NCBI GenBank assembly: GCA_964433345.1
Contig: CAYSQJ010000005.1
Location: 155,585-219,584 of the forward strand
Length of the DNA: 64,000 nucleotides
Source of the DNA: an uncultured Bordetella sp.
Lineage (GTDB): Bacteria > Pseudomonadota > Gammaproteobacteria > Burkholderiales > SG8-41
Direction: 5' to 3'
The position numbers were made by a program, and so were the translations under genes. The notes under the pieces are model-generated. The model was given only the letters and a program-made list of their open reading frames with translations, had not been told where the DNA came from and ran no database searches. This document shows positions 1-64,000 of the stretch, in pieces. Every line of letters begins with the position of its first letter. Positions within the stretch are counted from its first letter, which is position 1.

Positions 1-11
1 TCCGGCCGTGC

Positions 12-980
12 TCAGTTGGCATCGATTTTCGCGCGCTTGATCACGGGTATCCAGCGCTGCTGTTCGCCGCGGATGAACTTCTGGTATTCACTGCCGCTGG
101 ACGGTGCGGAATCGATGCCGCGATCCTTCAGCTGCTTGACCACCTCGGGTGCATTCAGCGCGGCGGTAAAGTCCTTGCTCAGGCGGTTGACGATCGCCGG
201 CGGGGTTTTCGGCGCCGCCGACAGGCCGTACCAGTTGACCGCCTGATAACCCTTGACGCCGGCCTCGGCAACGGTTGGCACGCCCGGCAGCGCTTCGGCG
301 CGTTTGGCGCCGGTGACGGCGAGCGCGCGAACCTTGCCCGACTGCACATGCGGCACCGCGGTCGAGATGACGGCCATGAATGCCGGCACGTGACCGGCAA
401 TCAGGTCGGTGATGGCCGGGCCGCCGCCCTTGTAGGGCACGTGGTTGAGGGAGATGCCGGTCATGCCTTCGAGCAGCGCGACGGCGAGATGTCCGGGGCT
501 GCCGATGCCCGAGCTGGCGTAATTGACCTTCCCCGGCTGGCCCTTCGCGTAGGCAATGAATTCGCCGAGATTTTTCACCGGCACCGAAGGATGCGTGATC
601 AGGATGTTCTGCAGCGTGACCAGCATGCCGATGTGCACGAAATCCTTCATCGGGTCGTAGCCGGTTTTCTGGATCGCCGGGCTCACCACCATGGAGCCGA
701 TGTGCGACATGCCGACGCTGTGGCCATCGGGTTCCGAGCGCGACAGGATCTGCATCGAGATCACGCCGTTGGCGCCGGGGCGGTTGTCGACGATGACCTG
801 GGTGCCGAAGCTGGCGGCGAGTTTCGGCTGCAGGATGCGCGCGACGAGATCGGTGGCGCCGCCGGGCGGGAAGCCGACGATGAAACGGACGGGCTTGGTC
901 GGTCCCCAGTCGGCAGCCGATGCCGTTGCGGAGAACAATCCGGCGACCAGCAAGGCGATGGCGCGGTGCGGAAATTTCAT
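12..980 (-). CDS. Bug/TctC-family periplasmic carboxylate-binding receptor
   Basis: ORF 12..1028 trimmed to internal Met giving signal peptide MKFPHRAIALLVAGLFSATASA|ADW; hallmarks PVRFIVGFPPGGATDLVAR, YASSGIGSPGHLA, VPYKGGGPA. Confidence 0.85.
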   Translation of the reverse strand: MKFPHRAIALLVAGLFSATASAADWGPTKPVRFIVGFPPGGATDLVARILQPKLAASFGTQVIVDNRPGANGVISMQILSRSEPDGHSVGMSHIGSMVVSPAIQKTGYDPMKDFVHIGMLVTLQNILITHPSVPVKNLGEFIAYAKGQPGKVNYASSGIGSPGHLAVALLEGMTGISLNHVPYKGGGPAITDLIAGHVPAFMAVISTAVPHVQSGKVRALAVTGAKRAEALPGVPTVAEAGVKGYQAVNWYGLSAAPKTPPAIVNRLSKDFTAALNAPEVVKQLKDRGIDSAPSSGSEYQKFIRGEQQRWIPVIKRAKIDAN

Positions 981-1026
981 GGTTGTTTCGCTCCTGAAAG
1001 ATTTATATGCGACGCAGCATTCTCGC

Positions 1027-1068
1027 AAAAAAAAAGACTGCGAAGCCAGCGCTCCGCAGTCTTTTTTG
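1027..1068 (-). terminator. Rho-independent terminator (bidirectional hairpin) after the 1093..2067 gene
   Basis: gactgcg..N..cgcagtc stem flanked by A-run on + strand, which is a T-run on the - strand. Confidence 0.6.
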
Positions 1069-1092
1069 TCAGGAAACGATTTAGTTTTTCTG

Positions 1093-2067
1093 TCAGTTGG
1101 TGTGATACAGGCCGGCCGCCTTGATCACTTTCTCCCACTGCGCCTTCTCGGACCTGATGTAGGCGGCGAAGGCTTCCGGGGTGCTGGTCGAGACATCCAG
1201 ACCCTGCTTGAACAGCAAACCCTTGACCTCGGGCAGGTTCAGCACTGCAATCGATTCCTTGTTCAGGCGGTCGATCACGTTGCGCGGGGTTTTCGCGGGA
1301 GCGAGCAGGCCGTACCAGTTGTTGGCCTCGAAGCCTTTCAGCCCGGCTTCGGCGACGGTCGGCAGTTCGGGCAGCAGTCCTGAACGTTTGGCGGTGGAGA
1401 CGGCCAGTGCGCGGATCTTGCCGGACTTGATGTGGCCGACGGCGCTGGCGGCGGTGGCGAAGATCAGGTTGATCTGGCCACCGAGCAGATCGACCATCGC
1501 CGGTCCGCCGCCCTTGTACGGGACATGTACGATCTTGGTGCCGGCCTGAAGGTTGAACAGTTCCAGCGCGAGGTGCCCGGCACCGCCCACGCCCGAGGAT
1601 CCTCCGTTGAGCGGTTTGGTCTTGGCCAGCGCGACCAGTTCCATGACGCTCTTGGCCGGCACCGAGGGGTGGACGACCAGCGCGTTGGTGGAATCGACGG
1701 CGCGGGTGATTGGCTGCACGTCCTTCAGCGAGTCGAAGGGCAGCTTCTTGTACAGCGAGGGGTTGATGGCCAGTGCAGCGATGGTGCCCATCAGGATCGT
1801 GTAGCCGTCAGGCGTTGCGTTCGAAAGAATCTCGGTTGCGATGTTGCCGGCGGCACCCGGCCGGTTGTCGATGATGATCTGCTGACCGAGCCGCTCGCTC
1901 AGTTTGCTGCCGATGGCGCGCGCCGTGGTGTCGGTGCCTCCGCCCGGCGCGAAGCCGACGAGCATGCGGATGGGCTTGGTCGGCTGCCAATCGGCGGCAA
2001 GGCCATGGGTGGCGAATGCGGCCAATACGGCGCCGGCCATCAGTCGCTTGATCGGGTATTTATTCAT
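1093..2067 (-). CDS. Bug/TctC-family periplasmic carboxylate-binding receptor
   Basis: ORF trimmed from 2181 to Met at 2067 (MNKYPIKRLMAGAVLAAFATHGLA|ADW); PIRMLVGFAPGGGTD, VPYKGGGPA. Confidence 0.85.
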   Translation of the reverse strand: MNKYPIKRLMAGAVLAAFATHGLAADWQPTKPIRMLVGFAPGGGTDTTARAIGSKLSERLGQQIIIDNRPGAAGNIATEILSNATPDGYTILMGTIAALAINPSLYKKLPFDSLKDVQPITRAVDSTNALVVHPSVPAKSVMELVALAKTKPLNGGSSGVGGAGHLALELFNLQAGTKIVHVPYKGGGPAMVDLLGGQINLIFATAASAVGHIKSGKIRALAVSTAKRSGLLPELPTVAEAGLKGFEANNWYGLLAPAKTPRNVIDRLNKESIAVLNLPEVKGLLFKQGLDVSTSTPEAFAAYIRSEKAQWEKVIKAAGLYHTN

Positions 2068-2122
2068 CTTCTTCTCCTCCGGTTTTAAGGTGCTGGTGTG
2101 GGTGTTGCGTTGTCGTAAACGG

Positions 2123-3151
2123 TCAGGCCGCCGCGCTTGCGGCGGCAGCCGCCTTGCGACCGGCCGCAAGCCGGGTGGCAAGGGTAAAGGCGTGTTCCAT
2201 GGCGCCGGGATCGGCCTTGCCCTGGCCGACGATGTCGTAGGCGGTGCCGTGGGCGGGGGTCGTGAACACGCATTTCAGTCCGGCGGTCACGGTGACGCCC
2301 TTGTTGAAGCCGAGCAGCTTGGTCGCGATCTGTCCCTGGTCGTGGTACATCATGACCACGCCGTCGAACTTTCCCTTGAGAGCCTGCAGGAAAATCACGT
2401 CCGAGGAGATCGGGCCCTCGCAGTTGATGCCGGCGGACTTCAGCCTGTCGACGGTGGGGCGGATGATGCGGATTTCCTCGTCACCGAAGAGGCCGTTCTC
2501 GCCGTTGTGCGGATTGAGCGCGGCGACGCCGATGCGCGGGCTGGCCTTGCCGGCGGCGCGCAGCGTGTCGTTGGCGAGATTCACCGCGGCGGTGATGCGT
2601 TCCGGGGTGATCATGTTGACCGCTTCGCGCAACGCGACATGGGAGGTCACGCGGAAGGTGCTGAACTGGTCGATGACATTCATCTCGCCGAAAAAGCCGC
2701 TGTGCGAGGTGAGGTGGGCGAACATCTGGTGTTCGTCGTTGAACTTCCAGCCGCCGCGGTTCATTGCGCCCTTGTTCAGCGGCGCGAAGCAGATGCCGTC
2801 AAGCTTGCCTGCCAGCGCGAGGTCGATCATGAATTTCAGCGTGTCGCCGGCGAGTTTGCCGGCTTCATCGGACGATGTTCCCTGGGGGAATTTCGCGGGA
2901 TCGGTATTGCCGAGGTCGATCAGCGGCAGATCCTGGCGCGGCCAAGTCACCTCGTCGATGCTGCGGCAGACGGTGTATGCAAACCTGACGCCGGCATCAC
3001 GCATGCCGGTTTCGAGCACGCGCCGGTCGCCGACGACGACGACCTCGGCGAGTTGCGCGGGCTTGCCGGATGCCAGCAGTTTTGCGGCGATTTCAGGGCC
3101 GATGCCGGTGACATCGCCCAGCATGAATCCGATGCGGGGGGGCTTGCTCAT
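2123..3151 (-). CDS. PdxA-family NAD(P)-dependent hydroxy-acid dehydrogenase/decarboxylase (4-hydroxythreonine-4-phosphate dehydrogenase family)
   Basis: Trimmed to MSKPPRIGFMLGDVTGIGPEI; motifs NPHNGENGLFGDEE, YHDQGQIA, PAHGTAYDIVGQGKADPGA. Confidence 0.8.
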   Translation of the reverse strand: MSKPPRIGFMLGDVTGIGPEIAAKLLASGKPAQLAEVVVVGDRRVLETGMRDAGVRFAYTVCRSIDEVTWPRQDLPLIDLGNTDPAKFPQGTSSDEAGKLAGDTLKFMIDLALAGKLDGICFAPLNKGAMNRGGWKFNDEHQMFAHLTSHSGFFGEMNVIDQFSTFRVTSHVALREAVNMITPERITAAVNLANDTLRAAGKASPRIGVAALNPHNGENGLFGDEEIRIIRPTVDRLKSAGINCEGPISSDVIFLQALKGKFDGVVMMYHDQGQIATKLLGFNKGVTVTAGLKCVFTTPAHGTAYDIVGQGKADPGAMEHAFTLATRLAAGRKAAAAASAAA

Positions 3152-3183
3152 GAAGGCTCCTGTTGACAGGCTGCCAGTGTAGT

Positions 3184-4620
3184 CTATTTTGCGTGCCGGG
3201 CTGCCGTCCGGCGCGCCGGCGCAATGGCCAGCAATCGAGTCAGGCTGCGGACGCGGGGAAGCTTTTCCAGGTTGTAGACCAGGTCGATGATTTTCCCGGC
3301 CTGCACCGGCTGCAGGCCGCCCCAGGCTGCACATTCACGGAACTTCTCCGCAACCTCGGCATCGCTCATCGGGTTGGCCGGGCTGCCCTTGCCGAAATCG
3401 GCGCGGCCGCTGATCACGCGGCCGTCTTTCAGTTCGATGTCGATGATGGTGGTCATTTTCTCGTAGCCCGCCGCTTCGGCCTCCGGATGCACGCCAAAAT
3501 CGACCAGCCGCATCATGCGCTGGACATCGGCGCGCCTGACCACGGCATCGGTGAACTGTGCCAGTCCCGCCTTTCGTTCGAGCAGCAGGATCGCCATGCA
3601 GAATTCCATGCTGAACTTTGCCTGCAGTTCCGTCTTCGGGCGACGGTGAATCAGGGTGTTGGGCATGTGACGGTTGGTGCCGACGCGGATTTTTCTGACC
3701 TGTGGTGCCCGAATGTCGTGCTTCAGCACCAGGTCGAGCATGACGCCCATGCCGGGGTGGGTCAGCGAACCGCTGGGATGCGGCTTGATCGAGACGCCGG
3801 GGAAGGCGAAGGTCCAGGGCCGGCCGAGTTTGCCGTGGATGGCCTGCGGATCGTAACCGCCACCCGCCGCATTGAAGAAACCGCGTTTTGCTTCGAGGGC
3901 GTCCGGTGCGGCGCTCCAGCCCAGCCGGACCAGTTCTGCGGCGATTACGCCGGATTCGGCGGCGCGCCCGGGATGGAAGGGCTTGGTCATGGTGCCGAAG
4001 TTCTCGCGCAGGCCGGCGGCCTGGCTGGCGCCCAGGCTCAGTGCCTGCGCGGTCCCTGCGGCGTCGAGCCCGAGCAACCGGGCCGCGCCGGCAGCGGCGC
4101 CGATGGCGCCGAAGGTGGCGGTTGAATGGAAGCCTTCGCTGTAATGCCGCGGATGGATCGCTTCGGCCAGCTTGGTTTCGACTTCGACGCCGATCTGGTA
4201 GGCCGCCAGCAGTTCTAGGCCGGAGCGGTTGTCGCGTTCGGCCAGTGCCAGCACCGCGGGCAGCACCGGCGCGGTGGGGTGGGTGAGCAGGCCGTAGACG
4301 CGGTCTTTTGCCACCGCGAGCTGGGTGTCGTCGTAGTCGTCGGCATGGATCGCGATACCGTTGGCGAATGCCGCGAAACGCGGTGGCAGCTTGATCGGGG
4401 TGCCGATGACCGTCGCCCCGCGATCGAGCGGCAGGTCCAGCATCTTCAGATACTTGCGCACCAGATGGCCGGATTCAGCGGCGTTGCCGGCCAGCGCGAG
4501 ACCGAGGCCGTCGAGCAGAGAGCGCTTGCCGTGCCGCATCACCTCGCGCGGGATGCGGGCTGCCGCGGTACGCGTGATGAAGCGCGCAACTTCGGCGGTG
4601 ATGGCGAATTCGCGGGGCAT
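3184..4620 (-). CDS. MmgE/PrpD-family protein (2-methylcitrate-dehydratase-like)
   Basis: About 478 aa after trimming to MPREFAITAEV; length and overall sequence look typical of PrpD/MmgE proteins (recognition from memory). Confidence 0.75.
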   Translation of the reverse strand: MPREFAITAEVARFITRTAAARIPREVMRHGKRSLLDGLGLALAGNAAESGHLVRKYLKMLDLPLDRGATVIGTPIKLPPRFAAFANGIAIHADDYDDTQLAVAKDRVYGLLTHPTAPVLPAVLALAERDNRSGLELLAAYQIGVEVETKLAEAIHPRHYSEGFHSTATFGAIGAAAGAARLLGLDAAGTAQALSLGASQAAGLRENFGTMTKPFHPGRAAESGVIAAELVRLGWSAAPDALEAKRGFFNAAGGGYDPQAIHGKLGRPWTFAFPGVSIKPHPSGSLTHPGMGVMLDLVLKHDIRAPQVRKIRVGTNRHMPNTLIHRRPKTELQAKFSMEFCMAILLLERKAGLAQFTDAVVRRADVQRMMRLVDFGVHPEAEAAGYEKMTTIIDIELKDGRVISGRADFGKGSPANPMSDAEVAEKFRECAAWGGLQPVQAGKIIDLVYNLEKLPRVRSLTRLLAIAPARRTAARHAK

Positions 4621-4660
4621 GGCCTGCCGTGCCTTTCGCCGCGCCGGTTTTACCCGGTGC

Positions 4661-5248
4661 TCAGCCTGCAATCCCGAATTCCCTGCGGAATTCGGCGATG
4701 ACCTGCTCGCGGCTGCGGAGCAGGCGCGGCGGGCGCTGGCCCATCGGGCGGTTCTCGATTTCCGGCACGATTTTCATCGCGACAAAGGTCGGGCCCGGCG
4801 CGGCGAGAATCCGGCCCATATCAAGGGACAGTCTTTCGAGGTTGGTGTAGGCATGCACTGACGGATATCCCGCCGCTTTCGCAAACTGGTCGTAGACGAC
4901 GTTGGCGGCGTTGGGCACAGGTTGCCCGCCGGTGGTTGCATAGCACTCGTTGTCGAGCAGGAAGTGGTAGAAATTCTTCGGCTTGTGCTCAGACACCATC
5001 GCCAGCACACCGAGACTCATCTGCAGGTCGCCTTCGGAATCGAAGAGCACCACTTTCTCGTCAGGCATTGCCATCGCGAGGCCGAGCGCGAACCCGGCGT
5101 GGCCGCCCATCGCGGGGTCGCCCAGCGGGAGATCGCGGGACGGCAGCTTGCTGATCTCGTGCCACTGGCGGTTGCCGCGACCGGGGATCACGACGGCCTT
5201 GCCCCGGTGCTGCTGAAACAGTTCGAGCATTTCGTGCAATACGATCAT
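4661..5248 (-). CDS. TPP-dependent decarboxylase, beta (PP-domain) subunit (sulfopyruvate/phosphonopyruvate decarboxylase-like)
   Basis: 195 aa; TPP C-terminal binding region ...LGLAMAMPDEKVVLFDSEGDLQMSLGVLAMV...; adjacent to alpha-subunit gene. Confidence 0.7.
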   Translation of the reverse strand: MIVLHEMLELFQQHRGKAVVIPGRGNRQWHEISKLPSRDLPLGDPAMGGHAGFALGLAMAMPDEKVVLFDSEGDLQMSLGVLAMVSEHKPKNFYHFLLDNECYATTGGQPVPNAANVVYDQFAKAAGYPSVHAYTNLERLSLDMGRILAAPGPTFVAMKIVPEIENRPMGQRPPRLLRSREQVIAEFRREFGIAG

Positions 5249-5267
5249 GTCCTGTGTCTCCGGGCGT

Positions 5268-5786
5268 TCAGCTGTTGAATCCGTGGTATTCGTCGCCCAC
5301 CAGCACGGCGACCGGGCGGCGCGTCCGGCGCGCCTCCTCGAAGGCGACCGATATGCGCGAAGCGTCGCGGTCGTTCTCGACGAGGTAGTAGCTGATGCCG
5401 AAGGCGTTGAGGAAGCGCTCGGTGTAGACCGCGGCAGTGTCCTTGGTCACGCCGTGCCGGGTCCAGCCGCGGTAGCCGACCAGCATCACCACCGGCACGT
5501 TGAGGCCCATGCCCCAGCCGCGCATCGAGTCGCCGGCTTCCATCATGCCGGTGTTCTGGATCAGGATGATCGGCGTCTTGCCGCCGACATGCAGGCCGGC
5601 TGCAGTGGAGAAGGCGAGGCCTTCCCGCGCAACGGCCATCAGCGTCAGCGTCGGTTCGGACTTCATCAGCATGTACAGCCAGTTGGTCTCGCTGTCCGGC
5701 AGCCAGACCACGTGGCTGACGCCGTTTTTCTTCATTTCGGCGAGCACCGTTTCCGGGCTCAGGTGGGCTTCGTGGGTATCGGTCAT
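5268..5786 (-). CDS. TPP-dependent decarboxylase, alpha (PYR-domain) subunit
   Basis: 512-aa ORF trimmed to MTDTHEAHLSPETVLAEMKKNGVSHVVWLPDSE (172 aa); N-terminal TPP pyrimidine-binding domain with conserved AVAREGLAFSTAAG. Confidence 0.7.
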   Translation of the reverse strand: MTDTHEAHLSPETVLAEMKKNGVSHVVWLPDSETNWLYMLMKSEPTLTLMAVAREGLAFSTAAGLHVGGKTPIILIQNTGMMEAGDSMRGWGMGLNVPVVMLVGYRGWTRHGVTKDTAAVYTERFLNAFGISYYLVENDRDASRISVAFEEARRTRRPVAVLVGDEYHGFNS

Positions 5787-5984
5787 CTGCGTTCTTTTCC
5801 CTTGCGGCAGTGGCATGGCCGCGTGCGATTTCAGGCGCACAGTTCTATCACAGTTCCGGCACGGATTTTCCCGGAGTTCCGGATTCTGGTCGTCGCCCGG
5901 CAGGGCCGCCGCCATGCCTTGCCGCAACGCGAAACGGGGGTTAACCTCGCCCGACCTCCACCACACTGCCCCGGGCTGTCTGCC

Positions 5985-6752
5985 ATGAAAAATCCCGTCC
6001 GCGCCGCGCTGGCCCGCGGTGACACCGTCACCGGCATCATCCTGTTCAGCGGCAGCCCGATGATCACGGAGCTGGCCGCCGCAGCCGGCATCGACTTCGT
6101 GATCATCGATATGGAGCACAGTGCGCTCGATTTCGACACCTGCGCGCACATCATCCGCGCCGCCGATGCCGCCGGGATCACGCCTTTCGTGCGTATCGCC
6201 GACGTCGGGCGCACGCTGATTCTCAAGCTGATGAACATGGGGGCCGCCGGCATTGCGATATCGCATGCGACCAGGGAAAACTGCGTCCAGGCTCTGAATT
6301 ACGCACGTTACGCGCCGGCGGGGGAGCGCGGCGCCTGCACCATTGTGCGCTCGGCCGGCTATGCGCCGGGCGACTGGGATGCGCATGTGCGGAACAGCAA
6401 CGGCGAGCTGATGGTGATTCCGCTGATCGAGGACGCGGAGACGCTGCGCGACTTCGATGCACTGGCCGCAGTGCCGGGGCTGGAGGTGTTTTTCATCGGC
6501 CCTACCGACCTGTCGATCGCGCTGGGCGTGCCGCATGCCACTTTTGACGAGCCGAAGATGGCGGCGGCGCTGGAGCAGGTGGTGGCGGCGGCACATAAAC
6601 ACGGCAAGCACGTGATGACCACCATCGGCAACAAACCCGATCCCGACTACGGCAGATCGGTGCGTGACCGCGGCGTGCAGGCGATCGTGCTCGGCACCGA
6701 CGGGCATCTGTTCCTGGATGTGTGCCGTCGGGTCAATGCTGTAAAAACCTAA
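5985..6752 (+). CDS. HpcH/HpaI-family aldolase
   Basis: ORF 5247..6752 trimmed to MKNPVRAALARGDTVTGIILFSGSPMITELAAAAGIDFVIIDMEHS; typical HpcH/HpaI N-terminus and about 255 aa length. Confidence 0.8.
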   Translation: MKNPVRAALARGDTVTGIILFSGSPMITELAAAAGIDFVIIDMEHSALDFDTCAHIIRAADAAGITPFVRIADVGRTLILKLMNMGAAGIAISHATRENCVQALNYARYAPAGERGACTIVRSAGYAPGDWDAHVRNSNGELMVIPLIEDAETLRDFDALAAVPGLEVFFIGPTDLSIALGVPHATFDEPKMAAALEQVVAAAHKHGKHVMTTIGNKPDPDYGRSVRDRGVQAIVLGTDGHLFLDVCRRVNAVKT

Positions 6753-6765
6753 AAGCATTAAAGCA

Positions 6766-6858
6766 GCCACAGAGGACACAGAGAGCACAGAGAACTTCAA
6801 AAACAAGTTGTACGGGAGAGTTTTGGTTTTCCTCTGTGAACTCTGTGTTCTCTGTGGC
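6766..6858. repeat. CACAGAG-type palindromic intergenic element, copy 1
   Basis: Arms gccacagaggacacagagagcacagagaac (6766-6795) and cctctgtgaactctgtgttctctgtggc (6831-6858) are near-perfect inverted repeats around a 35-nt centre. Confidence 0.85.
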
Positions 6859-6881
6859 TAAAGATTTTGACTTTTAAAACC

Positions 6882-7769
6882 ATGAGCAAAAAACTCATCA
6901 TCACCGTGCGCGTCAACGAGTATATGTCGCGCGACATCAACAGGAATGTGCCGTTCACGCCGGACGAGATCGCCGAAACCGCGGCGGAGTGCCGTGCGGC
7001 CGGCGCCTCGATCATCCATTTCCATGCCCGCACGCCGGACGGCGGCAAGTGCCACGATCCCGAGGTCTATGCCGAGATCGTGGCCAGGATCCGCGAGAAG
7101 ACCGACATCCTGATCGACTCGACGCTGGGCCAGATCACCGTCAACGAGGACGAGAACCGGCTGGCCCATATCAAGTTGATGGGGCAGAAGAGCAAAACCC
7201 GTCCGGATTTCGCCGCGGTCGACACCGGGAGCAGCAATATCGACGCCTATGATCCGGCGACGAAAAAGTTCCTGACCACCGACAAGATCTACAAGAACAG
7301 CACCGAGACCTGCCTGTTCCTCGCCAGGGGCATGACCGAGGCCGGCGTCAAGCCTCATCTGTCGGTGTGGGCGGTGCCCTTCGTGCGCATGGTGGAGGCC
7401 TTTCTCGACATGGGCGCGGTGCGCGAGCCCGCCTATGTGCAGTGCGTGCTGGCGGAGGGCGGCATCGTCGGTGCGCACCCCTGCACCACGCGCGGGCTGG
7501 AGGCGCTGATCGATTTCCTGCCGCCGCAGCGGCGCATCGAATGGACGGTGGCCTGCAAGGAAGGCAACCTGTTCAACGTTGCCACCACCGCGCTCGAACG
7601 CATGGGGCATCTCGCGCCGGGCATCGGCGACTATCCCTATCCTGAGATCGGCTGTCCGACCAACGCCGAACTGGTGCGGCGGTTTGCGGAACTGGGGCGG
7701 GCGGTCGGCCGCGAGCCGGCAACGACCGACGAGGCGCGGGCCCTGCTGGGCATCATGCCTCCCGAGTGA
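6882..7769 (+). CDS. BKACE-family (3-keto-5-aminohexanoate cleavage enzyme, DUF849) protein
   Basis: MSKKLIITVRVNEY..., IIHFHARTPDGG motif, about 295 aa. Confidence 0.75.
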   Translation: MSKKLIITVRVNEYMSRDINRNVPFTPDEIAETAAECRAAGASIIHFHARTPDGGKCHDPEVYAEIVARIREKTDILIDSTLGQITVNEDENRLAHIKLMGQKSKTRPDFAAVDTGSSNIDAYDPATKKFLTTDKIYKNSTETCLFLARGMTEAGVKPHLSVWAVPFVRMVEAFLDMGAVREPAYVQCVLAEGGIVGAHPCTTRGLEALIDFLPPQRRIEWTVACKEGNLFNVATTALERMGHLAPGIGDYPYPEIGCPTNAELVRRFAELGRAVGREPATTDEARALLGIMPPE

Positions 7770-7855
7770 TGCCGGATCCGAATTGGTTTCCGTCGGCGTT
7801 GCCGGATGGCTGCTGCAGAAATGTTTCCTGATCTGAACTGAACCACGGAGTTTTT

Positions 7856-9211
7856 GTGTCTTTCCCGTTTACGAGTGAAATGTTCGGCACTGCGGCCGCG
7901 ATGAAGATTTTTTCGGGGCGGCGGACCGTGCACTGGATGCTGGCTTTTGAGGCTGCGCTGGCGCGTGCGCAGGCGCAGTTCGGCGTAATTCCATTGGAGG
8001 CGGCGGCATCCATCGAACGGGTTTGCGCCGCCGATCCGATTGACCTTGAGCGATTGACCGGTGATTCGATGCTCAGCGCCAATGCGGCAGCGCCACTGGT
8101 CAAGCAATTGACGGCCGCGGTTGCGGTGGATGATCCGGAGGCTGCCAAGTTCGTGCACTGGGGTGCGACCAGCCAGGACGCACTGGATACGGCACTGGTC
8201 CTGCAACTGCGGGAATCGATTGCGCTGTTGCGTGAGGATCTCGATGCCTTCGTAAAAACACTCGTGCAGCTGACTGCACAGCACCAGTCAACACCTATGG
8301 CGGGGCGTACGCTCCTGCAACAGGCCTTGCCCATCACCTTCGGATTCAAGGTGGCCGGATGGCTGGACGCTGCAATGCGCCACCAGGATCGGCTGCTCGC
8401 GCTGGAGGAAGAAATTTCGGTGCTCCAGTTTGGAGGCGCCACAGGCACACTGGCCAGTCTCGGCGACAAGGCACAACCCGTCATGCTTGCGCTGGCCCGG
8501 GGCCTGGATCTGCGTTTGCCCGACATTCCCTGGCATACCCAGCGAGACCGGCTTGCGGCGGTGGCCACCACCTGTGGTTTGCTGGTCGGTACGCTGGGCA
8601 AGATTGCGGGCGACATCGCGCTGTCATCGCAAACCGAGATCGGCGAACTGGCCGAGCCGGCCGAGCCGGGCAAGGGCGGATCATCAACGCTGCCGCACAA
8701 ACGTAATCTTGTGGGCTGCAATTATGTGGCTGCCGTGGCGATGCGGGTGCCGAATCTGGTGGCTACCATGCTGTCCGCCATGGCACATGAACACGAGCGT
8801 GCGGCGGGCGCCTGGCATGCTGAATGGGAAGTGCTGCCGGAGATCCTGAGACTGACCGCCGGCGGTCTGGTCCATCTCAAGCGGATGACGGACAAACTGG
8901 AGGTCAATGCGTCACGGATGCGCGAAAACCTGGGCATTACGCGCGGCCAGTTGATGGCGGAGTGCGTCACCATCGCGCTTGGTGCGCGGATCGGGCGGAT
9001 GCACGCCTACCAGCTGGTGAATGCGGCATGTCAGCGGGCGAATGCCTCTGGCGCTTCCCTGTGCGACGCGATGCGGGATGACCGGGAACTCAGTGCGTTG
9101 CTCGATGACGCGGAGATGGACCGTTTGCTGGATCCTGCAAACTACCTGGGCCAGAGCCGTGCTTTCGCGCTGAAGGTGCTGGAACGCCAGCGGCAGCGCG
9201 GCGGCTCCTGA
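7856..9211 (+). CDS. Class-II lyase (fumarase/aspartase superfamily), 3-carboxy-cis,cis-muconate cycloisomerase-like
   Basis: GTG start with GGAG 6 nt upstream; superfamily signature GKGGSSTLPHKRNLV; 451 aa. Confidence 0.75.
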   Translation: MSFPFTSEMFGTAAAMKIFSGRRTVHWMLAFEAALARAQAQFGVIPLEAAASIERVCAADPIDLERLTGDSMLSANAAAPLVKQLTAAVAVDDPEAAKFVHWGATSQDALDTALVLQLRESIALLREDLDAFVKTLVQLTAQHQSTPMAGRTLLQQALPITFGFKVAGWLDAAMRHQDRLLALEEEISVLQFGGATGTLASLGDKAQPVMLALARGLDLRLPDIPWHTQRDRLAAVATTCGLLVGTLGKIAGDIALSSQTEIGELAEPAEPGKGGSSTLPHKRNLVGCNYVAAVAMRVPNLVATMLSAMAHEHERAAGAWHAEWEVLPEILRLTAGGLVHLKRMTDKLEVNASRMRENLGITRGQLMAECVTIALGARIGRMHAYQLVNAACQRANASGASLCDAMRDDRELSALLDDAEMDRLLDPANYLGQSRAFALKVLERQRQRGGS

Positions 9212-9366
9212 AGTCGGGTGCTGTGCGTTCGGGAGCTGCGCTGGAGCGTCCCTGCGACCTGCTCATATCGTGAACATGTCGGGGTGACCGGACCGGGCTG
9301 GGGTTAGAATCCGGCACTATCGCCGCTTCGGGAAAGACTCGGCGGATTTCCACAGGAGAACACGCA

Positions 9367-10650
9367 ATGGGGCACACCATCGCCGAGAAGATTCTCGGCA
9401 ATCACGCGGGCGGCAAGCCGGCCCGCGCCGGTGAAATCGTGGTTGCGGATGTCGATTTCGCGATGATCCACGATGCGCGCGCCGGCAACGCACTCAAGAT
9501 GGTCGAAAAACTGGGCGCGAAATCCCTGCCTTACGTCAAGCGCACCGCATTGGTGCTGGACCATTATTCGCCGCCGCCCAACATGGAGGCGGCCAATACC
9601 CATGTCGAGATGCGCGCCTTTGCCGAGAAACACGGTGCGCCGATCTATGACGTCGGCGACGGCATCTGCCACCAGGTGCTGCCCGAGGGCGGCCACCTGA
9701 CCTGCGGCGACCTCGTGGTCGGGACCGACACCCACTCGACGACCTATGGCGCCTTCAATGCCTTCGGCACCGGCGTCGAGGGCACCGACGTGTCGGCGGT
9801 GATGATGACCGGCAGGCTGTGGTTCCGCGTGCCCGAGACCATTCGTATCGAATTGAATGGCGCGCTGCAGCCGGGTGTCTGGGCCAAGGACGTCACGCTG
9901 ACCATGCTCGGAAAACTCGGCGCCGAGGGTGCCAACTACCAGGCGCTGGAGTACGTCGGCAGCGGCGTGGCGGCAATGGCCATCGACGACCGCATGACGC
10001 TGTCCAACCATGCCGCCGAGCTGGGGGCGAAGGCCGCTCTGCTCGAGGCCGACGACAAGACCATCGCCTGGCTGAAGGCTCACGGCGCAGCTGCGCCGAA
10101 GCCGGTCAGCGCAGATGCCGATGCCAAGTATGCACAGCGCATCGTCATCGACACCGCAAAGCTTGCGCCGCAGGTGGCGCGCCAGCACCGTATCGATGAC
10201 ATTGCCGCGGTACCCGACGTTGCCGGCCAGAAAATCCAGGTCGCGCTGATCGGCACCTGCACCAACGGCAGGCTCGACGACATCCGCCAGGCGGCGGCGA
10301 TCCTCAAGGGCCGCAGGCTCGCGAAAGGGGTGCGCATGATCGTCACCCCGGCTTCGCGTGCGATTTACCTTGCGGCGATGCGCGAAGGCCTGTTCGAGAT
10401 ACTTACCGAAGCCGGCGCCTCGGTGGAGGCGGCGGGTTGCGGCACCTGCGTCAACATCACCGGCCATTACATTTCCGGCGACGGGCAGGTGGTGATTTCC
10501 AGCGCCAACCGCAATTTCAAGGGCAGGCTCGGCAATCCGAAATCGGAAATCTGGATCGGTTCGGCGGCAACGGTGGCCGCTTCGGCGCTGACCGGCGTGA
10601 TCACCGATGCGCGGACGGTTGCCGGCGGCGACTGGCGGGCAGCTGCTTAA
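9367..10650 (+). CDS. Aconitase-family hydro-lyase large subunit (LeuC/HacA type)
   Basis: MGHTIAEKILGNHAG..., 427-aa short LeuC architecture, Cys ligand region GTCTNGR ... CGTCVN. Confidence 0.85.
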   Translation: MGHTIAEKILGNHAGGKPARAGEIVVADVDFAMIHDARAGNALKMVEKLGAKSLPYVKRTALVLDHYSPPPNMEAANTHVEMRAFAEKHGAPIYDVGDGICHQVLPEGGHLTCGDLVVGTDTHSTTYGAFNAFGTGVEGTDVSAVMMTGRLWFRVPETIRIELNGALQPGVWAKDVTLTMLGKLGAEGANYQALEYVGSGVAAMAIDDRMTLSNHAAELGAKAALLEADDKTIAWLKAHGAAAPKPVSADADAKYAQRIVIDTAKLAPQVARQHRIDDIAAVPDVAGQKIQVALIGTCTNGRLDDIRQAAAILKGRRLAKGVRMIVTPASRAIYLAAMREGLFEILTEAGASVEAAGCGTCVNITGHYISGDGQVVISSANRNFKGRLGNPKSEIWIGSAATVAASALTGVITDARTVAGGDWRAAA

Positions 10651-10664
10651 CCCCTAAAAACCTG

Positions 10665-10769
10665 GCCACAGAGGTCACAGAGGGCACAGAGAAAAAACCG
10701 GCAAAACCAGGCCTCCCAACTATGGATTTTGCTTTTGCAGTTCTCTGTGCTCTCTGTGTCCTCTGTGGC
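10665..10769. repeat. CACAGAG-type palindromic intergenic element, copy 2
   Basis: Arms gccacagaggtcacagagggcacagagaa (10665-10693) and ttctctgtgctctctgtgtcctctgtggc (10741-10769); sits between the large and small hydro-lyase subunit genes. Confidence 0.85.
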
Positions 10770-10808
10770 TGAATTTGAATTTGATCTTGCAGTTCGGAGG
10801 CGTCAAAC

Positions 10809-11321
10809 ATGAACATCATCAAAGGCAGTGCGCGGATCCTCGGTGACGATGTCAGCACCGACATCCACTGTTCCAGCAAGTACCTGCCGGGCAAGGACGC
10901 GACCTACATCGCGACGGTGGCCTTTGACCAGGTCGCGCCGGGATTCGCCAAGGGCTTCGTCAAGGGGGACATCATCGTTGCCGGTAAGAACTTCGGCATC
11001 AATTCCTCGCGCGAGCAGGCAGTGCACGTGATGCACAGGCTGGGTGTGGCGGCGATCATCGCCCCCAGCTTCGGTCGTCAGTTCTATCGCAACGCGATCA
11101 ACAACGGCATGCCGGTGATCGAGTGCGACACTGCCGGCATCGCCGCGGGTGATGCCGTCGAACTGGACCTCGCCGGCGGCCGCATCGGCGTGCCGGCCCG
11201 CAACATCGCGCGCACCGTGCCGCCGCTGCCGGCGGCGGTGCAGGCCCTGCTCTCGGCGGGCGGGCTGATTCCCCTCCTGCAGAAACATCCGGACTGGAAT
11301 CTCGGGGCACTGGCGGCATGA
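10809..11321 (+). CDS. Aconitase-family hydro-lyase small subunit (LeuD type)
   Basis: 170 aa; GKNFGINSSREQA motif (compare GxNFGCGSSREHA). Confidence 0.85.
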   Translation: MNIIKGSARILGDDVSTDIHCSSKYLPGKDATYIATVAFDQVAPGFAKGFVKGDIIVAGKNFGINSSREQAVHVMHRLGVAAIIAPSFGRQFYRNAINNGMPVIECDTAGIAAGDAVELDLAGGRIGVPARNIARTVPPLPAAVQALLSAGGLIPLLQKHPDWNLGALAA

Positions 11322-12448
11322 ACCTGAAGATCGAACGTGTCGAGGTGTTCGGCGTGGCCATGCCGCTGGTCATGGAGTTCAAGAACGCCTATCTCTCGAA
11401 GTCGGTGGTGAAGAGCGCGGTCGTGCGCATCACCGCGACCGGCGGCGCGGTCGGCTACGGCAACATCGATCCGACGCCTGGCTATTCCAGGGAAAGCATC
11501 GAGGACAGCCTGGCGATGATCCAGTCGCGGCTGGCGCCGGCGGTGATGGGCATGGACCCGACCAATCTCCATCGCATCGCCGCCAGGCTGGAATCGGTGG
11601 TGCCCGATTTTCTCGATGCCAAGGCCACCATCGACATGGCCTGCAGCGACCTCGCGGCACGGGTGGCCGGCGTGCCGCTGCACACCTGGCTCGGCGGTGC
11701 GGTGAAGGACAGGCTGCTGTTCAATGCCTGGATCAGCATCCAGTCGCCGGAGAACGCGGCGAGGGAGACACTGGACTGGCAGAAGAGAGGTTTTCGATCC
11801 TGCAAGATCAAGGTCGGCGGCGACATCGCTGCCGACCGCGACCGCATCAAGGCGGTGCGCGAAGCCTGCGGTCCCGAGTTCAATATCCGTATCGATGCCA
11901 ACGCCGGCTACGATGCCGACACCTCGATCAGGCTGGCGGAGATGGTGGCGCCCTACGGGCTGCAGCTGTTCGAACAGCCGGTGCCGGCACAGGACATCGC
12001 CGGCATGGCACGGGTGCGCAAGGCCGCCAATGCGGTCGGTGTGCCGATCATGGCCGACGAGTCGGTGACCGACCATGCCAGCCTGATCGACATCATCCGC
12101 GCCGACGCCGCGGACATCGTCAAGGTCAAGGTCATGAAGCAGGGCGGTTTCCTCAATACCCGGCGCATGATCGCCACCGCCGAAGCCGCGGGCATTCGCT
12201 GCGTGGTCGGACATGGTTTCGGCCTCGGCGTGAACACCATGGCGGAAATCATGCTGGCGGCAACTTCCGACAATGTCATCGATGGTCTCGAATGTGTCGG
12301 GCCGCTGAAAACGAAGGACGACATCGTCACGCAGAAGCTGGACCTCGGCCAGGGCAGCATTGCGCTGCCCGGCGGGCCGGGTCTGGGCGTGACGTTGGAT
12401 GACGCCAAGCTTGCGCAGTACAGCTTCGAAGTCAAAAAGGCGGCCTGA
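11318..12448 (+). CDS. Enolase-superfamily enzyme (mandelate racemase/muconate lactonizing enzyme family)
   Basis: ATGA overlap with upstream gene; FKIKVG-like SCKIKVGGD, IRIDANAGY, LFEQPVP, ADES motifs. Confidence 0.8.
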   Translation: MNLKIERVEVFGVAMPLVMEFKNAYLSKSVVKSAVVRITATGGAVGYGNIDPTPGYSRESIEDSLAMIQSRLAPAVMGMDPTNLHRIAARLESVVPDFLDAKATIDMACSDLAARVAGVPLHTWLGGAVKDRLLFNAWISIQSPENAARETLDWQKRGFRSCKIKVGGDIAADRDRIKAVREACGPEFNIRIDANAGYDADTSIRLAEMVAPYGLQLFEQPVPAQDIAGMARVRKAANAVGVPIMADESVTDHASLIDIIRADAADIVKVKVMKQGGFLNTRRMIATAEAAGIRCVVGHGFGLGVNTMAEIMLAATSDNVIDGLECVGPLKTKDDIVTQKLDLGQGSIALPGGPGLGVTLDDAKLAQYSFEVKKAA

Positions 12449-12494
12449 GCCGCCGCAACCCACGGGCCACCGGCCCCGAACGAGGAGAATCAAA

Positions 12495-13457
12495 ATGAAA
12501 TTGATGCCGAAAATGGAATTGACGCGGTACGCAGTAGCCGCCGCGCTGGCCGGATTTGCCGTGCAGTCCGCGGCGCAGACCTGGCCCACGCGCCCGGTGA
12601 CCATCCTCTGCTGGTCGGCGCCGGGATCGCCGGTGGACATCTATGCGCGCACGATGGCGAAGCTGCTGGTTGCGGAGCTCGGGCAGAATGTCGTGGTGGA
12701 AAACCGCACCGGCGGCTCCGGCATCATCATGACCAATTCGCTGGTGCGCGGCGCTGCCGACGGCTACACCATTGCCGCCAACACGCTGACGCTGGCTACG
12801 CTGTTCAGCGAGGCGAATGCCCAGTTCAAACCCGACGACCTGCAGATGGTCTCGCGTTCGCAGATCGACCCCTATGGCCTGATCGTGCACACGTCCACGC
12901 CGTTCAAGACCATCGAGCAGCTGGTGGCCTTTGCCCGCAAGAAGCCGGACTTCATCAATGTCAGCGGCCCCTTCGCGATGAGCTCGCACCGCGTGGCCTG
13001 GGAAGTGTTCTCCGAAGTCGCGAAAATCAAGGCTACCTGGGTGCCCTATCCCGGCGGCGGACCTGCGCTGACCGCGGTGGCTGGCGGCCACGTCGATGCT
13101 GCGGCGACCAATCCCGGCAACGTCAAGCCGATGATCGCGGCCGGCAAGGTGCGCGTGCTCGCGGTGTCTTCCGACAAGCGGCTCGACGATTTCCCGGATG
13201 TACCGACCTACAAGGAGAAGGGCTGGAACGTGGTGCGCTACCAGTGGCGCGGAATCATGGCCAAGGCGGGCACGCCTAAACCGGTGGTGGATAGGCTGGC
13301 TTCCGCGATCCAGAAGGCGCAGCAGACCGAAGAGTGGAAGACCTATCTGAAGCGGGTCACCCAGCTTGATGGCTACCAGGGACCCGATGCCTTCCGCGCG
13401 CAGCTGCTGCAGGACATCAAGGAAACCGAGGCCGTCAAGAAGAAACTGGGACTCTGA
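12495..13457 (+). CDS. Bug/TctC-family periplasmic carboxylate-binding receptor
   Basis: Trimmed to MKLMPKMELTRYAVAAALAGFAVQSAA|QTW preceded by GAGGAG; VPYPGGGPA. Confidence 0.8.
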   Translation: MKLMPKMELTRYAVAAALAGFAVQSAAQTWPTRPVTILCWSAPGSPVDIYARTMAKLLVAELGQNVVVENRTGGSGIIMTNSLVRGAADGYTIAANTLTLATLFSEANAQFKPDDLQMVSRSQIDPYGLIVHTSTPFKTIEQLVAFARKKPDFINVSGPFAMSSHRVAWEVFSEVAKIKATWVPYPGGGPALTAVAGGHVDAAATNPGNVKPMIAAGKVRVLAVSSDKRLDDFPDVPTYKEKGWNVVRYQWRGIMAKAGTPKPVVDRLASAIQKAQQTEEWKTYLKRVTQLDGYQGPDAFRAQLLQDIKETEAVKKKLGL

Positions 13458-13464
13458 GGGCAGC

Positions 13465-13494
13465 GATGAATGATGAGTGATGAACGATGAGTGA
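13465..13494. repeat. Heptanucleotide tandem repeat (GATGARY) x4.3
   Basis: gatgaat gatgagt gatgaac gatgagt ga, starting 8 nt after the stop codon at 13455-13457. Confidence 0.8.
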
Positions 13495-13651
13495 AAAGAC
13501 ATCCGTTCGGCGGCATTGGCGCAACGGTTGACTGAGGGCGGCGGGGTGCGCCACCGGGCAGGGGCCCTGCGTTAGCGGGGATGCGAGCAAGGTGCATCCC
13601 TGCCGGCCGCCCGGAACAGAAAATAAAGCAGCAAACAATTGAACGGAAACG

Positions 13652-14548
13652 ATGATGGCGAAGTTGACGGTACGACAGCAATTGCGTAAACGGCTCACAG
13701 AGGGCGGCATGATCGTGGCACCCGGCATTTACGATGCCTACGGCGCCCGCATGGTGCAGCAGTCAGGATACGAAGCGGTGTACATGACCGGCAACGGCGT
13801 CTCGGCCTGTCTGCTCGGTCAGCCCGATGTCGGCATGGTCGACCTGACACTGTTCGCGGCGCATGCGCACCGGGCTGCGGCCTGCGTCGACATCCCGCTG
13901 ATCTGCGATGCCGACACCGGCTATGGCAACGCGGTGAACGTGAAGCACACGGTGCGCGAGTTCGAGGCAGCCGGCGTTGCGGCGATCCATCTCGAGGACC
14001 AGGTTGCGCCCAAGCGTTGCGGCCACCTGCCGGGTTCGCGTCCGGTGGTGTCGCTGGAGGAACATGCCGGCAAGATCGAGGCGGCGGTGGCGGCGCGCCG
14101 CGATCCGGATTTCATCATCATTGCACGCACCGACGCCGCGACCGGGCTCGGGCTCGATGAGGCCATCCGCCGTGGCCAGGCCTACCGCAAGGCCGGCGCC
14201 GATGTGGTGTTCGTCGAACTGAAGAACAGCCCGACCATTCTTGAGGATCTGAAGCGGGTCACCGCGGAATCCGGCGCGCCCTGCCTGGTCAATATCGACG
14301 GCGGTGGCAAGCTCGGTGAACTGACGGTGCCGGAAATCGAGGCGCTGGGTTTTCGCATCGCGATATTCCCGGGACTCGCGCGCAATGCCGCGGGTTTTGC
14401 GATCAAGGAAGCGCTGGGTACTCTCAAGCGCGAGGGCAATACGAAAGCGCTGCGTGATCGCATGCTGACGATGAAGGAGTACAACGAAATCCTTGACCTG
14501 GGTGCAGTGGAGGAATGGGAAAAGCGTTATATGCAAAACCGGCAGTAA
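13652..14548 (+). CDS. Isocitrate lyase/PEP mutase-family enzyme (2-methylisocitrate lyase / carboxyvinyl-carboxyphosphonate phosphorylmutase-like)
   Basis: 298 aa; VAPGIYDAYGARMVQQSGYEAVYMTG, CDADTGYGN, IHLEDQVAPKRCGHL. Confidence 0.8.
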   Translation: MMAKLTVRQQLRKRLTEGGMIVAPGIYDAYGARMVQQSGYEAVYMTGNGVSACLLGQPDVGMVDLTLFAAHAHRAAACVDIPLICDADTGYGNAVNVKHTVREFEAAGVAAIHLEDQVAPKRCGHLPGSRPVVSLEEHAGKIEAAVAARRDPDFIIIARTDAATGLGLDEAIRRGQAYRKAGADVVFVELKNSPTILEDLKRVTAESGAPCLVNIDGGGKLGELTVPEIEALGFRIAIFPGLARNAAGFAIKEALGTLKREGNTKALRDRMLTMKEYNEILDLGAVEEWEKRYMQNRQ

Positions 14549-14563
14549 TTTGCATGTGTATAT

Positions 14564-14595
14564 AAGTAATTGTTTTTAAACATATTTTTAACAAT
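14564..14595 (+). promoter_or_regulatory. AT-rich recurrent element (IHF-site-like), copy 1
   Basis: aagtaattgtttttaaacatatttttaacaat; 15-nt core AAGTAATTGTTTTTA recurs at 6 other sites. Confidence 0.6.
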
Positions 14596-14634
14596 CACCC
14601 GAGTTGGCAACCGCCAACCGCTGGAGTTTCAGAA

Positions 14635-15870
14635 ATGGCCGTATCCCGCAGCAGGAAAAAAACCGTAAGCAAGAAACCGGCAGCATCCAAACCCCGCGCC
14701 GCCGCCAAATCCGTCGCCTTGCGCAAGGCCACGGCAGTCGCGAAGCCGGCGAAGAAATCCGCGAATCCGCTGGGTCTGGAAAAAAAGGCGCCGGACCAGT
14801 TCGATACCTTGCAGGAGATCGCGCTGGCCGCGCATCGCAAGATGCCGGCGCCGGTATGGGATCACCTGATGGGTGGCGCCGATTCCGAAATGACCCTGCG
14901 CCGCAACCGCGCGGGACTGGATGCGCTGGCGCTGCGTCAGCGCGTGCTGGTCGATGTGCGCAACATCGACATGAGCACCACGCTGCTCGGGCAGAAGCTG
15001 GACATTCCCGTGTTCCCGGCGCCGGTCGGCGGGTTTCTGAGCAAGGTGCACCACGAGGGCGGACCGGCGGTCGCCCGTGCCGCGGTATCGCGCGGCACCA
15101 CGGCCTTCATCGCCACGGCGGCGAAACCCAGCCTGGAGGCCGCGCAGGCGGCGGTCGAGCGCAAGCTGGTGTTCCAGCTCTATGTGCGCGGTGACCGCGG
15201 CTGGGTCGAGGGCATGCTCGACCGCGTCAAGGCAGCGGGCTATGCCGCGCTGTGCGTGACGGTGGACCGCAATTTCTACGGCCGCCGTGAACGCGACATC
15301 ATCAGCGGCTTGCCGGTGAAGGAAGGCTTTGGTGACCAGTCATACCAGGCCAGCCTCAACTGGAAGGATCTGCTGTGGATGAAGGAGCGCGTCGGCCTGC
15401 CGCTGATCGCCAAGGGCATCGCCACCGCGGAAGACGCGGAGCTCGCCGTCGAACATGGCGCCGATGTGGTCTATGTCTCCAATCACGGCGGCCGCCAGCT
15501 CGACCATGCCCAGGGCAGCATCGAAGTGCTGGCCGAGGTGGTGAAGGCGGTTGCGGGGCGAGCCGAGGTGCTGGCCGACGGCGGCGTGCAGCGCGGCACC
15601 GACGTGGTCAAGATGCTGTGCCTGGGTGCGCGCGCCGTCGGCGTCGGCAAGCTGCTGGGTCTCGCGTTGTCTGCCAACGGTGAAGCCGGTGTTGCGCGCA
15701 TGCTCGAACTGATGGAAGTGGAGATCCGCCACGCGCTGGGACTGATGGGGGTGACCTCGATCAAACAGCTCGGCCCGGAGTGGCTGCGCGAGGTGCCGGT
15801 GCTGGGCACGCCCGGCGTCGCCAGTGCCTACCCGCTGCTCGAGGCGGCGCTGCGCAACCCGCGCGGCTGA
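14635..15870 (+). CDS. FMN-dependent alpha-hydroxy-acid dehydrogenase/oxidase with Lys/Ala-rich N-terminal tail
   Basis: C-terminal 355 aa match the L-lactate/glycolate oxidase family (SNHGGRQLD, GGVQRGTDVVK); first 53 aa are a basic low-complexity extension. Confidence 0.8.
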   Translation: MAVSRSRKKTVSKKPAASKPRAAAKSVALRKATAVAKPAKKSANPLGLEKKAPDQFDTLQEIALAAHRKMPAPVWDHLMGGADSEMTLRRNRAGLDALALRQRVLVDVRNIDMSTTLLGQKLDIPVFPAPVGGFLSKVHHEGGPAVARAAVSRGTTAFIATAAKPSLEAAQAAVERKLVFQLYVRGDRGWVEGMLDRVKAAGYAALCVTVDRNFYGRRERDIISGLPVKEGFGDQSYQASLNWKDLLWMKERVGLPLIAKGIATAEDAELAVEHGADVVYVSNHGGRQLDHAQGSIEVLAEVVKAVAGRAEVLADGGVQRGTDVVKMLCLGARAVGVGKLLGLALSANGEAGVARMLELMEVEIRHALGLMGVTSIKQLGPEWLREVPVLGTPGVASAYPLLEAALRNPRG

Positions 15871-15895
15871 GTCCGCGCGGGCTCAGGCGATCCGA

Positions 15896-16981
15896 ATGCA
15901 AACAACGCAGACGCAAGGAGCGACGGTGTACAAACTGGGAATACTCGAAGGCGACGACATCGGTCTGGAAGTGGTGCCGGAGTGCGTCAAGGTGATGAAG
16001 GCCGCGGCGGCGAAGGCGGGCGTGCAGATCAAATGGCTGCCGCTGCCGATCGGCAGAAAAGGGCATGAAAGCCATGGCCATACCATGCCGCAGTACACGG
16101 TCGATGCGCTGAAGACAGTTGACGGCTGGGTGCAGGGCCCCATCGGCCACAATGCCTACCCGCGCAATGACAGTACCTGGATCAATCCGCCGCTGCGCAA
16201 GAAGTTCGAACTCTTCGCCAACGTCAAGCCGGTGAAGTCCTACCCGAGCCTGCCGTCGCTGCACAAGGACGTGGACATCGTGTTCCTGCGCGAGACCACC
16301 GAGGGCATGCAGTCGGGCAGCGTGGTCTATGCGGGAACCGGCGAGTTCCAGCCCAACGAGGACATTGCGGTCGGCATGCGCGTGGTCACGCGCAAGGGTG
16401 CCAGCCGCGTCGCGAAAGAAGCCTTCGAAATCGCGCGCACCCGCAAACGCAAAAAAGTCACCGCGCTGCACAAGGAGCCGGTCTACCGCCTGGTCTGCGG
16501 AATGTTCGCGCGCGAGTGCCGTGCGATGGCCGGGAACTACCCGGATGTCGAGTTCGAGGAAGTGCTGATTGACGGTTTCGCGATGAAGGCGGTGATGCGT
16601 CCGCAGCAATACGACGTGGTGGTCACCACCAACCAGTTCGGCGACATCGTCACCGACCTCGGTGCAGGACTCGTCGGCGGTCTGGGCCTCGCGCCGGGCC
16701 TGGTCGTCGGCGAGAAGCAGGCGATGGCGCAGGCCACACACGGCTCGGCGCCGGACATTGCCGGCAAGAATATCGCCAACCCTTACGCGATGATCATGTC
16801 GGGCAAGATGCTGTTCGAGTGGCTGGGCCGCACGCGCAACGATCCGCAAGCGACGGCTGCCGCGAAACTCATCGATGCTGCCGTTGACCGGGTGATTGCC
16901 GAGGCGAAACACCTGACCGGTGATCTGGGCGGCAAGGCCGGCACGACCCAGATGGGGGATGCGATTGCCACGGCTGTGTGA
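15896..16981 (+). CDS. Isocitrate/isopropylmalate/tartrate dehydrogenase-family beta-decarboxylating dehydrogenase
   Basis: Trimmed to MQTTQTQGATVYKLGILEGDDIGLEVVPE; NQFGDIVTDLGAGLVGGLGLAPG, GSAPDIAGKNIANP. Confidence 0.8.
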   Translation: MQTTQTQGATVYKLGILEGDDIGLEVVPECVKVMKAAAAKAGVQIKWLPLPIGRKGHESHGHTMPQYTVDALKTVDGWVQGPIGHNAYPRNDSTWINPPLRKKFELFANVKPVKSYPSLPSLHKDVDIVFLRETTEGMQSGSVVYAGTGEFQPNEDIAVGMRVVTRKGASRVAKEAFEIARTRKRKKVTALHKEPVYRLVCGMFARECRAMAGNYPDVEFEEVLIDGFAMKAVMRPQQYDVVVTTNQFGDIVTDLGAGLVGGLGLAPGLVVGEKQAMAQATHGSAPDIAGKNIANPYAMIMSGKMLFEWLGRTRNDPQATAAAKLIDAAVDRVIAEAKHLTGDLGGKAGTTQMGDAIATAV

Positions 16982-16993
16982 AGCCCGGGGCGC

Positions 16994-17623
16994 ATGTTGC
17001 GAGGAGGTGTTTTGTTAAAAAATGCAATAAAAACAATTACTTGCTTATTATTTCTGCTGCTGGCTGCGCCGCTTGCGGCACAGCAGCCGGCGACGCCGTC
17101 CGGTGGCAAGCCCGCTGCGGCTCCGAAAAAACAAATGCACAAAGTGCAATCCAAAAAGCCTCAGCACAAGCGCAAGGCAGGTCCGCGCCGCGGCAGACTG
17201 GAAAAACTGGCCTGCAAGCTCGGCAACGAAGACCGGCAGGCGCGCATCGCGGTCGAGCTGATCGGCGGCCGCGTCGAAAGCATTGCCTACTACTCCAAGT
17301 GGAAGCCGCGCACCTGCTCGGTGCACATCGTGCGTGATGACGCCTACAGCAAGTGGGAGGATACCGGCCATGTCACCATCGTCACGCTGAACGAGGAGAA
17401 GGGGTCCTTCCTGATCGACCACGGCCGTCGCGCCGTCAAGTTCCTGTTTCGCGAGATCGATCGCGAGCGCTTCTGCGGCATGAGCGGCAAGATCACCGGC
17501 AGCCTGACGGTGACCCGGGGCCGCGATCAATGCGCGCTCGAGGGCGTGATGGACGAGGGTGATGACGACATGCTGCGCCGGCAGCAACCCGCGGAGGCAC
17601 CGCAGCCTGCGCCAATGTCCTGA
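16994..17623 (+). CDS. Hypothetical secreted protein (Lys-rich linker, Cys-containing C-terminal domain)
   Basis: Hydrophobic N-terminus ITCLLFLLLAAPLAA|QQ; no recognisable family; start uncertain (ATG 16994 or TTG 17012 after AGGAGG); its first codons are supplied by the AT-rich element. Confidence 0.45.
   Translation: MLRGGVLLKNAIKTITCLLFLLLAAPLAAQQPATPSGGKPAAAPKKQMHKVQSKKPQHKRKAGPRRGRLEKLACKLGNEDRQARIAVELIGGRVESIAYYSKWKPRTCSVHIVRDDAYSKWEDTGHVTIVTLNEEKGSFLIDHGRRAVKFLFREIDRERFCGMSGKITGSLTVTRGRDQCALEGVMDEGDDDMLRRQQPAEAPQPAPMS
17012..17042 (-). promoter_or_regulatory. AT-rich recurrent element (IHF-site-like), copy 2, inverted
   Basis: ttgttaaaaaatgcaataaaaacaattactt; perfect 15/15 reverse-complement core. 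Confidence 0.6.
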
Positions 17624-17632
17624 CGCGGCTGC

Positions 17633-17968
17633 CTAGCCGTTCGAAACCAGTTTCAGACCGAAAATACCGGCGACGATCAGGCCGATGCAGAACAGCCGCG
17701 CCGCGGTAGCCGGTTCGCTGAACAGCGCGATGCCGAGTATCGCCGTACCCACGGCGCCGATGCCGGTCCATACCGCGTAGCCGGTGCCCACCGGTATCGA
17801 CTTCAGCGCCAGCGCGAGCAGCCAGACGCTGGCGATCATGGCCGCGATGGTGATGATGCTCGGCAGCAGCCGCGAAAAGCCGTCGGTGTACTTGAGGCCG
17901 ATGGCCCAGATCACTTCGAGCAATCCGGCCGCGAGCAGCAGCAGCCAGGCGGTGGAGGGCAGGGTCAT
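17633..17968 (-). CDS. sugE: SMR-family efflux protein SugE (quaternary ammonium/guanidinium exporter type)
   Basis: 111 aa, four TM segments, [25 protein letters not shown] and [18 protein letters not shown] motifs. Confidence 0.85.
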
Positions 17969-19188
17969 GGCTGTTTTCCCCCGGCTGCGCGGTACTTGTC
18001 GTAGAGCACGCCTTCCGCGAACAGCGCCGCGATCTCGGCGTTGCTGCAGCCGAGGCTGCGCACGGTATCTTCGGTATGCTGGCCGAGCCAGGGCGCGGGC
18101 CTGCGGATCGCGGTCAGCTCGCCGCTCGACTTGACGGGGATGCCCAGCGATTTCATGCGGCCGATTTTCGGGTGGTCGTACTCGACTACCATGTTGCGCG
18201 CCTTGATGTGCGGGTCGCCCAGGATCTGGCTGTAGGTGTAGACCGGTCCGCCCGGCACCTGCGCTTCATCGAGCTTTTCGACCCAGTGCGCGGTCGGTGC
18301 GGTGGCGAAGACCTTTTCGATCTCGGCCTCCAGTTCGTCGATGTTCTTCAGCCGCGAGGGCAGGTCCTTGAAACGCGGGTCGGTGAGCCACTCCGGCCTG
18401 TTGCAGGTGATGGTGCAGAAATTGGTCCACAGCTTGTTGTTGTTGGCGCCGACCGTGACATAGCCGTCCTGCGTCCTGTAGGCCTGGTACGGCGTCGAGC
18501 GCCGGTGGCGGGTTCCGGTGGCCAGCGGTTCCTCGCCGCCGCCGAAGAAGGCGCCGGATTCCCAGTGCGTCCAGGCCAGTCCCGCCTCGAGCAGTGAGGT
18601 CTCGACGTACTGGCCCTTGCCGTGGCGCAGCTTGCCGATGTAGGCGCCGAGGATCGCGTAGAGCGCGGTGACGCCGCTGGCGATGTCGTTCATCGCGATG
18701 CCGACCTTGGCCGGCCGGCCGCCGGGGGCGCCGGTCATCATCATGATGCCGGACATGCCCTGGGCGACGATGTCAAAGCCGCCCTTGTGGCCGTAGGGCC
18801 CCGTCTGGCCGAAACCCGACATTGAGGCGTAGATCACACCCGGATTGAATTTGCTGACACTGTCATAGTCGATGCCCAGTTTTTTCACCACGCCGGGCCG
18901 GAAATTCTCGGTAATGATGTCGGCCTTGGCGGCGAGCTTCATGAAAATCTCCTTGCCGCGCGGGTCTTTCATGTTGATGCCTATGCTTTTCTTGTTGCGG
19001 TTGAGCACCGCGAAGCAATAGGACTCGTCGTTGACCTTCGGTTCGAAGCGCCGCGAGCCGTCGCCCTCGGGAAAATTCTCGACCTTGATGATGTCGGCGC
19101 CCATGTCCCCCAGCACCATGGTGCAGTATGGGCCCGCCATGACGGTGGTCAGGTCGAGGACAGTGACGCCTTCAAGCGGAAGTGCCAT
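17965..19188 (-). CDS. Family-III (CaiB/BaiF) CoA-transferase
   Basis: [37 protein letters not shown]; start set at the ATG with GGAG 9 nt upstream (alternatives 19203, 19245); 4-nt overlap with sugE. Confidence 0.8.
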
Positions 19189-19334
19189 GGGGAAATGCTC
19201 CATTCTGGTGCGTCGCCGGCAAGGGCGATGCCTGGGATCGGACACGGGAACGGCGGGATCCGTTCATCAGTAAGTCATGAAAAACCGTGTGTTAGGCGCA
19301 TTTTAGCGCGGTCGCGCAACCGCGAATATGAACG

Positions 19335-19363
19335 TTGCCTCATCACCTTATGTCACACATAAT
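19335..19363 (+). promoter_or_regulatory. Candidate sigma70 promoter TTGCCT-N17-CATAAT, overlapped by palindrome TTATGT-N3-ACATAA
   Basis: Hexamers at 19335-19340 and 19358-19363, 42 nt upstream of ATG 19405; palindrome 19348-19362. Confidence 0.35.
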
Positions 19364-19404
19364 GGAATCGGCTTCGAGCCCATAACCATAAAAGGAGGAG
19401 TGTC

Positions 19405-20373
19405 ATGAACTCAGCTATTCGTTTGGCTACGCTGCTGATGGCCGGGGCGCTGGCCTCGCCCCTGGCTGTATCAGCACAGAAGTATCCGGAAAAACCGGTA
19501 CGGGTGGTGATCGTATTCCCGCCCGGCGGCTCCAACGACGTGGTCGGGCGCATCGTGTTCCAGAAGGTGTCGGAACTGGCCGGCCAGCAGTTCGTCATCG
19601 ACAACCGCGGCGGCGCGGCGGGGCAGATCGGCTCCGAAATCGTCGCCAAGAGCCCGGCTGACGGTTACACGGTGATGGTGCAGTCGACGACGCATGTTGC
19701 CAACGCCCACCTCTACAAGAAACTCAACTATGACCCGCTGAAGGATTTTATCGGCATCACCACGCTGGCGCGCCAGGTGGGCATGCTGGTGGTGCATCCC
19801 TCCCTGCCTGCAAAGAACGGCAAAGAACTGATCGCGCTGGCGAAGAAGCGGCCGGGAGAATTGGTCTACGCTTCGGCGGGCAACGGCAGCTATGTGCACC
19901 TGTCGATGGCGCTGATGGCTGAGATGGCCGGCATCAGGATGGTGCATGTACCGTACAAGGGCGGCGGTCCTGCCGGCACCGCACTGATTGCGGGTGAAAC
20001 CCAGGCCATGCTGGCGACCATCGGCTCGCTGTTCCCGCATATCAAGTCCAAACGCGTGCGGCCTATCGGTGTCGCCACCGACAAGCGGGTGTCGCAGTTT
20101 CCGGATGTGCCGGCGATCGCCGAGTTCGTGCCGGGCTATGACTTCACGGCCTGGGTCGGCAGTTTCGTCCCGGCGGGCACGCCGAAGGCGGTGGTCGACA
20201 CGCTCAATGCGCTGCTGGGCAAGGCGCTCGCCGACCCCGGGGTCACCGAAAAACTGGTCGCGCAGACGCTGGATCCGATGCATATCTCCCCGGAGCAGTT
20301 CGCCGCAAGGCTCAAGTCTGACTACGACAAGTACGAGAAGGTGGTGAAAATCAGCGGCGCCAGGGTCGACTGA
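19405..20373 (+). CDS. Bug/TctC-family receptor (tandem paralogue 1 of 4)
   Basis: AGGAGG RBS; signal peptide ...GALASPLAVSA|QKYP; PVRVVIVFPPGGSNDVVGR, VPYKGGGPA. Confidence 0.85.
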   Translation: MNSAIRLATLLMAGALASPLAVSAQKYPEKPVRVVIVFPPGGSNDVVGRIVFQKVSELAGQQFVIDNRGGAAGQIGSEIVAKSPADGYTVMVQSTTHVANAHLYKKLNYDPLKDFIGITTLARQVGMLVVHPSLPAKNGKELIALAKKRPGELVYASAGNGSYVHLSMALMAEMAGIRMVHVPYKGGGPAGTALIAGETQAMLATIGSLFPHIKSKRVRPIGVATDKRVSQFPDVPAIAEFVPGYDFTAWVGSFVPAGTPKAVVDTLNALLGKALADPGVTEKLVAQTLDPMHISPEQFAARLKSDYDKYEKVVKISGARVD

Positions 20374-20460
20374 CCAACCGGCCGGGCGCGGCTTCTCCAC
20401 CGCGTCCGGCTGGCGGCGGAACAATCCGTTGCGGACCATGTCCGAGCAACGTCCCCGGCG

Positions 20461-20490
20461 TTGAACTGCGGGACAGTTGTCGCGGATAAT
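20461..20490 (+). promoter_or_regulatory. Candidate sigma70 promoter TTGAAC-N18-GATAAT
   Basis: Hexamers at 20461-20466 and 20485-20490, about 50 nt upstream of ATG 20541. Confidence 0.35.
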
Positions 20491-20540
20491 CCGCCCCCGC
20501 GCCGCCATGCGGCGTTTCCTGAACTCTCGGAGAACAATCC

Positions 20541-21512
20541 ATGTATCGAAGCATTTCCAGCCTCGCGGCTGTGATGGCCGGCGCGCTGCTGTTCGCGCCC
20601 GGACTCGTGATTGCGCAGAACTATCCGGTCAAGCCGGTGCGGGTGATCATTCCCTGGCCCCCGGGCGGCTCGAATGACATTGCAGGGCGCCTGGTGATGC
20701 AAAAGATGAGTGAAAACGTCGGCCAGCAGTTCGTCATAGACAATCGCGGCGGTGCATCCGGCATCGTCGGGTCCGACATGGTCGCGAAAAGCCCGGCCGA
20801 CGGTTACGTGATCATGGTGCACTCGACGACACATGTGTCCAATCCGCATCTTTATCGCAAGGTGCCCTATGACACGATGAAGGATTTTGTCGGCATCTCG
20901 CCACTGGCGCGACAGGTCGGCATGCTGGTGGTGCATCCCTCGCTGCCGGTGAAGACAGTCAGGGAGTTCATCGATCTCGGCCGCAAGCAGCCCAATGCCA
21001 TTACCTATTCCTCGTCGGGCAACGGCAGCTTCGTACACCTCGGCATGGCGCTGCTCAATTCGATGAGCAACACGAAGATGGTGCATGTGCCGTACAAGGG
21101 CGGTGGCCCGGCCGCGGTCGCGATTTCCTCGGGCGAAGTGCAGGCGATGATGGCCACCGTCGGCTCCGTGATTCCGCACATCAACTCGAAACGCCTGCGC
21201 CCGATTGCGGTGACTTCCGACGAATCGATCTCGCAGTTCCCGCAGGTGCCGCCGATTGCCTCGGTGGTGAAGGGTTACGAGTTCACTGCCTGGATCGGCG
21301 CGCTGGCGCCTGCCGGCGTGCCCAAGCCGATCGTCGACCGCCTCAACGCCGAGATCCAGAAGGCGCTTAAGGACAAGGGGGTTTCCGAGAAGCTGAGTGC
21401 GCAGACCTTGGATCCGATGTTCATGACGCCTGAACAGTTCGCTGCCCGGCTCAAGTCCGATTACGACAAGTACGCGAAGGTGATCAAGGAGACGGGCGCC
21501 AGGGTCGACTGA
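20541..21512 (+). CDS. Bug/TctC-family receptor (tandem paralogue 2 of 4)
   Basis: Signal peptide ...LLFAPGLVIA|QNYP; PVRVIIPWPPGGSNDIAGR, VPYKGGGPA. Confidence 0.85.
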   Translation: MYRSISSLAAVMAGALLFAPGLVIAQNYPVKPVRVIIPWPPGGSNDIAGRLVMQKMSENVGQQFVIDNRGGASGIVGSDMVAKSPADGYVIMVHSTTHVSNPHLYRKVPYDTMKDFVGISPLARQVGMLVVHPSLPVKTVREFIDLGRKQPNAITYSSSGNGSFVHLGMALLNSMSNTKMVHVPYKGGGPAAVAISSGEVQAMMATVGSVIPHINSKRLRPIAVTSDESISQFPQVPPIASVVKGYEFTAWIGALAPAGVPKPIVDRLNAEIQKALKDKGVSEKLSAQTLDPMFMTPEQFAARLKSDYDKYAKVIKETGARVD

Positions 21513-21536
21513 CCGGTGTTCCTGCTGCATGAAGAA

Positions 21537-21562
21537 AGCCGGCGCCCGCGCCGGCTTTTTTG
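21537..21562 (+). terminator. Rho-independent terminator
   Basis: agccggcg-ccc-cgccggc followed by tttttt. Confidence 0.75.
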
Positions 21563-21570
21563 CGTCCGGT

Positions 21571-21599
21571 TTGTGGTCACCGGGCATTTTGTCCATAAT
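21571..21599 (+). promoter_or_regulatory. Candidate sigma70 promoter TTGTGG-N17-CATAAT
   Basis: Hexamers at 21571-21576 and 21594-21599, about 57 nt upstream of ATG 21656. Confidence 0.3.
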
Positions 21600-21655
21600 G
21601 TGTGCGAGCCGGCGTCGGTAGCGGCACGGTTTCCCATAACAACAGGAGGAGATGG

Positions 21656-22642
21656 ATGATGAACAGCAACAGCATGATGTGCCGCGCGCCGCTGCTTGCG
21701 GCACTGGCAGCAACGGCCTGGGCGGTTTCACCTGCGCTGCAGGCGCAGAACTATCCCTCAAAACCGGTGCGGGTCATTGTGGCCTGGCCGCCGGGTGGTG
21801 CCAACGACATCGCCGGCCGCATCGTCGCGCAGAAGCTCACCGAGAACACAGGCCAGCAGTTCGTCATCGACAACCGTGCCGGCGCTTCCGGCATTCTCGG
21901 CTCCGACCTGGTGGCGAAGAGTCCGGCCGACGGCTACACGATCTTGGTGCATTCGGCCACGCACATGTCGAATCCGCATCTCTACAGCAAGGTCCCGTAC
22001 GACACGCTGAAGGATTTTGTCGGCGTCTCGCCGCTCGGCCGCCAGGTCGGCATGCTGGTGGTGCATCCCTCGCTGCCGGTGAAGACGGTCAAGGAATTCA
22101 TCGACCTCGGTCGCAAGCGGCCCAACGACATCACTTATTCCTCATCCGGCAACGGCAGCTTCGTGCACCTGGCGATGGCGCTGATCAACTCGATGAGCAA
22201 CACGAAGATGGTGCACGTGCCGTACAAGGGCGGTGGACCGGCCGCGGTGGCGATTGCTTCGGGTGAGGTGCAGGCAATGACAGCCACTGTCGGATCGGTG
22301 ATTCCGCATCTCAACGCGAAACGCCTGCGCCCGGTTGCGGTGACTTCCGAGGATCGCATCAGGCAATTCCCGGATGTTCCGGCGGTCGGTGAAACCATCA
22401 AGGGCTACGAGTTCACGGCCTGGGTCGGCACCTTCGCGCCGGCAAAAACGCCGAAGGACATCGTCGATCGTCTGAATGCGGAGATCCAGAAGGCGATGAA
22501 GGACAAGGGTGTTGCTGACAAACTCGGCGCGCAGACGCTGGATCCGATGTTCATGACGCCGGAGCAGTTTGCCGCGCGCCTGAAGTCCGATTACGACAAG
22601 TACGGCAGGCTGATCAAGGAGACAGGAGCCAAAGCCGGCTGA
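21656..22642 (+). CDS. Bug/TctC-family receptor (tandem paralogue 3 of 4)
   Basis: Trimmed to MMNSNSMMCRAPLLAALAATAWAVSPALQA|QNYP after AGGAGG; very similar to paralogue 2. Confidence 0.85.
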   Translation: MMNSNSMMCRAPLLAALAATAWAVSPALQAQNYPSKPVRVIVAWPPGGANDIAGRIVAQKLTENTGQQFVIDNRAGASGILGSDLVAKSPADGYTILVHSATHMSNPHLYSKVPYDTLKDFVGVSPLGRQVGMLVVHPSLPVKTVKEFIDLGRKRPNDITYSSSGNGSFVHLAMALINSMSNTKMVHVPYKGGGPAAVAIASGEVQAMTATVGSVIPHLNAKRLRPVAVTSEDRIRQFPDVPAVGETIKGYEFTAWVGTFAPAKTPKDIVDRLNAEIQKAMKDKGVADKLGAQTLDPMFMTPEQFAARLKSDYDKYGRLIKETGAKAG

Positions 22643-22666
22643 ACGTCATAACGACCATATCGTGCA

Positions 22667-22696
22667 AAAGCCGGCGCCTGTCGCCGGCTTTTTTTG
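22667..22696 (+). terminator. Rho-independent terminator
   Basis: aaaagccggcg-cctgt-cgccggc followed by ttttttt. Confidence 0.75.
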
Positions 22697-22705
22697 TCCC
22701 GAACA

Positions 22706-22734
22706 TTGTAGAGGGGGGTGGTTTTCCGGATAAT
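22706..22734 (+). promoter_or_regulatory. Candidate sigma70 promoter TTGTAG-N17-GATAAT
   Basis: Hexamers at 22706-22711 and 22729-22734, about 52 nt upstream of ATG 22786. Confidence 0.3.
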
Positions 22735-22785
22735 CGGGCACAGTCCCGCGCGATGAACGCGGGGGCATACTGAAGGAGGAAATAC

Positions 22786-23760
22786 ATGAAAGCAGTACTC
22801 AGCATTGCCGGCGTTGCGCTGGTTGCAGCGTTTGGCGCGCCATTGGCGGTTCAGGCGCAGAATTATCCGTCCAAGGTTGTGCGCGTGGTCATTCCCTGGC
22901 CACCGGGCGGCTCCAACGATGTGGTCGGTCGCGTCGTGATGCAGAAGGTGTCGGAAGCCCTTGGCCAGCAGTTCGTCATCGACAACCGCGGGGGCGCATC
23001 GGGTTCGATCGGCGCCGACGTCGTCGCCAAGGCTGCTCCCGATGGCTACACCATCATGGTGCACTCGACGACCCATGTCGGCAACGCCCATCTCTACGGC
23101 AAGAAGCTCGCATACGACACGCTGAAGGATTTTACCGGCATCGGCAGGCTTTCAGCACAGCCCGGCGTGCTCACCGTGCATCCCTCGCTGCCGGTGAAAA
23201 ACGTCAAGGAGTTCATCGCACTGGCCAAATCACGGCCGGGCCAGATCAACTATTCGTCTTCTGGCAACGGCAGCGCGCCTCATTTGCAGATGGCGCTGCT
23301 GATCTCGATGACCGGCATCAAGATCACCCACGTGCCGTACAAAGGCGGCGCGCCACAGGTCACGGCGCTGATGGCCGGCGAGACGCAAGCCTCGTTCGCC
23401 ACTGTGGGCACGGTGATCAACCACATCCGCAACGGCAAGCTGCGTCCGCTGGGTCTGGGTTCGACCAATCCGAGCAAGGCACTGCCGAATGTGCCGACGC
23501 TGTCGGAATCAGGCGTTCCCGGCTACGACATGAGCCCGTGGATTGGCGCCTTCGCGCCGGCCGGCACGCCGAAGCCGATCATCGACCGCCTCAACGCCGA
23601 GATCAACAAGGCGCTGGCGTTGCCCGAGGTGATCAAGACCCTGGAAAACCAGGCACTGGATCCTTCACCGACCACGGTGGACCAGTTCAATGCCACGATC
23701 AAGGCTGATTACGAGAAGTACGGCAAGCTGATCAAGATGACCGGCGCCAAGGTCGAATAA
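22786..23760 (+). CDS. Bug/TctC-family receptor (tandem paralogue 4 of 4)
   Basis: Signal peptide ...AFGAPLAVQA|QNYP; VVRVVIPWPPGGSNDVVGR, VPYKGGAPQ. Confidence 0.85.
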   Translation: MKAVLSIAGVALVAAFGAPLAVQAQNYPSKVVRVVIPWPPGGSNDVVGRVVMQKVSEALGQQFVIDNRGGASGSIGADVVAKAAPDGYTIMVHSTTHVGNAHLYGKKLAYDTLKDFTGIGRLSAQPGVLTVHPSLPVKNVKEFIALAKSRPGQINYSSSGNGSAPHLQMALLISMTGIKITHVPYKGGAPQVTALMAGETQASFATVGTVINHIRNGKLRPLGLGSTNPSKALPNVPTLSESGVPGYDMSPWIGAFAPAGTPKPIIDRLNAEINKALALPEVIKTLENQALDPSPTTVDQFNATIKADYEKYGKLIKMTGAKVE

Positions 23761-23786
23761 CCAAACTGGTGATTTCTGTTGAAGCT

Positions 23787-23816
23787 GCAGGCGCGGATTC
23801 CGCGCCTGCTTTTTTT
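23787..23816 (+). terminator. Rho-independent terminator
   Basis: gcaggcgcgg-attc-cgcgcctgc followed by ttttttt. Confidence 0.75.
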
Positions 23817-23847
23817 GTGGTGATCGAAGGAAGGGCGGGGCAGGCGC

Positions 23848-24642
23848 ATGGATCTGGGCATCAAGGGTGAATGGGCGCTGGTCGTAGGCGCCAGCGAAGG
23901 CATCGGTTACGAATGCGCGAAGGGGCTGCTGGAAGAGGGCGCCGAGGTGATGATCTGTTCGCGCAGCGCGGACAGGCTGAAGCAGGCCGCGGCTGAACTG
24001 GAGCGCGCCACCGGACGTGCGGTGCGCTGGTTCGCAGCCGACGTGACCAAGGCCGGCGATGTGGCGGCGCTGCAGTCCTGGCTTGTGCAGCAGACCGGCC
24101 GGCTCGACATCCTGGTGTCGGCGGTCGGCGGCAGCCAGCGCGCGCTGTTCGGCGAGCTCGACGACGCCGCCTGGTATGCGAATTACGAATTCAACGTGAT
24201 GGGCACGGTGCGTGTGATCCGCGCGGCGCTGGAACCGCTCAAGCAGTCGGTGAAAGGCGGGCGCATCGTGATCCTCGGCGCGGCGGGTCCGCGCATGCCC
24301 TATCCGCACCAGCTGGTGTCCAATGTGCACAAGGCCGGGCTGATCGCGATGGTGAAGACGCTCGGCGTCGAGTTTTTGCCCTTCAATATCCGGGTCAATT
24401 CGGTGTCGCCGGGGCGCACGATGACTGGATTGTGGACAAAACGGATCGCCGGACTCTCGCAGGAACGCGGCGTGCCGGCGGAGCAGATTGCCGCCGAGTT
24501 CACGCATGAAATCCCGATGGGCCGCTTCGGCAGGCCGGAAGAGATCGCGCCGATGGTGGTGTTCCTCGCCTCGCACAAGACCAGCTACGTCACCTGCCAG
24601 TCGATCCTGGTGGACGGCGGCATCGCAAGGGGCCTGATCTAG
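23848..24642 (+). CDS. SDR-family oxidoreductase
   Basis: 264 aa; N-terminal VVGASEGIGYE dinucleotide-binding motif, NVHKAG (YxxxK-region variant), C-terminal SYVTCQSILVDGG. Confidence 0.8.
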   Translation: MDLGIKGEWALVVGASEGIGYECAKGLLEEGAEVMICSRSADRLKQAAAELERATGRAVRWFAADVTKAGDVAALQSWLVQQTGRLDILVSAVGGSQRALFGELDDAAWYANYEFNVMGTVRVIRAALEPLKQSVKGGRIVILGAAGPRMPYPHQLVSNVHKAGLIAMVKTLGVEFLPFNIRVNSVSPGRTMTGLWTKRIAGLSQERGVPAEQIAAEFTHEIPMGRFGRPEEIAPMVVFLASHKTSYVTCQSILVDGGIARGLI

Positions 24643-24646
24643 CCGG

Positions 24647-24679
24647 CCCTCACCCCCGACCCCTCTTCCTCGGGGGGGG
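24647..24679. repeat. Degenerate copy of the CCCCTCACCC/GGGGAGAGGG REP family
   Basis: ccctcacccccgacccctcttcctcgggggggg. Confidence 0.5.
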
Positions 24680-24693
24680 CGAAGGTGATATGC

Positions 24694-24719
24694 GATGGCC
24701 GTGCATCCGCACGGCCATC
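24694..24719 (+). terminator. Perfect 11-bp stem-loop downstream of the SDR gene (no T-run)
   Basis: gatggccgtgc-atcc-gcacggccatc. Confidence 0.3.
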
Positions 24720-24972
24720 TGAATGAAACGGGCGACCTTGCGCGCAGCTTGATCTGAACGAACTTCCGGGGCGCGTCCGTATCGTGGCGGACGCTCGGTC
24801 CGCGGTTGCCGCTGCCCGGCTAATTGGGCATTATCTGCGGGCGTGCAGGAACAACAAAAACACCGCCTGCCCGCCTGTCGGAGGAGATAATGGCGCGTAC
24901 CCGTACCGCCGGCATTGATCCGCAGCTGACCGCAGCACCCTCAGGATCAACAGCACAGACAGGAAAACCCGA

Positions 24973-26208
24973 ATGTACGATCTTAAGTTGACGGCGGAGC
25001 AACTCGAGTTCCGCGATGCCATCCGCGATTTTGTCGAGCGCGAAGTCAAACCCGCGGCGACCGACCCCAAGCGGCTCGAGCCTTTCGAGAAGCCGCTGAT
25101 GACGGATTTTCTGGACCAGCTTTCGCAGATGGGACTGCGCGGCCTCGCGCTGCCGGAGGATGCGGGCGGGGCCGGCGCCGACCTGCTCACCCAATGCCTG
25201 CTGCTGGAGGAGATTGCCGCAGGCGATGTCGACCTTGCGATGGTGCTGGGCGAAACCGCACTGCTGGCGCGCGCCGCGCACGGTGCGATGAATGACGCGC
25301 AGCGCGCGCGCTGGCTGCCGAAGTTCGAGGCCGGCGACCGTTTCCACCTCGCGCTGATCGCGCGCGACGAAACGGTGCAACGCGCCTGGAGCTACCACCA
25401 GCCGGCGCCGGAAGATGCCGAAATGATGGGCGAACCCGAACTGCTCGCCTCCCGTGACGGCAAGGGCTGGATCATCAAGGGACTGGCGCCCTTTGTCGCC
25501 AACGCGCCGGTCGCAGGGCTGTTCATCGTGCAGGCGAAGATCGACGGCGAACCGGGCACGGTGACCGTGCTGATCGGGCGGGATGCGAAAGGGCTGGAAA
25601 TCGACGAAGCGCTGCCGGCATTCGGCGACGGCGGCGAGCGCGCGCGCTGGCACCACGGCGCGGTGGCCTCGGTGGCGCTGAACGATTGCAAGGTCGGCGC
25701 CGATGACGTGATTGCCGCCGATGCGGCGCATCGCATGCTGCAGTCCGACCTGGCCGCGCGGCGCATGCTGCAGACCGCGGCGGTCAATGTCGGCGTGGCG
25801 CGCGCGGCCTACGAGGCGGCGGTGGACTACGCAAAAATGCGCTGGCAGGGCGGACGCCACATCATCGAACACCAGTCCATCGGCATGAAACTCGCCGATG
25901 TCGCCATCCAGCTCGAGGCGGCGCGTGCGCTGGTGCTGAAGGCGGCGTGGATCGCCGATCATCCCGATGCCGTCGGCGAGCGCCATGTCAGCGATCTGCC
26001 CTGGCACGTGGTGGCGCGCAGCTTCACTGCGCAGGCACTGCACCGCGCGACGCTGGAATCAGCCGAATGTTTCGGCGCGATGGGCGTGATGCGCGACATG
26101 CCCTTGCAGAAGTATGTGCACGACACCCTGGTGTTGCAGCATTCCGTCGATAACGATCTCGCGGCGCCGCTGGCAGTGGCCGAGGCCGTTGCCGGTCATT
26201 CGCGGTGA
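24973..26208 (+). CDS. Acyl-CoA dehydrogenase-family protein (divergent, first of an adjacent pair)
   Basis: 411 aa; N-terminal LTAEQLEFRDAIRDFVEREV and overall ACAD layout. Confidence 0.7.
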   Translation: MYDLKLTAEQLEFRDAIRDFVEREVKPAATDPKRLEPFEKPLMTDFLDQLSQMGLRGLALPEDAGGAGADLLTQCLLLEEIAAGDVDLAMVLGETALLARAAHGAMNDAQRARWLPKFEAGDRFHLALIARDETVQRAWSYHQPAPEDAEMMGEPELLASRDGKGWIIKGLAPFVANAPVAGLFIVQAKIDGEPGTVTVLIGRDAKGLEIDEALPAFGDGGERARWHHGAVASVALNDCKVGADDVIAADAAHRMLQSDLAARRMLQTAAVNVGVARAAYEAAVDYAKMRWQGGRHIIEHQSIGMKLADVAIQLEAARALVLKAAWIADHPDAVGERHVSDLPWHVVARSFTAQALHRATLESAECFGAMGVMRDMPLQKYVHDTLVLQHSVDNDLAAPLAVAEAVAGHSR

Positions 26209-26214
26209 TATAGC

Positions 26215-26244
26215 AAGTAATTGATTTTATTGATAAAATTTAAA
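26215..26244 (+). promoter_or_regulatory. AT-rich recurrent element (IHF-site-like), copy 3
   Basis: aagtaattgattttattgataaaatttaaa; the reverse complement contains aATCAAttacTTg, a full match to WATCAANNNNTTR. Confidence 0.6.
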
Positions 26245-26252
26245 GGTTGATC

Positions 26253-27449
26253 ATGGATTTTTCGCTCAACGAAGAACAGCGTCACTGGCAGACTGAAGCC
26301 CGGCGTTTTGCCGATGAGGAAATCCGCCCGCTGTCGCTGGCGCGCGACCAGATTGCCGATCCCAAGGCGACTTTCGACTGGACCATCATCAAGCGCGGCT
26401 CCGAACTCGGTTTCCGCACGCTGGCGGTACCCAAGGAATGGGGCGGCCACGAGGCCGACTTCGTGACCCAGGCGCTGGTGATGGCGGAACTCGCGCGCGG
26501 CGACAGCTCGGTATCCAAAACCTTCAGCCAGTGCTGGAAGTGGAGCCACCTGATCGCGGCGTCCTGCACCAAGGACCAGAAGGAGCGTTTCCTCAAGCCC
26601 TTCATGGCCGACCACGGCTTCGTGCTCGGCAAGGGCGGCACCGAAGCCAATGCCGGATCCGACAACCGGATGCCGCCGGAGAACGACCCCAAGGCCGGCT
26701 GGCGCCTGCGCGCCGAGCGCGACGGCGACCACTGGGTGCTCAACGGCAGCAAGATGTTCATTGCCAACGGCAGCGTCGCCAAGCTGTTCTTCGTCGATGC
26801 GCGCACCAATCCCGACGCCAACATCCGCGAGGGCAGCACGATGTTCATGATCCCGAAGGACACCCCGGGATTCCGCATCGGCAAGGTGTTCAACAAGCGC
26901 GGCTGGCGGTTCTACCAGAATGGCGAATTGATATTCGAGAACTGCCGCGTGCCGCATGCCAACGTCGTCGGCGAAGTCAACGGCGGCGTCAAGGCGCGCG
27001 CCACCGACAAGTCGGAGTTCGGCGACATCGAGCTGGCCGCCAACGCGCTGGGCATCTGCGAGGACGCCTGCGGCATGGCGATGAATTTCGCCAAGACGCA
27101 GAAGCGTGCCGGCAGGCTGGTCATCGATCACCAGCTGGTGCAGCTGAAGCTGAACGAGATGTACATGCTGACCGAGGCGCTGCGCGCCTTCGTATTGCGC
27201 ACCGCCTGGGAGCGCGACCGCAAGCTGCCGGACCTCGGCAACAACGTGCTGGTGATGAACTATTCTCAGGAAGTCGTGCAGCGCGTGACCCGCGCCAACA
27301 TGGACATCCACGGTCCCGAGGGCTGCATGATGCATGCCCGCGTCGACAAGCTGGTGCGCGACGCGATGGTGTGGACCCACCTCGCTGGCGACACCGTGCA
27401 GCGGGTCAAGGTCGTCAAGCGGCTGCCGATGATGCCGCTGCTGATGTAG
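26253..27449 (+). CDS. Acyl-CoA dehydrogenase-family protein (second of the pair)
   Basis: ATG 26253 (MDFSLNEEQRHWQ...) preferred over TTG 26247; ACAD fold motifs GGTEANAGSD, WVLNGSKMFIANG. Confidence 0.8.
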   Translation: MDFSLNEEQRHWQTEARRFADEEIRPLSLARDQIADPKATFDWTIIKRGSELGFRTLAVPKEWGGHEADFVTQALVMAELARGDSSVSKTFSQCWKWSHLIAASCTKDQKERFLKPFMADHGFVLGKGGTEANAGSDNRMPPENDPKAGWRLRAERDGDHWVLNGSKMFIANGSVAKLFFVDARTNPDANIREGSTMFMIPKDTPGFRIGKVFNKRGWRFYQNGELIFENCRVPHANVVGEVNGGVKARATDKSEFGDIELAANALGICEDACGMAMNFAKTQKRAGRLVIDHQLVQLKLNEMYMLTEALRAFVLRTAWERDRKLPDLGNNVLVMNYSQEVVQRVTRANMDIHGPEGCMMHARVDKLVRDAMVWTHLAGDTVQRVKVVKRLPMMPLLM

Positions 27450-27478
27450 CGGGTCGGCGCGAACGCGCTTCCGGATAC

Positions 27479-28744
27479 ATGGGGAAAGAGAAAGCCGGGC
27501 CGGTTTCCGTGCCCGATTTCGCCGCGTTGCTGCGATCCGGCGACGTGGTTTCCTGGCCGCAGGGCACCGGTGAACCGGCAGGGCTGACCCGCCGCCTGGT
27601 GGCGCAGCGCCATGCCCTGAAGGATGTGAGCCTGTTCATCGGCATGATGGCCGGAGACACACTGCTTCCCGGTCAGGTCGACGGTTTCCGCATCCACGCG
27701 CTGAACGGCGCCGGCAGCAACCGCAGACTGGCTGCTGCCGGACTCCTCGATATCGTGCCGGTGCCCGTGTCCACCGTGCCGCGTCTGCTGCGTTCGCGGG
27801 AGATCGCGGTGGATGTCGCGCTGATCCGCGTGCGGCCGGCAGCAGAATCCGGCTGGTACACCACAGGCGTTATTGCCGATTACACGCAGGCGCTGGTGTC
27901 CGCCGCGCGCTGCGTGATTGCGGAAATCGATGAGCATCTTCCGCTGACGGCGCAGGACGCGCTGATTGCCGCCGAAGACATCGATGTTCTGGTGCGGGCG
28001 GACGGTGCCGCGGTGGTGATGGACGACGGCGAGCCTTCGGCGATTGAAATGCAGGTGGCGGAACAGGTGGCCGCGCGCATTCCGGACGGTGCGACGCTGC
28101 AGCTGGGCATCGGCGGCCTGCCCGTGGCGGTGTGCCGCGCGCTGCAGGGCCACCGCCATCTGGGCGTGCACAGCGGCGTGGTGCCGGATGCGATCGTCGA
28201 TCTCGTCAGATGCGGTGCCGTTGATCACACGCGCAAGGGTGCCGATGCCGGACTCATGGTCACCGGCGGGCTGTTCGGCGGCGAGCGCCTCTACCGTTTA
28301 GCCGATGCCAATGCCGCGGTCGCGATGCGTTCGGTGGAATACACCCACAATCCCGCGGTGATGGCCGGCATCAACCAATTGCATGCCATCAATTCAGCGA
28401 TCGAGGTTGACCTGTCGGGACAGGCCAATGCCGAGGTGGCCGGCGGCCGCTACATCGGCGCGGTCGGCGGACACGGTGATTTCGTGCGCGGCGCACAGGT
28501 TTCAAGCGGCGGCCGCTCGATCATCGCGCTGCCGTCGACGACGCCCGACGGCAGACATTCACGCATCGTCGCCTCGCTCGCGGGGCGTCCAGTGACCACG
28601 GTGCGCGCCGACATGGATTGGGTGGTGACGGAATACGGCCTTGCCGAATTGAGGGGCTGTTCGCTGGCGCAACGCGCGCAGCGCCTGCTTGCCATCGCAC
28701 ATCCGGCATTCCGTGAACGACTGGCCGCGGACATGAAACAATAG
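27479..28744 (+). CDS. Acetyl-CoA hydrolase/transferase-family CoA-transferase (4-hydroxybutyrate CoA-transferase-like)
   Basis: 768-aa ORF trimmed to MGKEKAGPVSVPDFAALLRSGDVVSW; ...INSAIEVDLSGQANAE..., GGHGDFVRGA, VTEYGLAELRG. Confidence 0.75.
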   Translation: MGKEKAGPVSVPDFAALLRSGDVVSWPQGTGEPAGLTRRLVAQRHALKDVSLFIGMMAGDTLLPGQVDGFRIHALNGAGSNRRLAAAGLLDIVPVPVSTVPRLLRSREIAVDVALIRVRPAAESGWYTTGVIADYTQALVSAARCVIAEIDEHLPLTAQDALIAAEDIDVLVRADGAAVVMDDGEPSAIEMQVAEQVAARIPDGATLQLGIGGLPVAVCRALQGHRHLGVHSGVVPDAIVDLVRCGAVDHTRKGADAGLMVTGGLFGGERLYRLADANAAVAMRSVEYTHNPAVMAGINQLHAINSAIEVDLSGQANAEVAGGRYIGAVGGHGDFVRGAQVSSGGRSIIALPSTTPDGRHSRIVASLAGRPVTTVRADMDWVVTEYGLAELRGCSLAQRAQRLLAIAHPAFRERLAADMKQ

Positions 28745-28788
28745 CGGGATGCAGCAGGCGGCATGCAGTGGCAGTGGAAAATTTTAAT

Positions 28789-28803
28789 AAGTAATTGATT
28801 TTA
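28789..28803 (+). promoter_or_regulatory. AT-rich recurrent element core, copy 4
   Basis: aagtaattgatttta, 11 nt upstream of ATG 28815; the reverse complement aATCAAttacTTa matches WATCAANNNNTTR. Confidence 0.55.
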
Positions 28804-28814
28804 AAGGAAATAGT

Positions 28815-29978
28815 ATGGAATTTGCTTTGACGCCCGAACAGCACAGCGTGGTCAAGACGGTGCGCGAACTGACGCAGGACCAGTTCAAGCCGAACGCCCT
28901 GAAGTACATGGACGGCACTTTTCCCTGGGACAACATCAAGGCGCTCGCGGAAATCGGCGTGCTCGGCATGGCGGTGCCCGAGGAATACGGCGGGCTCGGC
29001 CTGCCGGTGTTCGACACCGCGCTGGTGCTCGAGGAAATTGCCAAGGGCTGTTACGTCACCGCGATGGCGGTGCTTGGAGAGGTCGGCGTGCAGACCAAGA
29101 TCATCGACAATTTCGCGCCCGACAGCATCAAGAAACGCCTGCTGCCCGGCGTGTGCACCGGTGAAACCATCCTCGCGATCTGCATGACCGAGCCGCATGC
29201 CGGCACCGACGTCGCCAACTACCGCACCAACACCGAGATCAGGGGCGACAGACTGGTGATGAACGGCGTGAAGACGCTGATCAGCCGCGTCGACGAGGCG
29301 CAGGCCTTCATCGTGTTCAGCCGCATCAACAAGACCCCGGGACGCGAGGGCATAGGCTGCGTGATGATCGAGCGCGGCACGCCGGGGTTCGAGTGCACGG
29401 CGCGTTACCACACCATGGGCGGCGAGAATCTCGCCGAAATCCGCTTCGAGAACTGTGAACTGCCGCTGGAAAACCTGATCATCCGCGAGGACGGTTTCCG
29501 CAAGCTGCTCAACGCCTTCAACACCCAGCGTTGCCTCAACCCGAGCATTTCTCTGGGCCTGGCCGAAGGCGCCTTCGAGGAGGCGGTGAAGTACGCGCGC
29601 GAACGCGAGGCCTTCGGCCGCTCGATCGGCGATTTCCAGGCCATCCGCCACAAGATCGCCGAAATGTACCGCGACATCGAGGCCAGCCGCTCGATTCTCT
29701 ACCGCGCCTGCGCCACCGCGAACCCCTTTCCGAATCCGTACATGGCGGCGATCGCGAAAATCACCGTCAACGAAATGTCGCTGCGCGTGACCAGCGAGGC
29801 GATTCAGGTCCACGGCGGTTACGGCTTCACCGACGAGTTCCCGGTGTCGCGGTTCTACCGCGGCGCGCGTTACGGCTCGCTGGGCGGCGGCACCACCGAG
29901 ACGCTGAAGGAACTGGTCGGCAAACACATCCTCGGCGATTTCGGCAAGGATGGTTTCCTTGACCTGGGCACGTTCTGA
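28815..29978 (+). CDS. Acyl-CoA dehydrogenase
   Basis: 387 aa; CMTEPHAGTDV, LVMNGVKTLIS, IQVHGGYGFTDEFPVSRFYRGAR. Confidence 0.85.
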   Translation: MEFALTPEQHSVVKTVRELTQDQFKPNALKYMDGTFPWDNIKALAEIGVLGMAVPEEYGGLGLPVFDTALVLEEIAKGCYVTAMAVLGEVGVQTKIIDNFAPDSIKKRLLPGVCTGETILAICMTEPHAGTDVANYRTNTEIRGDRLVMNGVKTLISRVDEAQAFIVFSRINKTPGREGIGCVMIERGTPGFECTARYHTMGGENLAEIRFENCELPLENLIIREDGFRKLLNAFNTQRCLNPSISLGLAEGAFEEAVKYAREREAFGRSIGDFQAIRHKIAEMYRDIEASRSILYRACATANPFPNPYMAAIAKITVNEMSLRVTSEAIQVHGGYGFTDEFPVSRFYRGARYGSLGGGTTETLKELVGKHILGDFGKDGFLDLGTF

Positions 29979-29992
29979 GCGCGGGGTGATTG

Positions 29993-30859
29993 ATGCGATC
30001 GCTGCTGTTCGTGCCCGGTGACGACGAGCGCAAGCTGGCGAAAGGGCTGGCCTGCGCAGCCGACGCCCTGATCCTCGATCTCGAGGATTCTGTGGCCGTA
30101 GCGCGCAAGCCTGCGGCGCGCGGATTGTGCGCGGAAGTGCTGGGTTCGGCACGGACGGACAAGCGTCTCTACCTGCGCATCAATGCGCTGGACAGCGGTC
30201 TTGCGGAGGACGACCTCGCCGCGGTGGTGGCGTCCGGGCCGGCGGGCATCATGCTGCCGAAATGCCGTCACGGTGACGATGCGCGGCAGCTCGCCGCGAT
30301 GTTGTCGCGGCTCGAGGCCGAAGCCGGCCTGCCGGCCGGCGGCATCGGCATTCTGCCGATTGCCACGGAAACCGGTGCGTCGATGTTCGGCCTTGGCAGT
30401 TACGCCTATCCGCCGATCCCGCGGTTGCACGGATTGCTGTGGGGTGCCGAGGACCTCGCGGCAGACCTGGGCTCGCTGGCCAAACACGAGGCCAATGGGC
30501 AGTACACGGCGCCGTACCAGCTCGCGCGATCCCTGTGCCTGTACGGCGCGGCTGCGGCATCGACCATCGCGCTCGATGCGGTGTTCGTCAATTTCCGCTA
30601 CTCCGCGGGTCTGCGCGCCGAGGCCGAAGCCGGCGTGCGTGACGGTTTCCAGGGCAAGGCCTGCATCCATCCCGACCAGGCCGTGGTGATCAACGAGGTG
30701 TACACACCGTCGCCGGCCGCCATCGAGGAAGCCCGGCGCATCGTGGCCGCTTTTGATGCCAGTCCCGGCATGGGGGTGGTGGCAATGGAGGGCAGGATGG
30801 TGGACCGGCCGCATTATGTGGCCGCGCAGCGCGTGCTGGCGCGCGCGGGGCGCGCCTGA
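29993..30859 (+). CDS. CitE/HpcH-family acyl-CoA lyase (citrate lyase beta / citramalyl- or malyl-CoA lyase-like)
   Basis: MRSLLFVPGDDERKLAKG..., ADALILDLEDSVA, IHPDQ motif. Confidence 0.8.
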   Translation: MRSLLFVPGDDERKLAKGLACAADALILDLEDSVAVARKPAARGLCAEVLGSARTDKRLYLRINALDSGLAEDDLAAVVASGPAGIMLPKCRHGDDARQLAAMLSRLEAEAGLPAGGIGILPIATETGASMFGLGSYAYPPIPRLHGLLWGAEDLAADLGSLAKHEANGQYTAPYQLARSLCLYGAAAASTIALDAVFVNFRYSAGLRAEAEAGVRDGFQGKACIHPDQAVVINEVYTPSPAAIEEARRIVAAFDASPGMGVVAMEGRMVDRPHYVAAQRVLARAGRA

Positions 30860-30873
30860 GATCGGCGGGGCGC

Positions 30874-32154
30874 ATGGCTGCGGCACGCAAAAAAACGGTC
30901 GCGAAAAAATCACCGTCGCGGCAGCCCGCTCGGCGCAAGCCGTTGCGATCCGCGAAGCGGGCGGGCGGCCAGCCGCTGGCGGGCATCACCGTCATTGACC
31001 TCTCGCATGTCTATAACGGGCCCTATGCCACCTTCCTGATGGCGATGGCCGGTGCCGAAGTGATCAAGGTCGAGCCCCTGTCGGGTGAACACCTGCGCAG
31101 CCGCGGCGACATGGGCGGTGCCGACTATCCCTTCGCCATGCTCAATTCCAACAAGAAATCAGTGACCCTCAACCTCAAGGCGAAGCAGGGGCGTGAACTG
31201 CTGCGCGAAATGGCCGTGCGAGCCGACATCCTGGTCGAGAACTTTGCGCCGGGCGTCACTGACCGCCTCGGCATCGGGCCGGCCGCGCTGCGGAAAATCA
31301 ATCCGCGGCTGATCTACGGTTCGAGCTCGGGTTACGGCAAGACCGGTCCCTACCGCGACTACCCGGCGATGGACCTGGTGATGCAGGCAATGTGCGGCGT
31401 GATGCATTCAACCGGTTTCCCCGATCAGCCCCCGGTCAAGTCAGGTGCGGCAATGTGCGATTTCAGCGCGGGCATTCATCTGTATGCCGCGATCATGACC
31501 GCTCTTTTTGAACGCGAGCGCACGGGCAGGGGGCGAGTGGTCGAAGTCTCGATGCAGGACGCGACCTATGCCTCGCTGGCCTCGAACCTCGGCATGCTGC
31601 ATGCGCGCGGCGCCGCCGCACCGGCGCGCACCGGCAACCGCCACGGCGGCCTCGGCATTTCGCCCTACAACGCCTATGCCGCTAAGGATGGATATGTCGT
31701 GCTCAATGCGCCGGGTGATCATCATTTCCGCGCCATCCTCGATGTGATGGGGCGTTCCGGGCTGAAGGACGATCCGCGTTTTGCCAGCCGTTCGGCGCGC
31801 GTTGCGAATTTCGCCGCCGTCGACGAACTGATCGAGGGCTGGACACGGACCCTGCCGAAGCACGACATTGCGCAACGCATGCTCGCGGCTGCCGTGCCCT
31901 GCGCGCCGGTGCGCGATCTGGCGGAAGTGATGAACGACGAAAACATGCACGCCCGCGGCAGCCTGCAATGGGTCGACCATCCGCAGCTGGGGCGCGTGGT
32001 GCTGCCGCATACGCCGCTGGTGTTCGAGGGTACAAAGCGAAAACCGCTGCAAGCCAGCCAGGCGCTGGGTACGAGCAATGATGCGGTGTTCGGCCGCTGG
32101 CTCGGGCATACCAAGCGCGAACTGGCGGCGTTCAGGGCTGACGGGGTGATCTGA
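30874..32154 (+). CDS. Family-III (CaiB/BaiF) CoA-transferase with basic N-terminal tail
   Basis: PLAGITVIDLSHVYNGPYATFLMAMAGAEVIKVEP and the rest of the CaiB fold; first 33 aa are Lys/Arg-rich. Confidence 0.8.
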   Translation: MAAARKKTVAKKSPSRQPARRKPLRSAKRAGGQPLAGITVIDLSHVYNGPYATFLMAMAGAEVIKVEPLSGEHLRSRGDMGGADYPFAMLNSNKKSVTLNLKAKQGRELLREMAVRADILVENFAPGVTDRLGIGPAALRKINPRLIYGSSSGYGKTGPYRDYPAMDLVMQAMCGVMHSTGFPDQPPVKSGAAMCDFSAGIHLYAAIMTALFERERTGRGRVVEVSMQDATYASLASNLGMLHARGAAAPARTGNRHGGLGISPYNAYAAKDGYVVLNAPGDHHFRAILDVMGRSGLKDDPRFASRSARVANFAAVDELIEGWTRTLPKHDIAQRMLAAAVPCAPVRDLAEVMNDENMHARGSLQWVDHPQLGRVVLPHTPLVFEGTKRKPLQASQALGTSNDAVFGRWLGHTKRELAAFRADGVI

Positions 32155-32185
32155 GTTTCAGTGCCCCGGGGCGAATGGCGGCGCT

Positions 32186-33061
32186 CTAAAGCAGTTTTCG
32201 CGCAATACCGTCGACCATCGCATTCAGGGTATCGAACACCTTGACGCCGGCTGCTTCCAGCGCTGCGCGTTTCGCGGCATAACCACCGTGCGAGCCGTAG
32301 GTCAGCGCGCCGGCATGGCCCATCGCCACGCCCTCCGGAGCCGTCCTGCCGGCGATCAGCGCGAACACCGGCTTGGCGAAGGCCTGCGCCTGCAACGCCT
32401 GCGCGAAATCCTCCTCGTCGTGGCCGCCGATTTCACCGATGATCAGCAGTGCCCTGGTCTGCGTGTCCTGCGCATAGAAGGGCACCAGGTCCGAATAACG
32501 CAGGCCCTTCACCGGATCGCCGCCGACGCCGATCCACACCGAGGTGCCGACGCCGCGCTGGGCGAGACGGAATCCCGCTTCGTAGGACAGCGTTCCCGAT
32601 TTCGACATCAGGCCCAGCGGGCCGGACTTCAGTGACACGTCGGGCAGGAAGCCGAGCTTGGCGACTTCGGCCACCGCCATGCCCGGCGTCGAGCCGCCGA
32701 TCCACAATACGCCGGCCTCCTGCGTCAGGCGTTTGGCCTGCAGCGCATCGTGCACTGGCATGCCTTCGGTGGGCGTGACGATCATTTTGACACCGGCGGC
32801 GACGGCTTCGCGCATGGCGGCCAGCAGGTCATAGGCGCCGACCAGCGCGACACTGACCGTGGCGCCGGTGGCCTTCACTGCAGAGGCGCAATCCGGGAAC
32901 AGCGGAGTGCCGTTGATCTCCTTGACGTCCTTCGCCGGCGACACGCCGCCGACAAGATTGGTGCCGTATTCCTTCATCAGCCGGCTGTGCAGGCGGCCGG
33001 CGCGGCCGCTGATGCCCTGGAGGATGATCCTGGTGCTGCGGTCGATGCGGGGGAGGCTCAT
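32186..33061 (-). CDS. Succinyl-CoA synthetase alpha-subunit-like acid-CoA ligase subunit
   Basis: 291 aa; RIILQGISGRAG, SKSGTLSYE, catalytic-His region AMGHAGA. Confidence 0.8.
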   Translation of the reverse strand: MSLPRIDRSTRIILQGISGRAGRLHSRLMKEYGTNLVGGVSPAKDVKEINGTPLFPDCASAVKATGATVSVALVGAYDLLAAMREAVAAGVKMIVTPTEGMPVHDALQAKRLTQEAGVLWIGGSTPGMAVAEVAKLGFLPDVSLKSGPLGLMSKSGTLSYEAGFRLAQRGVGTSVWIGVGGDPVKGLRYSDLVPFYAQDTQTRALLIIGEIGGHDEEDFAQALQAQAFAKPVFALIAGRTAPEGVAMGHAGALTYGSHGGYAAKRAALEAAGVKVFDTLNAMVDGIARKLL

Positions 33062-34209
33062 TGTTTTGCTCCCCGGTTTGCGGCCTGCAGGTGCCCGCGC
33101 ACTTCCACCAGCGCGGCATCAAGATCGTTGTGCAGCGTGATGCCGGCTTGCGCCAGCACCTCGCGCGCGGCTTCCATGCCGTTGCCGACCAGCCTCGCCA
33201 CCACCGGCACCCTGAACTCCGGCACATCCTTCAGCGCGCTGACCAGCAGCCTCGAGAATTCGCCGAGTTCGGTGATGCCGGCGAAAATGTTGATCAGCAG
33301 CACCTTCACGTTTTTGCCTTCGCGCATCCAGTTCAGCACGTTGATGAGGCGCTTGGTTTCGCCGCGCAGGCCCCCGGTGCGGATGTCGAGGAAGTTGTAG
33401 GGTTTGAGTCCGGCGCCGCGCATCTCGTCGATCAGCATCATCGACAGCCCGGCGCCGGTGGTCAGCAGTGCGATTTCACCCTCGGGGTCGACCACCACGT
33501 AGTCGCAGCCGTGGGCATCCTTCAGCGTGGTTTCGACATAGGCGCCGCAGACATCTGCGAGCAGCGCGTGCTGCTGCGGCTGGCGGGGCAGCGCGGAGTC
33601 GTCGGTGACGAACTTGGCGTCGCCGGCGAGCCAGCTGCCGTCGGCCTTCACGAACAGCGGGTTGATTTCGATAAGCAGGGCTTCTTCGGCGAGGAAGGCA
33701 GAGGCCATCGCACGACCGGCTTCGGCAAGTGCCTTGCCTGCGGCACCGGGAAACGAGACCGCCAGCTTTTCCGCGGCTGCGGTCAGCGCCGGAACATCGG
33801 GTGCGGCAGATGCGGTTTTCAGCGCATCGCGCGGCAGGGCCTCGATTTCCATGCCGCCCTGCGCCGCCATGATGATGCGTACGCCGGCCGCAGCAGGGTC
33901 TAGCATCATCGCGATATAGGCTTCGCTGGCGCCATCAACCTGTTGTTCGACGCGCACCGCATTGACCGTGCGGCCCTTGGCTGTTTTGCCGATGATGTCT
34001 GCGGCGCGCGCTGCCACATCGGCGGCGCTGTCGGCTTTTTTGATCAGGCCGGCCTTGCCGCGGCCGCCGGCAGTGATCTGGCCTTTGACCACCCAGGGAC
34101 CTGCGGGCAATGCGTTTGCGGCCGTCGGCTGGGTCAGCAGGCAGCCTTGCGGTGCCGGGATGTTATGGCGGGCCAGCAGCTGCTTGGCGTCGTGTTCTAA
34201 TAAGTACAT
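33058..34209 (-). CDS. Succinyl-CoA synthetase beta-subunit-like (ATP-grasp) acid-CoA ligase subunit
   Basis: MYLLEHDAKQLLARHNIPAP, ATP-grasp layout, INIFAGIT; ATGA overlap with the alpha-like gene. Confidence 0.8.
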   Translation of the reverse strand: MYLLEHDAKQLLARHNIPAPQGCLLTQPTAANALPAGPWVVKGQITAGGRGKAGLIKKADSAADVAARAADIIGKTAKGRTVNAVRVEQQVDGASEAYIAMMLDPAAAGVRIIMAAQGGMEIEALPRDALKTASAAPDVPALTAAAEKLAVSFPGAAGKALAEAGRAMASAFLAEEALLIEINPLFVKADGSWLAGDAKFVTDDSALPRQPQQHALLADVCGAYVETTLKDAHGCDYVVVDPEGEIALLTTGAGLSMMLIDEMRGAGLKPYNFLDIRTGGLRGETKRLINVLNWMREGKNVKVLLINIFAGITELGEFSRLLVSALKDVPEFRVPVVARLVGNGMEAAREVLAQAGITLHNDLDAALVEVRGHLQAANRGAKQ

Positions 34210-34219
34210 GATTTATATA

Positions 34220-35005
34220 TTATTTTTTCTTGCGGTTGAGGAATGATTGCATCATGCGCCGCGGTTCGTCGGTGCTGCGGGCCTCCACGCAGGTGCGAAT
34301 GCCCGCCTGTATGGCCTCTGCCAGCGGCAGCCGCTCCCAGTCGCGCAGCAGCGCCTTCTGCAAACGCATCACGCGCGGTCCGCCGCGCAGGAGGGAATCG
34401 AGCCATTGCCCGACCTTCGCATCGAGACCGGCCGCGGGTGTGACCGCCTGCAGAAAACCGATGCGGTGGGCCTCCTGCGCATCGATGATGTCGCCGGTGT
34501 ATACGAGTTCGGCCGCCTTGCCCCAGCCGACGAGCCGCGGCAGCAGCGCGGCCTCCATGCCGGAAGGAATGCCCACCCGCACTTCGGGCATGCCGAACTT
34601 TGCGCTGTCGACGGCGACCCGCAGATCGCAGGCCGCGGCGAGCTCCATGCCGAATCCCAGGCACCACCCGTTTATTCGCGCAATCACCGGAACCGGCAGT
34701 GCGCGTATGGATTCATTGGCGACATGCGTCAGGCTGTGCTCGACTTCCGCGCCGGCGGCATCGAGATCCTTCATTTCATGAATGTCGGCGCCGGCGATGA
34801 ACGACTTCTCTCCGGCGCCGGTGATGACCACCGCGCGCAGCCCCTCGTCACGGCCGAGCTCCGAAAACCTTGCGGCAATTGCGCGCTTGCCGGCCATGCC
34901 CAGGGCGTTGCGCCGTGAGGGATTGTTGACCGTCAGCCAGGCAATGCGGCCGGCTTCACCCCGTTCCTCGATGCGGCAAAGCAGCAGCTCTTCCTGTGTG
35001 CTCAT
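34220..35005 (-). CDS. Enoyl-CoA hydratase/isomerase (crotonase) family protein
   Basis: 261 aa; VVITGAGEKSFIAGADI, ARINGWCLGFGMELAAACDLRVA. Confidence 0.85.
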   Translation of the reverse strand: MSTQEELLLCRIEERGEAGRIAWLTVNNPSRRNALGMAGKRAIAARFSELGRDEGLRAVVITGAGEKSFIAGADIHEMKDLDAAGAEVEHSLTHVANESIRALPVPVIARINGWCLGFGMELAAACDLRVAVDSAKFGMPEVRVGIPSGMEAALLPRLVGWGKAAELVYTGDIIDAQEAHRIGFLQAVTPAAGLDAKVGQWLDSLLRGGPRVMRLQKALLRDWERLPLAEAIQAGIRTCVEARSTDEPRRMMQSFLNRKKK

Positions 35006-35709
35006 GATATCGATATCCGTTTTTGGGAAGCGGCTTGTTCGTGGCTGACCGCCGGCGCGATCAGTCGGTACAGCGCGCGCCGCGTGTTGCTGAACAGCGA
35101 GCGCATTTTTTCGGTCCAGGGCGTCTTGCGCGCCTGCAGCGCGGCCGGGCTTTCCCAGACATCGGGGCCGGTCATTTCGTAGGCGGTCAGGTATTTCGGG
35201 CCGTCAGAACCGCTGCCGAGAATGCCGGTGGACATGTAGCGCCGGGCGCGCAGCACGCCGGGAATCGCCGCGCAGCGCGGCAGGTGCTCGCTGTCGTACC
35301 AGGCGTTGTATTCGTCGACGATATGGTCGGGGATGTCGGTATGCACGATGTACATCCATGGCGCGTCGCCGAAATCCGTCCGGCCCACTTCGCACATCAG
35401 CCTGAAGTTCATGCGTTCGCGCCTGTCGCCGTACAGCGTGCGCATGCGCTGCGACCAGGGCGTGGGGCTGGAGACGATATGCTGGAAATCCGGACCGGCC
35501 TCGACGGTTTCGTCGGCGGTTTCGTACCAGGCAAGGTAGCGGATGTCTGCGCTTTCGCAGAAATAGCGCCGCGTGCGTACGAAGCCGGGCAGGGCGGTCA
35601 GCTGCGGCACATGCTCGAGGCGGTACCAGTCGTTGAATTCGGCGTCGTGTTCGGGCGCGACGTCAAGGCGGACGGTGATGAGGCCGGTGGCTTGGGCTTG
35701 GATGTTCAA
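35002..35709 (-). CDS. Hypothetical protein with two tandem EthD/DUF4286-like (dimeric alpha/beta-barrel) repeats
   Basis: Internal repeat EFNDWYRLEHVPQLTALPGFVRTRRY / EYNAWYDSEHLPRCAAIPGVLRARRY; TTG start, uncertain; ATGA overlap with the crotonase gene. Confidence 0.5.
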   Translation of the reverse strand: MNIQAQATGLITVRLDVAPEHDAEFNDWYRLEHVPQLTALPGFVRTRRYFCESADIRYLAWYETADETVEAGPDFQHIVSSPTPWSQRMRTLYGDRRERMNFRLMCEVGRTDFGDAPWMYIVHTDIPDHIVDEYNAWYDSEHLPRCAAIPGVLRARRYMSTGILGSGSDGPKYLTAYEMTGPDVWESPAALQARKTPWTEKMRSLFSNTRRALYRLIAPAVSHEQAASQKRISIS

Positions 35710-35744
35710 GAGATCAACTGGGCTGGTTTTGAGGTTTGGGGTTG

Positions 35745-35867
35745 CCCCTCACCCTAACCCTCTCCCCATCAGGGGACGGGGAGAGGGGACGAGCAAGGTT
35801 GGGTGGATAAGTCCGCTCTTTTACACCCTCTCCCCGAACGCTTTCGGGGAGAGGGCAGGGTGAGGGG
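35745..35867. repeat. REP pair (tail-out) of the CCCCTCACCC-CCCTCTCCCC-loop-GGGGAGAGGG family
   Basis: Forward unit 35745-35788, inverted unit 35826-35867. Confidence 0.85.
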
Positions 35868-35888
35868 CTACAAAGTCGCAAGACTGAT

Positions 35889-36200
35889 TCAAGCCGGAAC
35901 CTCAATATCCACCAGCGGCCCGTACTGCTGCCCACCAAATACATCGCCGTCATCGACATCCCCTGAAATCACCGGCCGCGGGATGGTGATCTTGATCGCG
36001 GTCGCAGCGTCGTAGTTGATGATGGCGACGACTTCGGGTTTCAGGCGGTAGGTCTTCGCGAACCAATCGGCATTGATCAGCTTTGCGTCGCGGACTTTCT
36101 CGTAGGTCGCGCGCTCCTTGAAAATGACGTCGAAGGTCAGCTCGAAGGGGCCGGAGTTCTTGCTGCGGATCAGCTTGGTCACCTGCCAGAGTTTGATCAC
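35889..36200 (-). CDS. DUF4387-family protein (AtuA partner)
   Basis: 103 aa, MIKLWQVTKLIRSKNSGPFELTFDVIF; sits directly downstream of an AtuA/DUF1446 gene as in known pairs. Confidence 0.7.
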   Translation of the reverse strand: MIKLWQVTKLIRSKNSGPFELTFDVIFKERATYEKVRDAKLINADWFAKTYRLKPEVVAIINYDAATAIKITIPRPVISGDVDDGDVFGGQQYGPLVDIEVPA

Positions 36201-36215
36201 GTTTTTACCCCTTCC

Positions 36216-37583
36216 TTACACCTGTTCGTAATTGAGCCGGAACATCTCCAGCGGAGTGTCCGGCTCGACGACATGGTTCATGTTGAAGCGGTAACTCGCG
36301 CCCTTGTCGATTTCGGCGGGCGAGTAGGGGAAGGCCACCGAGGTGATCAGTCCGGTCCACTCCGGCACCGGGTAATGCACGGCGATGTGGCTCAGGGATT
36401 TCGCCAATGAGTTGGCCAGCTTCTGCGTCGGCGCGGTGATCTGGAACAGCAGGCCGATCTCGTGGCCGATGCTCATGTCTGGCTCCAGCACGCCCATCGC
36501 GGCGTTACGGCCGAACTGGCGGATGTCGAGCCGGTACTGGCTGTCGATGGCCTCGCCCATCACCGCGCGGATGCGGTCGCGTGCCGCCTTGACCAGGTTT
36601 TCCAGCCAGTGGTCGAACTGGCGCAGGATGATCGGGTCGCGCACCGAGCCGAGCACGATGCTCTGGTAGCCGGCAAGCTCGGCGCCTTCCAGCTTGATGG
36701 TGTAGCGCTCGGCATGTTTGAAGCTGCTGCCGGAGACTTTCACCGCCCGGTCGGAGGCCGCTTCGTAACGGGCATTGACGGTATTCAACACGCCGGAGGG
36801 CTCGACCAGCTCGTACGGCGTAGAGTTTTCGTAGAGGTTGTGCGAGGCCACGCTGGCCGGGTCGCAGCGGTAATCCGGGTTCGGCGGCTCGATGATGAAA
36901 TGGTCATCGGTGACGATCGCGAAATTGCAGTCCGGATACTTGCGCAGCACCACGCTGGCGGCGCCGCATTCCATGATTTTCGCCATATGCCAGACCGTCG
37001 CCGGATTGAAGCCTTTCATCACCGGCATCGCCGCGAAGATCGAGGTGTCGCTGGAGCGTCCGGCGATGACCACGTCGGCGCCGTTCTGCAGCGCTTCGAT
37101 ATAGGGTTCGGCGCCGCACATGCCGACGATATGGCTGCTGCGGTCGATCACCGCCTCGTCAAAATGCGGTGCGTTGGCCAGCGACCTGATGCGGCCTTCC
37201 TTCAGCCGTTTTTTCAGGTAGCCGCGGTCCTGTTCGGAGTAGATGGTCGCCAGCTTGAAGCTCAGCTTCTCCTCGCTTGCGATTTCGCGGGCGATGCCGG
37301 CGAGGCGATCGACCTGGGCATCGGTACCCGCGGTCATCGCCGAACCGACCAGCACCGGAATTTTTGCCGCGCGTGCGGCCAGCAGTATCAGGCGGAGGTC
37401 GCGCTTGCAGGCGGCATCGGAAAACTGCGGCTCGCCGGATCCGAGATGGTGGGGACCTGGGTCGGTGGAACCGCAGTCGGCGCCGATGAAATCGGGCTTC
37501 AGGCCCATCGCCCGCTTCAGGGTCTCCTCGCGGAAACCCGAACCGAGGATGCCGGTTGCCGAGAGGACGCGGATTTCCTTCAT
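36216..37583 (-). CDS. AtuA-family (acyclic terpene utilisation, DUF1446) protein
   Basis: 455 aa; MKEIRVLSATGILGSGF...DFIGADCGSTDPGPHHLG. Confidence 0.75.
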   Translation of the reverse strand: MKEIRVLSATGILGSGFREETLKRAMGLKPDFIGADCGSTDPGPHHLGSGEPQFSDAACKRDLRLILLAARAAKIPVLVGSAMTAGTDAQVDRLAGIAREIASEEKLSFKLATIYSEQDRGYLKKRLKEGRIRSLANAPHFDEAVIDRSSHIVGMCGAEPYIEALQNGADVVIAGRSSDTSIFAAMPVMKGFNPATVWHMAKIMECGAASVVLRKYPDCNFAIVTDDHFIIEPPNPDYRCDPASVASHNLYENSTPYELVEPSGVLNTVNARYEAASDRAVKVSGSSFKHAERYTIKLEGAELAGYQSIVLGSVRDPIILRQFDHWLENLVKAARDRIRAVMGEAIDSQYRLDIRQFGRNAAMGVLEPDMSIGHEIGLLFQITAPTQKLANSLAKSLSHIAVHYPVPEWTGLITSVAFPYSPAEIDKGASYRFNMNHVVEPDTPLEMFRLNYEQV

Positions 37584-38491
37584 TGCAGCTCGATCGAATC
37601 AGCGACCGCCGGCCCGCGCACCGTGGTGCGGTAGAGCAGGCGCGGCAGCGGGTCGTAGTCAAAGGTGGCCTTGTGCTGGACGGCGATGTTGTCCCACATC
37701 AGCAGGTCGCCGGGCGTCCAGTGATGGGTGTAGATGAATTCGGGCTGGGTGATATGGTCGTAGAGCCAGCGCAGCAGGGTGTCGCCTTCCTCCCGCGGCA
37801 GGTCATGCATGTGCGAGGTGTGGCCCTCGTTGACGAACAGCCCCTTGCGTCCGGTCACCGGATGCACCCGCACCACGGGAGTTGCCATGTCGGGCACGCT
37901 GGCGAGCTGCTCCGGCGTCGGCGCGTGTTCCTGCACGGTGCGGATGCCGAGGCGCTCGTCTTCCTGCTGCGCGGCATAGTTCTTCAGCCGGTAGTCGCGG
38001 TAGCTGTGGATGTTCCTCAGCCCGGCGAGCCGCTGCTTCAGCTCGTCCGGCAGTGCCCTGTACGCGGCGGTCGTGCTGGCGAAATGGGTGTCGCCCAGCG
38101 GTTTGCCGTCCTTGACCGGAATCTCGACCGCATAGAGCGCGGACAGCAGGCTGGGCTCACGCTTGTAGGACAGGTCGCTGTGCCAGAAGCGGCCGGCATC
38201 CTGGGCGCCGATGGCCTTGCCCTGGGCATCCAGCTTGTTGGAGAGGATGAAGATTTCCGGATGGTCGCCAAGCCGGGCTTCCTTGCGCACATGGTGCTCG
38301 AGCACGCCGAAACGCCGGGTGAAGGCGATCTGCTGATCCGGCGTGAGCTTCTGGCCGGGGAATACGACCACCTCGTTGTCGAAAAAGGCCTGGCTGACCT
38401 GGGCAAAAGTGTCGTCGTCGAGAGGCTGCGAGAGGTCGACGCCGGTAATGGCGGCGCCGATGTGTTTGCCGAGCTTGGTGACGGTGATCAT
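37580..38491 (-). CDS. TauD/TfdA-family Fe(II)/2-oxoglutarate dioxygenase
   Basis: 626-aa ORF trimmed to MITVTKLGKHIGAAITGVDLSQPL; WHSDLSY (HxD), MWDNIAVQHKA; ATGA overlap with the AtuA gene. Confidence 0.8.
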   Translation of the reverse strand: MITVTKLGKHIGAAITGVDLSQPLDDDTFAQVSQAFFDNEVVVFPGQKLTPDQQIAFTRRFGVLEHHVRKEARLGDHPEIFILSNKLDAQGKAIGAQDAGRFWHSDLSYKREPSLLSALYAVEIPVKDGKPLGDTHFASTTAAYRALPDELKQRLAGLRNIHSYRDYRLKNYAAQQEDERLGIRTVQEHAPTPEQLASVPDMATPVVRVHPVTGRKGLFVNEGHTSHMHDLPREEGDTLLRWLYDHITQPEFIYTHHWTPGDLLMWDNIAVQHKATFDYDPLPRLLYRTTVRGPAVADSIELQ

Positions 38492-38650
38492 GATTCTTTC
38501 CGCTGTTGCACAAAATGGACCCATTGATGTTAGCAGCGCGGTCGCCCCCGATAAAGCGACATTCCATGTTGCGGATTGACGCGGGAATGACCCGAATCCG
38601 CGGCCTGTTAAAATCCGGCTTTGCCCACCCACTGAGGGAGTTGCAACACC

Positions 38651-39274
38651 ATGAAGCTTTACGGTTCGCTCACATCGCCCTACGTGCGCAAGGCGCGCGT
38701 GCTGATTCACGAAAAGAACATGCCGGTCGAACTCGTCATCGAGGATCCCTGGACCGAGGACAGCCCGATCATCGCCAAAAACCCGCTGTCCAAAGTGCCA
38801 GTGCTGGAAATCGGCCCCGACAGCTATATGTTCGAGTCGCAGCTGGTAGTGCATTACCTCGACCATGCCGACGGCAAATCCTTTACCCCGCGCGACCCCG
38901 CCGGCTACTGGCAGTCGCAGTGGTGGCAGGCACTGGGCAACGGCATCATTGATGCCGGCATCACCCGCGCTTTCGAGAACCGCCGCCCCGCGGAGCTGCA
39001 GATGGCGGAGAAAAAAGCGCGAGAAGAGCAGCGCATCGACCGCGCGATCGACCTTGCCGAGAAAACCCTGAAAGAGGGCAACGAATTCCTGCTCGGCAAC
39101 CGCTTCGGCCTTGCCGACATCGTGATGGGCGTGGCGCTGCAGTACACCGATTTCCGCTACCCCAACGACTGGCGCAGCCGCGCACCGAAGCTGGCGAAAT
39201 GGGCCGCCGGCGTGCATGCGCGACCGTCCTTCGTCGAGACCGTGCCGCCGGGGTTTGTGCCGCCTGCGGCCTGA
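38651..39274 (+). CDS. Glutathione S-transferase
   Basis: MKLYGSLTSPYVRKARVLIHEK..., KNPLSKVPVLE, ESQLVVHYL. Confidence 0.8.
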   Translation: MKLYGSLTSPYVRKARVLIHEKNMPVELVIEDPWTEDSPIIAKNPLSKVPVLEIGPDSYMFESQLVVHYLDHADGKSFTPRDPAGYWQSQWWQALGNGIIDAGITRAFENRRPAELQMAEKKAREEQRIDRAIDLAEKTLKEGNEFLLGNRFGLADIVMGVALQYTDFRYPNDWRSRAPKLAKWAAGVHARPSFVETVPPGFVPPAA

Positions 39275-39294
39275 GGTCAGGTCTGGTTTGAAAT

Positions 39295-39323
39295 AAAAAA
39301 GGGCGCTGCGGCGCCCTTTTTTG
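39295..39323 (+). terminator. Rho-independent terminator
   Basis: aaaaaagggcgc-tgcg-gcgccc followed by tttttt. Confidence 0.75.
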
Positions 39324-39348
39324 TTGTTGCAAGGTTTTATGATTTTTA

Positions 39349-39497
39349 CCCTCTCCCCGCAAGGCGGGGAGAGGGGAGGGTGAGGGGCAGCGCAAATGCT
39401 GGTTTTTGCCCTTCTGCTTCGTTCCAAGCGTTCCCCCTCACCCCAACCCTCTACCGTCAAGCGGCACCGAGGCCCCCACGAAGGCGTGGGGAGAGGG
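39349..39497. repeat. REP pair (tail-in); second unit has an expanded loop
   Basis: Inverted unit 39349-39387, forward degenerate unit 39433-39497. Confidence 0.8.
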
Positions 39498-39517
39498 AGT
39501 TGTGATGTTTCGTTGTT

Positions 39518-41017
39518 CTATCTCAACACGAACGGATTCGGCACTTCCGTCGCCGTCGAAATCCACACGCTCTTGGTCTGCAGGTATTCGTAGATCATGT
39601 CCTGCCCGCTTTCGCGGCCGATGCCCGAGCGCTTGTAGCCGCCGAAGGGCGACATGAAGGACACCGCGCGATAGGTATTGACCCAGACCGTTCCGGCCTG
39701 CAGCTTCTCGCTCATCAGGAAGGCGCGGCGCATGTCCTGGGTCCACACGCCGGCTGCCAGTCCGTAGACCACGTCATTGCCGATGGCGATGGCTTCCTCC
39801 TCGTCCTCGAAGGGAATCACCGACAGCACGGGCCCGAACACTTCCTCCTGCGCGATGCGCATCGCGTTGTCCACACCGGTGAAAATTGTCGGCTCGACGA
39901 ACCAGCCGCTGCCGCATTCTGGCCGATTGGCCGGACCGCCGCCGAGCACGGTTGCGGCGCCTTCCTTTTTGGCGACGTCGATGTAGTGCAGGATTTTTTC
40001 GTACTGCGGCGCGTTGGTGACCGGGCCGACCTGGGTTGTCGGTTCCATCGGATTGCCCATTTTCGCGGTCTTCGCCAGCGCCACCAGCTTGTCGACGAAC
40101 TGGTCGTGGATCGAACGCTGCACCAGCAGGCGCGAGCCGGCGATGCAGGTCTGCCCTGTGGCGGCGAAAATGCCGGAGATCACGCCCTTCACCGCGTTGT
40201 CGATCTGCGCGTCATCAAAGACGATGTTCGGCGACTTTCCGCCGAGTTCCATCGTGACGCGTTTGAGGTTTTTTGCCGCCGCCTCGTAGATGCGCTGCCC
40301 GGTGGCGTCCGAGCCGGTGAAGGCGACCTTGGCCACCTTCGGATGTTCGACCAGCGGTGTACCGGCCTCAGCGCCGAAGCCGGTCACCACGTTGACCACG
40401 CCCGGCGGGAAACCGGCCTGCTCGATCAGCTTCATGAATTCCAGCGCCGAGGCGGAGGTGTATTCAGAAGGCTTGATCACCACAGTGTTGCCGGCTGCCA
40501 GCGCAGGGGCGAGTTTCCAGGCCAGCAGCAGCAGCGGCGAATTCCAGGGAATGATCATTGCCACCACGCCCAGCGGCTCGTAACGCGTGTAGTTGAAAGT
40601 GTCGGGCTTGTCGATCGGGATCACCGCACCTTCGATCTTGTCGGCGAGCCCACCGAAGTAGTAGTACCACTGTGCCATGTAGGCGGTTTGCGCGCTCATC
40701 TCCGCCCACAGCTTGCCGTTGTCGCGCACTTCGGTCTCCGCCAAAGACTTCGAGTGTTCGGTGATCAGGTCGCCGAGTTTGCGCAGCAGCGCACCGCGTT
40801 TGGTCGCGTTGCATTTCGGCCATTCACCGGTGGTCAGCGCCTGGTGTGCGGCTTCCACTGCGCGCTCGACGTCAGCCTTGCCCGCGCGCGGAATTAGCGC
40901 CCAGGGCTGGGCGGTGTACGGGTTGTCGGTGGGAAAGGTGTCGCCGGAGGCGGCATCGACCCATTCGCCGCCGATGAACATTTTGTATTGCTTCAGGGTT
41001 TTGGGGCTATCGACCAT
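39518..41017 (-). CDS. NAD(P)-dependent aldehyde dehydrogenase
   Basis: MVDSPKTLKQYKMFIGGEWVDA; ELGGKSPNIVF, GQTCIAGSR catalytic Cys, EEVFGPV. Confidence 0.9.
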   Translation of the reverse strand: MVDSPKTLKQYKMFIGGEWVDAASGDTFPTDNPYTAQPWALIPRAGKADVERAVEAAHQALTTGEWPKCNATKRGALLRKLGDLITEHSKSLAETEVRDNGKLWAEMSAQTAYMAQWYYYFGGLADKIEGAVIPIDKPDTFNYTRYEPLGVVAMIIPWNSPLLLLAWKLAPALAAGNTVVIKPSEYTSASALEFMKLIEQAGFPPGVVNVVTGFGAEAGTPLVEHPKVAKVAFTGSDATGQRIYEAAAKNLKRVTMELGGKSPNIVFDDAQIDNAVKGVISGIFAATGQTCIAGSRLLVQRSIHDQFVDKLVALAKTAKMGNPMEPTTQVGPVTNAPQYEKILHYIDVAKKEGAATVLGGGPANRPECGSGWFVEPTIFTGVDNAMRIAQEEVFGPVLSVIPFEDEEEAIAIGNDVVYGLAAGVWTQDMRRAFLMSEKLQAGTVWVNTYRAVSFMSPFGGYKRSGIGRESGQDMIYEYLQTKSVWISTATEVPNPFVLR

Positions 41018-41038
41018 CACGATTCACTTTCAAGGGTT

Positions 41039-41431
41039 CTAACTCCCTCTCCCCGTAGTCTTACGGGGAGAGGGTTGGGGTGAGGGGCTGCCAAGAGTCT
41101 CAAAAATAACCTGCATCACACTGTCCGTTTTCAACAACACATCATCATCCCAAAACCGCAACACCCGATACCCCGACTGTTCCAGAAACGCCGTGCGCTT
41201 CGCATCGTAGTCCTGTTGTTGCTGATGCTGGCCGCCATCGAGTTCGATGACCAGTTTTTCATTTATGCAAATAAAATCAACAACATACGGACCTACCGGG
41301 TGCTGGCGCCTGAATTTGGCACCGTTCAGACTCTTGCTGCGCAGTTGCTGCCAGATTTTGCGTTCGGCATCGGTTTCGGATTTTCTGAGTTTGCGGGCGA
41401 AGGTTTTGCCGCGCTGGGTATTGCCCTTCAA
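41039..41431 (-). CDS. DUF559 (Vsr/restriction-endonuclease-like) domain protein; both ends abut REP units
   Basis: ARKLRKSETDAERKIWQQLRSK...FRRQHPVGPYVVDFICINEKLVIELDGGQH...RVLRFWDDDV; TTG start; last 16 codons (SPSPQPSPRKTTGRGS) are REP sequence. Confidence 0.7.
   Translation of the reverse strand: MKGNTQRGKTFARKLRKSETDAERKIWQQLRSKSLNGAKFRRQHPVGPYVVDFICINEKLVIELDGGQHQQQQDYDAKRTAFLEQSGYRVLRFWDDDVLLKTDSVMQVIFETLGSPSPQPSPRKTTGRGS
41045..41087. repeat. REP unit (inverted orientation) forming the 3' end of the DUF559 ORF
   Basis: ccctctccccgtagtcttacggggagagggttggggtgagggg. Confidence 0.85.
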
Positions 41432-41437
41432 AGGTTG

Positions 41438-41569
41438 CCCCTCACCCTAGCCCTCTCCCCGCGAGTCCGCGGGGAGAGGGGACTGGCTATTGGCAACTTC
41501 ATGACCATTTCCGAAGACCTATATTCCCTCTCCCCAAATGCTTTTGGGGAGAGGGTTAGGGTGAGGGGG
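41438..41569. repeat. REP pair (tail-out) immediately upstream of the DUF559 start
   Basis: Forward unit 41438-41481, inverted unit 41526-41569. Confidence 0.85.
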
Positions 41570-41584
41570 AATCACCACAACGTG

Positions 41585-42187
41585 TTATTCCAATGCGTTA
41601 GAACCCAGCAACGCCGTCCGAAACCGGTACTTAATCGCCGTCCCATCCCGCAGCGGCAAGCGCATTGGGGCCGGATCGGCAGACACCTTGATGTCGGCGA
41701 ACACCGGGCCGGTCTTGCCATGGCATTCCGGTAGCCAGCGCTGCAGGCCTGTCATGCTGTCGATCGGGGTGGCCGACTTGAAGCCCGCACCCTTGGCAAT
41801 TCCGACCAGATCAACGCCGCGCGCGGTGTGTGCACGCTGCATGCCGGTTTCGCCGTAGTGGCCGTTGTTGATGACGGCGATCACGAGGTTCTTCGGTGCT
41901 TCGCAGGCGATGGTGGCGAGCGAACCGATGCCCATCAGCATCTCGCCGTCGCCGGTGATCACCAGCACGCGGCGCTTCGGCTGCGCCAGCGCGAGTCCGA
42001 GGCCGGCCATCGCCGCGCCGCCCATCGCGCCCCAGAGATAGAAATTCAGATCGTGGTCACCCGCGGCATAGGTGTCGTAGGTCGGCGAGCCGAGGCCGGT
42101 GACGACCAGCGCGTCGCCACGGTCTGCGAGCAGGGCGGCGACGACCTTGCGGCGGTCGAGTCCGGAGGGGTTTGAAGTTTTTTTCAT
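41585..42187 (-). CDS. TPP-dependent decarboxylase, beta (PP-domain) subunit, second copy
   Basis: 200 aa; LVITGDGEMLMGIGSLATI...VINNGHYGETG. Confidence 0.75.
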   Translation of the reverse strand: MKKTSNPSGLDRRKVVAALLADRGDALVVTGLGSPTYDTYAAGDHDLNFYLWGAMGGAAMAGLGLALAQPKRRVLVITGDGEMLMGIGSLATIACEAPKNLVIAVINNGHYGETGMQRAHTARGVDLVGIAKGAGFKSATPIDSMTGLQRWLPECHGKTGPVFADIKVSADPAPMRLPLRDGTAIKYRFRTALLGSNALE

Positions 42188-42223
42188 TTTGAGATCCTGA
42201 GCATATTGATCAGCAGTGGTTAC

Positions 42224-42348
42224 CCCTCACCCTAACCCTCTCCCCATCAAGCGATGGGGAGAGGGAATGAATAACCACGCCCCCTCTCCCCACGGACTCG
42301 TGGGGAGACAAGGGCACACTTGAAGCGAAGCAGGGTTGGGGTGAGGGG
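42224..42348. repeat. REP pair (tail-out) separating the beta and alpha decarboxylase genes
   Basis: Forward unit 42224-42265; inverted unit 42282-42348, interrupted by about 20 nt. Confidence 0.8.
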
Positions 42349-42375
42349 CTGCGAAATCGCATCAAAAATATCGCT

Positions 42376-42912
42376 TCATTTATTCCAGTTTTTAAATCCG
42401 ATGACGCGCTGCTGGATCAGCACCGCGACCGGGCGTTGGGTGTTGAAGGCGAGGGCGGCGGAGGCATGGACGGTGTCCCGGACATCCTCGGCGCGATCGG
42501 CCGAATGCACGATCACGCCGGCGTTCTCCAGTGCCGCGGCAGTGCTGCCACCCATCGGCACCTGCCAGGGATTGAATTCGCCCCAGACGCCGCGCATGGT
42601 GACGATCATCAACAGCGGCAGACGGCATTCTTCATACATGGAGAGCATGTTGATGCAGTTGCCGACGCCGCTCGATTGCATCAGCAGCACGCCCTTCGCG
42701 CCGCCCATCCACGCGCCGGCGAGCATGGCCACGCCTTCCTCCTCGGTGGTCAGCGACACCGCGCGCATGGTCTTGTCGGCATGGCAGCGGTTGATCAGTT
42801 TGGCGTGGCCGGCGTCCGGGACATAGGCCACCTGGGTCACGCCGGCGTCTTTCAACACCTCGTAAATCTGGTCCGGCCACAGGGTGGCGCGGGTCTGTTG
42901 GTCGGTCTGCAC
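42376..42912 (-). CDS. TPP-dependent decarboxylase, alpha (PYR-domain) subunit, second copy
   Basis: GTG start 42912 preceded by AGGAGG; ...VAYVPDAGHAKLI..., TTEEEGVAMLAGAW, LLMQSSGVGNCIN. Confidence 0.7.
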   Translation of the reverse strand: MQTDQQTRATLWPDQIYEVLKDAGVTQVAYVPDAGHAKLINRCHADKTMRAVSLTTEEEGVAMLAGAWMGGAKGVLLMQSSGVGNCINMLSMYEECRLPLLMIVTMRGVWGEFNPWQVPMGGSTAAALENAGVIVHSADRAEDVRDTVHASAALAFNTQRPVAVLIQQRVIGFKNWNK

Positions 42913-43042
42913 GATTCCTCCTGTCTGCGGGACTGTCAGTGTAGAACGATTGCCGGCGCTATCCAATGCGCAGGCGGCGGGAGTCCATCCTTTATAATCA
43001 GACGTGAATTCCGGCGTTTCTCGGCCACTTCCCAGTTTGGTT

Positions 43043-43149
43043 CCCTCTCCCCATCACTTGATGGGGAGAGGGGCAGGGTGAGGGGCGGTGGAGATGCCTG
43101 TCGTTGCCCCTCACCCCAACCCTCTCCCCGTAGGTCTACGGGGAGAGGG
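43043..43149. repeat. REP pair (tail-in)
   Basis: Inverted unit 43043-43085, forward unit 43107-43149. Confidence 0.85.
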
Positions 43150-43211
43150 AGTTTGTTGATGTTAGGTGAAGAAGCTCCCATTTTCGTGATAACAGACGTT
43201 CAGGCAAACCC

Positions 43212-44378
43212 ATGCTCTCCATCCCTCAAACCACCGACCATGACGACCTGCGCGACGGCGTGCGCGCCGTGTGCAACCAGTTCGACAATGCCTACTGGCA
43301 GCAGATCGACGAAGCGCGCGGTTACCCCGAAGCCTTCGTCAAGGCGCTGACCGAAGCCGGCTGGCTGTCGGCGCTGATTCCCGAGGAATACGGCGGCTCG
43401 GGCCTGAGCCTGACCGAAGCCTCGATCATCATGGAAGAGATCAACCGCAGCGGTGGCAACTCCGGCGCCTGCCACGGCCAGATGTACAACATGGGCACGC
43501 TGCTGCGCCACGGATCCGACGCGCAGAAGAAAAAATACCTGCCGAAAATCGCCACCGGCGAACTGCGGCTGCAGTCGATGGGCGTGACCGAGCCCACCGC
43601 CGGCACCGACACCACCAAGATCAAGACCGTCGCCGTCAAAAAAGGCGACAAGTACGTCGTCAACGGCCAGAAGGTGTGGATCTCGCGCATCCAGCACTCC
43701 GAACTGATGATCCTGCTCGCGCGCACCACGCCGCTCGACCAGGTCAAGAAAAAATCCGAAGGCATGTCGATTTTCATCGTCGACCTGCGCGAAGCGATCG
43801 GCAAGGGCCTGGAGGTGAAGCCGATCCGCAACATGGTGAACCACGAAACGAATCAGCTCTTCATCGACAACCTCGAAGTGCCGGCCGAGAACCTGATCGG
43901 CGAGGAGGGCAAGGGTTTCAAATACATCCTCGACGGCCTCAACGCCGAGCGCATCCTGATCGCCGCCGAATGCATCGGTGACGGCTACTGGTTCATCGAC
44001 CGCGCGAAGAACTACGCCAAAGAACGCGTCGTCTTCGACCGCCCCATCGGCCAGAACCAGGGCGTGCAGTTCCCGATTGCAAAAGCCTACGTCAACATTG
44101 AAGCCGCCAACCTGATGCGCTACAAGGCCGCCGCGCTGTTCGACGCCAAACAACCCTGCGGGGCAGAAGCCAATATGGCCAAGCTGCTCGCTGCGGATTC
44201 ATCCTGGGAAGCGGCCAACGCCTGCCTGCAGACCCACGGCGGCTTCGGTTTCGCCGCGGAATACGATGTCGAGCGCAAGTTCCGAGAGACGCGGCTGTAT
44301 CAGGTGGCGCCGATTTCGACCAATCTGATCCTGTCGTATGTGGGGGAGCATATTCTCGGGATGCCGAGGTCGTTCTGA
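43212..44378 (+). CDS. Acyl-CoA dehydrogenase
   Basis: 388 aa; MGVTEPTAGTDT, YVVNGQKVWISR, LQTHGGFGFAAEYDVERKFRETRL. Confidence 0.85.
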   Translation: MLSIPQTTDHDDLRDGVRAVCNQFDNAYWQQIDEARGYPEAFVKALTEAGWLSALIPEEYGGSGLSLTEASIIMEEINRSGGNSGACHGQMYNMGTLLRHGSDAQKKKYLPKIATGELRLQSMGVTEPTAGTDTTKIKTVAVKKGDKYVVNGQKVWISRIQHSELMILLARTTPLDQVKKKSEGMSIFIVDLREAIGKGLEVKPIRNMVNHETNQLFIDNLEVPAENLIGEEGKGFKYILDGLNAERILIAAECIGDGYWFIDRAKNYAKERVVFDRPIGQNQGVQFPIAKAYVNIEAANLMRYKAAALFDAKQPCGAEANMAKLLAADSSWEAANACLQTHGGFGFAAEYDVERKFRETRLYQVAPISTNLILSYVGEHILGMPRSF

Positions 44379-44390
44379 TGATTGGGATCG

Positions 44391-44750
44391 ATGATGATTG
44401 ATCAAAAGCGAGTCATCATCATCGCGGGGCCGAATGGTGCGGGCAAAACGACGTTTGCGCGCGAGTTTCTGCCGAACGAAGCGGATTGTCCGGTATTCAT
44501 CAATGCCGATCTGATTGCGGCCGGACTGGCGCCTTTCTCCCCTTAATCTGTGGCGGTGCGTGCTGGCCGGCTGATGCTGGAAGAGATTCAGAAACACTTT
44601 CTGGCAGGGGAAAGTTTTGCTTTTGAGACTACGTTGGCCGGGCGCGGTTATCTGCGCCATATTCGCCAGTGGCAAGCCGCTGGTTACCGTGTGACCTTGT
44701 TATTTTTGCGTCTGAACAATCCAGAACAGGCCGCCGTTGAGCAAGCCTGA
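44391..44750 (+). pseudogene. Zeta-toxin-like P-loop kinase/AAA-family gene, frameshifted and 3'-truncated
   Basis: Frame 1 [28 protein letters not shown]...GLAPFSP stops at TAA 44544-44546. It continues in another frame from 44550 (VAVRAGRLMLEEIQ...TLLFLRLNNPEQA) and ends far short of the family's usual length (from memory about 190-200 aa). Confidence 0.65.
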
Positions 44751-44788
44751 GCGATCCGTCACTGGTCTGGAGAGGTGATGACTTGGTG

Positions 44789-44816
44789 CTTAAAAATGTA
44801 ATAAAAACAATTACTT
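44789..44816 (-). promoter_or_regulatory. AT-rich recurrent element (IHF-site-like), copy 5, inverted
   Basis: cttaaaaatgtaataaaaacaattactt; perfect 15/15 core. Confidence 0.6.
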
Positions 44817-44890
44817 ATAATTAATCCACTATCCCCGGGCGGTTGCTGATCTTGTTTTACTCAATACATTGAGTAAAAATACTCAACGTA

Positions 44891-46093
44891 ATGAGTAAAT
44901 CGACAATCCCTTATCGTCGTTCCCAGACCGATCTGCTGGCCAGCCGCCTCGCCGAGCCGCGGCGTTTCCTGCAGGTTGTGGCCGGCCCGCGCCAGGTGGG
45001 CAAGTCCACCTTGGTCGAGCAGGTGACCGGTGCACTTGATCTGCCAGTGCGTTACGTCAGCGCCGACGAGCCGACATTGCGCGGGGGCGACTGGATCGCG
45101 CAGCAGTGGGAGGCGTTGCGGCTGGAAGCGGGCAAGAGTGCTGCGGTGCTGGTGCTCGATGAAATCCAGAAAATTCCCGACTGGTCCGAAACCGTCAAAC
45201 GGCTGTGGGACGAGGACACGCGCGCCAAACGCCCGCTGAAGGTGGTGCTGCTTGGTTCGGCGCCGCTGCTGCTGGCGCAGGGACTGACCGAGAGCCTCGC
45301 CGGGCGCTTCGAACTGCTGCCTGTGCCGCACTGGTCGCTGGCGGAGATGCACGAGGCCTTTGGCTGGTCGCTGGAGGACTATCTGTATTTCGGTGGTTAT
45401 CCCGGCGCGGCGCCGCTCGTTTCGGAACCGGCACGCTGGACGCGTTATGTTGCGGACAGCCTGATCGAGACTTCGATCGCGCGCGACGTGCTGCTGCTCT
45501 CGCGCGTGGACAAGCCGGCATTGTTGCGGCGGCTGTTCGAACTCGGCTGCCGGTATTCCGGGCAGGTGCTGTCCTATACCAAGATGGTGGGACAGTTGCA
45601 GGATGCCGGCAACACCACCACGCTGGCGCATTACCTGGAGCTGCTGGCCGGCGCGGGCATGCTCTGCGGGCTGCAGAAGTACGCCGGTGATGCAGCGCGT
45701 AGCCGGGGTTCCAGTCCCAAGCTGCAGGTGCTCAACACGGCGCTGATGAGCGCGCTTTCAGGCCTGACTCCGGAGGAAGCGCGCGCCGACCGCGAGTTTC
45801 GCGGCCGGCTGGTCGAGTCCGCGGTCGGGGCGCATCTGGCGAACGCGGCGGCCGGCGGCGTGTGCAAGCTGTATTACTGGCGCGACAAGAATCAGGAAGT
45901 GGATTTTGTGGTCGAGGCGGGGCGCCGGCTGATCGCCGTCGAAGTCAAAAGCGGGCGGGCGCCGCAGGCGCATCCGGGTTCGGCGGCATTCGCCAAGGCA
46001 TTCAAGGTGCATCGTTCGCTGCTGGTGGGGGGCGACGGTATTTCTGTGGAGGATTTTCTGGGAAAGCCGGTATCGGAGTGGATTGCGGCTTGA
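44891..46093 (+). CDS. AAA_14/DUF4143-family ATPase with C-terminal PD-(D/E)xK-like region
   Basis: Walker A GPRQVGKST, Walker B VLVLDEIQ, C-terminal EVDFVVE...AVEVKSG. Confidence 0.75.
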   Translation: MSKSTIPYRRSQTDLLASRLAEPRRFLQVVAGPRQVGKSTLVEQVTGALDLPVRYVSADEPTLRGGDWIAQQWEALRLEAGKSAAVLVLDEIQKIPDWSETVKRLWDEDTRAKRPLKVVLLGSAPLLLAQGLTESLAGRFELLPVPHWSLAEMHEAFGWSLEDYLYFGGYPGAAPLVSEPARWTRYVADSLIETSIARDVLLLSRVDKPALLRRLFELGCRYSGQVLSYTKMVGQLQDAGNTTTLAHYLELLAGAGMLCGLQKYAGDAARSRGSSPKLQVLNTALMSALSGLTPEEARADREFRGRLVESAVGAHLANAAAGGVCKLYYWRDKNQEVDFVVEAGRRLIAVEVKSGRAPQAHPGSAAFAKAFKVHRSLLVGGDGISVEDFLGKPVSEWIAA

Positions 46094-46174
46094 ATCGCAC
46101 TAAATTGAGTATTTTGTGCAGGTACACTTTTACTGGATTGTGGTTTTAAGAGAGAAATGTTTTTCTTGTGATTG

Positions 46175-46218
46175 CCCCTCACCCTAACCCTCTCCCCGCG
46201 AGTGCGCGGGGAGAGGGG
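46175..46218. repeat. Single REP unit (forward)
   Basis: cccctcaccctaaccctctccccgcgagtgcgcggggagagggg. Confidence 0.85.
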
Positions 46219-46259
46219 ATAAAACCAAGGGGAGGGCTTAAATGCCTGGTTTATTCCTC

Positions 46260-47441
46260 ATGTCAAAACTTCCGCTATCCAACATCACCGTCATCGCCCT
46301 AGAACAAGCCGTCGCCGCGCCGTTCTGTTCCCGTCAGCTCGCCGACCTCGGCGCGCGGGTGATCAAGATCGAGCGGCCGAAGGTCGGTGACTTCGCGCGC
46401 GACTATGACCAGACCGTCAAAGGCCAGTCGGCCTATTTCGTCTGGCTGAACCGCTCCAAGGAAAGCCTGACGCTGGACGTGAAACATCCCGAGGCGAAGA
46501 ACATCCTCGCCAAGCTGATCGCCGAAGCCGATGTGTTCATCCAGAACCTCGCGCCGGGTGCGGCGCAGCGCTTGGGATTGGGCGCTGCCGATTTGCGCGC
46601 CAAGCATCCGAAGCTGATCGTCTGCGATGTGTCGGGTTACGGCACGACGGGACCGTATTCCAAAAAGAAGGCCTACGACCTGCTGGTGCAGGGCGAGGCG
46701 GGGGTACTGTCATTGACCGGCACGCCGGAGTCGCCGGCGAAAGTCGGCATTTCGATCACCGACATCGGCACCGGGCTGCATGCTTATGCCGCGATCCTCG
46801 CCGCGCTCTACACGCGCGAACGCACGGGCGAGGGCGCGCATATCGATCTGACCATGTTCGAGACCATGGCCGAGTGGATGGGCCATCCGCTGTATTACAC
46901 GCATTACTCGGGCAAGGCGCCGCGGCGCAGCGGGCCGGATCACGCGACCATCGTACCCTACGGGCGTTTCCGCACGAAGGATGGCGATGTGCTGTTCGGC
47001 ATTCAGAACGAACGCGAGTGGGCGAACTTCTGCGACAAGGTGCTGGGCCGGCCGGAGTTGGCGAAAGACCCGCGTTACGACAACAACACCAAGCGCACCG
47101 CGGCGCGTGCTGAAGTCGTCGCGCTGATCGAGAACACTTTTGCGCCGTGGACGAGTGATGAAGTGGTGGCGAAGCTGGATGCCGCTGACATCGCCAATTC
47201 ACGGCTCAATACACCGGACCAGGTCTGGGATCATCCGCAGTTGCAGGCACGGCAACGCTGGCGCGAGGTGGAGACGCCGGCAGGGACTATTCCGACGCTG
47301 TTGCCGGCGGCGACGTTTGAAGGGTTTGAGGCGCGGATGGATTCTGTGCCGGCGGTGGGGCAACAGACCGAGTTGATTCTTGGGGAACTGGGGTATTCGG
47401 TGGCGCAGATTGCCGAATTGAAAACGGCCGGGGCGATTTGA
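46260..47441 (+). CDS. Family-III (CaiB/BaiF) CoA-transferase
   Basis: Trimmed to MSKLPLSNITVIALEQAVAAPFCSRQLADLGARVIKIERP. Confidence 0.8.
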   Translation: MSKLPLSNITVIALEQAVAAPFCSRQLADLGARVIKIERPKVGDFARDYDQTVKGQSAYFVWLNRSKESLTLDVKHPEAKNILAKLIAEADVFIQNLAPGAAQRLGLGAADLRAKHPKLIVCDVSGYGTTGPYSKKKAYDLLVQGEAGVLSLTGTPESPAKVGISITDIGTGLHAYAAILAALYTRERTGEGAHIDLTMFETMAEWMGHPLYYTHYSGKAPRRSGPDHATIVPYGRFRTKDGDVLFGIQNEREWANFCDKVLGRPELAKDPRYDNNTKRTAARAEVVALIENTFAPWTSDEVVAKLDAADIANSRLNTPDQVWDHPQLQARQRWREVETPAGTIPTLLPAATFEGFEARMDSVPAVGQQTELILGELGYSVAQIAELKTAGAI

Positions 47442-47506
47442 ACTCTGCGCTTAATCGATTCCATTCGGACAGATGACATCAGCGTTTGAGGCGCTGAATC
47501 TCTAAA

Positions 47507-47591
47507 CGTCATTCCGGCGGAAGCCGGAATCCAGCGTTTTTGCATTTACTGCACTGGATTCCGGATCGCGCTACGCGCGTCCGGAATGACG
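47507..47591. repeat. Third REP type: inverted pair of GTCATTCCGG..CCGGAATCCAG units
   Basis: cgtcattccggcggaagccggaatccag (47507-47534) and ctggattccgg..ccggaatgacg (47554-47591). Confidence 0.8.
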
Positions 47592-47622
47592 GGATATGGC
47601 TCGCAGATGCGGAATATTATGT

Positions 47623-47652
47623 AAGTAATTGTTTTTATTGACTATTTTTAAC
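47623..47652 (+). promoter_or_regulatory. AT-rich recurrent element (IHF-site-like), copy 6
   Basis: aagtaattgtttttattgactatttttaac; overlaps the last 5 codons and stop of the minus-strand gene. Confidence 0.6.
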
Positions 47653-48870
47653 GCCCGCTCCCTGCCAGTTGTAAGCCCGCAGATCCAGCAGCAATTCCGG
47701 CTTCATCTCCTTCGGCGAGTTCACGCCGACCAGCGCCATGTCGGTCATCAGTTCGCTGCGCATCAGGTTGATGACGTGTTGTGCGCCGTGTTCGGCGCCA
47801 ATGGATATCGCATAAAGAAAGGGCCGGCCGATGAAGACGAAGTCGGCGCCCAGCGCCAGTGCTTTCAGTACATCGGTGCCGCGGCGGATGCCGCTGTCCA
47901 TCATCACCGCCATGTTGCCGGCATTGGCCTTCACACCCGGCAGCATGCGCAGCGGGCTTACTGCGCCGTCGAGCTGGCGGCCGCCGTGGTTGGAGACCAT
48001 CACGCCGTCGACGCCGGCGTCGCGCGCGCGCGCGGCGTCCTGCGGGTCGAGGATGCCTTTCAGCACCAGCTTGCCTTTCCACAGCTGGCGCATCAGCTCC
48101 ACATGTTTCCACGACAGCCGGTCGCGGCGGCCAGCCTGGCGGTTGAGCGCCGAGATCATCGGCACGCGCGGGCCCATGTTCTCGAAATGCGGCATGCCGT
48201 GGCTCAGCGTGTGTCTGAGCATTGCCAGGCACCAGCGCGGGCGGGTGGCCATGTCCCAGGCGAGGCGCAGGCTGGGGCGCAGCGGCGTGCTGAAGCCGGT
48301 GCGCACATTGTTCTCGCGGTTTGCGAGCACCTGGACGTCGACGGTCAGCACCAGCGTGTCGTAGCCGGCCTTTTCGACGCGGTTGATCAGCGCCTTGATC
48401 ACGTCGTCCTCGCCGGGCAGGTAGGCCTGGAACCACGCGGTCTTGCCTTCCTGCTTGACGCGTTCCAGCGAAGTGAGCGCGGCGCCGCTGACCACCATCG
48501 GGATGTTGTTGCGCGCTGCGGCACGGGCCAGCGCGACGTCGCCGTCGGCGCAGGCCATCCCGGTGCCGCCCATCGGCGGGATGCCGAAGGGCAGGTCGTA
48601 CTGGGTGCCCATCAGCGTGGTCTTCAAGCCGCGGTCGCCGGTGTCGATGAGGGTTTTGGGGATGAACTGCAGTTCGTCCCATACCGCGCGGTTGTCGCGC
48701 AGCGAGGCGTTGGTCTCGGCGCCGCCGTTGATATAGCCGAAGATCGGGCGCGGAATGCCGCGGCGGGCGGCGTCCTCGAAGTCGTCGAGGGCGAGCATCT
48801 GCTGCAGGATGCGCGGGGCGGAGGAGGACAGGGCCGCGGTGGCGGCGTTTTCGTAGCTGACGCTGGTCAT
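47635..48870 (-). CDS. FMN-dependent alpha-hydroxy-acid dehydrogenase (L-lactate/mandelate dehydrogenase-like)
   Basis: 671-aa ORF trimmed to MTSVSYENAATAAL...; SNHGGRQLD, DSGIRRGTDVLKALALGA. Confidence 0.8.
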   Translation of the reverse strand: MTSVSYENAATAALSSSAPRILQQMLALDDFEDAARRGIPRPIFGYINGGAETNASLRDNRAVWDELQFIPKTLIDTGDRGLKTTLMGTQYDLPFGIPPMGGTGMACADGDVALARAAARNNIPMVVSGAALTSLERVKQEGKTAWFQAYLPGEDDVIKALINRVEKAGYDTLVLTVDVQVLANRENNVRTGFSTPLRPSLRLAWDMATRPRWCLAMLRHTLSHGMPHFENMGPRVPMISALNRQAGRRDRLSWKHVELMRQLWKGKLVLKGILDPQDAARARDAGVDGVMVSNHGGRQLDGAVSPLRMLPGVKANAGNMAVMMDSGIRRGTDVLKALALGADFVFIGRPFLYAISIGAEHGAQHVINLMRSELMTDMALVGVNSPKEMKPELLLDLRAYNWQGAGVKNSQ

Positions 48871-49044
48871 GGTGTCGGGTGGGGTGATTGCAGTTGAGGT
48901 CCGATGATACCGGTTGCGGGACGGTTGGCGCAGCATGCGGCGGAGGTCCGTTCCGGAACCGGGGAACGGTGCTAGCATAGCCGCAGGCCGCTCTACAAAT
49001 AAATGAAATGGCCGGCCCATCAAAAAACCGGGAGGAGAACTGCA

Positions 49045-50079
49045 ATGCGCTCGAATACCCTTGATACGCAGGTTTTTCGCGGCTTCGGCCGCGTGTTCAA
49101 ACGCCGCGCGACGGCCGCGCTGCAGATGTTCGGCATGGGGCTGCTGGCCCTCGGGCTGGTGGCCCCCTCGCTGGCGCAGTCGCAGTTTCCGAACCGTCCG
49201 CTGCGCATGGTGCTGCCCTTCCCGCCGGGCGGTTCGACCGACATTCTCGGGCGTATCGTTGCGGCCAGCCTCAGCGAGAAACTGGGCCAGCCGGTCATTG
49301 CCGACAACCGGCCCGGACTGGGTGGTTATTACGGGCTGGACATGGCTTCGAAGTCCCAGCCTGACGGTCACACCTTCACCATCGCCTCGCTGGTGTATGC
49401 GAGCGGCCCCGTGACCTATCCGGACATGAAATTCAATCCGGCCAAAGACCTGACTTCGATCGGGCAGATCTCCGAGGCGCCGAACTTCCTGGTGGTCAAC
49501 CTCGGCGTACCGGCGAAATCGATGAAGGAACTGGTGGATTACGTCCGCGCCAATCCGAAGAAACTGCACTACTCGACCAGCGGCGTCGGATCGACGCTGC
49601 ACCTGTCGGCGGCGATGATGAACAGCATCACCAAGATGGACATGGTGCATGTGCCGTACAAGGGCGGCGGCGGCCCGGCGATGACTGCAGTGCTGGGCGG
49701 CGAGGTGCAGGTGATCGTGCTCGGACCGGCGTCAATCCAGCATTTCCGCGCAGGCAAGGCGCGCGCGCTGGCGGTGTTGAGCGAGGAACGGGTGTCGGTC
49801 ACGCCGGATGTGCCGACAGCCAAGGAACAGGGCTTCAATGTCGTGGTGGCGGGCTGGCACGGCCTGCTCGCGCCAGCAGGCACGCCGCGTCCGATCATCC
49901 AGCGCCTGAACAAGCTCTGGGTGGACAGCGCGAACAGCCCGGACGTGAAGGCGCGGCTGGAGAAGCTCGGGTTTTTCCCGCGGCCCGGCACGCCGGAGCA
50001 GTTCACGGCTTACCTGAAGAACGAAACCCTGCGCTGGCAGCGGCTGATCAAGGAAATCAATCTCCAACCCGCCCGATGA
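49045..50079 (+). CDS. Bug/TctC-family receptor
   Basis: GGAGGAG RBS; PLRMVLPFPPGGSTDILGR, VPYKGGGGPA. Confidence 0.8.
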   Translation: MRSNTLDTQVFRGFGRVFKRRATAALQMFGMGLLALGLVAPSLAQSQFPNRPLRMVLPFPPGGSTDILGRIVAASLSEKLGQPVIADNRPGLGGYYGLDMASKSQPDGHTFTIASLVYASGPVTYPDMKFNPAKDLTSIGQISEAPNFLVVNLGVPAKSMKELVDYVRANPKKLHYSTSGVGSTLHLSAAMMNSITKMDMVHVPYKGGGGPAMTAVLGGEVQVIVLGPASIQHFRAGKARALAVLSEERVSVTPDVPTAKEQGFNVVVAGWHGLLAPAGTPRPIIQRLNKLWVDSANSPDVKARLEKLGFFPRPGTPEQFTAYLKNETLRWQRLIKEINLQPAR

Positions 50080-50104
50080 TAATGGCGCGCCGGGCAACAG
50101 CGTC

Positions 50105-50971
50105 ATGAGATTGCGCAGCGTCGAACTGGCCCTGCCGCAGGCGCAGGCGGCAGCGGAATTCCTGCAGAAGCCCTGGCGCCTGATTGCGGCCGGCTCACAG
50201 GGCGGGGCGCTGTTTTTCCGCGGCACCGGCAGCCATCCGTACATCCTGGCACTGCGCGAGGCTGCTGCGCCGGAGGTTCTCGCCATCGAGTTCTCCGGCA
50301 CGCCGGAGGAAGTGGCGGCAGTGCAGGCGCGGGCGAGTGCTGCGGGTGCTCCGCTGCAGGCTTTCACCGAACTCGATGCGCCGGGCGGCGGTGCGGGTTT
50401 TGTCGTCGAAGGTCCGGAGAAACAGAAATACCGCTTCATCGCGGAGGCTGCGCCGGTTGCGGAATTGCCGCCTGATCGCGACCGGCCGCTGCAGATCACC
50501 CATGCGGTGCTCAATTCGGTGGACGTCGCGGCCTGCGAGCGTTTCGTCGAGACCGCGCTGGGTTTCCGGGTCTCCGACCGCACCAAGATGATGACTTTCG
50601 TGCGCTGCAACCGCAAACACCATGCGCTGGCCTATGCGCATTCCGATGTGCCCTCGCTCAACCACATCGCCTTCGAGATGAATGATGCCGACGGCGTGAT
50701 GCGGGGCATCGGCCGCATGCGCGACGCCGGCTACGACGTGGTGTGGGGCCCCGGGCGCCACGGCCCCGGGAACAATGTCTTCGGTTATTTCATCGCGCCC
50801 TTCGGCGGGATCGTCGAATACACCGCAGAGGTGTCCGAAGTGACGGATGACTACAAGGTGGGCACTCCGGAAGACTGGAAATGGCCGCCCGGGCGCATGG
50901 ACCAGTGGGGCATCTCGACCAAGGACGGCAAGAGGATCCCGGTGGCGGAGCGCGTATTCCGCTTCACCTGA
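50105..50971 (+). CDS. VOC-superfamily extradiol ring-cleavage dioxygenase-like protein
   Basis: Two-domain about 288 aa; HAVLNSVDVAACERFV, LNHIAFEM, GPGRHGPGNNVFGYFIAPFGGIVEYTAEV. Confidence 0.7.
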   Translation: MRLRSVELALPQAQAAAEFLQKPWRLIAAGSQGGALFFRGTGSHPYILALREAAAPEVLAIEFSGTPEEVAAVQARASAAGAPLQAFTELDAPGGGAGFVVEGPEKQKYRFIAEAAPVAELPPDRDRPLQITHAVLNSVDVAACERFVETALGFRVSDRTKMMTFVRCNRKHHALAYAHSDVPSLNHIAFEMNDADGVMRGIGRMRDAGYDVVWGPGRHGPGNNVFGYFIAPFGGIVEYTAEVSEVTDDYKVGTPEDWKWPPGRMDQWGISTKDGKRIPVAERVFRFT

Positions 50972-51111
50972 GCGTATCGCCGAGGAGCGCTGCCGGCGCG
51001 CGGTAATCGAGGCGGCAATTGCCCGTCTGTCAAGCTGTTGCCGCCTGGAGTGCGTCCGTATAATCGGCCGCTTTGCAGCGATCAGGCCGTCTTCCCGGTT
51101 TACCTATTCCC

Positions 51112-52014
51112 ATGTGGCTCAAGAATCTCGTGGTCTACCGCCTGCCGGCGGACTGGTCCGCCGACGCGGACGCACTCGAACAGAAACTCGCGCAGCAGCC
51201 GCTGCAGCCCTGCGGCGGTTTCCAGATGGAAAGTTCGGGCTGGGTCTGTCCGCATGACGACGGCCGTTTTCTCTACACCCTGCAGCGCCAGTGGCTGCTG
51301 GCGCTGGCCACCGAGCAGAAACTGCTGCCGGCCTCGGTGATCCGCCAGGAGGCGGAAGACCGCGCGGTGCATATCGCCGCGCAGCAGGGACGCCCGGTCG
51401 GACGCAAGCAGATGCGCGACCTCAAGATGCAGGTCACCAACGAACTGATGCCGCGCGCACTGGCGCGCCGGCGCACCACCCACGGCTGGATCGACACCGC
51501 GCAGCGCTGGCTGGCAGTGGATGCCGCGGGAGATGCCAAGGCCGAGCAGTTCATGGAAGCGCTGCGGCGCTCCGACGATGACATCCTCGCACTGCGGCTG
51601 GAAACCCGGCGTTCGCCGGCGGCGGCGATGGCCGAGTGGCTGGTCGCCGGCGAGGCGCCGGGCACATTCACCATCGACCAGGACCTCGAACTGCGCGCGG
51701 CCGACGGCAGCAAGGCGACGGTGCGTTATGCGCGCCACAACCTCGACGGTAAGGAAATCCGCGACCACATCGCCGGCGGCAAAACCGTGGTGCGGCTGGG
51801 GCTGACCTGGAACGACCGCATCTCCTTCGTGCTGACGGAGCAGCTGCAGGTCAAGCGGCTGGTATTCCTCGACATCCTGCGCCGCGAGTCCGACTCGGAG
51901 GCCGGGGACGAGAGCGAGCGTTTCGAAATCGATTTTGCGCTGATGACCGGCGAGCTGTCGCTGATGCTGGCGGACCTGGTCAAGGCATTGGGCGGAGAAC
52001 AGGCAGAAGAATGA
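51112..52014 (+). CDS. rdgC: Recombination-associated protein RdgC
   Basis: [15 protein letters not shown]..., SSGWVCP, about 300 aa. Confidence 0.85.
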
Positions 52015-54389
52015 GCAACAGCACCACGACCACCACTGCAGCCGTGCAGGAACGCATCAATACACTGATCGCCGGCGAAATCGGCGTCGCCGCGCGCCAG
52101 GTCGCCGCGGCGGTCGCGCTGCTCGACGAGGGCTCGACGGTGCCCTTCATCGCGCGTTACCGCAAGGAAGTCACCGGCAACCTCGACGACACCCAGCTGC
52201 GCACGCTGGAGGAGCGTCTCGGTTACCTGCGCGAGCTGGAAGCGCGCCGCGCCGCAGTGATTGCCTCGATCGACGAGCAGGGCAAGCTGACCGATGCGCT
52301 GCGCAAGGCGATCGAGGCGGCGGCGACCAAGCAGGCGCTGGAGGATCTCTACCTGCCATACAAGCCGAAGCGGCGCACCAAGGCGCAGATCGCGCGCGAG
52401 GCGGGGCTGGAGCCGCTGGCCGATGCACTGCTCGCCGATCCCGGCCTGCAGCCGGAGACCGAGGCGGCCAAGTACATCCGCGTCGAACCGGCGAAAGAAG
52501 GCGTCGAGGCGATCAACGTGCCGGATGCCAAGGCTGCACTCGACGGCGCGCGCGACATCCTGGTCGAGCGTTTTGCCGAGACCGCGGAACTGCTGGCCAA
52601 GCTGCGCACGCGGCTGCAGCAGGAAGGCATTCTCGCCTCGACGGTGATTCCCGGACAGGAAGCCGCGGAAGAGGAAAAATTCCGCGACTACTACGCTTAC
52701 TCGGAGCCGTTGCGAGCAATCCCCTCGCACCGCGCGCTGGCGCTGTTCCGCGGCCGCGCGCAGGGCGTGCTGAGCCTGCAGCTGGGACTGGGCGAGGCGC
52801 TGGAGGCGGAGAATCCCCACCCCTTCGCGGCGATGGTGGCGGCGCATTTCGGCATCGAGAATCGCAAGCGTCCGGCGGATGCCTGGCTGGCGAATGTCTG
52901 CCACTGGACCTGGAAAGTGAAGCTGCAGCTGCACCTCAGCACCGAGCTGATGGTCGAACTGCGCGAACGCGCCGAGGCCGAGGCGATCCGCATATTCGGA
53001 CGCAATCTCCATGATCTGCTGCTCGCCGCGCCGGCTGGCCCGCGCGCGGTGCTCGGACTGGATCCGGGGCTGCGCACCGGCTGCAAGGTGGCGGTGGTCG
53101 ATGCCACCGGCAAGCTGCTGGATACCGCGACGATTTATCCGCATGCGCCGCGCAACGATATCGAGGGTTCGCTGGCGACGCTGGGGCGGCTGGTGGTCAC
53201 CCACGGGGTCGAGCTGATCGCCATCGGCAACGGTACCGCGAGTCGTGAAAGTGATCGTCTTGCCGGGGAGCTGATCAAGCGCGTTAAGGCGGTGAAGCCG
53301 GAGCTCAAGCTCGCGCGCATCGTGGTCAGCGAGGCGGGGGCTTCGGTGTATTCGGCTTCGGCCTTTGCCGCGGCGGAGTTTCCGGATCTCGATGTCAGCC
53401 TGCGCGGCGCGGTGTCGATCGCGCGGCGTATCCAGGATCCGCTGGCGGAACTGGTCAAGATCGATCCCAAGGCGATCGGCGTCGGCCAGTACCAGCACGA
53501 TGTCAACCAGCGCGCGCTGGCGAAGTCGCTGGATGCGACGGTCGAGGACTGCGTCAATGCCGTCGGCGTCGACGTCAACACCGCCTCGGCGCCGCTGCTG
53601 GCGCGGGTGTCAGGCCTCAATGCGACACTGGCCCGCAACATCGTCGAGTATCGCGATGCGCATGGCCCGTTTCCGGACCGCGCCACCATCCGCAAGGTGC
53701 CGCGGCTGGGCGACAAGACTTTCGAGCAGGCGGCGGGTTTCCTGCGCATCAGCAACGGCAGCAATCCGCTGGACCGCTCGGCGGTGCATCCCGAGGCCTA
53801 TCCGGTGGTCGAGCGCATCCTGACGCGCATCGGCAAGGAAGTCTCCGAAGTGATGGGACAGACCGCGCTGCTGAAAACATTGTCGGCGGCGGATTTTGCC
53901 GATGAACGTTTCGGTGTGCCGACGGTGCGCGACATCCTCGCCGAACTGGAAAAACCGGGCCGTGATCCGCGTCCGGAATTCCGCATGGCCGCCTTCGAGG
54001 ACGGGGTGGAAAAGCTCTCTGACCTGCGCCCCGGCATGATCCTTGAGGGCGTGGTGACCAACGTCGCCGCCTTCGGCGCCTTTGTCGACATCGGCGTCCA
54101 CCAGGATGGCCTGGTGCACATCTCCGTGCTGTCGAACCGCTTCGTCAAGGATCCGCACGAGGTGGTGAAGCCCGGGCAGATCGTCAAGGTGCGCGTGCAG
54201 GAGGTGGATCTCAAGCGCCAGCGCATCGCCCTTAGCATGCGCCTTGAAGAGCCCGCGCCGCGTGAGGGTGGATCGCAGCGCCGCGGGGCGGAAGCGCGGC
54301 CCGGCAATACGCGTCAGGCAAAGCCGCAGCAACGCGAAGAGAAGCCGGCCGGTGCGATGGCGCTGGCCTTCGCCAAACTCAAGCGTTAG
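52011..54389 (+). CDS. tex: Transcription accessory protein Tex (YqgF-like plus S1 domain)
   Basis: 792 aa; [33 protein letters not shown]-terminal S1 domain [21 protein letters not shown]. Confidence 0.9.
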
Positions 54390-54921
54390 TGCCGATTCGG
54401 CCACTACCTCAAGTGCCCGGGCTTGACTGTCCGCGCTGCCCTGCTGAAACACGCGGCGCGAGCTGCTACCCGTTGTCGCAGGGCCCCAGGATCACCGCCG
54501 CGACCATGGCATCCTGTGTGCGCTGTTTTCTGCCGAAGAGGGCTTTAAGGAAGTAGCGCCTGCGCGTGCGGGTCGAGGCATCCGCCGCGAAACGAGGCAT
54601 CAACCGGACTCCAACAGGGCATGCCGGCTGGCGGAAAAGACCTGTCTGCAGTAAGGACGGAGAATTTCCATCATAAGCGCCTAACGGGAAGCCGGGCCGG
54701 CGCCGGGCATCGTGGTGAGCAGCTGATGCGCAGCGCTGCAATGCATTGCGCGCATGGCCTCGGGTTCCCAAGCTGTGAAGACGCACATGCAACTTCGGGC
54801 TGGCACGATAACGTCCGCAATGAAACTTAGGCTGTCGACCGCGGTCACAGATTTGCAGGCTAAAACCTGAACAGGCCGATTCGTCATCGTTGAAATCGGA
54901 GCCCCATTCTTTGGAGAGCAC

Positions 54922-55320
54922 ATGAAAATTCAAGTCAATACAGATGACAACGTCGCAGGCCGCGAGAGTTTGGCGCGACGTGTCGAGGCGGAGGTCAGTC
55001 GTACGCTGGGACATCTCAGTGATCACATCACGCGTGTCGAAGTACACCTGAGCGACGAGGATAGCGGCAAGACAGGGGGCAACGACAAGCGCTGTCTGAT
55101 GGAGGCGCGGCTTGCGGGGCGTCCGCCGGTGGCAGTGACGAACCATGCGGAATCTCTTGGCGAAGCCTTCGGTGGCGCCGCCGACAAGCTGAAGCGCTCA
55201 CTCGAACGCACGCTTGGCCGTCTCAAGGACCATAAAGGCCGTGTATCCATAAGGGGTATCGAGAGCCCGATCGGCCCGCAATCCGATGAGACGGTCACGG
55301 CGCCGGGAGGAGAGAGGTGA
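54922..55320 (+). CDS. HPF/RaiA-family ribosome-associated protein (short form)
   Basis: MKIQVNTDDNV...HITRVEVHLSDE...KRCLMEARL; 132 aa. Confidence 0.6.
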   Translation: MKIQVNTDDNVAGRESLARRVEAEVSRTLGHLSDHITRVEVHLSDEDSGKTGGNDKRCLMEARLAGRPPVAVTNHAESLGEAFGGAADKLKRSLERTLGRLKDHKGRVSIRGIESPIGPQSDETVTAPGGER

Positions 55321-55423
55321 TGGAGTTACCCGGAGTTGCGGTATTCGGCGGACACGCGAATTTTCCGGGTTTCACGCCTTTGACCAGCGGAAAATGCATG
55401 GCCGGAATGCGGGGGCAAAAATC

Positions 55424-55720
55424 ATGAGCCTGATTTCAGTGGCACGAATCGGAGTTTTACTGTTTCTGTCGGCAGCCGCGTCGGCGATCTGGGCAGACGA
55501 CAGGGCTGATTACAATGCCCGTGCGGCGGACCGGCTCGAGAGCTTGTTTCAGGCCCTGGATCGGAATGCCGACGGTGCGCTGACTCCGGAGGAGTCAAGA
55601 GGTGACCTTGATCTGGGACCCCGATTCAACGACATCGACATCAACCGCGACGGCATCATGACGCGGGCGGAGTTGGGGGTGTACCTACAACGTCGTTACG
55701 GCAGCCGGCCTGCGCCATGA
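55424..55720 (+). CDS. Secreted EF-hand calcium-binding protein
   Basis: Trimmed to MSLISVARIGVLLFLSAAASAIWA; two EF loops DRNADGALTPEE and DINRDGIMTRAE. Confidence 0.7.
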   Translation: MSLISVARIGVLLFLSAAASAIWADDRADYNARAADRLESLFQALDRNADGALTPEESRGDLDLGPRFNDIDINRDGIMTRAELGVYLQRRYGSRPAP

Positions 55721-55805
55721 TCGGCTTGAATCTGCAAGGTTCTTTGCCTGACCCCGTTTCCGTCAATGTTCAAAAGCGATGGATCTGAGCGGTGCCGGAT
55801 TCATT

Positions 55806-55830
55806 GAAAAAGCCCCGTCGCAGGGGCTTT
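55806..55830 (+). terminator. Rho-independent terminator
   Basis: aaaaagcccc-gtcgca-ggggc followed by tttt. Confidence 0.65.
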
Positions 55831-56002
55831 TGTATGGCGGAGAGGGAGTCCGCCATACTAATGTCCAATGACGTCCAACCCGGTCCGATGATTCTGGGTT
55901 TTACAGAGGGAAATTGTTGATCATGGCTTGACATGCCCAAATCAATCCAACACCATCCTTACCTGAAACGTGGGTAGAAACGAGGGTAGGATTGGAGGTG
56001 CA

Positions 56003-57223
56003 ATGGGGCGGGCATTACAGCGGTTGTCGACACGATTCGTGGCCAGCAAGACGGTAGCCGGTTATTACGCCGACGGCGGCGGGCTGTATCTGCAGGTCGG
56101 CTCCTCCCGCAGCAAAAGCTGGATATTCCGTTACACCCTCAACGGCCGCGCCCGCGAGATGGGGCTGGGATCCGTGAGCAATATCGGCCTGGCGGATGCA
56201 CGTAAGTCTGCCAGTGCGTGCCGCGGCCTGTTGCATGAAGGCAGGGATCCCATCCAGGTGCGCGATGCTGAACTGGCAGCTGAGCGGCTTGTACAGGCGC
56301 GCGCCATCACTTTCCGGGAATGTGCGGCAGCCTATATCGATGCTCACCGCGCAGGCTGGAAAAACGCCAAACACGCCAGTCAGTGGACCAATACCCTGGA
56401 GACCTATTGCGGGCCGGTATTTGGCGGTTTGCCGGTTGCGGAAGTGGATACCGGCTACGTGCTGAAGGTGCTGGAACCGATATGGGCGCAAAAGTCCGAG
56501 ACGGCAAGCCGGCTGCGGGCACGCATCGAAAACGTGCTGGATTGGGCGACCGTCAGGAAATACCGCTCCGGTGAAAACCCCGCCAGATGGCGGGGGCATC
56601 TGGATATGCTGCTTCCCAGGCTCGGCAAGAAACAACGGGTCAAGCACCACCCGGCGATGCCTTATGGCGAAATCGGTGCTTTCATGGAGCGGCTGAGGGC
56701 GCAGCCCGGAATCGCCGCCCGTGCGCTGGAGTTTCTTGTCTTGACCGCCGCGCGTACGGCCGAGGTGATTGGTGCAAGGCCGGAAGAATTCGACTTGAGC
56801 AAGGGCGTCTGGATCGTGCCGGCCGAGCGCATGAAATCCGGCCGGCCGCACCGGGTGCCGTTGTCAGGGCGGGCGCTGGCAATTGTCAAAAAACAGAAGG
56901 AGGGGAAATACATCTTCCCGGGGGCCCGCGGAAAAAATCCCTTGAGCAACATGGCCATGCTCAAGCTCCTTGAGCGCATGGGCATTGATGCCACGGTGCA
57001 CGGCTTCCGGTCGACGTTCAGGGACTGGGCCGCGGAGTGCACCCATTATTCGCGGGAGGTGTGCGAAATGGCCCTGGCCCACACGGTCGGGGATCAGACC
57101 GAAGCGGCGTATCGGCGTGGTGATTTGTTTGAAAAGCGCAGACTGCTGATGGGCGACTGGGCTGAATACTGTTCGGCACCGGCAGAGACGAAGATTGTGC
57201 CGCTCAGGCAGGCGTATGCGTAA
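56003..57223 (+). CDS. Tyrosine recombinase/integrase (P4-like, DUF4102 arm-binding N-terminus)
   Basis: ATG after GGAGG; YYADGGGLYLQVGSSRSKSWIFRY, C-terminal HGFRSTFRDW...LAH...Y. Confidence 0.85.
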   Translation: MGRALQRLSTRFVASKTVAGYYADGGGLYLQVGSSRSKSWIFRYTLNGRAREMGLGSVSNIGLADARKSASACRGLLHEGRDPIQVRDAELAAERLVQARAITFRECAAAYIDAHRAGWKNAKHASQWTNTLETYCGPVFGGLPVAEVDTGYVLKVLEPIWAQKSETASRLRARIENVLDWATVRKYRSGENPARWRGHLDMLLPRLGKKQRVKHHPAMPYGEIGAFMERLRAQPGIAARALEFLVLTAARTAEVIGARPEEFDLSKGVWIVPAERMKSGRPHRVPLSGRALAIVKKQKEGKYIFPGARGKNPLSNMAMLKLLERMGIDATVHGFRSTFRDWAAECTHYSREVCEMALAHTVGDQTEAAYRRGDLFEKRRLLMGDWAEYCSAPAETKIVPLRQAYA

Positions 57224-57266
57224 GGATTAGCAGAGTGTCTTTAATCGACCTCGAAGGGAAGTGGGT

Positions 57267-57710
57267 ATGGCCAATCTTGAACGGGCAATCAGCATTGCGG
57301 TTGAGGCGCATCGTGGTTCGGTAGACAAGAGCGGGGTGCCTTACATCCTGCACCCCTTGCGTTTGATGTTGGGGATGTCTACCGACGCAGAGCGCATGAT
57401 TGCGGTGCTCCATGATGTGGTGGAAGACACGCACTGGACGCTGGATGCACTCCGCGCGGAGGGGTTTTCGGAAGATATCCTGTCGGCGCTGGACTGCCTG
57501 ACGCGGCGGGAGGGCGAAACCTACGAGGCGTTTATCGCCCGCGCGTCCGCCAACCCGTTGGCCCGCCGGGTGAAAGTCGCAGATCTTGAGGACAACATGG
57601 ACATCCGCCGGCTTTCTCGTCTTGCGGATAAGGATGTGGAGCGACTGCGGCGCTATTTGGCGGCGTGGCAGTTCATGGTGAGTGAAGCTCACGAGTTGGG
57701 AATGACTTGA
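57267..57710 (+). CDS. Small HD-domain protein, RelA/SpoT-type (p)ppGpp hydrolase-like (small alarmone hydrolase candidate)
   Basis: About 147 aa; AHRGSVDKSGVPYILHPLRL, VLHDVVEDT, VKVADLEDNM. Confidence 0.65.
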   Translation: MANLERAISIAVEAHRGSVDKSGVPYILHPLRLMLGMSTDAERMIAVLHDVVEDTHWTLDALRAEGFSEDILSALDCLTRREGETYEAFIARASANPLARRVKVADLEDNMDIRRLSRLADKDVERLRRYLAAWQFMVSEAHELGMT

Positions 57711-57776
57711 ATCTGGAATTTTGTCTATCAAACTAGGGGCAATTCATCCTTCCACGAGCTTGGCACCTTTGATTTG

Positions 57777-58118
57777 CTATCCACACCCATGCACTACTTG
57801 GTTTAGGTCGGACAACGATCCGCGCGATCTCTTCAAGCTGATTCGCCCGCCAATCACGTAACCGCTACGTCCGTCGGGCAGGCGAACAATGGGCGTGACG
57901 TCATCCTTTTCGACATCGCATCCAATGACGGGGAGTTCTTCACCGGCGCGTAGGACTTTGATAGGCGCATTGGGGATTGTACCCTTTGGTGCACCATAGA
58001 TCTCGGTTTGTTGATCGGCTCTCAAGACAATAACGTCACCACTCAGCACATAGCCAACGAGACTAAGGCCGAGTGAAACCAAAACTGCTATTCCGGCCAG
58101 GACTGCCTTTTGAAACAT
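57777..58118 (-). CDS. Membrane-anchored small protein, candidate immunity protein for toxin CT2
   Basis: ATG 2 nt after the toxin stop; N-terminal TM anchor AVLAGIAVLVSLGLSLVGYVL; AT-richer than the genome. Confidence 0.5.
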   Translation of the reverse strand: MFQKAVLAGIAVLVSLGLSLVGYVLSGDVIVLRADQQTEIYGAPKGTIPNAPIKVLRAGEELPVIGCDVEKDDVTPIVRLPDGRSGYVIGGRISLKRSRGSLSDLNQVVHGCG

Positions 58119-58120
58119 GG

Positions 58121-60211
58121 TCAAGGCACCATCGGTAGCGGTGACAAGGGGCGCGGTCCGGGATAGTAGTTGCCCGGTAACGTAAATGGCGACCGCCCTA
58201 GATCCCTTAAGAAGTCGCGTGGCAACATCGAGTCACCGACATCGATCCCAAATTGCCTCAGGCACTCCTGCCACGGAGTACCACAATTATTACTCGTCGC
58301 GCTGTATTGGGGATCCGACGACAGAAGGCATTTCCGCAACTCCGCCTCTTGCTGCGGTGTAAGCGGAATTCGCACTCCGATCCCATTGCGAACCTGCTGC
58401 TGCCGCTGAATGTAGTCATCAGCGCGAGGATATGTACGATCCCAGCCCCGAGGTCCGAAGGAGAAGTTTTCCCCGTTGATGTTCCCCGAGACATGCCCGA
58501 AGCTACTCTCAAGCTGGCCCAAGTTCCCAGGAACGATTCCGCCCGACCAGGAAAGAGCGCCCCAGAATATGATCTCCGTCATGAGTCCGAGTGGATCTAC
58601 CCTGCTCAATGGATTGCTCCCGACATACGCATAGGTATTAATCCCTCCCGCCAGTCCAATCGGATCAGATTGCACATACCGTCCGGTGAGCGGGTCATAG
58701 TCCCTGAAGTAGTTGTAATGCGTGCCGAGTTCTGTGTCGAAGTACTGCCCCGGCAATCTGAGGTTGCAGGTAAAGTTCCCCGCCCCCGAGGGGTTCTCGT
58801 TCGGCGCATTGTTCCCATAGGGATCATCGTTCGCCCAACTCCACACCGCCTGTCCCGTGTCACTGGTAATGAGCCGCGGCGTGTTCAGGTGATCGGTGTG
58901 CACGAAGTACATCTTCGGCACGGTGGTGAGCGCGATCAGCTGGATCGCATCCGCAATGACGAAGCCGTTGGCCTGGTCGGTGAGGGTGATGGTGCTGCTG
59001 CCGTTGAGGTTAAACGTCCCCAGCAGGTTGAAGGCACCGCCATTGGTCTGCTGGTTGACGGGTACTTGAGTGGTCCCCTGGGCATGGTTCACCGTGTAAG
59101 TCGCATTGCTCGCCCGATTCGGGTTTGCCGTCCACTTCGCATACACCTCGTATTGCCCCGCTGCGACGTTCGGCGTCCAGGTCGCGGTGTTGAACTCCGG
59201 CGCCGAGGCCTCGATCAGCCGGATCGCATCCGCAATCACGAAGCCATTGGCCTGATCCGTCAGACTCACCTTGTGGCCCGATCCGGGCGCCATGCTGTAA
59301 GTGCCGAGCAAGACCCACTGCCCGTTGTTCTGCACCTGATCCACCGTCACCGGGGTGTCACCCCCGGCATGGGTCACCGTGTACTGGGCATTGCTCGCCC
59401 GGTTCGGATGCGCCGTCCAGCGGGCATAGACCTTGTAGCTGCCCGCACTGGGGATCGTCGGCGTCCAGGTGGCCGTATTGGGGGCCGCATTCTCCGGGGT
59501 GACCTTGATCGCATCGGCAATGACGTAGCCGTCACCCTGGTCGACCAGCACCACCGAGTGGCCGCTGCCGGCGTTGAGACTGAAGGTGCCCAGCAACTGC
59601 CAAGTCCCGCCATTGGCCTCCTGGTTCACCGTCACCGCTGTCGCGCCCCCGGCATGGTTCACCGTATAGGTGGCCTGGGTGCTGCGGTTGGGGTGGGCGG
59701 TCCAGCGGGCATAGACCTTGTAGCTGCCGGTGGTGGGGATGGTGGGGGTCCAGGTGAAGCTGTTGGCCCCGGCCCCGGCCGGGTGATGCTGGTAGTTGCT
59801 GCCGTAGTAGCCGCCGACACTGGTGGAAGTGGCCCAGGTGCCGGAGGCCGTGCCCGCGGTGTTGTCCACCACGATGGCAGAGGGTTCCTCGCCATTGGCG
59901 GCGTGGACCTGGTAGTTGCTGCCCAGATACCCGCCCACCGAGGTCGAAGTGGGCCAGGTGCCAGTGACACTGAAGCCCGAGTCGGTGTTGTCCACCACGA
60001 TGGCGCCGGGCGGGCTGCCGTTGGCGGGGTGGGCGAGGTAGTTCGTGCCCTGGTAACCGGGCACATTGGTGGAGGCCGACCAGCTGCCCAGCGTGCTGAA
60101 GCCGGCGTCGGTGTTGTCGATCACCACCGGGGTGGCGGCCTGGGTGGCCACGGCAGCGCAGAGGAGGAATGCAGCGAGTATTCCTGCGGTACTGTGGTTA
60201 TGGGAGGGCAT
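58121..60211 (-). CDS. Secreted lectin-repeat / RHS-core / C-terminal toxin (CT2) protein, downstream copy
   Basis: Signal peptide ...AAFLLCAAVATQA|ATP; repeat modules; core MYFVHTDHLNTPRL...YDPLTGRYVQSDPIGL...SRVDPLGL; unique 153-aa C-terminus; no obvious SD. Confidence 0.8.
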   Translation of the reverse strand: MPSHNHSTAGILAAFLLCAAVATQAATPVVIDNTDAGFSTLGSWSASTNVPGYQGTNYLAHPANGSPPGAIVVDNTDSGFSVTGTWPTSTSVGGYLGSNYQVHAANGEEPSAIVVDNTAGTASGTWATSTSVGGYYGSNYQHHPAGAGANSFTWTPTIPTTGSYKVYARWTAHPNRSTQATYTVNHAGGATAVTVNQEANGGTWQLLGTFSLNAGSGHSVVLVDQGDGYVIADAIKVTPENAAPNTATWTPTIPSAGSYKVYARWTAHPNRASNAQYTVTHAGGDTPVTVDQVQNNGQWVLLGTYSMAPGSGHKVSLTDQANGFVIADAIRLIEASAPEFNTATWTPNVAAGQYEVYAKWTANPNRASNATYTVNHAQGTTQVPVNQQTNGGAFNLLGTFNLNGSSTITLTDQANGFVIADAIQLIALTTVPKMYFVHTDHLNTPRLITSDTGQAVWSWANDDPYGNNAPNENPSGAGNFTCNLRLPGQYFDTELGTHYNYFRDYDPLTGRYVQSDPIGLAGGINTYAYVGSNPLSRVDPLGLMTEIIFWGALSWSGGIVPGNLGQLESSFGHVSGNINGENFSFGPRGWDRTYPRADDYIQRQQQVRNGIGVRIPLTPQQEAELRKCLLSSDPQYSATSNNCGTPWQECLRQFGIDVGDSMLPRDFLRDLGRSPFTLPGNYYPGPRPLSPLPMVP

Positions 60212-60227
60212 CAAGAGATATTGTTTT

Positions 60228-60257
60228 AAGTATTTGTTTTTATTGATTATTTTTATC
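60228..60257 (+). promoter_or_regulatory. AT-rich recurrent element (IHF-site-like), copy 7
   Basis: aagtatttgtttttattgattatttttatc (14/15 core), 17 nt upstream of the minus-strand start at 60211. Confidence 0.55.
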
Positions 60258-60262
60258 GTCCG

Positions 60263-60577
60263 TTATGTTTTTTGCTCCATCATTTTCCGCAGACCGTAAA
60301 AAGCAATCGATAAGAGTGCGATACCAGATATCAACGCAACTAACACGGCTAGCCCCCCCCGCAGCCCTCCCACTGAATGGATCACATGTCCCATTGCAAA
60401 TACGCCAAGTAAAGTAGTGGAAATCGAGATCAAGATCGCGTGGCGCAACCATTGCTGTCCGCGATGTAGGGATCTATTGAAGCGCACCAGCAAATAGCAA
60501 AAAAAACAAGTACAGCCGGTGAGCCAGCCATATCCAATGGACCAGAGCACTGTCTCCCAATAACTAACGTCCACCAT
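60263..60577 (-). CDS. Small polytopic membrane protein (second immunity-like gene after CT1)
   Basis: 169-aa ORF trimmed to MVDVSYWETVLWSIGYGWLTG...; three hydrophobic segments; starts 2 nt after the previous stop; AT-rich. Confidence 0.45.
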   Translation of the reverse strand: MVDVSYWETVLWSIGYGWLTGCTCFFCYLLVRFNRSLHRGQQWLRHAILISISTTLLGVFAMGHVIHSVGGLRGGLAVLVALISGIALLSIAFYGLRKMMEQKT

Positions 60578-60579
60578 AT

Positions 60580-60906
60580 TTATGCTCGGCTGGCACTGCG
60601 AACGACCCTTGGTACGACGTACTTGATACCGACAATGGTTACGGCAAATAGCATCACAAGGGCAAGAAGCGGTGGAAGCAATCCACCATCGGAACTTAAG
60701 CGAAACGCCCTCACAACCGAAAGAGAAACTGCCGCGAACGCGAAGAAGAGAAGACGTATAGTAATTATCCATAGGTGACGGTGCGCGCTTCTACCATTGG
60801 GCGGCGCAGGTAAGAGCGTTAAGTTAATCACGGAATAAGTTACCGCGAGAGCTCCTACCGCAGATCCGAACCCGATTCCAGCTAGCAGGCTGAGTAGTGC
60901 GTCCAT
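60580..60906 (-). CDS. Small polytopic membrane protein, candidate immunity protein for toxin CT1
   Basis: MDALLSLLAGIGFGSAVGALAV...; TAATG stop/start overlap with the toxin gene; three hydrophobic segments. Confidence 0.5.
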   Translation of the reverse strand: MDALLSLLAGIGFGSAVGALAVTYSVINLTLLPAPPNGRSAHRHLWIITIRLLFFAFAAVSLSVVRAFRLSSDGGLLPPLLALVMLFAVTIVGIKYVVPRVVRSASRA

Positions 60907-63071
60907 TACTGGCACCCACAAGACATGTCGGGGTTGTACCCGCCAAGCGTGGTTGGCACGAACAGATTTGCTCCCATTTGGCTCGCGGCACTTGCCCCAA
61001 CTGAGACAGCAGCACCAGCATTGAGTGCATTCTGCATATTCGCGCTGATCGTCGCTGGGCTGGTAAAACCGCTAAATGTACGGTTTTGTCCAATATACTG
61101 GAGCGTGCGCCCAAGTCCTGCCGCGCTGCCCAAACCTCCGGAGATTGCACCGATTCCAGCTTGCACACCTGCTTGACCCCAACACACATTGCCAGTTGTG
61201 GCGTACTGATTCACTACATTACTCGTGCCACCAATCAGGCCTCCGGCCAATCCTGTTCCAAAGACACCCCATGAGGTAGGAACAAACGTTGCAGCGACGC
61301 CAGCACCAGCGCCAACAACCGTCCCCCACGCGATAGCAGAGGCATTCTGCCAAGTCCATCCGCCGCTCGCATTTGCTGCTTGGATCGCACCGGCAGCACC
61401 CCCGACGACACCGCCGATAGTTTGAATGATCCAGAGGCCCTCTGGGTCAACACGACTCAGCGGATTGCTTCCAACATAGGCGTATGTATTGATTCCCCCT
61501 GCGAGCCCAATCGGATCAGATTGCACATACCGTCCGGTGAGCGGATCATAATCCCTGAAGTAGTTGTAGTGTGTGCCGAGTTCAGTGTCGAAGTACTGCC
61601 CCGGCAGTCTGAGGTTGCAGGTAAAGTTCCCCGCCCCCGAGGGGTTCTCGTTCGGCGCATTGTTCCCATAGGGATCATCGTTCGCCCAACTCCACACCGC
61701 CTGTCCCGTGTCACTGGTAATGAGCCGCGGCGTGTTCAGGTGATCGGTGTGCACGAAGTACATCTTCGGCACGGTGGTGAGCGCGATCAGCTGGATCGCA
61801 TCCGCAATGACGAAGCCGTTGGCCTGGTCGGTGAGGGTGATGGTGCTGCTGCCGTTGAGGTTAAACGTCCCCAGCAGGTTGAAGGCACCGCCATTGGTCT
61901 GCTGGTTGACGGGTACTTGAGTGGTCCCCTGGGCATGGTTCACCGTGTAAGTCGCATTGCTCGCCCGATTCGGGTTTGCCGTCCACTTCGCATACACCTC
62001 GTATTGCCCCGCTGCGACGTTCGGCGTCCAGGTCGCGGTGTTGAACTCCGGCGCCGAGGCCTCGATCAGCCGGATCGCATCCGCAATCACGAAGCCATTG
62101 GCCTGATCCGTCAGACTCACCTTGTGGCCCGATCCGGGCGCCATGCTGTAAGTGCCGAGCAAGACCCACTGCCCGTTGTTCTGCACCTGATCCACCGTCA
62201 CCGGGGTGTCACCCCCGGCATGGGTCACCGTGTACTGGGCATTGCTCGCCCGGTTCGGATGCGCCGTCCAGCGGGCATAGACCTTGTAGCTGCCCGCACT
62301 GGGGATCGTCGGCGTCCAGGTGGCCGTATTGGGGGCCGCATTCTCCGGGGTGACCTTGATCGCATCGGCAATGACGTAGCCGTCACCCTGGTCGACCAGC
62401 ACCACCGAGTGGCCGCTGCCGGCGTTGAGACTGAAGGTGCCCAGCAACTGCCAAGTCCCGCCATTGGCCTCCTGGTTCACCGTCACCGCTGTCGCGCCCC
62501 CGGCATGGTTCACCGTATAGGTGGCCTGGGTGCTGCGGTTGGGGTGGGCGGTCCAGCGGGCATAGACCTTGTAGCTGCCGGTGGTGGGGATGGTGGGGGT
62601 CCAGGTGAAGCTGTTGGCCCCGGCCCCGGCCGGGTGATGCTGGTAGTTGCTGCCGTAGTAGCCGCCGACACTGGTGGAAGTGGCCCAGGTGCCGGAGGCC
62701 GTGCCCGCGGTGTTGTCCACCACGATGGCAGAGGGTTCCTCGCCATTGGCGGCGTGGACCTGGTAGTTGCTGCCCAGATACCCGCCCACCGAGGTCGAAG
62801 TGGGCCAGGTGCCAGTGACACTGAAGCCCGAGTCGGTGTTGTCCACCACGATGGCGCCGGGCGGGCTGCCGTTGGCGGGGTGGGCGAGGTAGTTCGAGCC
62901 CTGGTAACCGGGCACATTGGTGGAAGCCGACCAGCTGCCCAGCGTGCTGAAGCCGGCATCCGTGTTGTCGATCACCACCGGGGTGGCGGCTTGGGTGGCC
63001 ACGGCAGAGCCCAGCAGCAGGGCGGCGAGCAGGTGGCGGGCGGTGGTCATGATGTGTTTGTTGTTATTCAT
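60906..63071 (-). CDS. Secreted lectin-repeat / RHS-core / C-terminal toxin (CT1, glycine-zipper-rich) protein, upstream copy
   Basis: AGGGG SD; signal peptide MNNNKHIMTTARHLLAALLLGSAVATQA|ATP; same modules and core as the 58121 gene up to SRVDPEGL, then a 175-aa Gly/Ala-rich C-terminus. Confidence 0.8.
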   Translation of the reverse strand: MNNNKHIMTTARHLLAALLLGSAVATQAATPVVIDNTDAGFSTLGSWSASTNVPGYQGSNYLAHPANGSPPGAIVVDNTDSGFSVTGTWPTSTSVGGYLGSNYQVHAANGEEPSAIVVDNTAGTASGTWATSTSVGGYYGSNYQHHPAGAGANSFTWTPTIPTTGSYKVYARWTAHPNRSTQATYTVNHAGGATAVTVNQEANGGTWQLLGTFSLNAGSGHSVVLVDQGDGYVIADAIKVTPENAAPNTATWTPTIPSAGSYKVYARWTAHPNRASNAQYTVTHAGGDTPVTVDQVQNNGQWVLLGTYSMAPGSGHKVSLTDQANGFVIADAIRLIEASAPEFNTATWTPNVAAGQYEVYAKWTANPNRASNATYTVNHAQGTTQVPVNQQTNGGAFNLLGTFNLNGSSTITLTDQANGFVIADAIQLIALTTVPKMYFVHTDHLNTPRLITSDTGQAVWSWANDDPYGNNAPNENPSGAGNFTCNLRLPGQYFDTELGTHYNYFRDYDPLTGRYVQSDPIGLAGGINTYAYVGSNPLSRVDPEGLWIIQTIGGVVGGAAGAIQAANASGGWTWQNASAIAWGTVVGAGAGVAATFVPTSWGVFGTGLAGGLIGGTSNVVNQYATTGNVCWGQAGVQAGIGAISGGLGSAAGLGRTLQYIGQNRTFSGFTSPATISANMQNALNAGAAVSVGASAASQMGANLFVPTTLGGYNPDMSCGCQ

Positions 63072-63084
63072 GTCCGCGGCCCCT

Positions 63085-64000
63085 TTACTGGATCACCGCC
63101 ACGGGGGCATCCCCGAGGTAGATGTATTCCCGCTGGGGGGTGCCGGAGGCACTCGTCTCCGAGATCAGACGCCCCTGGGCGTCATAGTGGTAAATCGTGT
63201 CGCCCTGGGTGTTGGTCTTGCGGATCCGCTGACCGACACTGTTCACCTGGTAGGTCGTGCTGCCCCCCACGCCAGTGGCCTGCACCAGGCGCCCGCGGCT
63301 GTCGTAAGCGAAGCTGCGTGCCGTGTCGGCCGTGGTGCTGCCATTGGCGTCGTAGCTGTAGCTGCGGTTCGTCGTGCCGCTGATGCTGGCGAGCCGGTTG
63401 CTGCTGCCGCTGTAGGCATAGGTGTCGGTGTTCGCCCCCACGGTCCGGGTCAACCGGTTGCCCACCGCATCGAAGGTGTAGCCCTGGCTCGTGCTGGGGC
63501 CGGTGAAGCCCGTCAGCCGGTCCAGCGTGTCATAGGCATAGGTGTTGGTATTGACCGGGGTCACCGTGTCGGTCAGGCTGGTGATGCGGCTGGCGGGGTC
63601 GTAGCCCACGGCAATCGACTGGGTGGCCAGCGTGTAGCTCGCGATGCGCCCGTCCTGATCAAACCCGCGGCTGTAGGTCTGCCCGTTGCCGAAGGTGTGG
63701 CCCGAACTGGGCCCGAAGGGCCGGTAGGCGACGCTGGAGACGACCGTCTGGGTCTCCGAGTCCTTGGTGGTGGCCACCGCCTGGATGCGGCCCAGCGCAT
63801 CAAGGGTGTAGGTGACCTGCCGCCCGGAGGGGTAGGTCATCCCGGTCATGCGGCCTGCGCTGTCATAGGCGTAGGCGGTGACATAGGGCACGCCGTTGAT
63901 GGTGCGGGTCTCCGACAGCAGTCGGCCGTGCACGTCATAGGCATAGTCGGTGAGGCTGTTGGGCTCGGTGATCTGCGTGAGCCGTCCCTTGCCGTTCGTG
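63085..64000 (-). CDS. YD-repeat (Rhs shell) protein, C-terminal part; N-terminus lies beyond the window
   Basis: Repeated YxYDxxGR(L/M) units (YAYDSAGRMTGMTY, YTLDALGRIQAV, YAYDTLDRLTGF, YHYDAQGRLISE). The frame stays open to 64000. It ends ...REYIYLGDAPVAVIQ with TAA at 63085-63087. Confidence 0.85.
   Translation of the reverse strand, partial: TNGKGRLTQITEPNSLTDYAYDVHGRLLSETRTINGVPYVTAYAYDSAGRMTGMTYPSGRQVTYTLDALGRIQAVATTKDSETQTVVSSVAYRPFGPSSGHTFGNGQTYSRGFDQDGRIASYTLATQSIAVGYDPASRITSLTDTVTPVNTNTYAYDTLDRLTGFTGPSTSQGYTFDAVGNRLTRTVGANTDTYAYSGSSNRLASISGTTNRSYSYDANGSTTADTARSFAYDSRGRLVQATGVGGSTTYQVNSVGQRIRKTNTQGDTIYHYDAQGRLISETSASGTPQREYIYLGDAPVAVIQ

Follow-up and report, generated by a model that had tools for sequence, protein, structure and literature searches.

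A putative glycine-zipper Rhs toxin tip and two coupled small membrane proteins that may share its immunity function

Related toxin systems and the organisation of the locus

Among polymorphic toxins, the tips that depolarise membranes are the most poorly catalogued class; databases miss them because a catalytic signature is absent and their sequences diverge quickly. The closest precedent for the gene pair described here is ExiC/ExiD. Both of these proteins are required against the glycine-zipper toxin EsxX of Staphylococcus aureus ST398, they are also found as orphan pairs, and their homologues have been reported only from Staphylococcaceae (PMC12744356). EsxX, a polymorphic toxin with an LXG carrier and a tip that depolarises membranes without enzymatic activity, is delivered by a Gram-positive T7SS and additionally needs the soluble cytoplasmic ExiAB. 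Among Rhs proteins, the pore former Tse5 (RhsP1, PA2684) of Pseudomonas aeruginosa, whose N-terminus is PAAR-like, is delivered by the H1-T6SS. Its tip, Tse5-CT, lies past a DPxGL-type boundary, is non-enzymatic, inserts and depolarises, and is neutralised by Tsi5, a single small integral membrane protein with two transmembrane (TM) segments (PMC9637101, PMC10684867). The CDI ionophores (CdiA-CT EC93 family) are carried by CdiA behind a VENN boundary and have a separate receptor-using entry domain; their tips are predicted five-helix membrane bundles with little in common beyond a glycine zipper, and each toxin has one CdiI, a small, hydrophobic, fast-diverging and toxin-specific membrane protein that forms a two-helix hairpin of 72-100 aa (PMC11630599). 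Finally, Tox-WTIP is a pore-forming, non-catalytic, membrane-spanning helical domain on proteobacterial Rhs proteins, with two helices and the signatures RxxR and Wx[ST]IP (Zhang et al. 2012, PMC3482391).

In the window (the whole stretch of 64,000 nucleotides that was analysed), a 721-aa open reading frame on the minus strand (60906-63071) encodes, in this order, a Sec-type signal peptide, about five Golvesin_C repeats, a C-terminal piece of the Rhs core and a variable tip of 175 aa that we call CT1 (60909-61433, minus strand). The carrier matches Pfam Golvesin_C (4e-106) and NCBIfam Rhs_assc_core (TIGR03696, 3e-22, residues 466-546). The last position of TIGR03696 is the motif DPEGL (61434-61448, minus strand), which is seen in the translation and closes the Rhs-associated core; the C-terminus reads SRVDPEGL and continues immediately with the tip, WIIQTIGG...MSCGCQ, as delimited in the translation and in the family alignments A1 and A5. 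The Rhs-core part aligns with solved Rhs/Tc chains, and these alignments stop at DPEGL, as with the Tse5 shell chain 8cp6_B, which the core of the window protein follows to its last residue. DPEGL marks the boundary between core and tip and is presumably the site of autoproteolysis. CT1 itself showed no sequence similarity to any chain in the PDB, where the Tse5 tip may or may not be represented; the Tse5 chain that matched is the 1121-aa shell piece.

Two small genes follow on the same strand. Imm1 (60580-60906, 108 aa) starts within a TAATG junction in which one base is common to the CT1 stop and the Imm1 ATG (GGGTGCCAGTAATGGAC), and the ATG of Imm2 (60263-60577, 104 aa) lies 2 nt past the Imm1 TAA. 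The initial annotation had described this overlap and this distance, and its coordinates and counts were all exact. An AT-rich spacer of 48 nt (60215-60262) separates the Imm2 stop from the start of a second toxin gene and marks the cassette end. This second gene (58121-60214) is a tandem copy of the carrier that is nearly identical through DPLGL and then has a different tip and a downstream 115-aa reading frame. Other Rhs carriers and orphan arrays also hold CT1 relatives, and the Rhs core was present in all 15 of the 15 CT1 matches having enough N-terminal sequence. As far as can be read from the sequence, CT1 and the small genes appear to fit an Rhs polymorphic toxin cassette, in which a tip follows a DPxGL-type core and alternative tips come with their own small gene. 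The kind of system is already known; the CT1 family is rare and is not modelled in Pfam, NCBIfam or PHROGs. We lean, with moderate confidence, towards the reading that CT1 is a glycine-zipper, non-enzymatic Rhs tip and that the coupled Imm1 and Imm2 jointly make up the immunity function. The locus would then be small and lend itself readily to tests of how a glycine-zipper toxin is countered by small membrane proteins within the bilayer, and it bears on why some of these toxins need two immunity proteins and close relatives one.

Imm1 and Imm2 as a conserved pair

Hydropathy gave three clear membrane segments for Imm1 and three, the first of them weaker, for Imm2; both proteins are predicted to lie N-out/C-in. 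The AlphaFold model of Imm2, although of low confidence (pLDDT 65), also has three helices (4-35, 41-70 and 75-103), in agreement with the three helices per protein that were first noted. The first helix of Imm2, ETvLWSIGYGWLTGCTCF, is nearly invariant in close relatives. Neither protein matched a family in Pfam, NCBIfam or PHROGs, and no homology between the two was detected by BLASTP or profile comparison. Searching 5.8 billion proteins with the Imm2 profile added one fragment, and the family is therefore too small for co-variation analysis. Weak matches of the same profile in G219, G272 and G039 (1e-4 to 1e-3) lie within frames of 322-442 aa and were treated as chance. Imm1 and Imm2 are like Tsi5 in being small integral membrane proteins, and the small, hydrophobic and fast-diverging character of CdiI is a further likeness. 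However, there is one Tsi5 with two segments and one two-helix CdiI per toxin, whereas here two proteins of 108 and 104 aa have three segments each.

Imm1 and Imm2 occur together in 4/4 independent close loci (the window, L002, L004/L010 and L003), with start and stop coupled in every one of them: the junction is a 1-nt or 4-nt overlap in the other close loci and a 2-nt gap in the window. Imm1 homologues of 70-79% identity always adjoin an Imm2 homologue, and Imm2 homologues (61-89% identity) are always 3' of Imm1; on contigs long enough to show neighbours, there was no Imm2 homologue without an adjoining Imm1 homologue. DNA homology to the close loci covers the end of the Rhs core, CT1, Imm1 and Imm2 and goes no further than the Imm2 3' end (60279-60291). 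Two loci carry the pair but no toxin. One is in a Burkholderiales MAG (L003), the other in a second genome of this order (L018), where the identities are 27-29% (29% for the Imm1 homologue and 28% for the adjacent Imm2 homologue) and where a CT1 profile search of the genome found no toxin. A toxin-less pair stands in housekeeping surroundings, with neither toxin nor Rhs gene. Judged from dN/dS, which is below 1 for both (0.19-0.40 for Imm1 and 0.23-0.74 for Imm2), the two genes are under purifying selection, and intact homologues are present in independent genomes and metagenomes. These observations do not support the initial idea that one small gene is a leftover of a previous cassette. It was fair to remark that two immunity-like genes after one toxin are unusual, although ExiC/ExiD for EsxX provides a precedent in the literature (PMC12744356). 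Like ExiC/ExiD, Imm1 and Imm2 appear as two polytopic membrane proteins that are co-inherited with the toxin and also exist as toxin-less pairs, here L003 and L018. Unlike ExiC/ExiD, which flank other genes, they are translationally coupled neighbours, and no genes of the ExiAB kind lie at the CT1 locus. By analogy with ExiC/ExiD, both proteins may be needed. The occurrence of the pair without the toxin in other Burkholderiales genomes suggests that encounters with the toxin in nature are frequent enough for stand-alone protection to be selected.

More distant CT1 relatives (35-45% identity) have a single gene for a protein with three TM segments in 6/6 loci with readable downstream sequence, which means that one membrane protein can suffice for the CT1 family. 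Neither Imm1 nor Imm2 showed significant homology to these single proteins. This bears on an alternative that we consider rather unlikely, namely that the cognate immunity resides in Imm1 alone, Imm2 being an accessory or unrelated passenger (the immunity protein of another toxin often met together with CT1, or a stabiliser) that stays linked through the movement of both genes as one block. Imm1 is in the position of the single immunity gene of the six distant loci, it is the better conserved of the two (identity to the window 72-80%, as against 61-65% for Imm2, with dN/dS mostly lower), and its profile aligns end to end with the single proteins over 86 columns (E = 0.034, not significant), which the Imm2 profile does not. 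A passenger would, however, hardly be expected in a pair that is intact down to 28% identity and at two toxin-less loci, that keeps its start/stop coupling, whose Imm2 homologues always have an Imm1 neighbour on sufficiently long contigs, and at whose Imm2 3' end the homology between related cassettes ends. We therefore prefer a joint function of Imm1 and Imm2, by which they probably protect the producer. In a stronger form that we offer tentatively as possible, they would be an obligate hetero-oligomeric immunity complex of the inner membrane against an Rhs-delivered ionophore, neither protein protecting alone, and so a Gram-negative, Rhs-linked counterpart of ExiC/ExiD that also circulates toxin-free as an acquired defence. 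If this form were true, two-component immunity in one subclade and single proteins with three TM segments elsewhere would show a route for the transition from one to two proteins in immunity to membrane toxins.

CT1 as a candidate membrane-inserting toxin

CT1 consists of 21% Gly and 45% Gly/Ala/Ser, has three charged residues (1.7%) and ends in CGCQ. At E<=0.001, its homologues form 23 clusters among 1.84 billion representatives; the family has three conserved GxxxGxxxG motifs in common. In the alignments A1 and A5, G12/G16/G20 and G46/G50 are invariant and G42 is nearly so, with a spacing of four, and a further pair of motifs, G100-x3-G104 and G107-x3-G111, shows complete or near-complete conservation, according to which alignment is used. 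In CT1 alone, 11 occurrences of G-x3-G were observed against 7.1 expected from composition (p about 0.06). The dominance of GxxxG/A repeats that had been read in CT1 therefore holds for the family, in its invariant spaced glycines, and is marginal in the single sequence; a glycine zipper appears convincing at the family level only. The values of dN/dS for CT1 are 0.05-0.12.

The invariant columns of the family hold Gly, Ala, Ile, Gln and Asn only, with Gln/Asn thus among the conserved residues, and one Ser and an Asp within a motif come close to invariance; typical catalytic residues are found at none of these positions. Charged residues make up 1.1-6.8% of the 12 aligned members, and one of the 12 has a single His. 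CT1 had no match in Pfam, NCBIfam or PHROGs, nor in the PDB by sequence or profile, and Pfam matched none of the 12 members. Also, tblastn of CT1, Imm1 and Imm2 against 72,556 plasmids gave nothing useful. We rejected an enzymatic reading on these grounds (no match to an enzymatic family and no conserved residue of a typical catalytic kind), and the lack of obvious catalytic residues reported at the outset is borne out. Membership of Tox-WTIP was rejected as well, since RxxR and Wx[ST]IP are both missing from CT1, which has two Arg and five predicted helices where Tox-WTIP has two helices.

The AlphaFold model of CT1 is all-helical, with five long helices, and is of low confidence (pLDDT 59, pTM 0.51); this number of helices is shared with the CDI ionophores. 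The whole tip looks like a single conserved helical unit with no distinct entry domain visible, in contrast to the CDI ionophores, and Pfam and PDB searches showed no sequence relationship between the two. Foldseek of the model against the PDB returned nothing under E = 1; the best neighbours (E = 1.2, at chance level) are membrane transporters including man-PTS/bacteriocin complexes. Neither by sequence nor by fold could CT1 be related to any characterised glycine-zipper toxin in Pfam, NCBIfam, PHROG, PDB or Foldseek searches. On its sequence, CT1 would resemble glycine-zipper depolarising toxins (Tse5-CT, EsxX-CT, TspA and the CDI ionophores) in kind while standing outside every named family. 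A tip that is nearly uncharged, predicted to be all-helical and matched by no enzymatic family is consistent with the membrane-active, non-enzymatic toxin first proposed, and the best reading, as we infer, is a non-enzymatic toxin that inserts into membranes.

CT1 most likely kills rival bacteria by such insertion. Export of the carrier by Sec would, in the mechanism we propose, bring CT1 to the periplasmic side of membranes, and its five uncharged and weakly hydrophobic helices would not be arrested in the Sec channel. Once freed at DPEGL, the helices could pack via their conserved GxxxGxxxG faces in the inner membrane of a susceptible cell, and the oligomer would form an ion path lined by the conserved Gln/Asn, through which the membrane potential would be lost. 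Imm1 and Imm2, as inner-membrane proteins with three TM segments each whose synthesis would be tied to that of the toxin by translational coupling, would bind or exclude CT1 inside the membrane, most likely as a hetero-oligomer.

CT1 might instead act on the membrane via an inner-membrane protein of the target, which it would jam or open, and not as a self-sufficient pore, the immunity proteins then shielding this receptor. This mode would be that of the man-PTS-dependent bacteriocins, and CDI ionophores likewise require membrane-protein receptors (PMC11630599). The summed transfer energies of the CT1 helices (+2.8 to +7.2, against -2.0 to +2.2 for those of Imm1 and Imm2) would make them too weakly hydrophobic for unaided insertion. 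The transporters among the Foldseek neighbours point in the same direction, but these matches are at chance level (E > 1). Moreover, a separate entry domain is not visible in the 175 aa of CT1, and Tse5-CT, which is likewise an Rhs tip, spontaneously enters pure lipid (PMC9637101). We therefore regard a receptor-dependent CT1 as distinctly unlikely and retain insertion by CT1 itself.

Export, expression and base composition

TssC and Hcp were not found in the producer genome, and signal peptides start both the Rhs shell and the CT1 carrier. The producer's own inner membrane would therefore face the toxin from outside. A Sec-exported carrier that is separate from the Rhs shell, in a genome without T6SS, is an unusual setting for delivery and differs from the PAAR-like, T6SS-fired Tse5.

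Class I holins are small, with three TM segments, an N-out/C-in orientation and a basic C-terminal tail. Imm1 and Imm2 recall them in their length (about 105 aa), their three TM segments, their predicted orientation and their basic C-terminal tails, and the periplasmic Rhs complex would need a release route since the genome has no T6SS. The two proteins could accordingly be holin-like release factors and not immunity proteins. This we hold to be very improbable and have rejected: neither protein matches any PHROG family, holins included, endolysin and spanin genes were not found at the locus, the alternative tips of related arrays each bring a different small membrane gene, which is the logic of immunity, and the pair is also present among housekeeping genes, away from any toxin or Rhs gene.

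It is scarcely credible that the cassette is a decaying, unexpressed remnant whose small reading frames are not genuine genes, since, although the scan of 57.5-63.4 kb gave no promoter-like site, none of the three reading frames is disrupted, dN/dS lies well under 1 for every CT1 and Imm1 comparison and for most Imm2 comparisons, intact homologues exist in independent metagenomes and genomes, and the toxin gene is a full reading frame with a signal peptide. The sole terminator-like hairpin from the scan lies inside the Imm2 coding frame and was set aside as chance. Rfam had no match across 57-64 kb.

The entire island from the integrase to the Rhs genes is absent from three genomes of the same genus. 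The lower GC noted initially for the segment is borne out: the GC content is 0.570 for CT1, 0.523 for Imm1 and 0.483 for Imm2, whereas the window as a whole has 0.631 and the remainder of the toxin gene 0.636, and positions 60241-60300 have 20 G+C of 60, as first counted. An AT-rich repeat of 27-28 nt at 60227-60254 adds to the low G+C count of these 60 positions; it sits in the intergenic spacer, outside the cassette, has at least 129 copies in the genome and is found in congeners too.

Anatomy and genomic setting of the cassette

The putative toxin tip CT1 (60909-61433, minus strand) forms the C-terminal part of a carrier ORF (60906-63071, minus strand), whose 721 aa comprise a Sec-type signal peptide, about five Golvesin_C repeats (Pfam match 4e-106), a C-terminal piece of an Rhs core, and CT1 itself. 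TIGR03696 matches carrier residues 466-546 at 3e-22, and the Rhs-core piece ends in DPEGL, which is followed by the 175-aa tip. The core piece can be aligned with Rhs and Tc proteins of known structure, and since the alignments end at DPEGL (e.g. that to the Tse5 shell chain 8cp6_B), the tip boundary proposed in the initial annotation is the canonical one. The first small gene, Imm1 (60580-60906, minus strand, 108 aa), starts in a TAATG overlap with the toxin stop, and the second, Imm2 (60263-60577, minus strand, 104 aa), starts 2 nt past the Imm1 stop. Tip length, overlap, both genes and the gap between them had all been annotated initially and were confirmed from the sequence; the accompanying count of 20 G+C in 60241-60300 was exact on recount. 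GC content is 0.636 for the conserved part of the toxin gene and decreases stepwise through CT1 (0.570) and Imm1 (0.523) to Imm2 (0.483).

The window (contig C5:155585-219584) belongs to a 3.49-Mb genome of 64% GC, from a large GTDB-style order. Upstream of the carrier, on the same strand, lies a gene for a 1257-aa Rhs shell protein that has its own signal peptide and ends just short of the usual core sequence. On the downstream side, the carrier gene recurs in a near-identical second copy that has another tip; a 115-aa ORF, an HD-domain gene and an integrase come after it. The carrier and this tandem copy account for the only two Rhs-associated cores in the genome, from which TssC and Hcp are absent (99.76% completeness). 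One same-genus genome is collinear with the window up to about 55.7 kb, with 75-89% identity in the flanking tex region; the tex gene has 61-77% identity to mainly Burkholderiales homologues. The integrase-to-Rhs region (window 55730-64000 and beyond, to about 222442 of C5) is missing from this genome and from two further ones of the genus, and is therefore a strain-specific island.

A comparable split arrangement was found in L006, a locus from an uncultured Bordetella-like MAG. Here (725-6504), an Rhs shell protein with a signal peptide extends only slightly past the shell. A second gene overlaps that of the shell protein, and its product combines a signal peptide with modules of Ig-like and Golvesin_C-like type, the end of the Rhs core and a tip of the CT1 family. 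In L010 (2-1036), a metagenomic locus, the module in front of the Rhs core end and CT1 is a different, beta-rich one. A 'plug plus toxin' protein with a predicted export of its own is therefore not unique to the window's genome.

The putative CT1 toxin family

The family is rare and uncharacterised. CT1 has no match in Pfam, NCBIfam, PHROGs or PDB by sequence or profile, and none among plasmid records. When 1.84 billion representative proteins were searched in full with HMMER, only 23 relatives emerged at E <= 0.001, and an Rhs core precedes the tip in all 15 relatives with enough N-terminal sequence to read. Genome and metagenome scans added further loci from Methylomonas, Bordetella-like, Steroidobacteraceae, Rhodocyclaceae and Gemmatimonadota MAGs. 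Both family alignments (A1 and A5) are collinear across the entire tip, with the common motifs IGGvAGAIQAAN-GGGW, GxxxGxxxG (twice), QxGxQ...GxxSG and NLPVPTxLGGF. Every invariant column is Gly, Ala, Ile, Gln or Asn. Within the tip, none of Asp, Glu, His, Lys, Arg, Ser and Cys is invariant in A1 or A5; a single Ser is close to invariant in one of these alignments. Charged residues number 3 of 175 in CT1 (1.7%; range 1.1-6.8% over 12 members), and the 12 members contain a single His in total and 40-52% Gly/Ala/Ser.

The glycine zipper reported in the initial annotation stands on the conservation of the zipper positions across the family, although the enrichment of Gly at spacing four is marginal in the single sequence (11 observed vs 7.1 by composition, p ~0.06). 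An AlphaFold model of CT1 built from a 12-sequence alignment contains five long helices (5-27, 33-53, 58-85, 90-122 and 131-162) at low confidence (pLDDT 59, pTM 0.51), and the best Foldseek match to this model has E = 1.2. Membrane-transfer energies were summed on a Hessa-type single-residue scale. Per 19 residues, the CT1 helices range from +2.8 to +7.2, compared to -2.0 to +2.2 for the helices of Imm1 and Imm2, so CT1 is uncharged yet only weakly hydrophobic. A domain that passes the Sec channel unanchored and then inserts by self-association would look like this.

About half of the family carries a terminal CxC a few residues past the conserved LGGF (CGCQ, CGCNF, CTCR, CECQ or CRCNF). In CT1 this is CGCQ (60909-60920, minus strand). 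It may serve in the periplasm as a disulfide or a metal site; its presence in the tips does not follow the cysteines of the downstream immunity proteins.

Imm1 and Imm2 as a conserved pair

The three hydrophobic helices annotated in each small protein were recovered as hydrophobic segments in sequence analysis, and for Imm2 also in an AlphaFold model, which has three helices. Both proteins have an acidic N-terminus and are basic in the first loop and the tail, from which an N-out/C-in topology is predicted. Among 5.8 billion proteins each has a handful of homologues, and wherever the contig is long enough to show the neighbours, the homologue adjoins a homologue of its partner. In L002, an orphan Rhs fragment with a CT1 at 87% identity is followed by both small genes; L004 and L010, one identical sequence from two metagenomes, carry both as well; in L003, from a Burkholderiales MAG, the toxin-less pair follows an ABC-transporter gene and about 20 nt of the toxin 3' end are left. 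Start/stop coupling is kept throughout: the two genes overlap by 1 nt or 4 nt in the relatives and are 2 nt apart in the window. At the DNA level, the window and the related loci are homologous from the end of the Rhs core through CT1 and Imm1 to 15-30 nt short of the Imm2 stop and no further; CT1-Imm1-Imm2 is therefore a single mobile unit.

We also searched 301 genomes of the order with CT1, Imm1 and Imm2 profiles. CT1 matched in the window's own genome only, and one other genome (G122) was matched by both Imm1 and Imm2. In G122 the homologues of Imm1 (110 aa, 29% identity) and Imm2 (28% identity, E = 1e-11) are encoded in direct succession, in this order, and this toxin-less pair lies between an old-yellow-enzyme-type reductase gene and another housekeeping gene. 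Values of dN/dS are 0.05-0.12 for CT1, 0.19-0.40 for Imm1 and 0.23-0.74 for Imm2. It had been proposed initially that one of the small genes is an orphan left from an earlier cassette. The pairing over deep divergence, the coupling, the shared DNA homology, the G122 pair and dN/dS below 1 argue against such a stranded gene; Imm1 and Imm2, with a predicted role in immunity, form a conserved pair and are not a cognate gene with a remnant beside it.

For six loci with more distant CT1 relatives (35-45% identity), the downstream sequence could be read (L005, L006, L009, L011, L012 and L014), and in each the tip is followed by one 3-TM protein of 102-115 aa. In L013, whose toxin is broken, a similar gene lies farther off. 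The two-gene state is thus a feature of the window's subclade. The single proteins have size and predicted topology in common with Imm1 and Imm2, and no significant sequence similarity was found among the three types. The Imm1 profile aligns to the single proteins over 86 columns at E = 0.034, a hint that Imm1 may be their positional, perhaps ancestral, equivalent.

Small multi-TM ORFs (94-131 aa) were also seen directly after the Imm1-Imm2 pair in L002 (3074-3469) and L003 (2393-3080, minus strand). They could be further orphan immunity genes that form small immunity islands.

Related systems and the adjacent AT-rich repeat

Taken as predicted from sequence, CT1-Imm1-Imm2 is a real, intact and rare cassette of a familiar toxin-immunity kind. 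For the immunity arrangement the nearest analogue is EsxX of S. aureus, a glycine-zipper depolarising toxin whose extracellular action is prevented by ExiC and ExiD, two polytopic membrane proteins, only in combination; orphan pairs of the two are also known from toxin-free genomes (PMC12744356). As regards the carrier, the closest counterpart is Tse5/Tsi5, in which a pore-forming toxin encapsulated by Rhs is paired with an immunity protein of two TM segments (PMC9637101). For CDI ionophores, which have a glycine zipper, the predicted fold is a bundle of five helices, and their 2-TM CdiI proteins evolve fast (PMC11630599). By analogy, CT1 is expected to act in the manner of these three. Sequence, profile and structure searches did not detect it as a member of any named family, and Tox-WTIP was ruled out because its signatures are missing. 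In the open-access literature we found no Rhs toxin for which membrane immunity by two proteins is described. The chief value of the cassette lies in the clean test that it offers of two-component membrane immunity.

The spacer at 60215-60262 contains an AT-rich element of 27-28 nt (60227-60254; minus-strand reading AAAAATAATCAATAAAAACAAATACTTA) with the consensus AAAAATATCAATAAAA[A/T]CAAATACTTA. It is not a hairpin, and in a crude test was not preferentially placed just upstream of long ORFs (65% vs 62% random). At least 129 copies with up to 4 mismatches are present in this 64% GC genome, most of them apparently intergenic, and many identical 27-28-mers occur in three same-genus genomes. A promoter or UP element and a nucleoid-protein site are among the possibilities.
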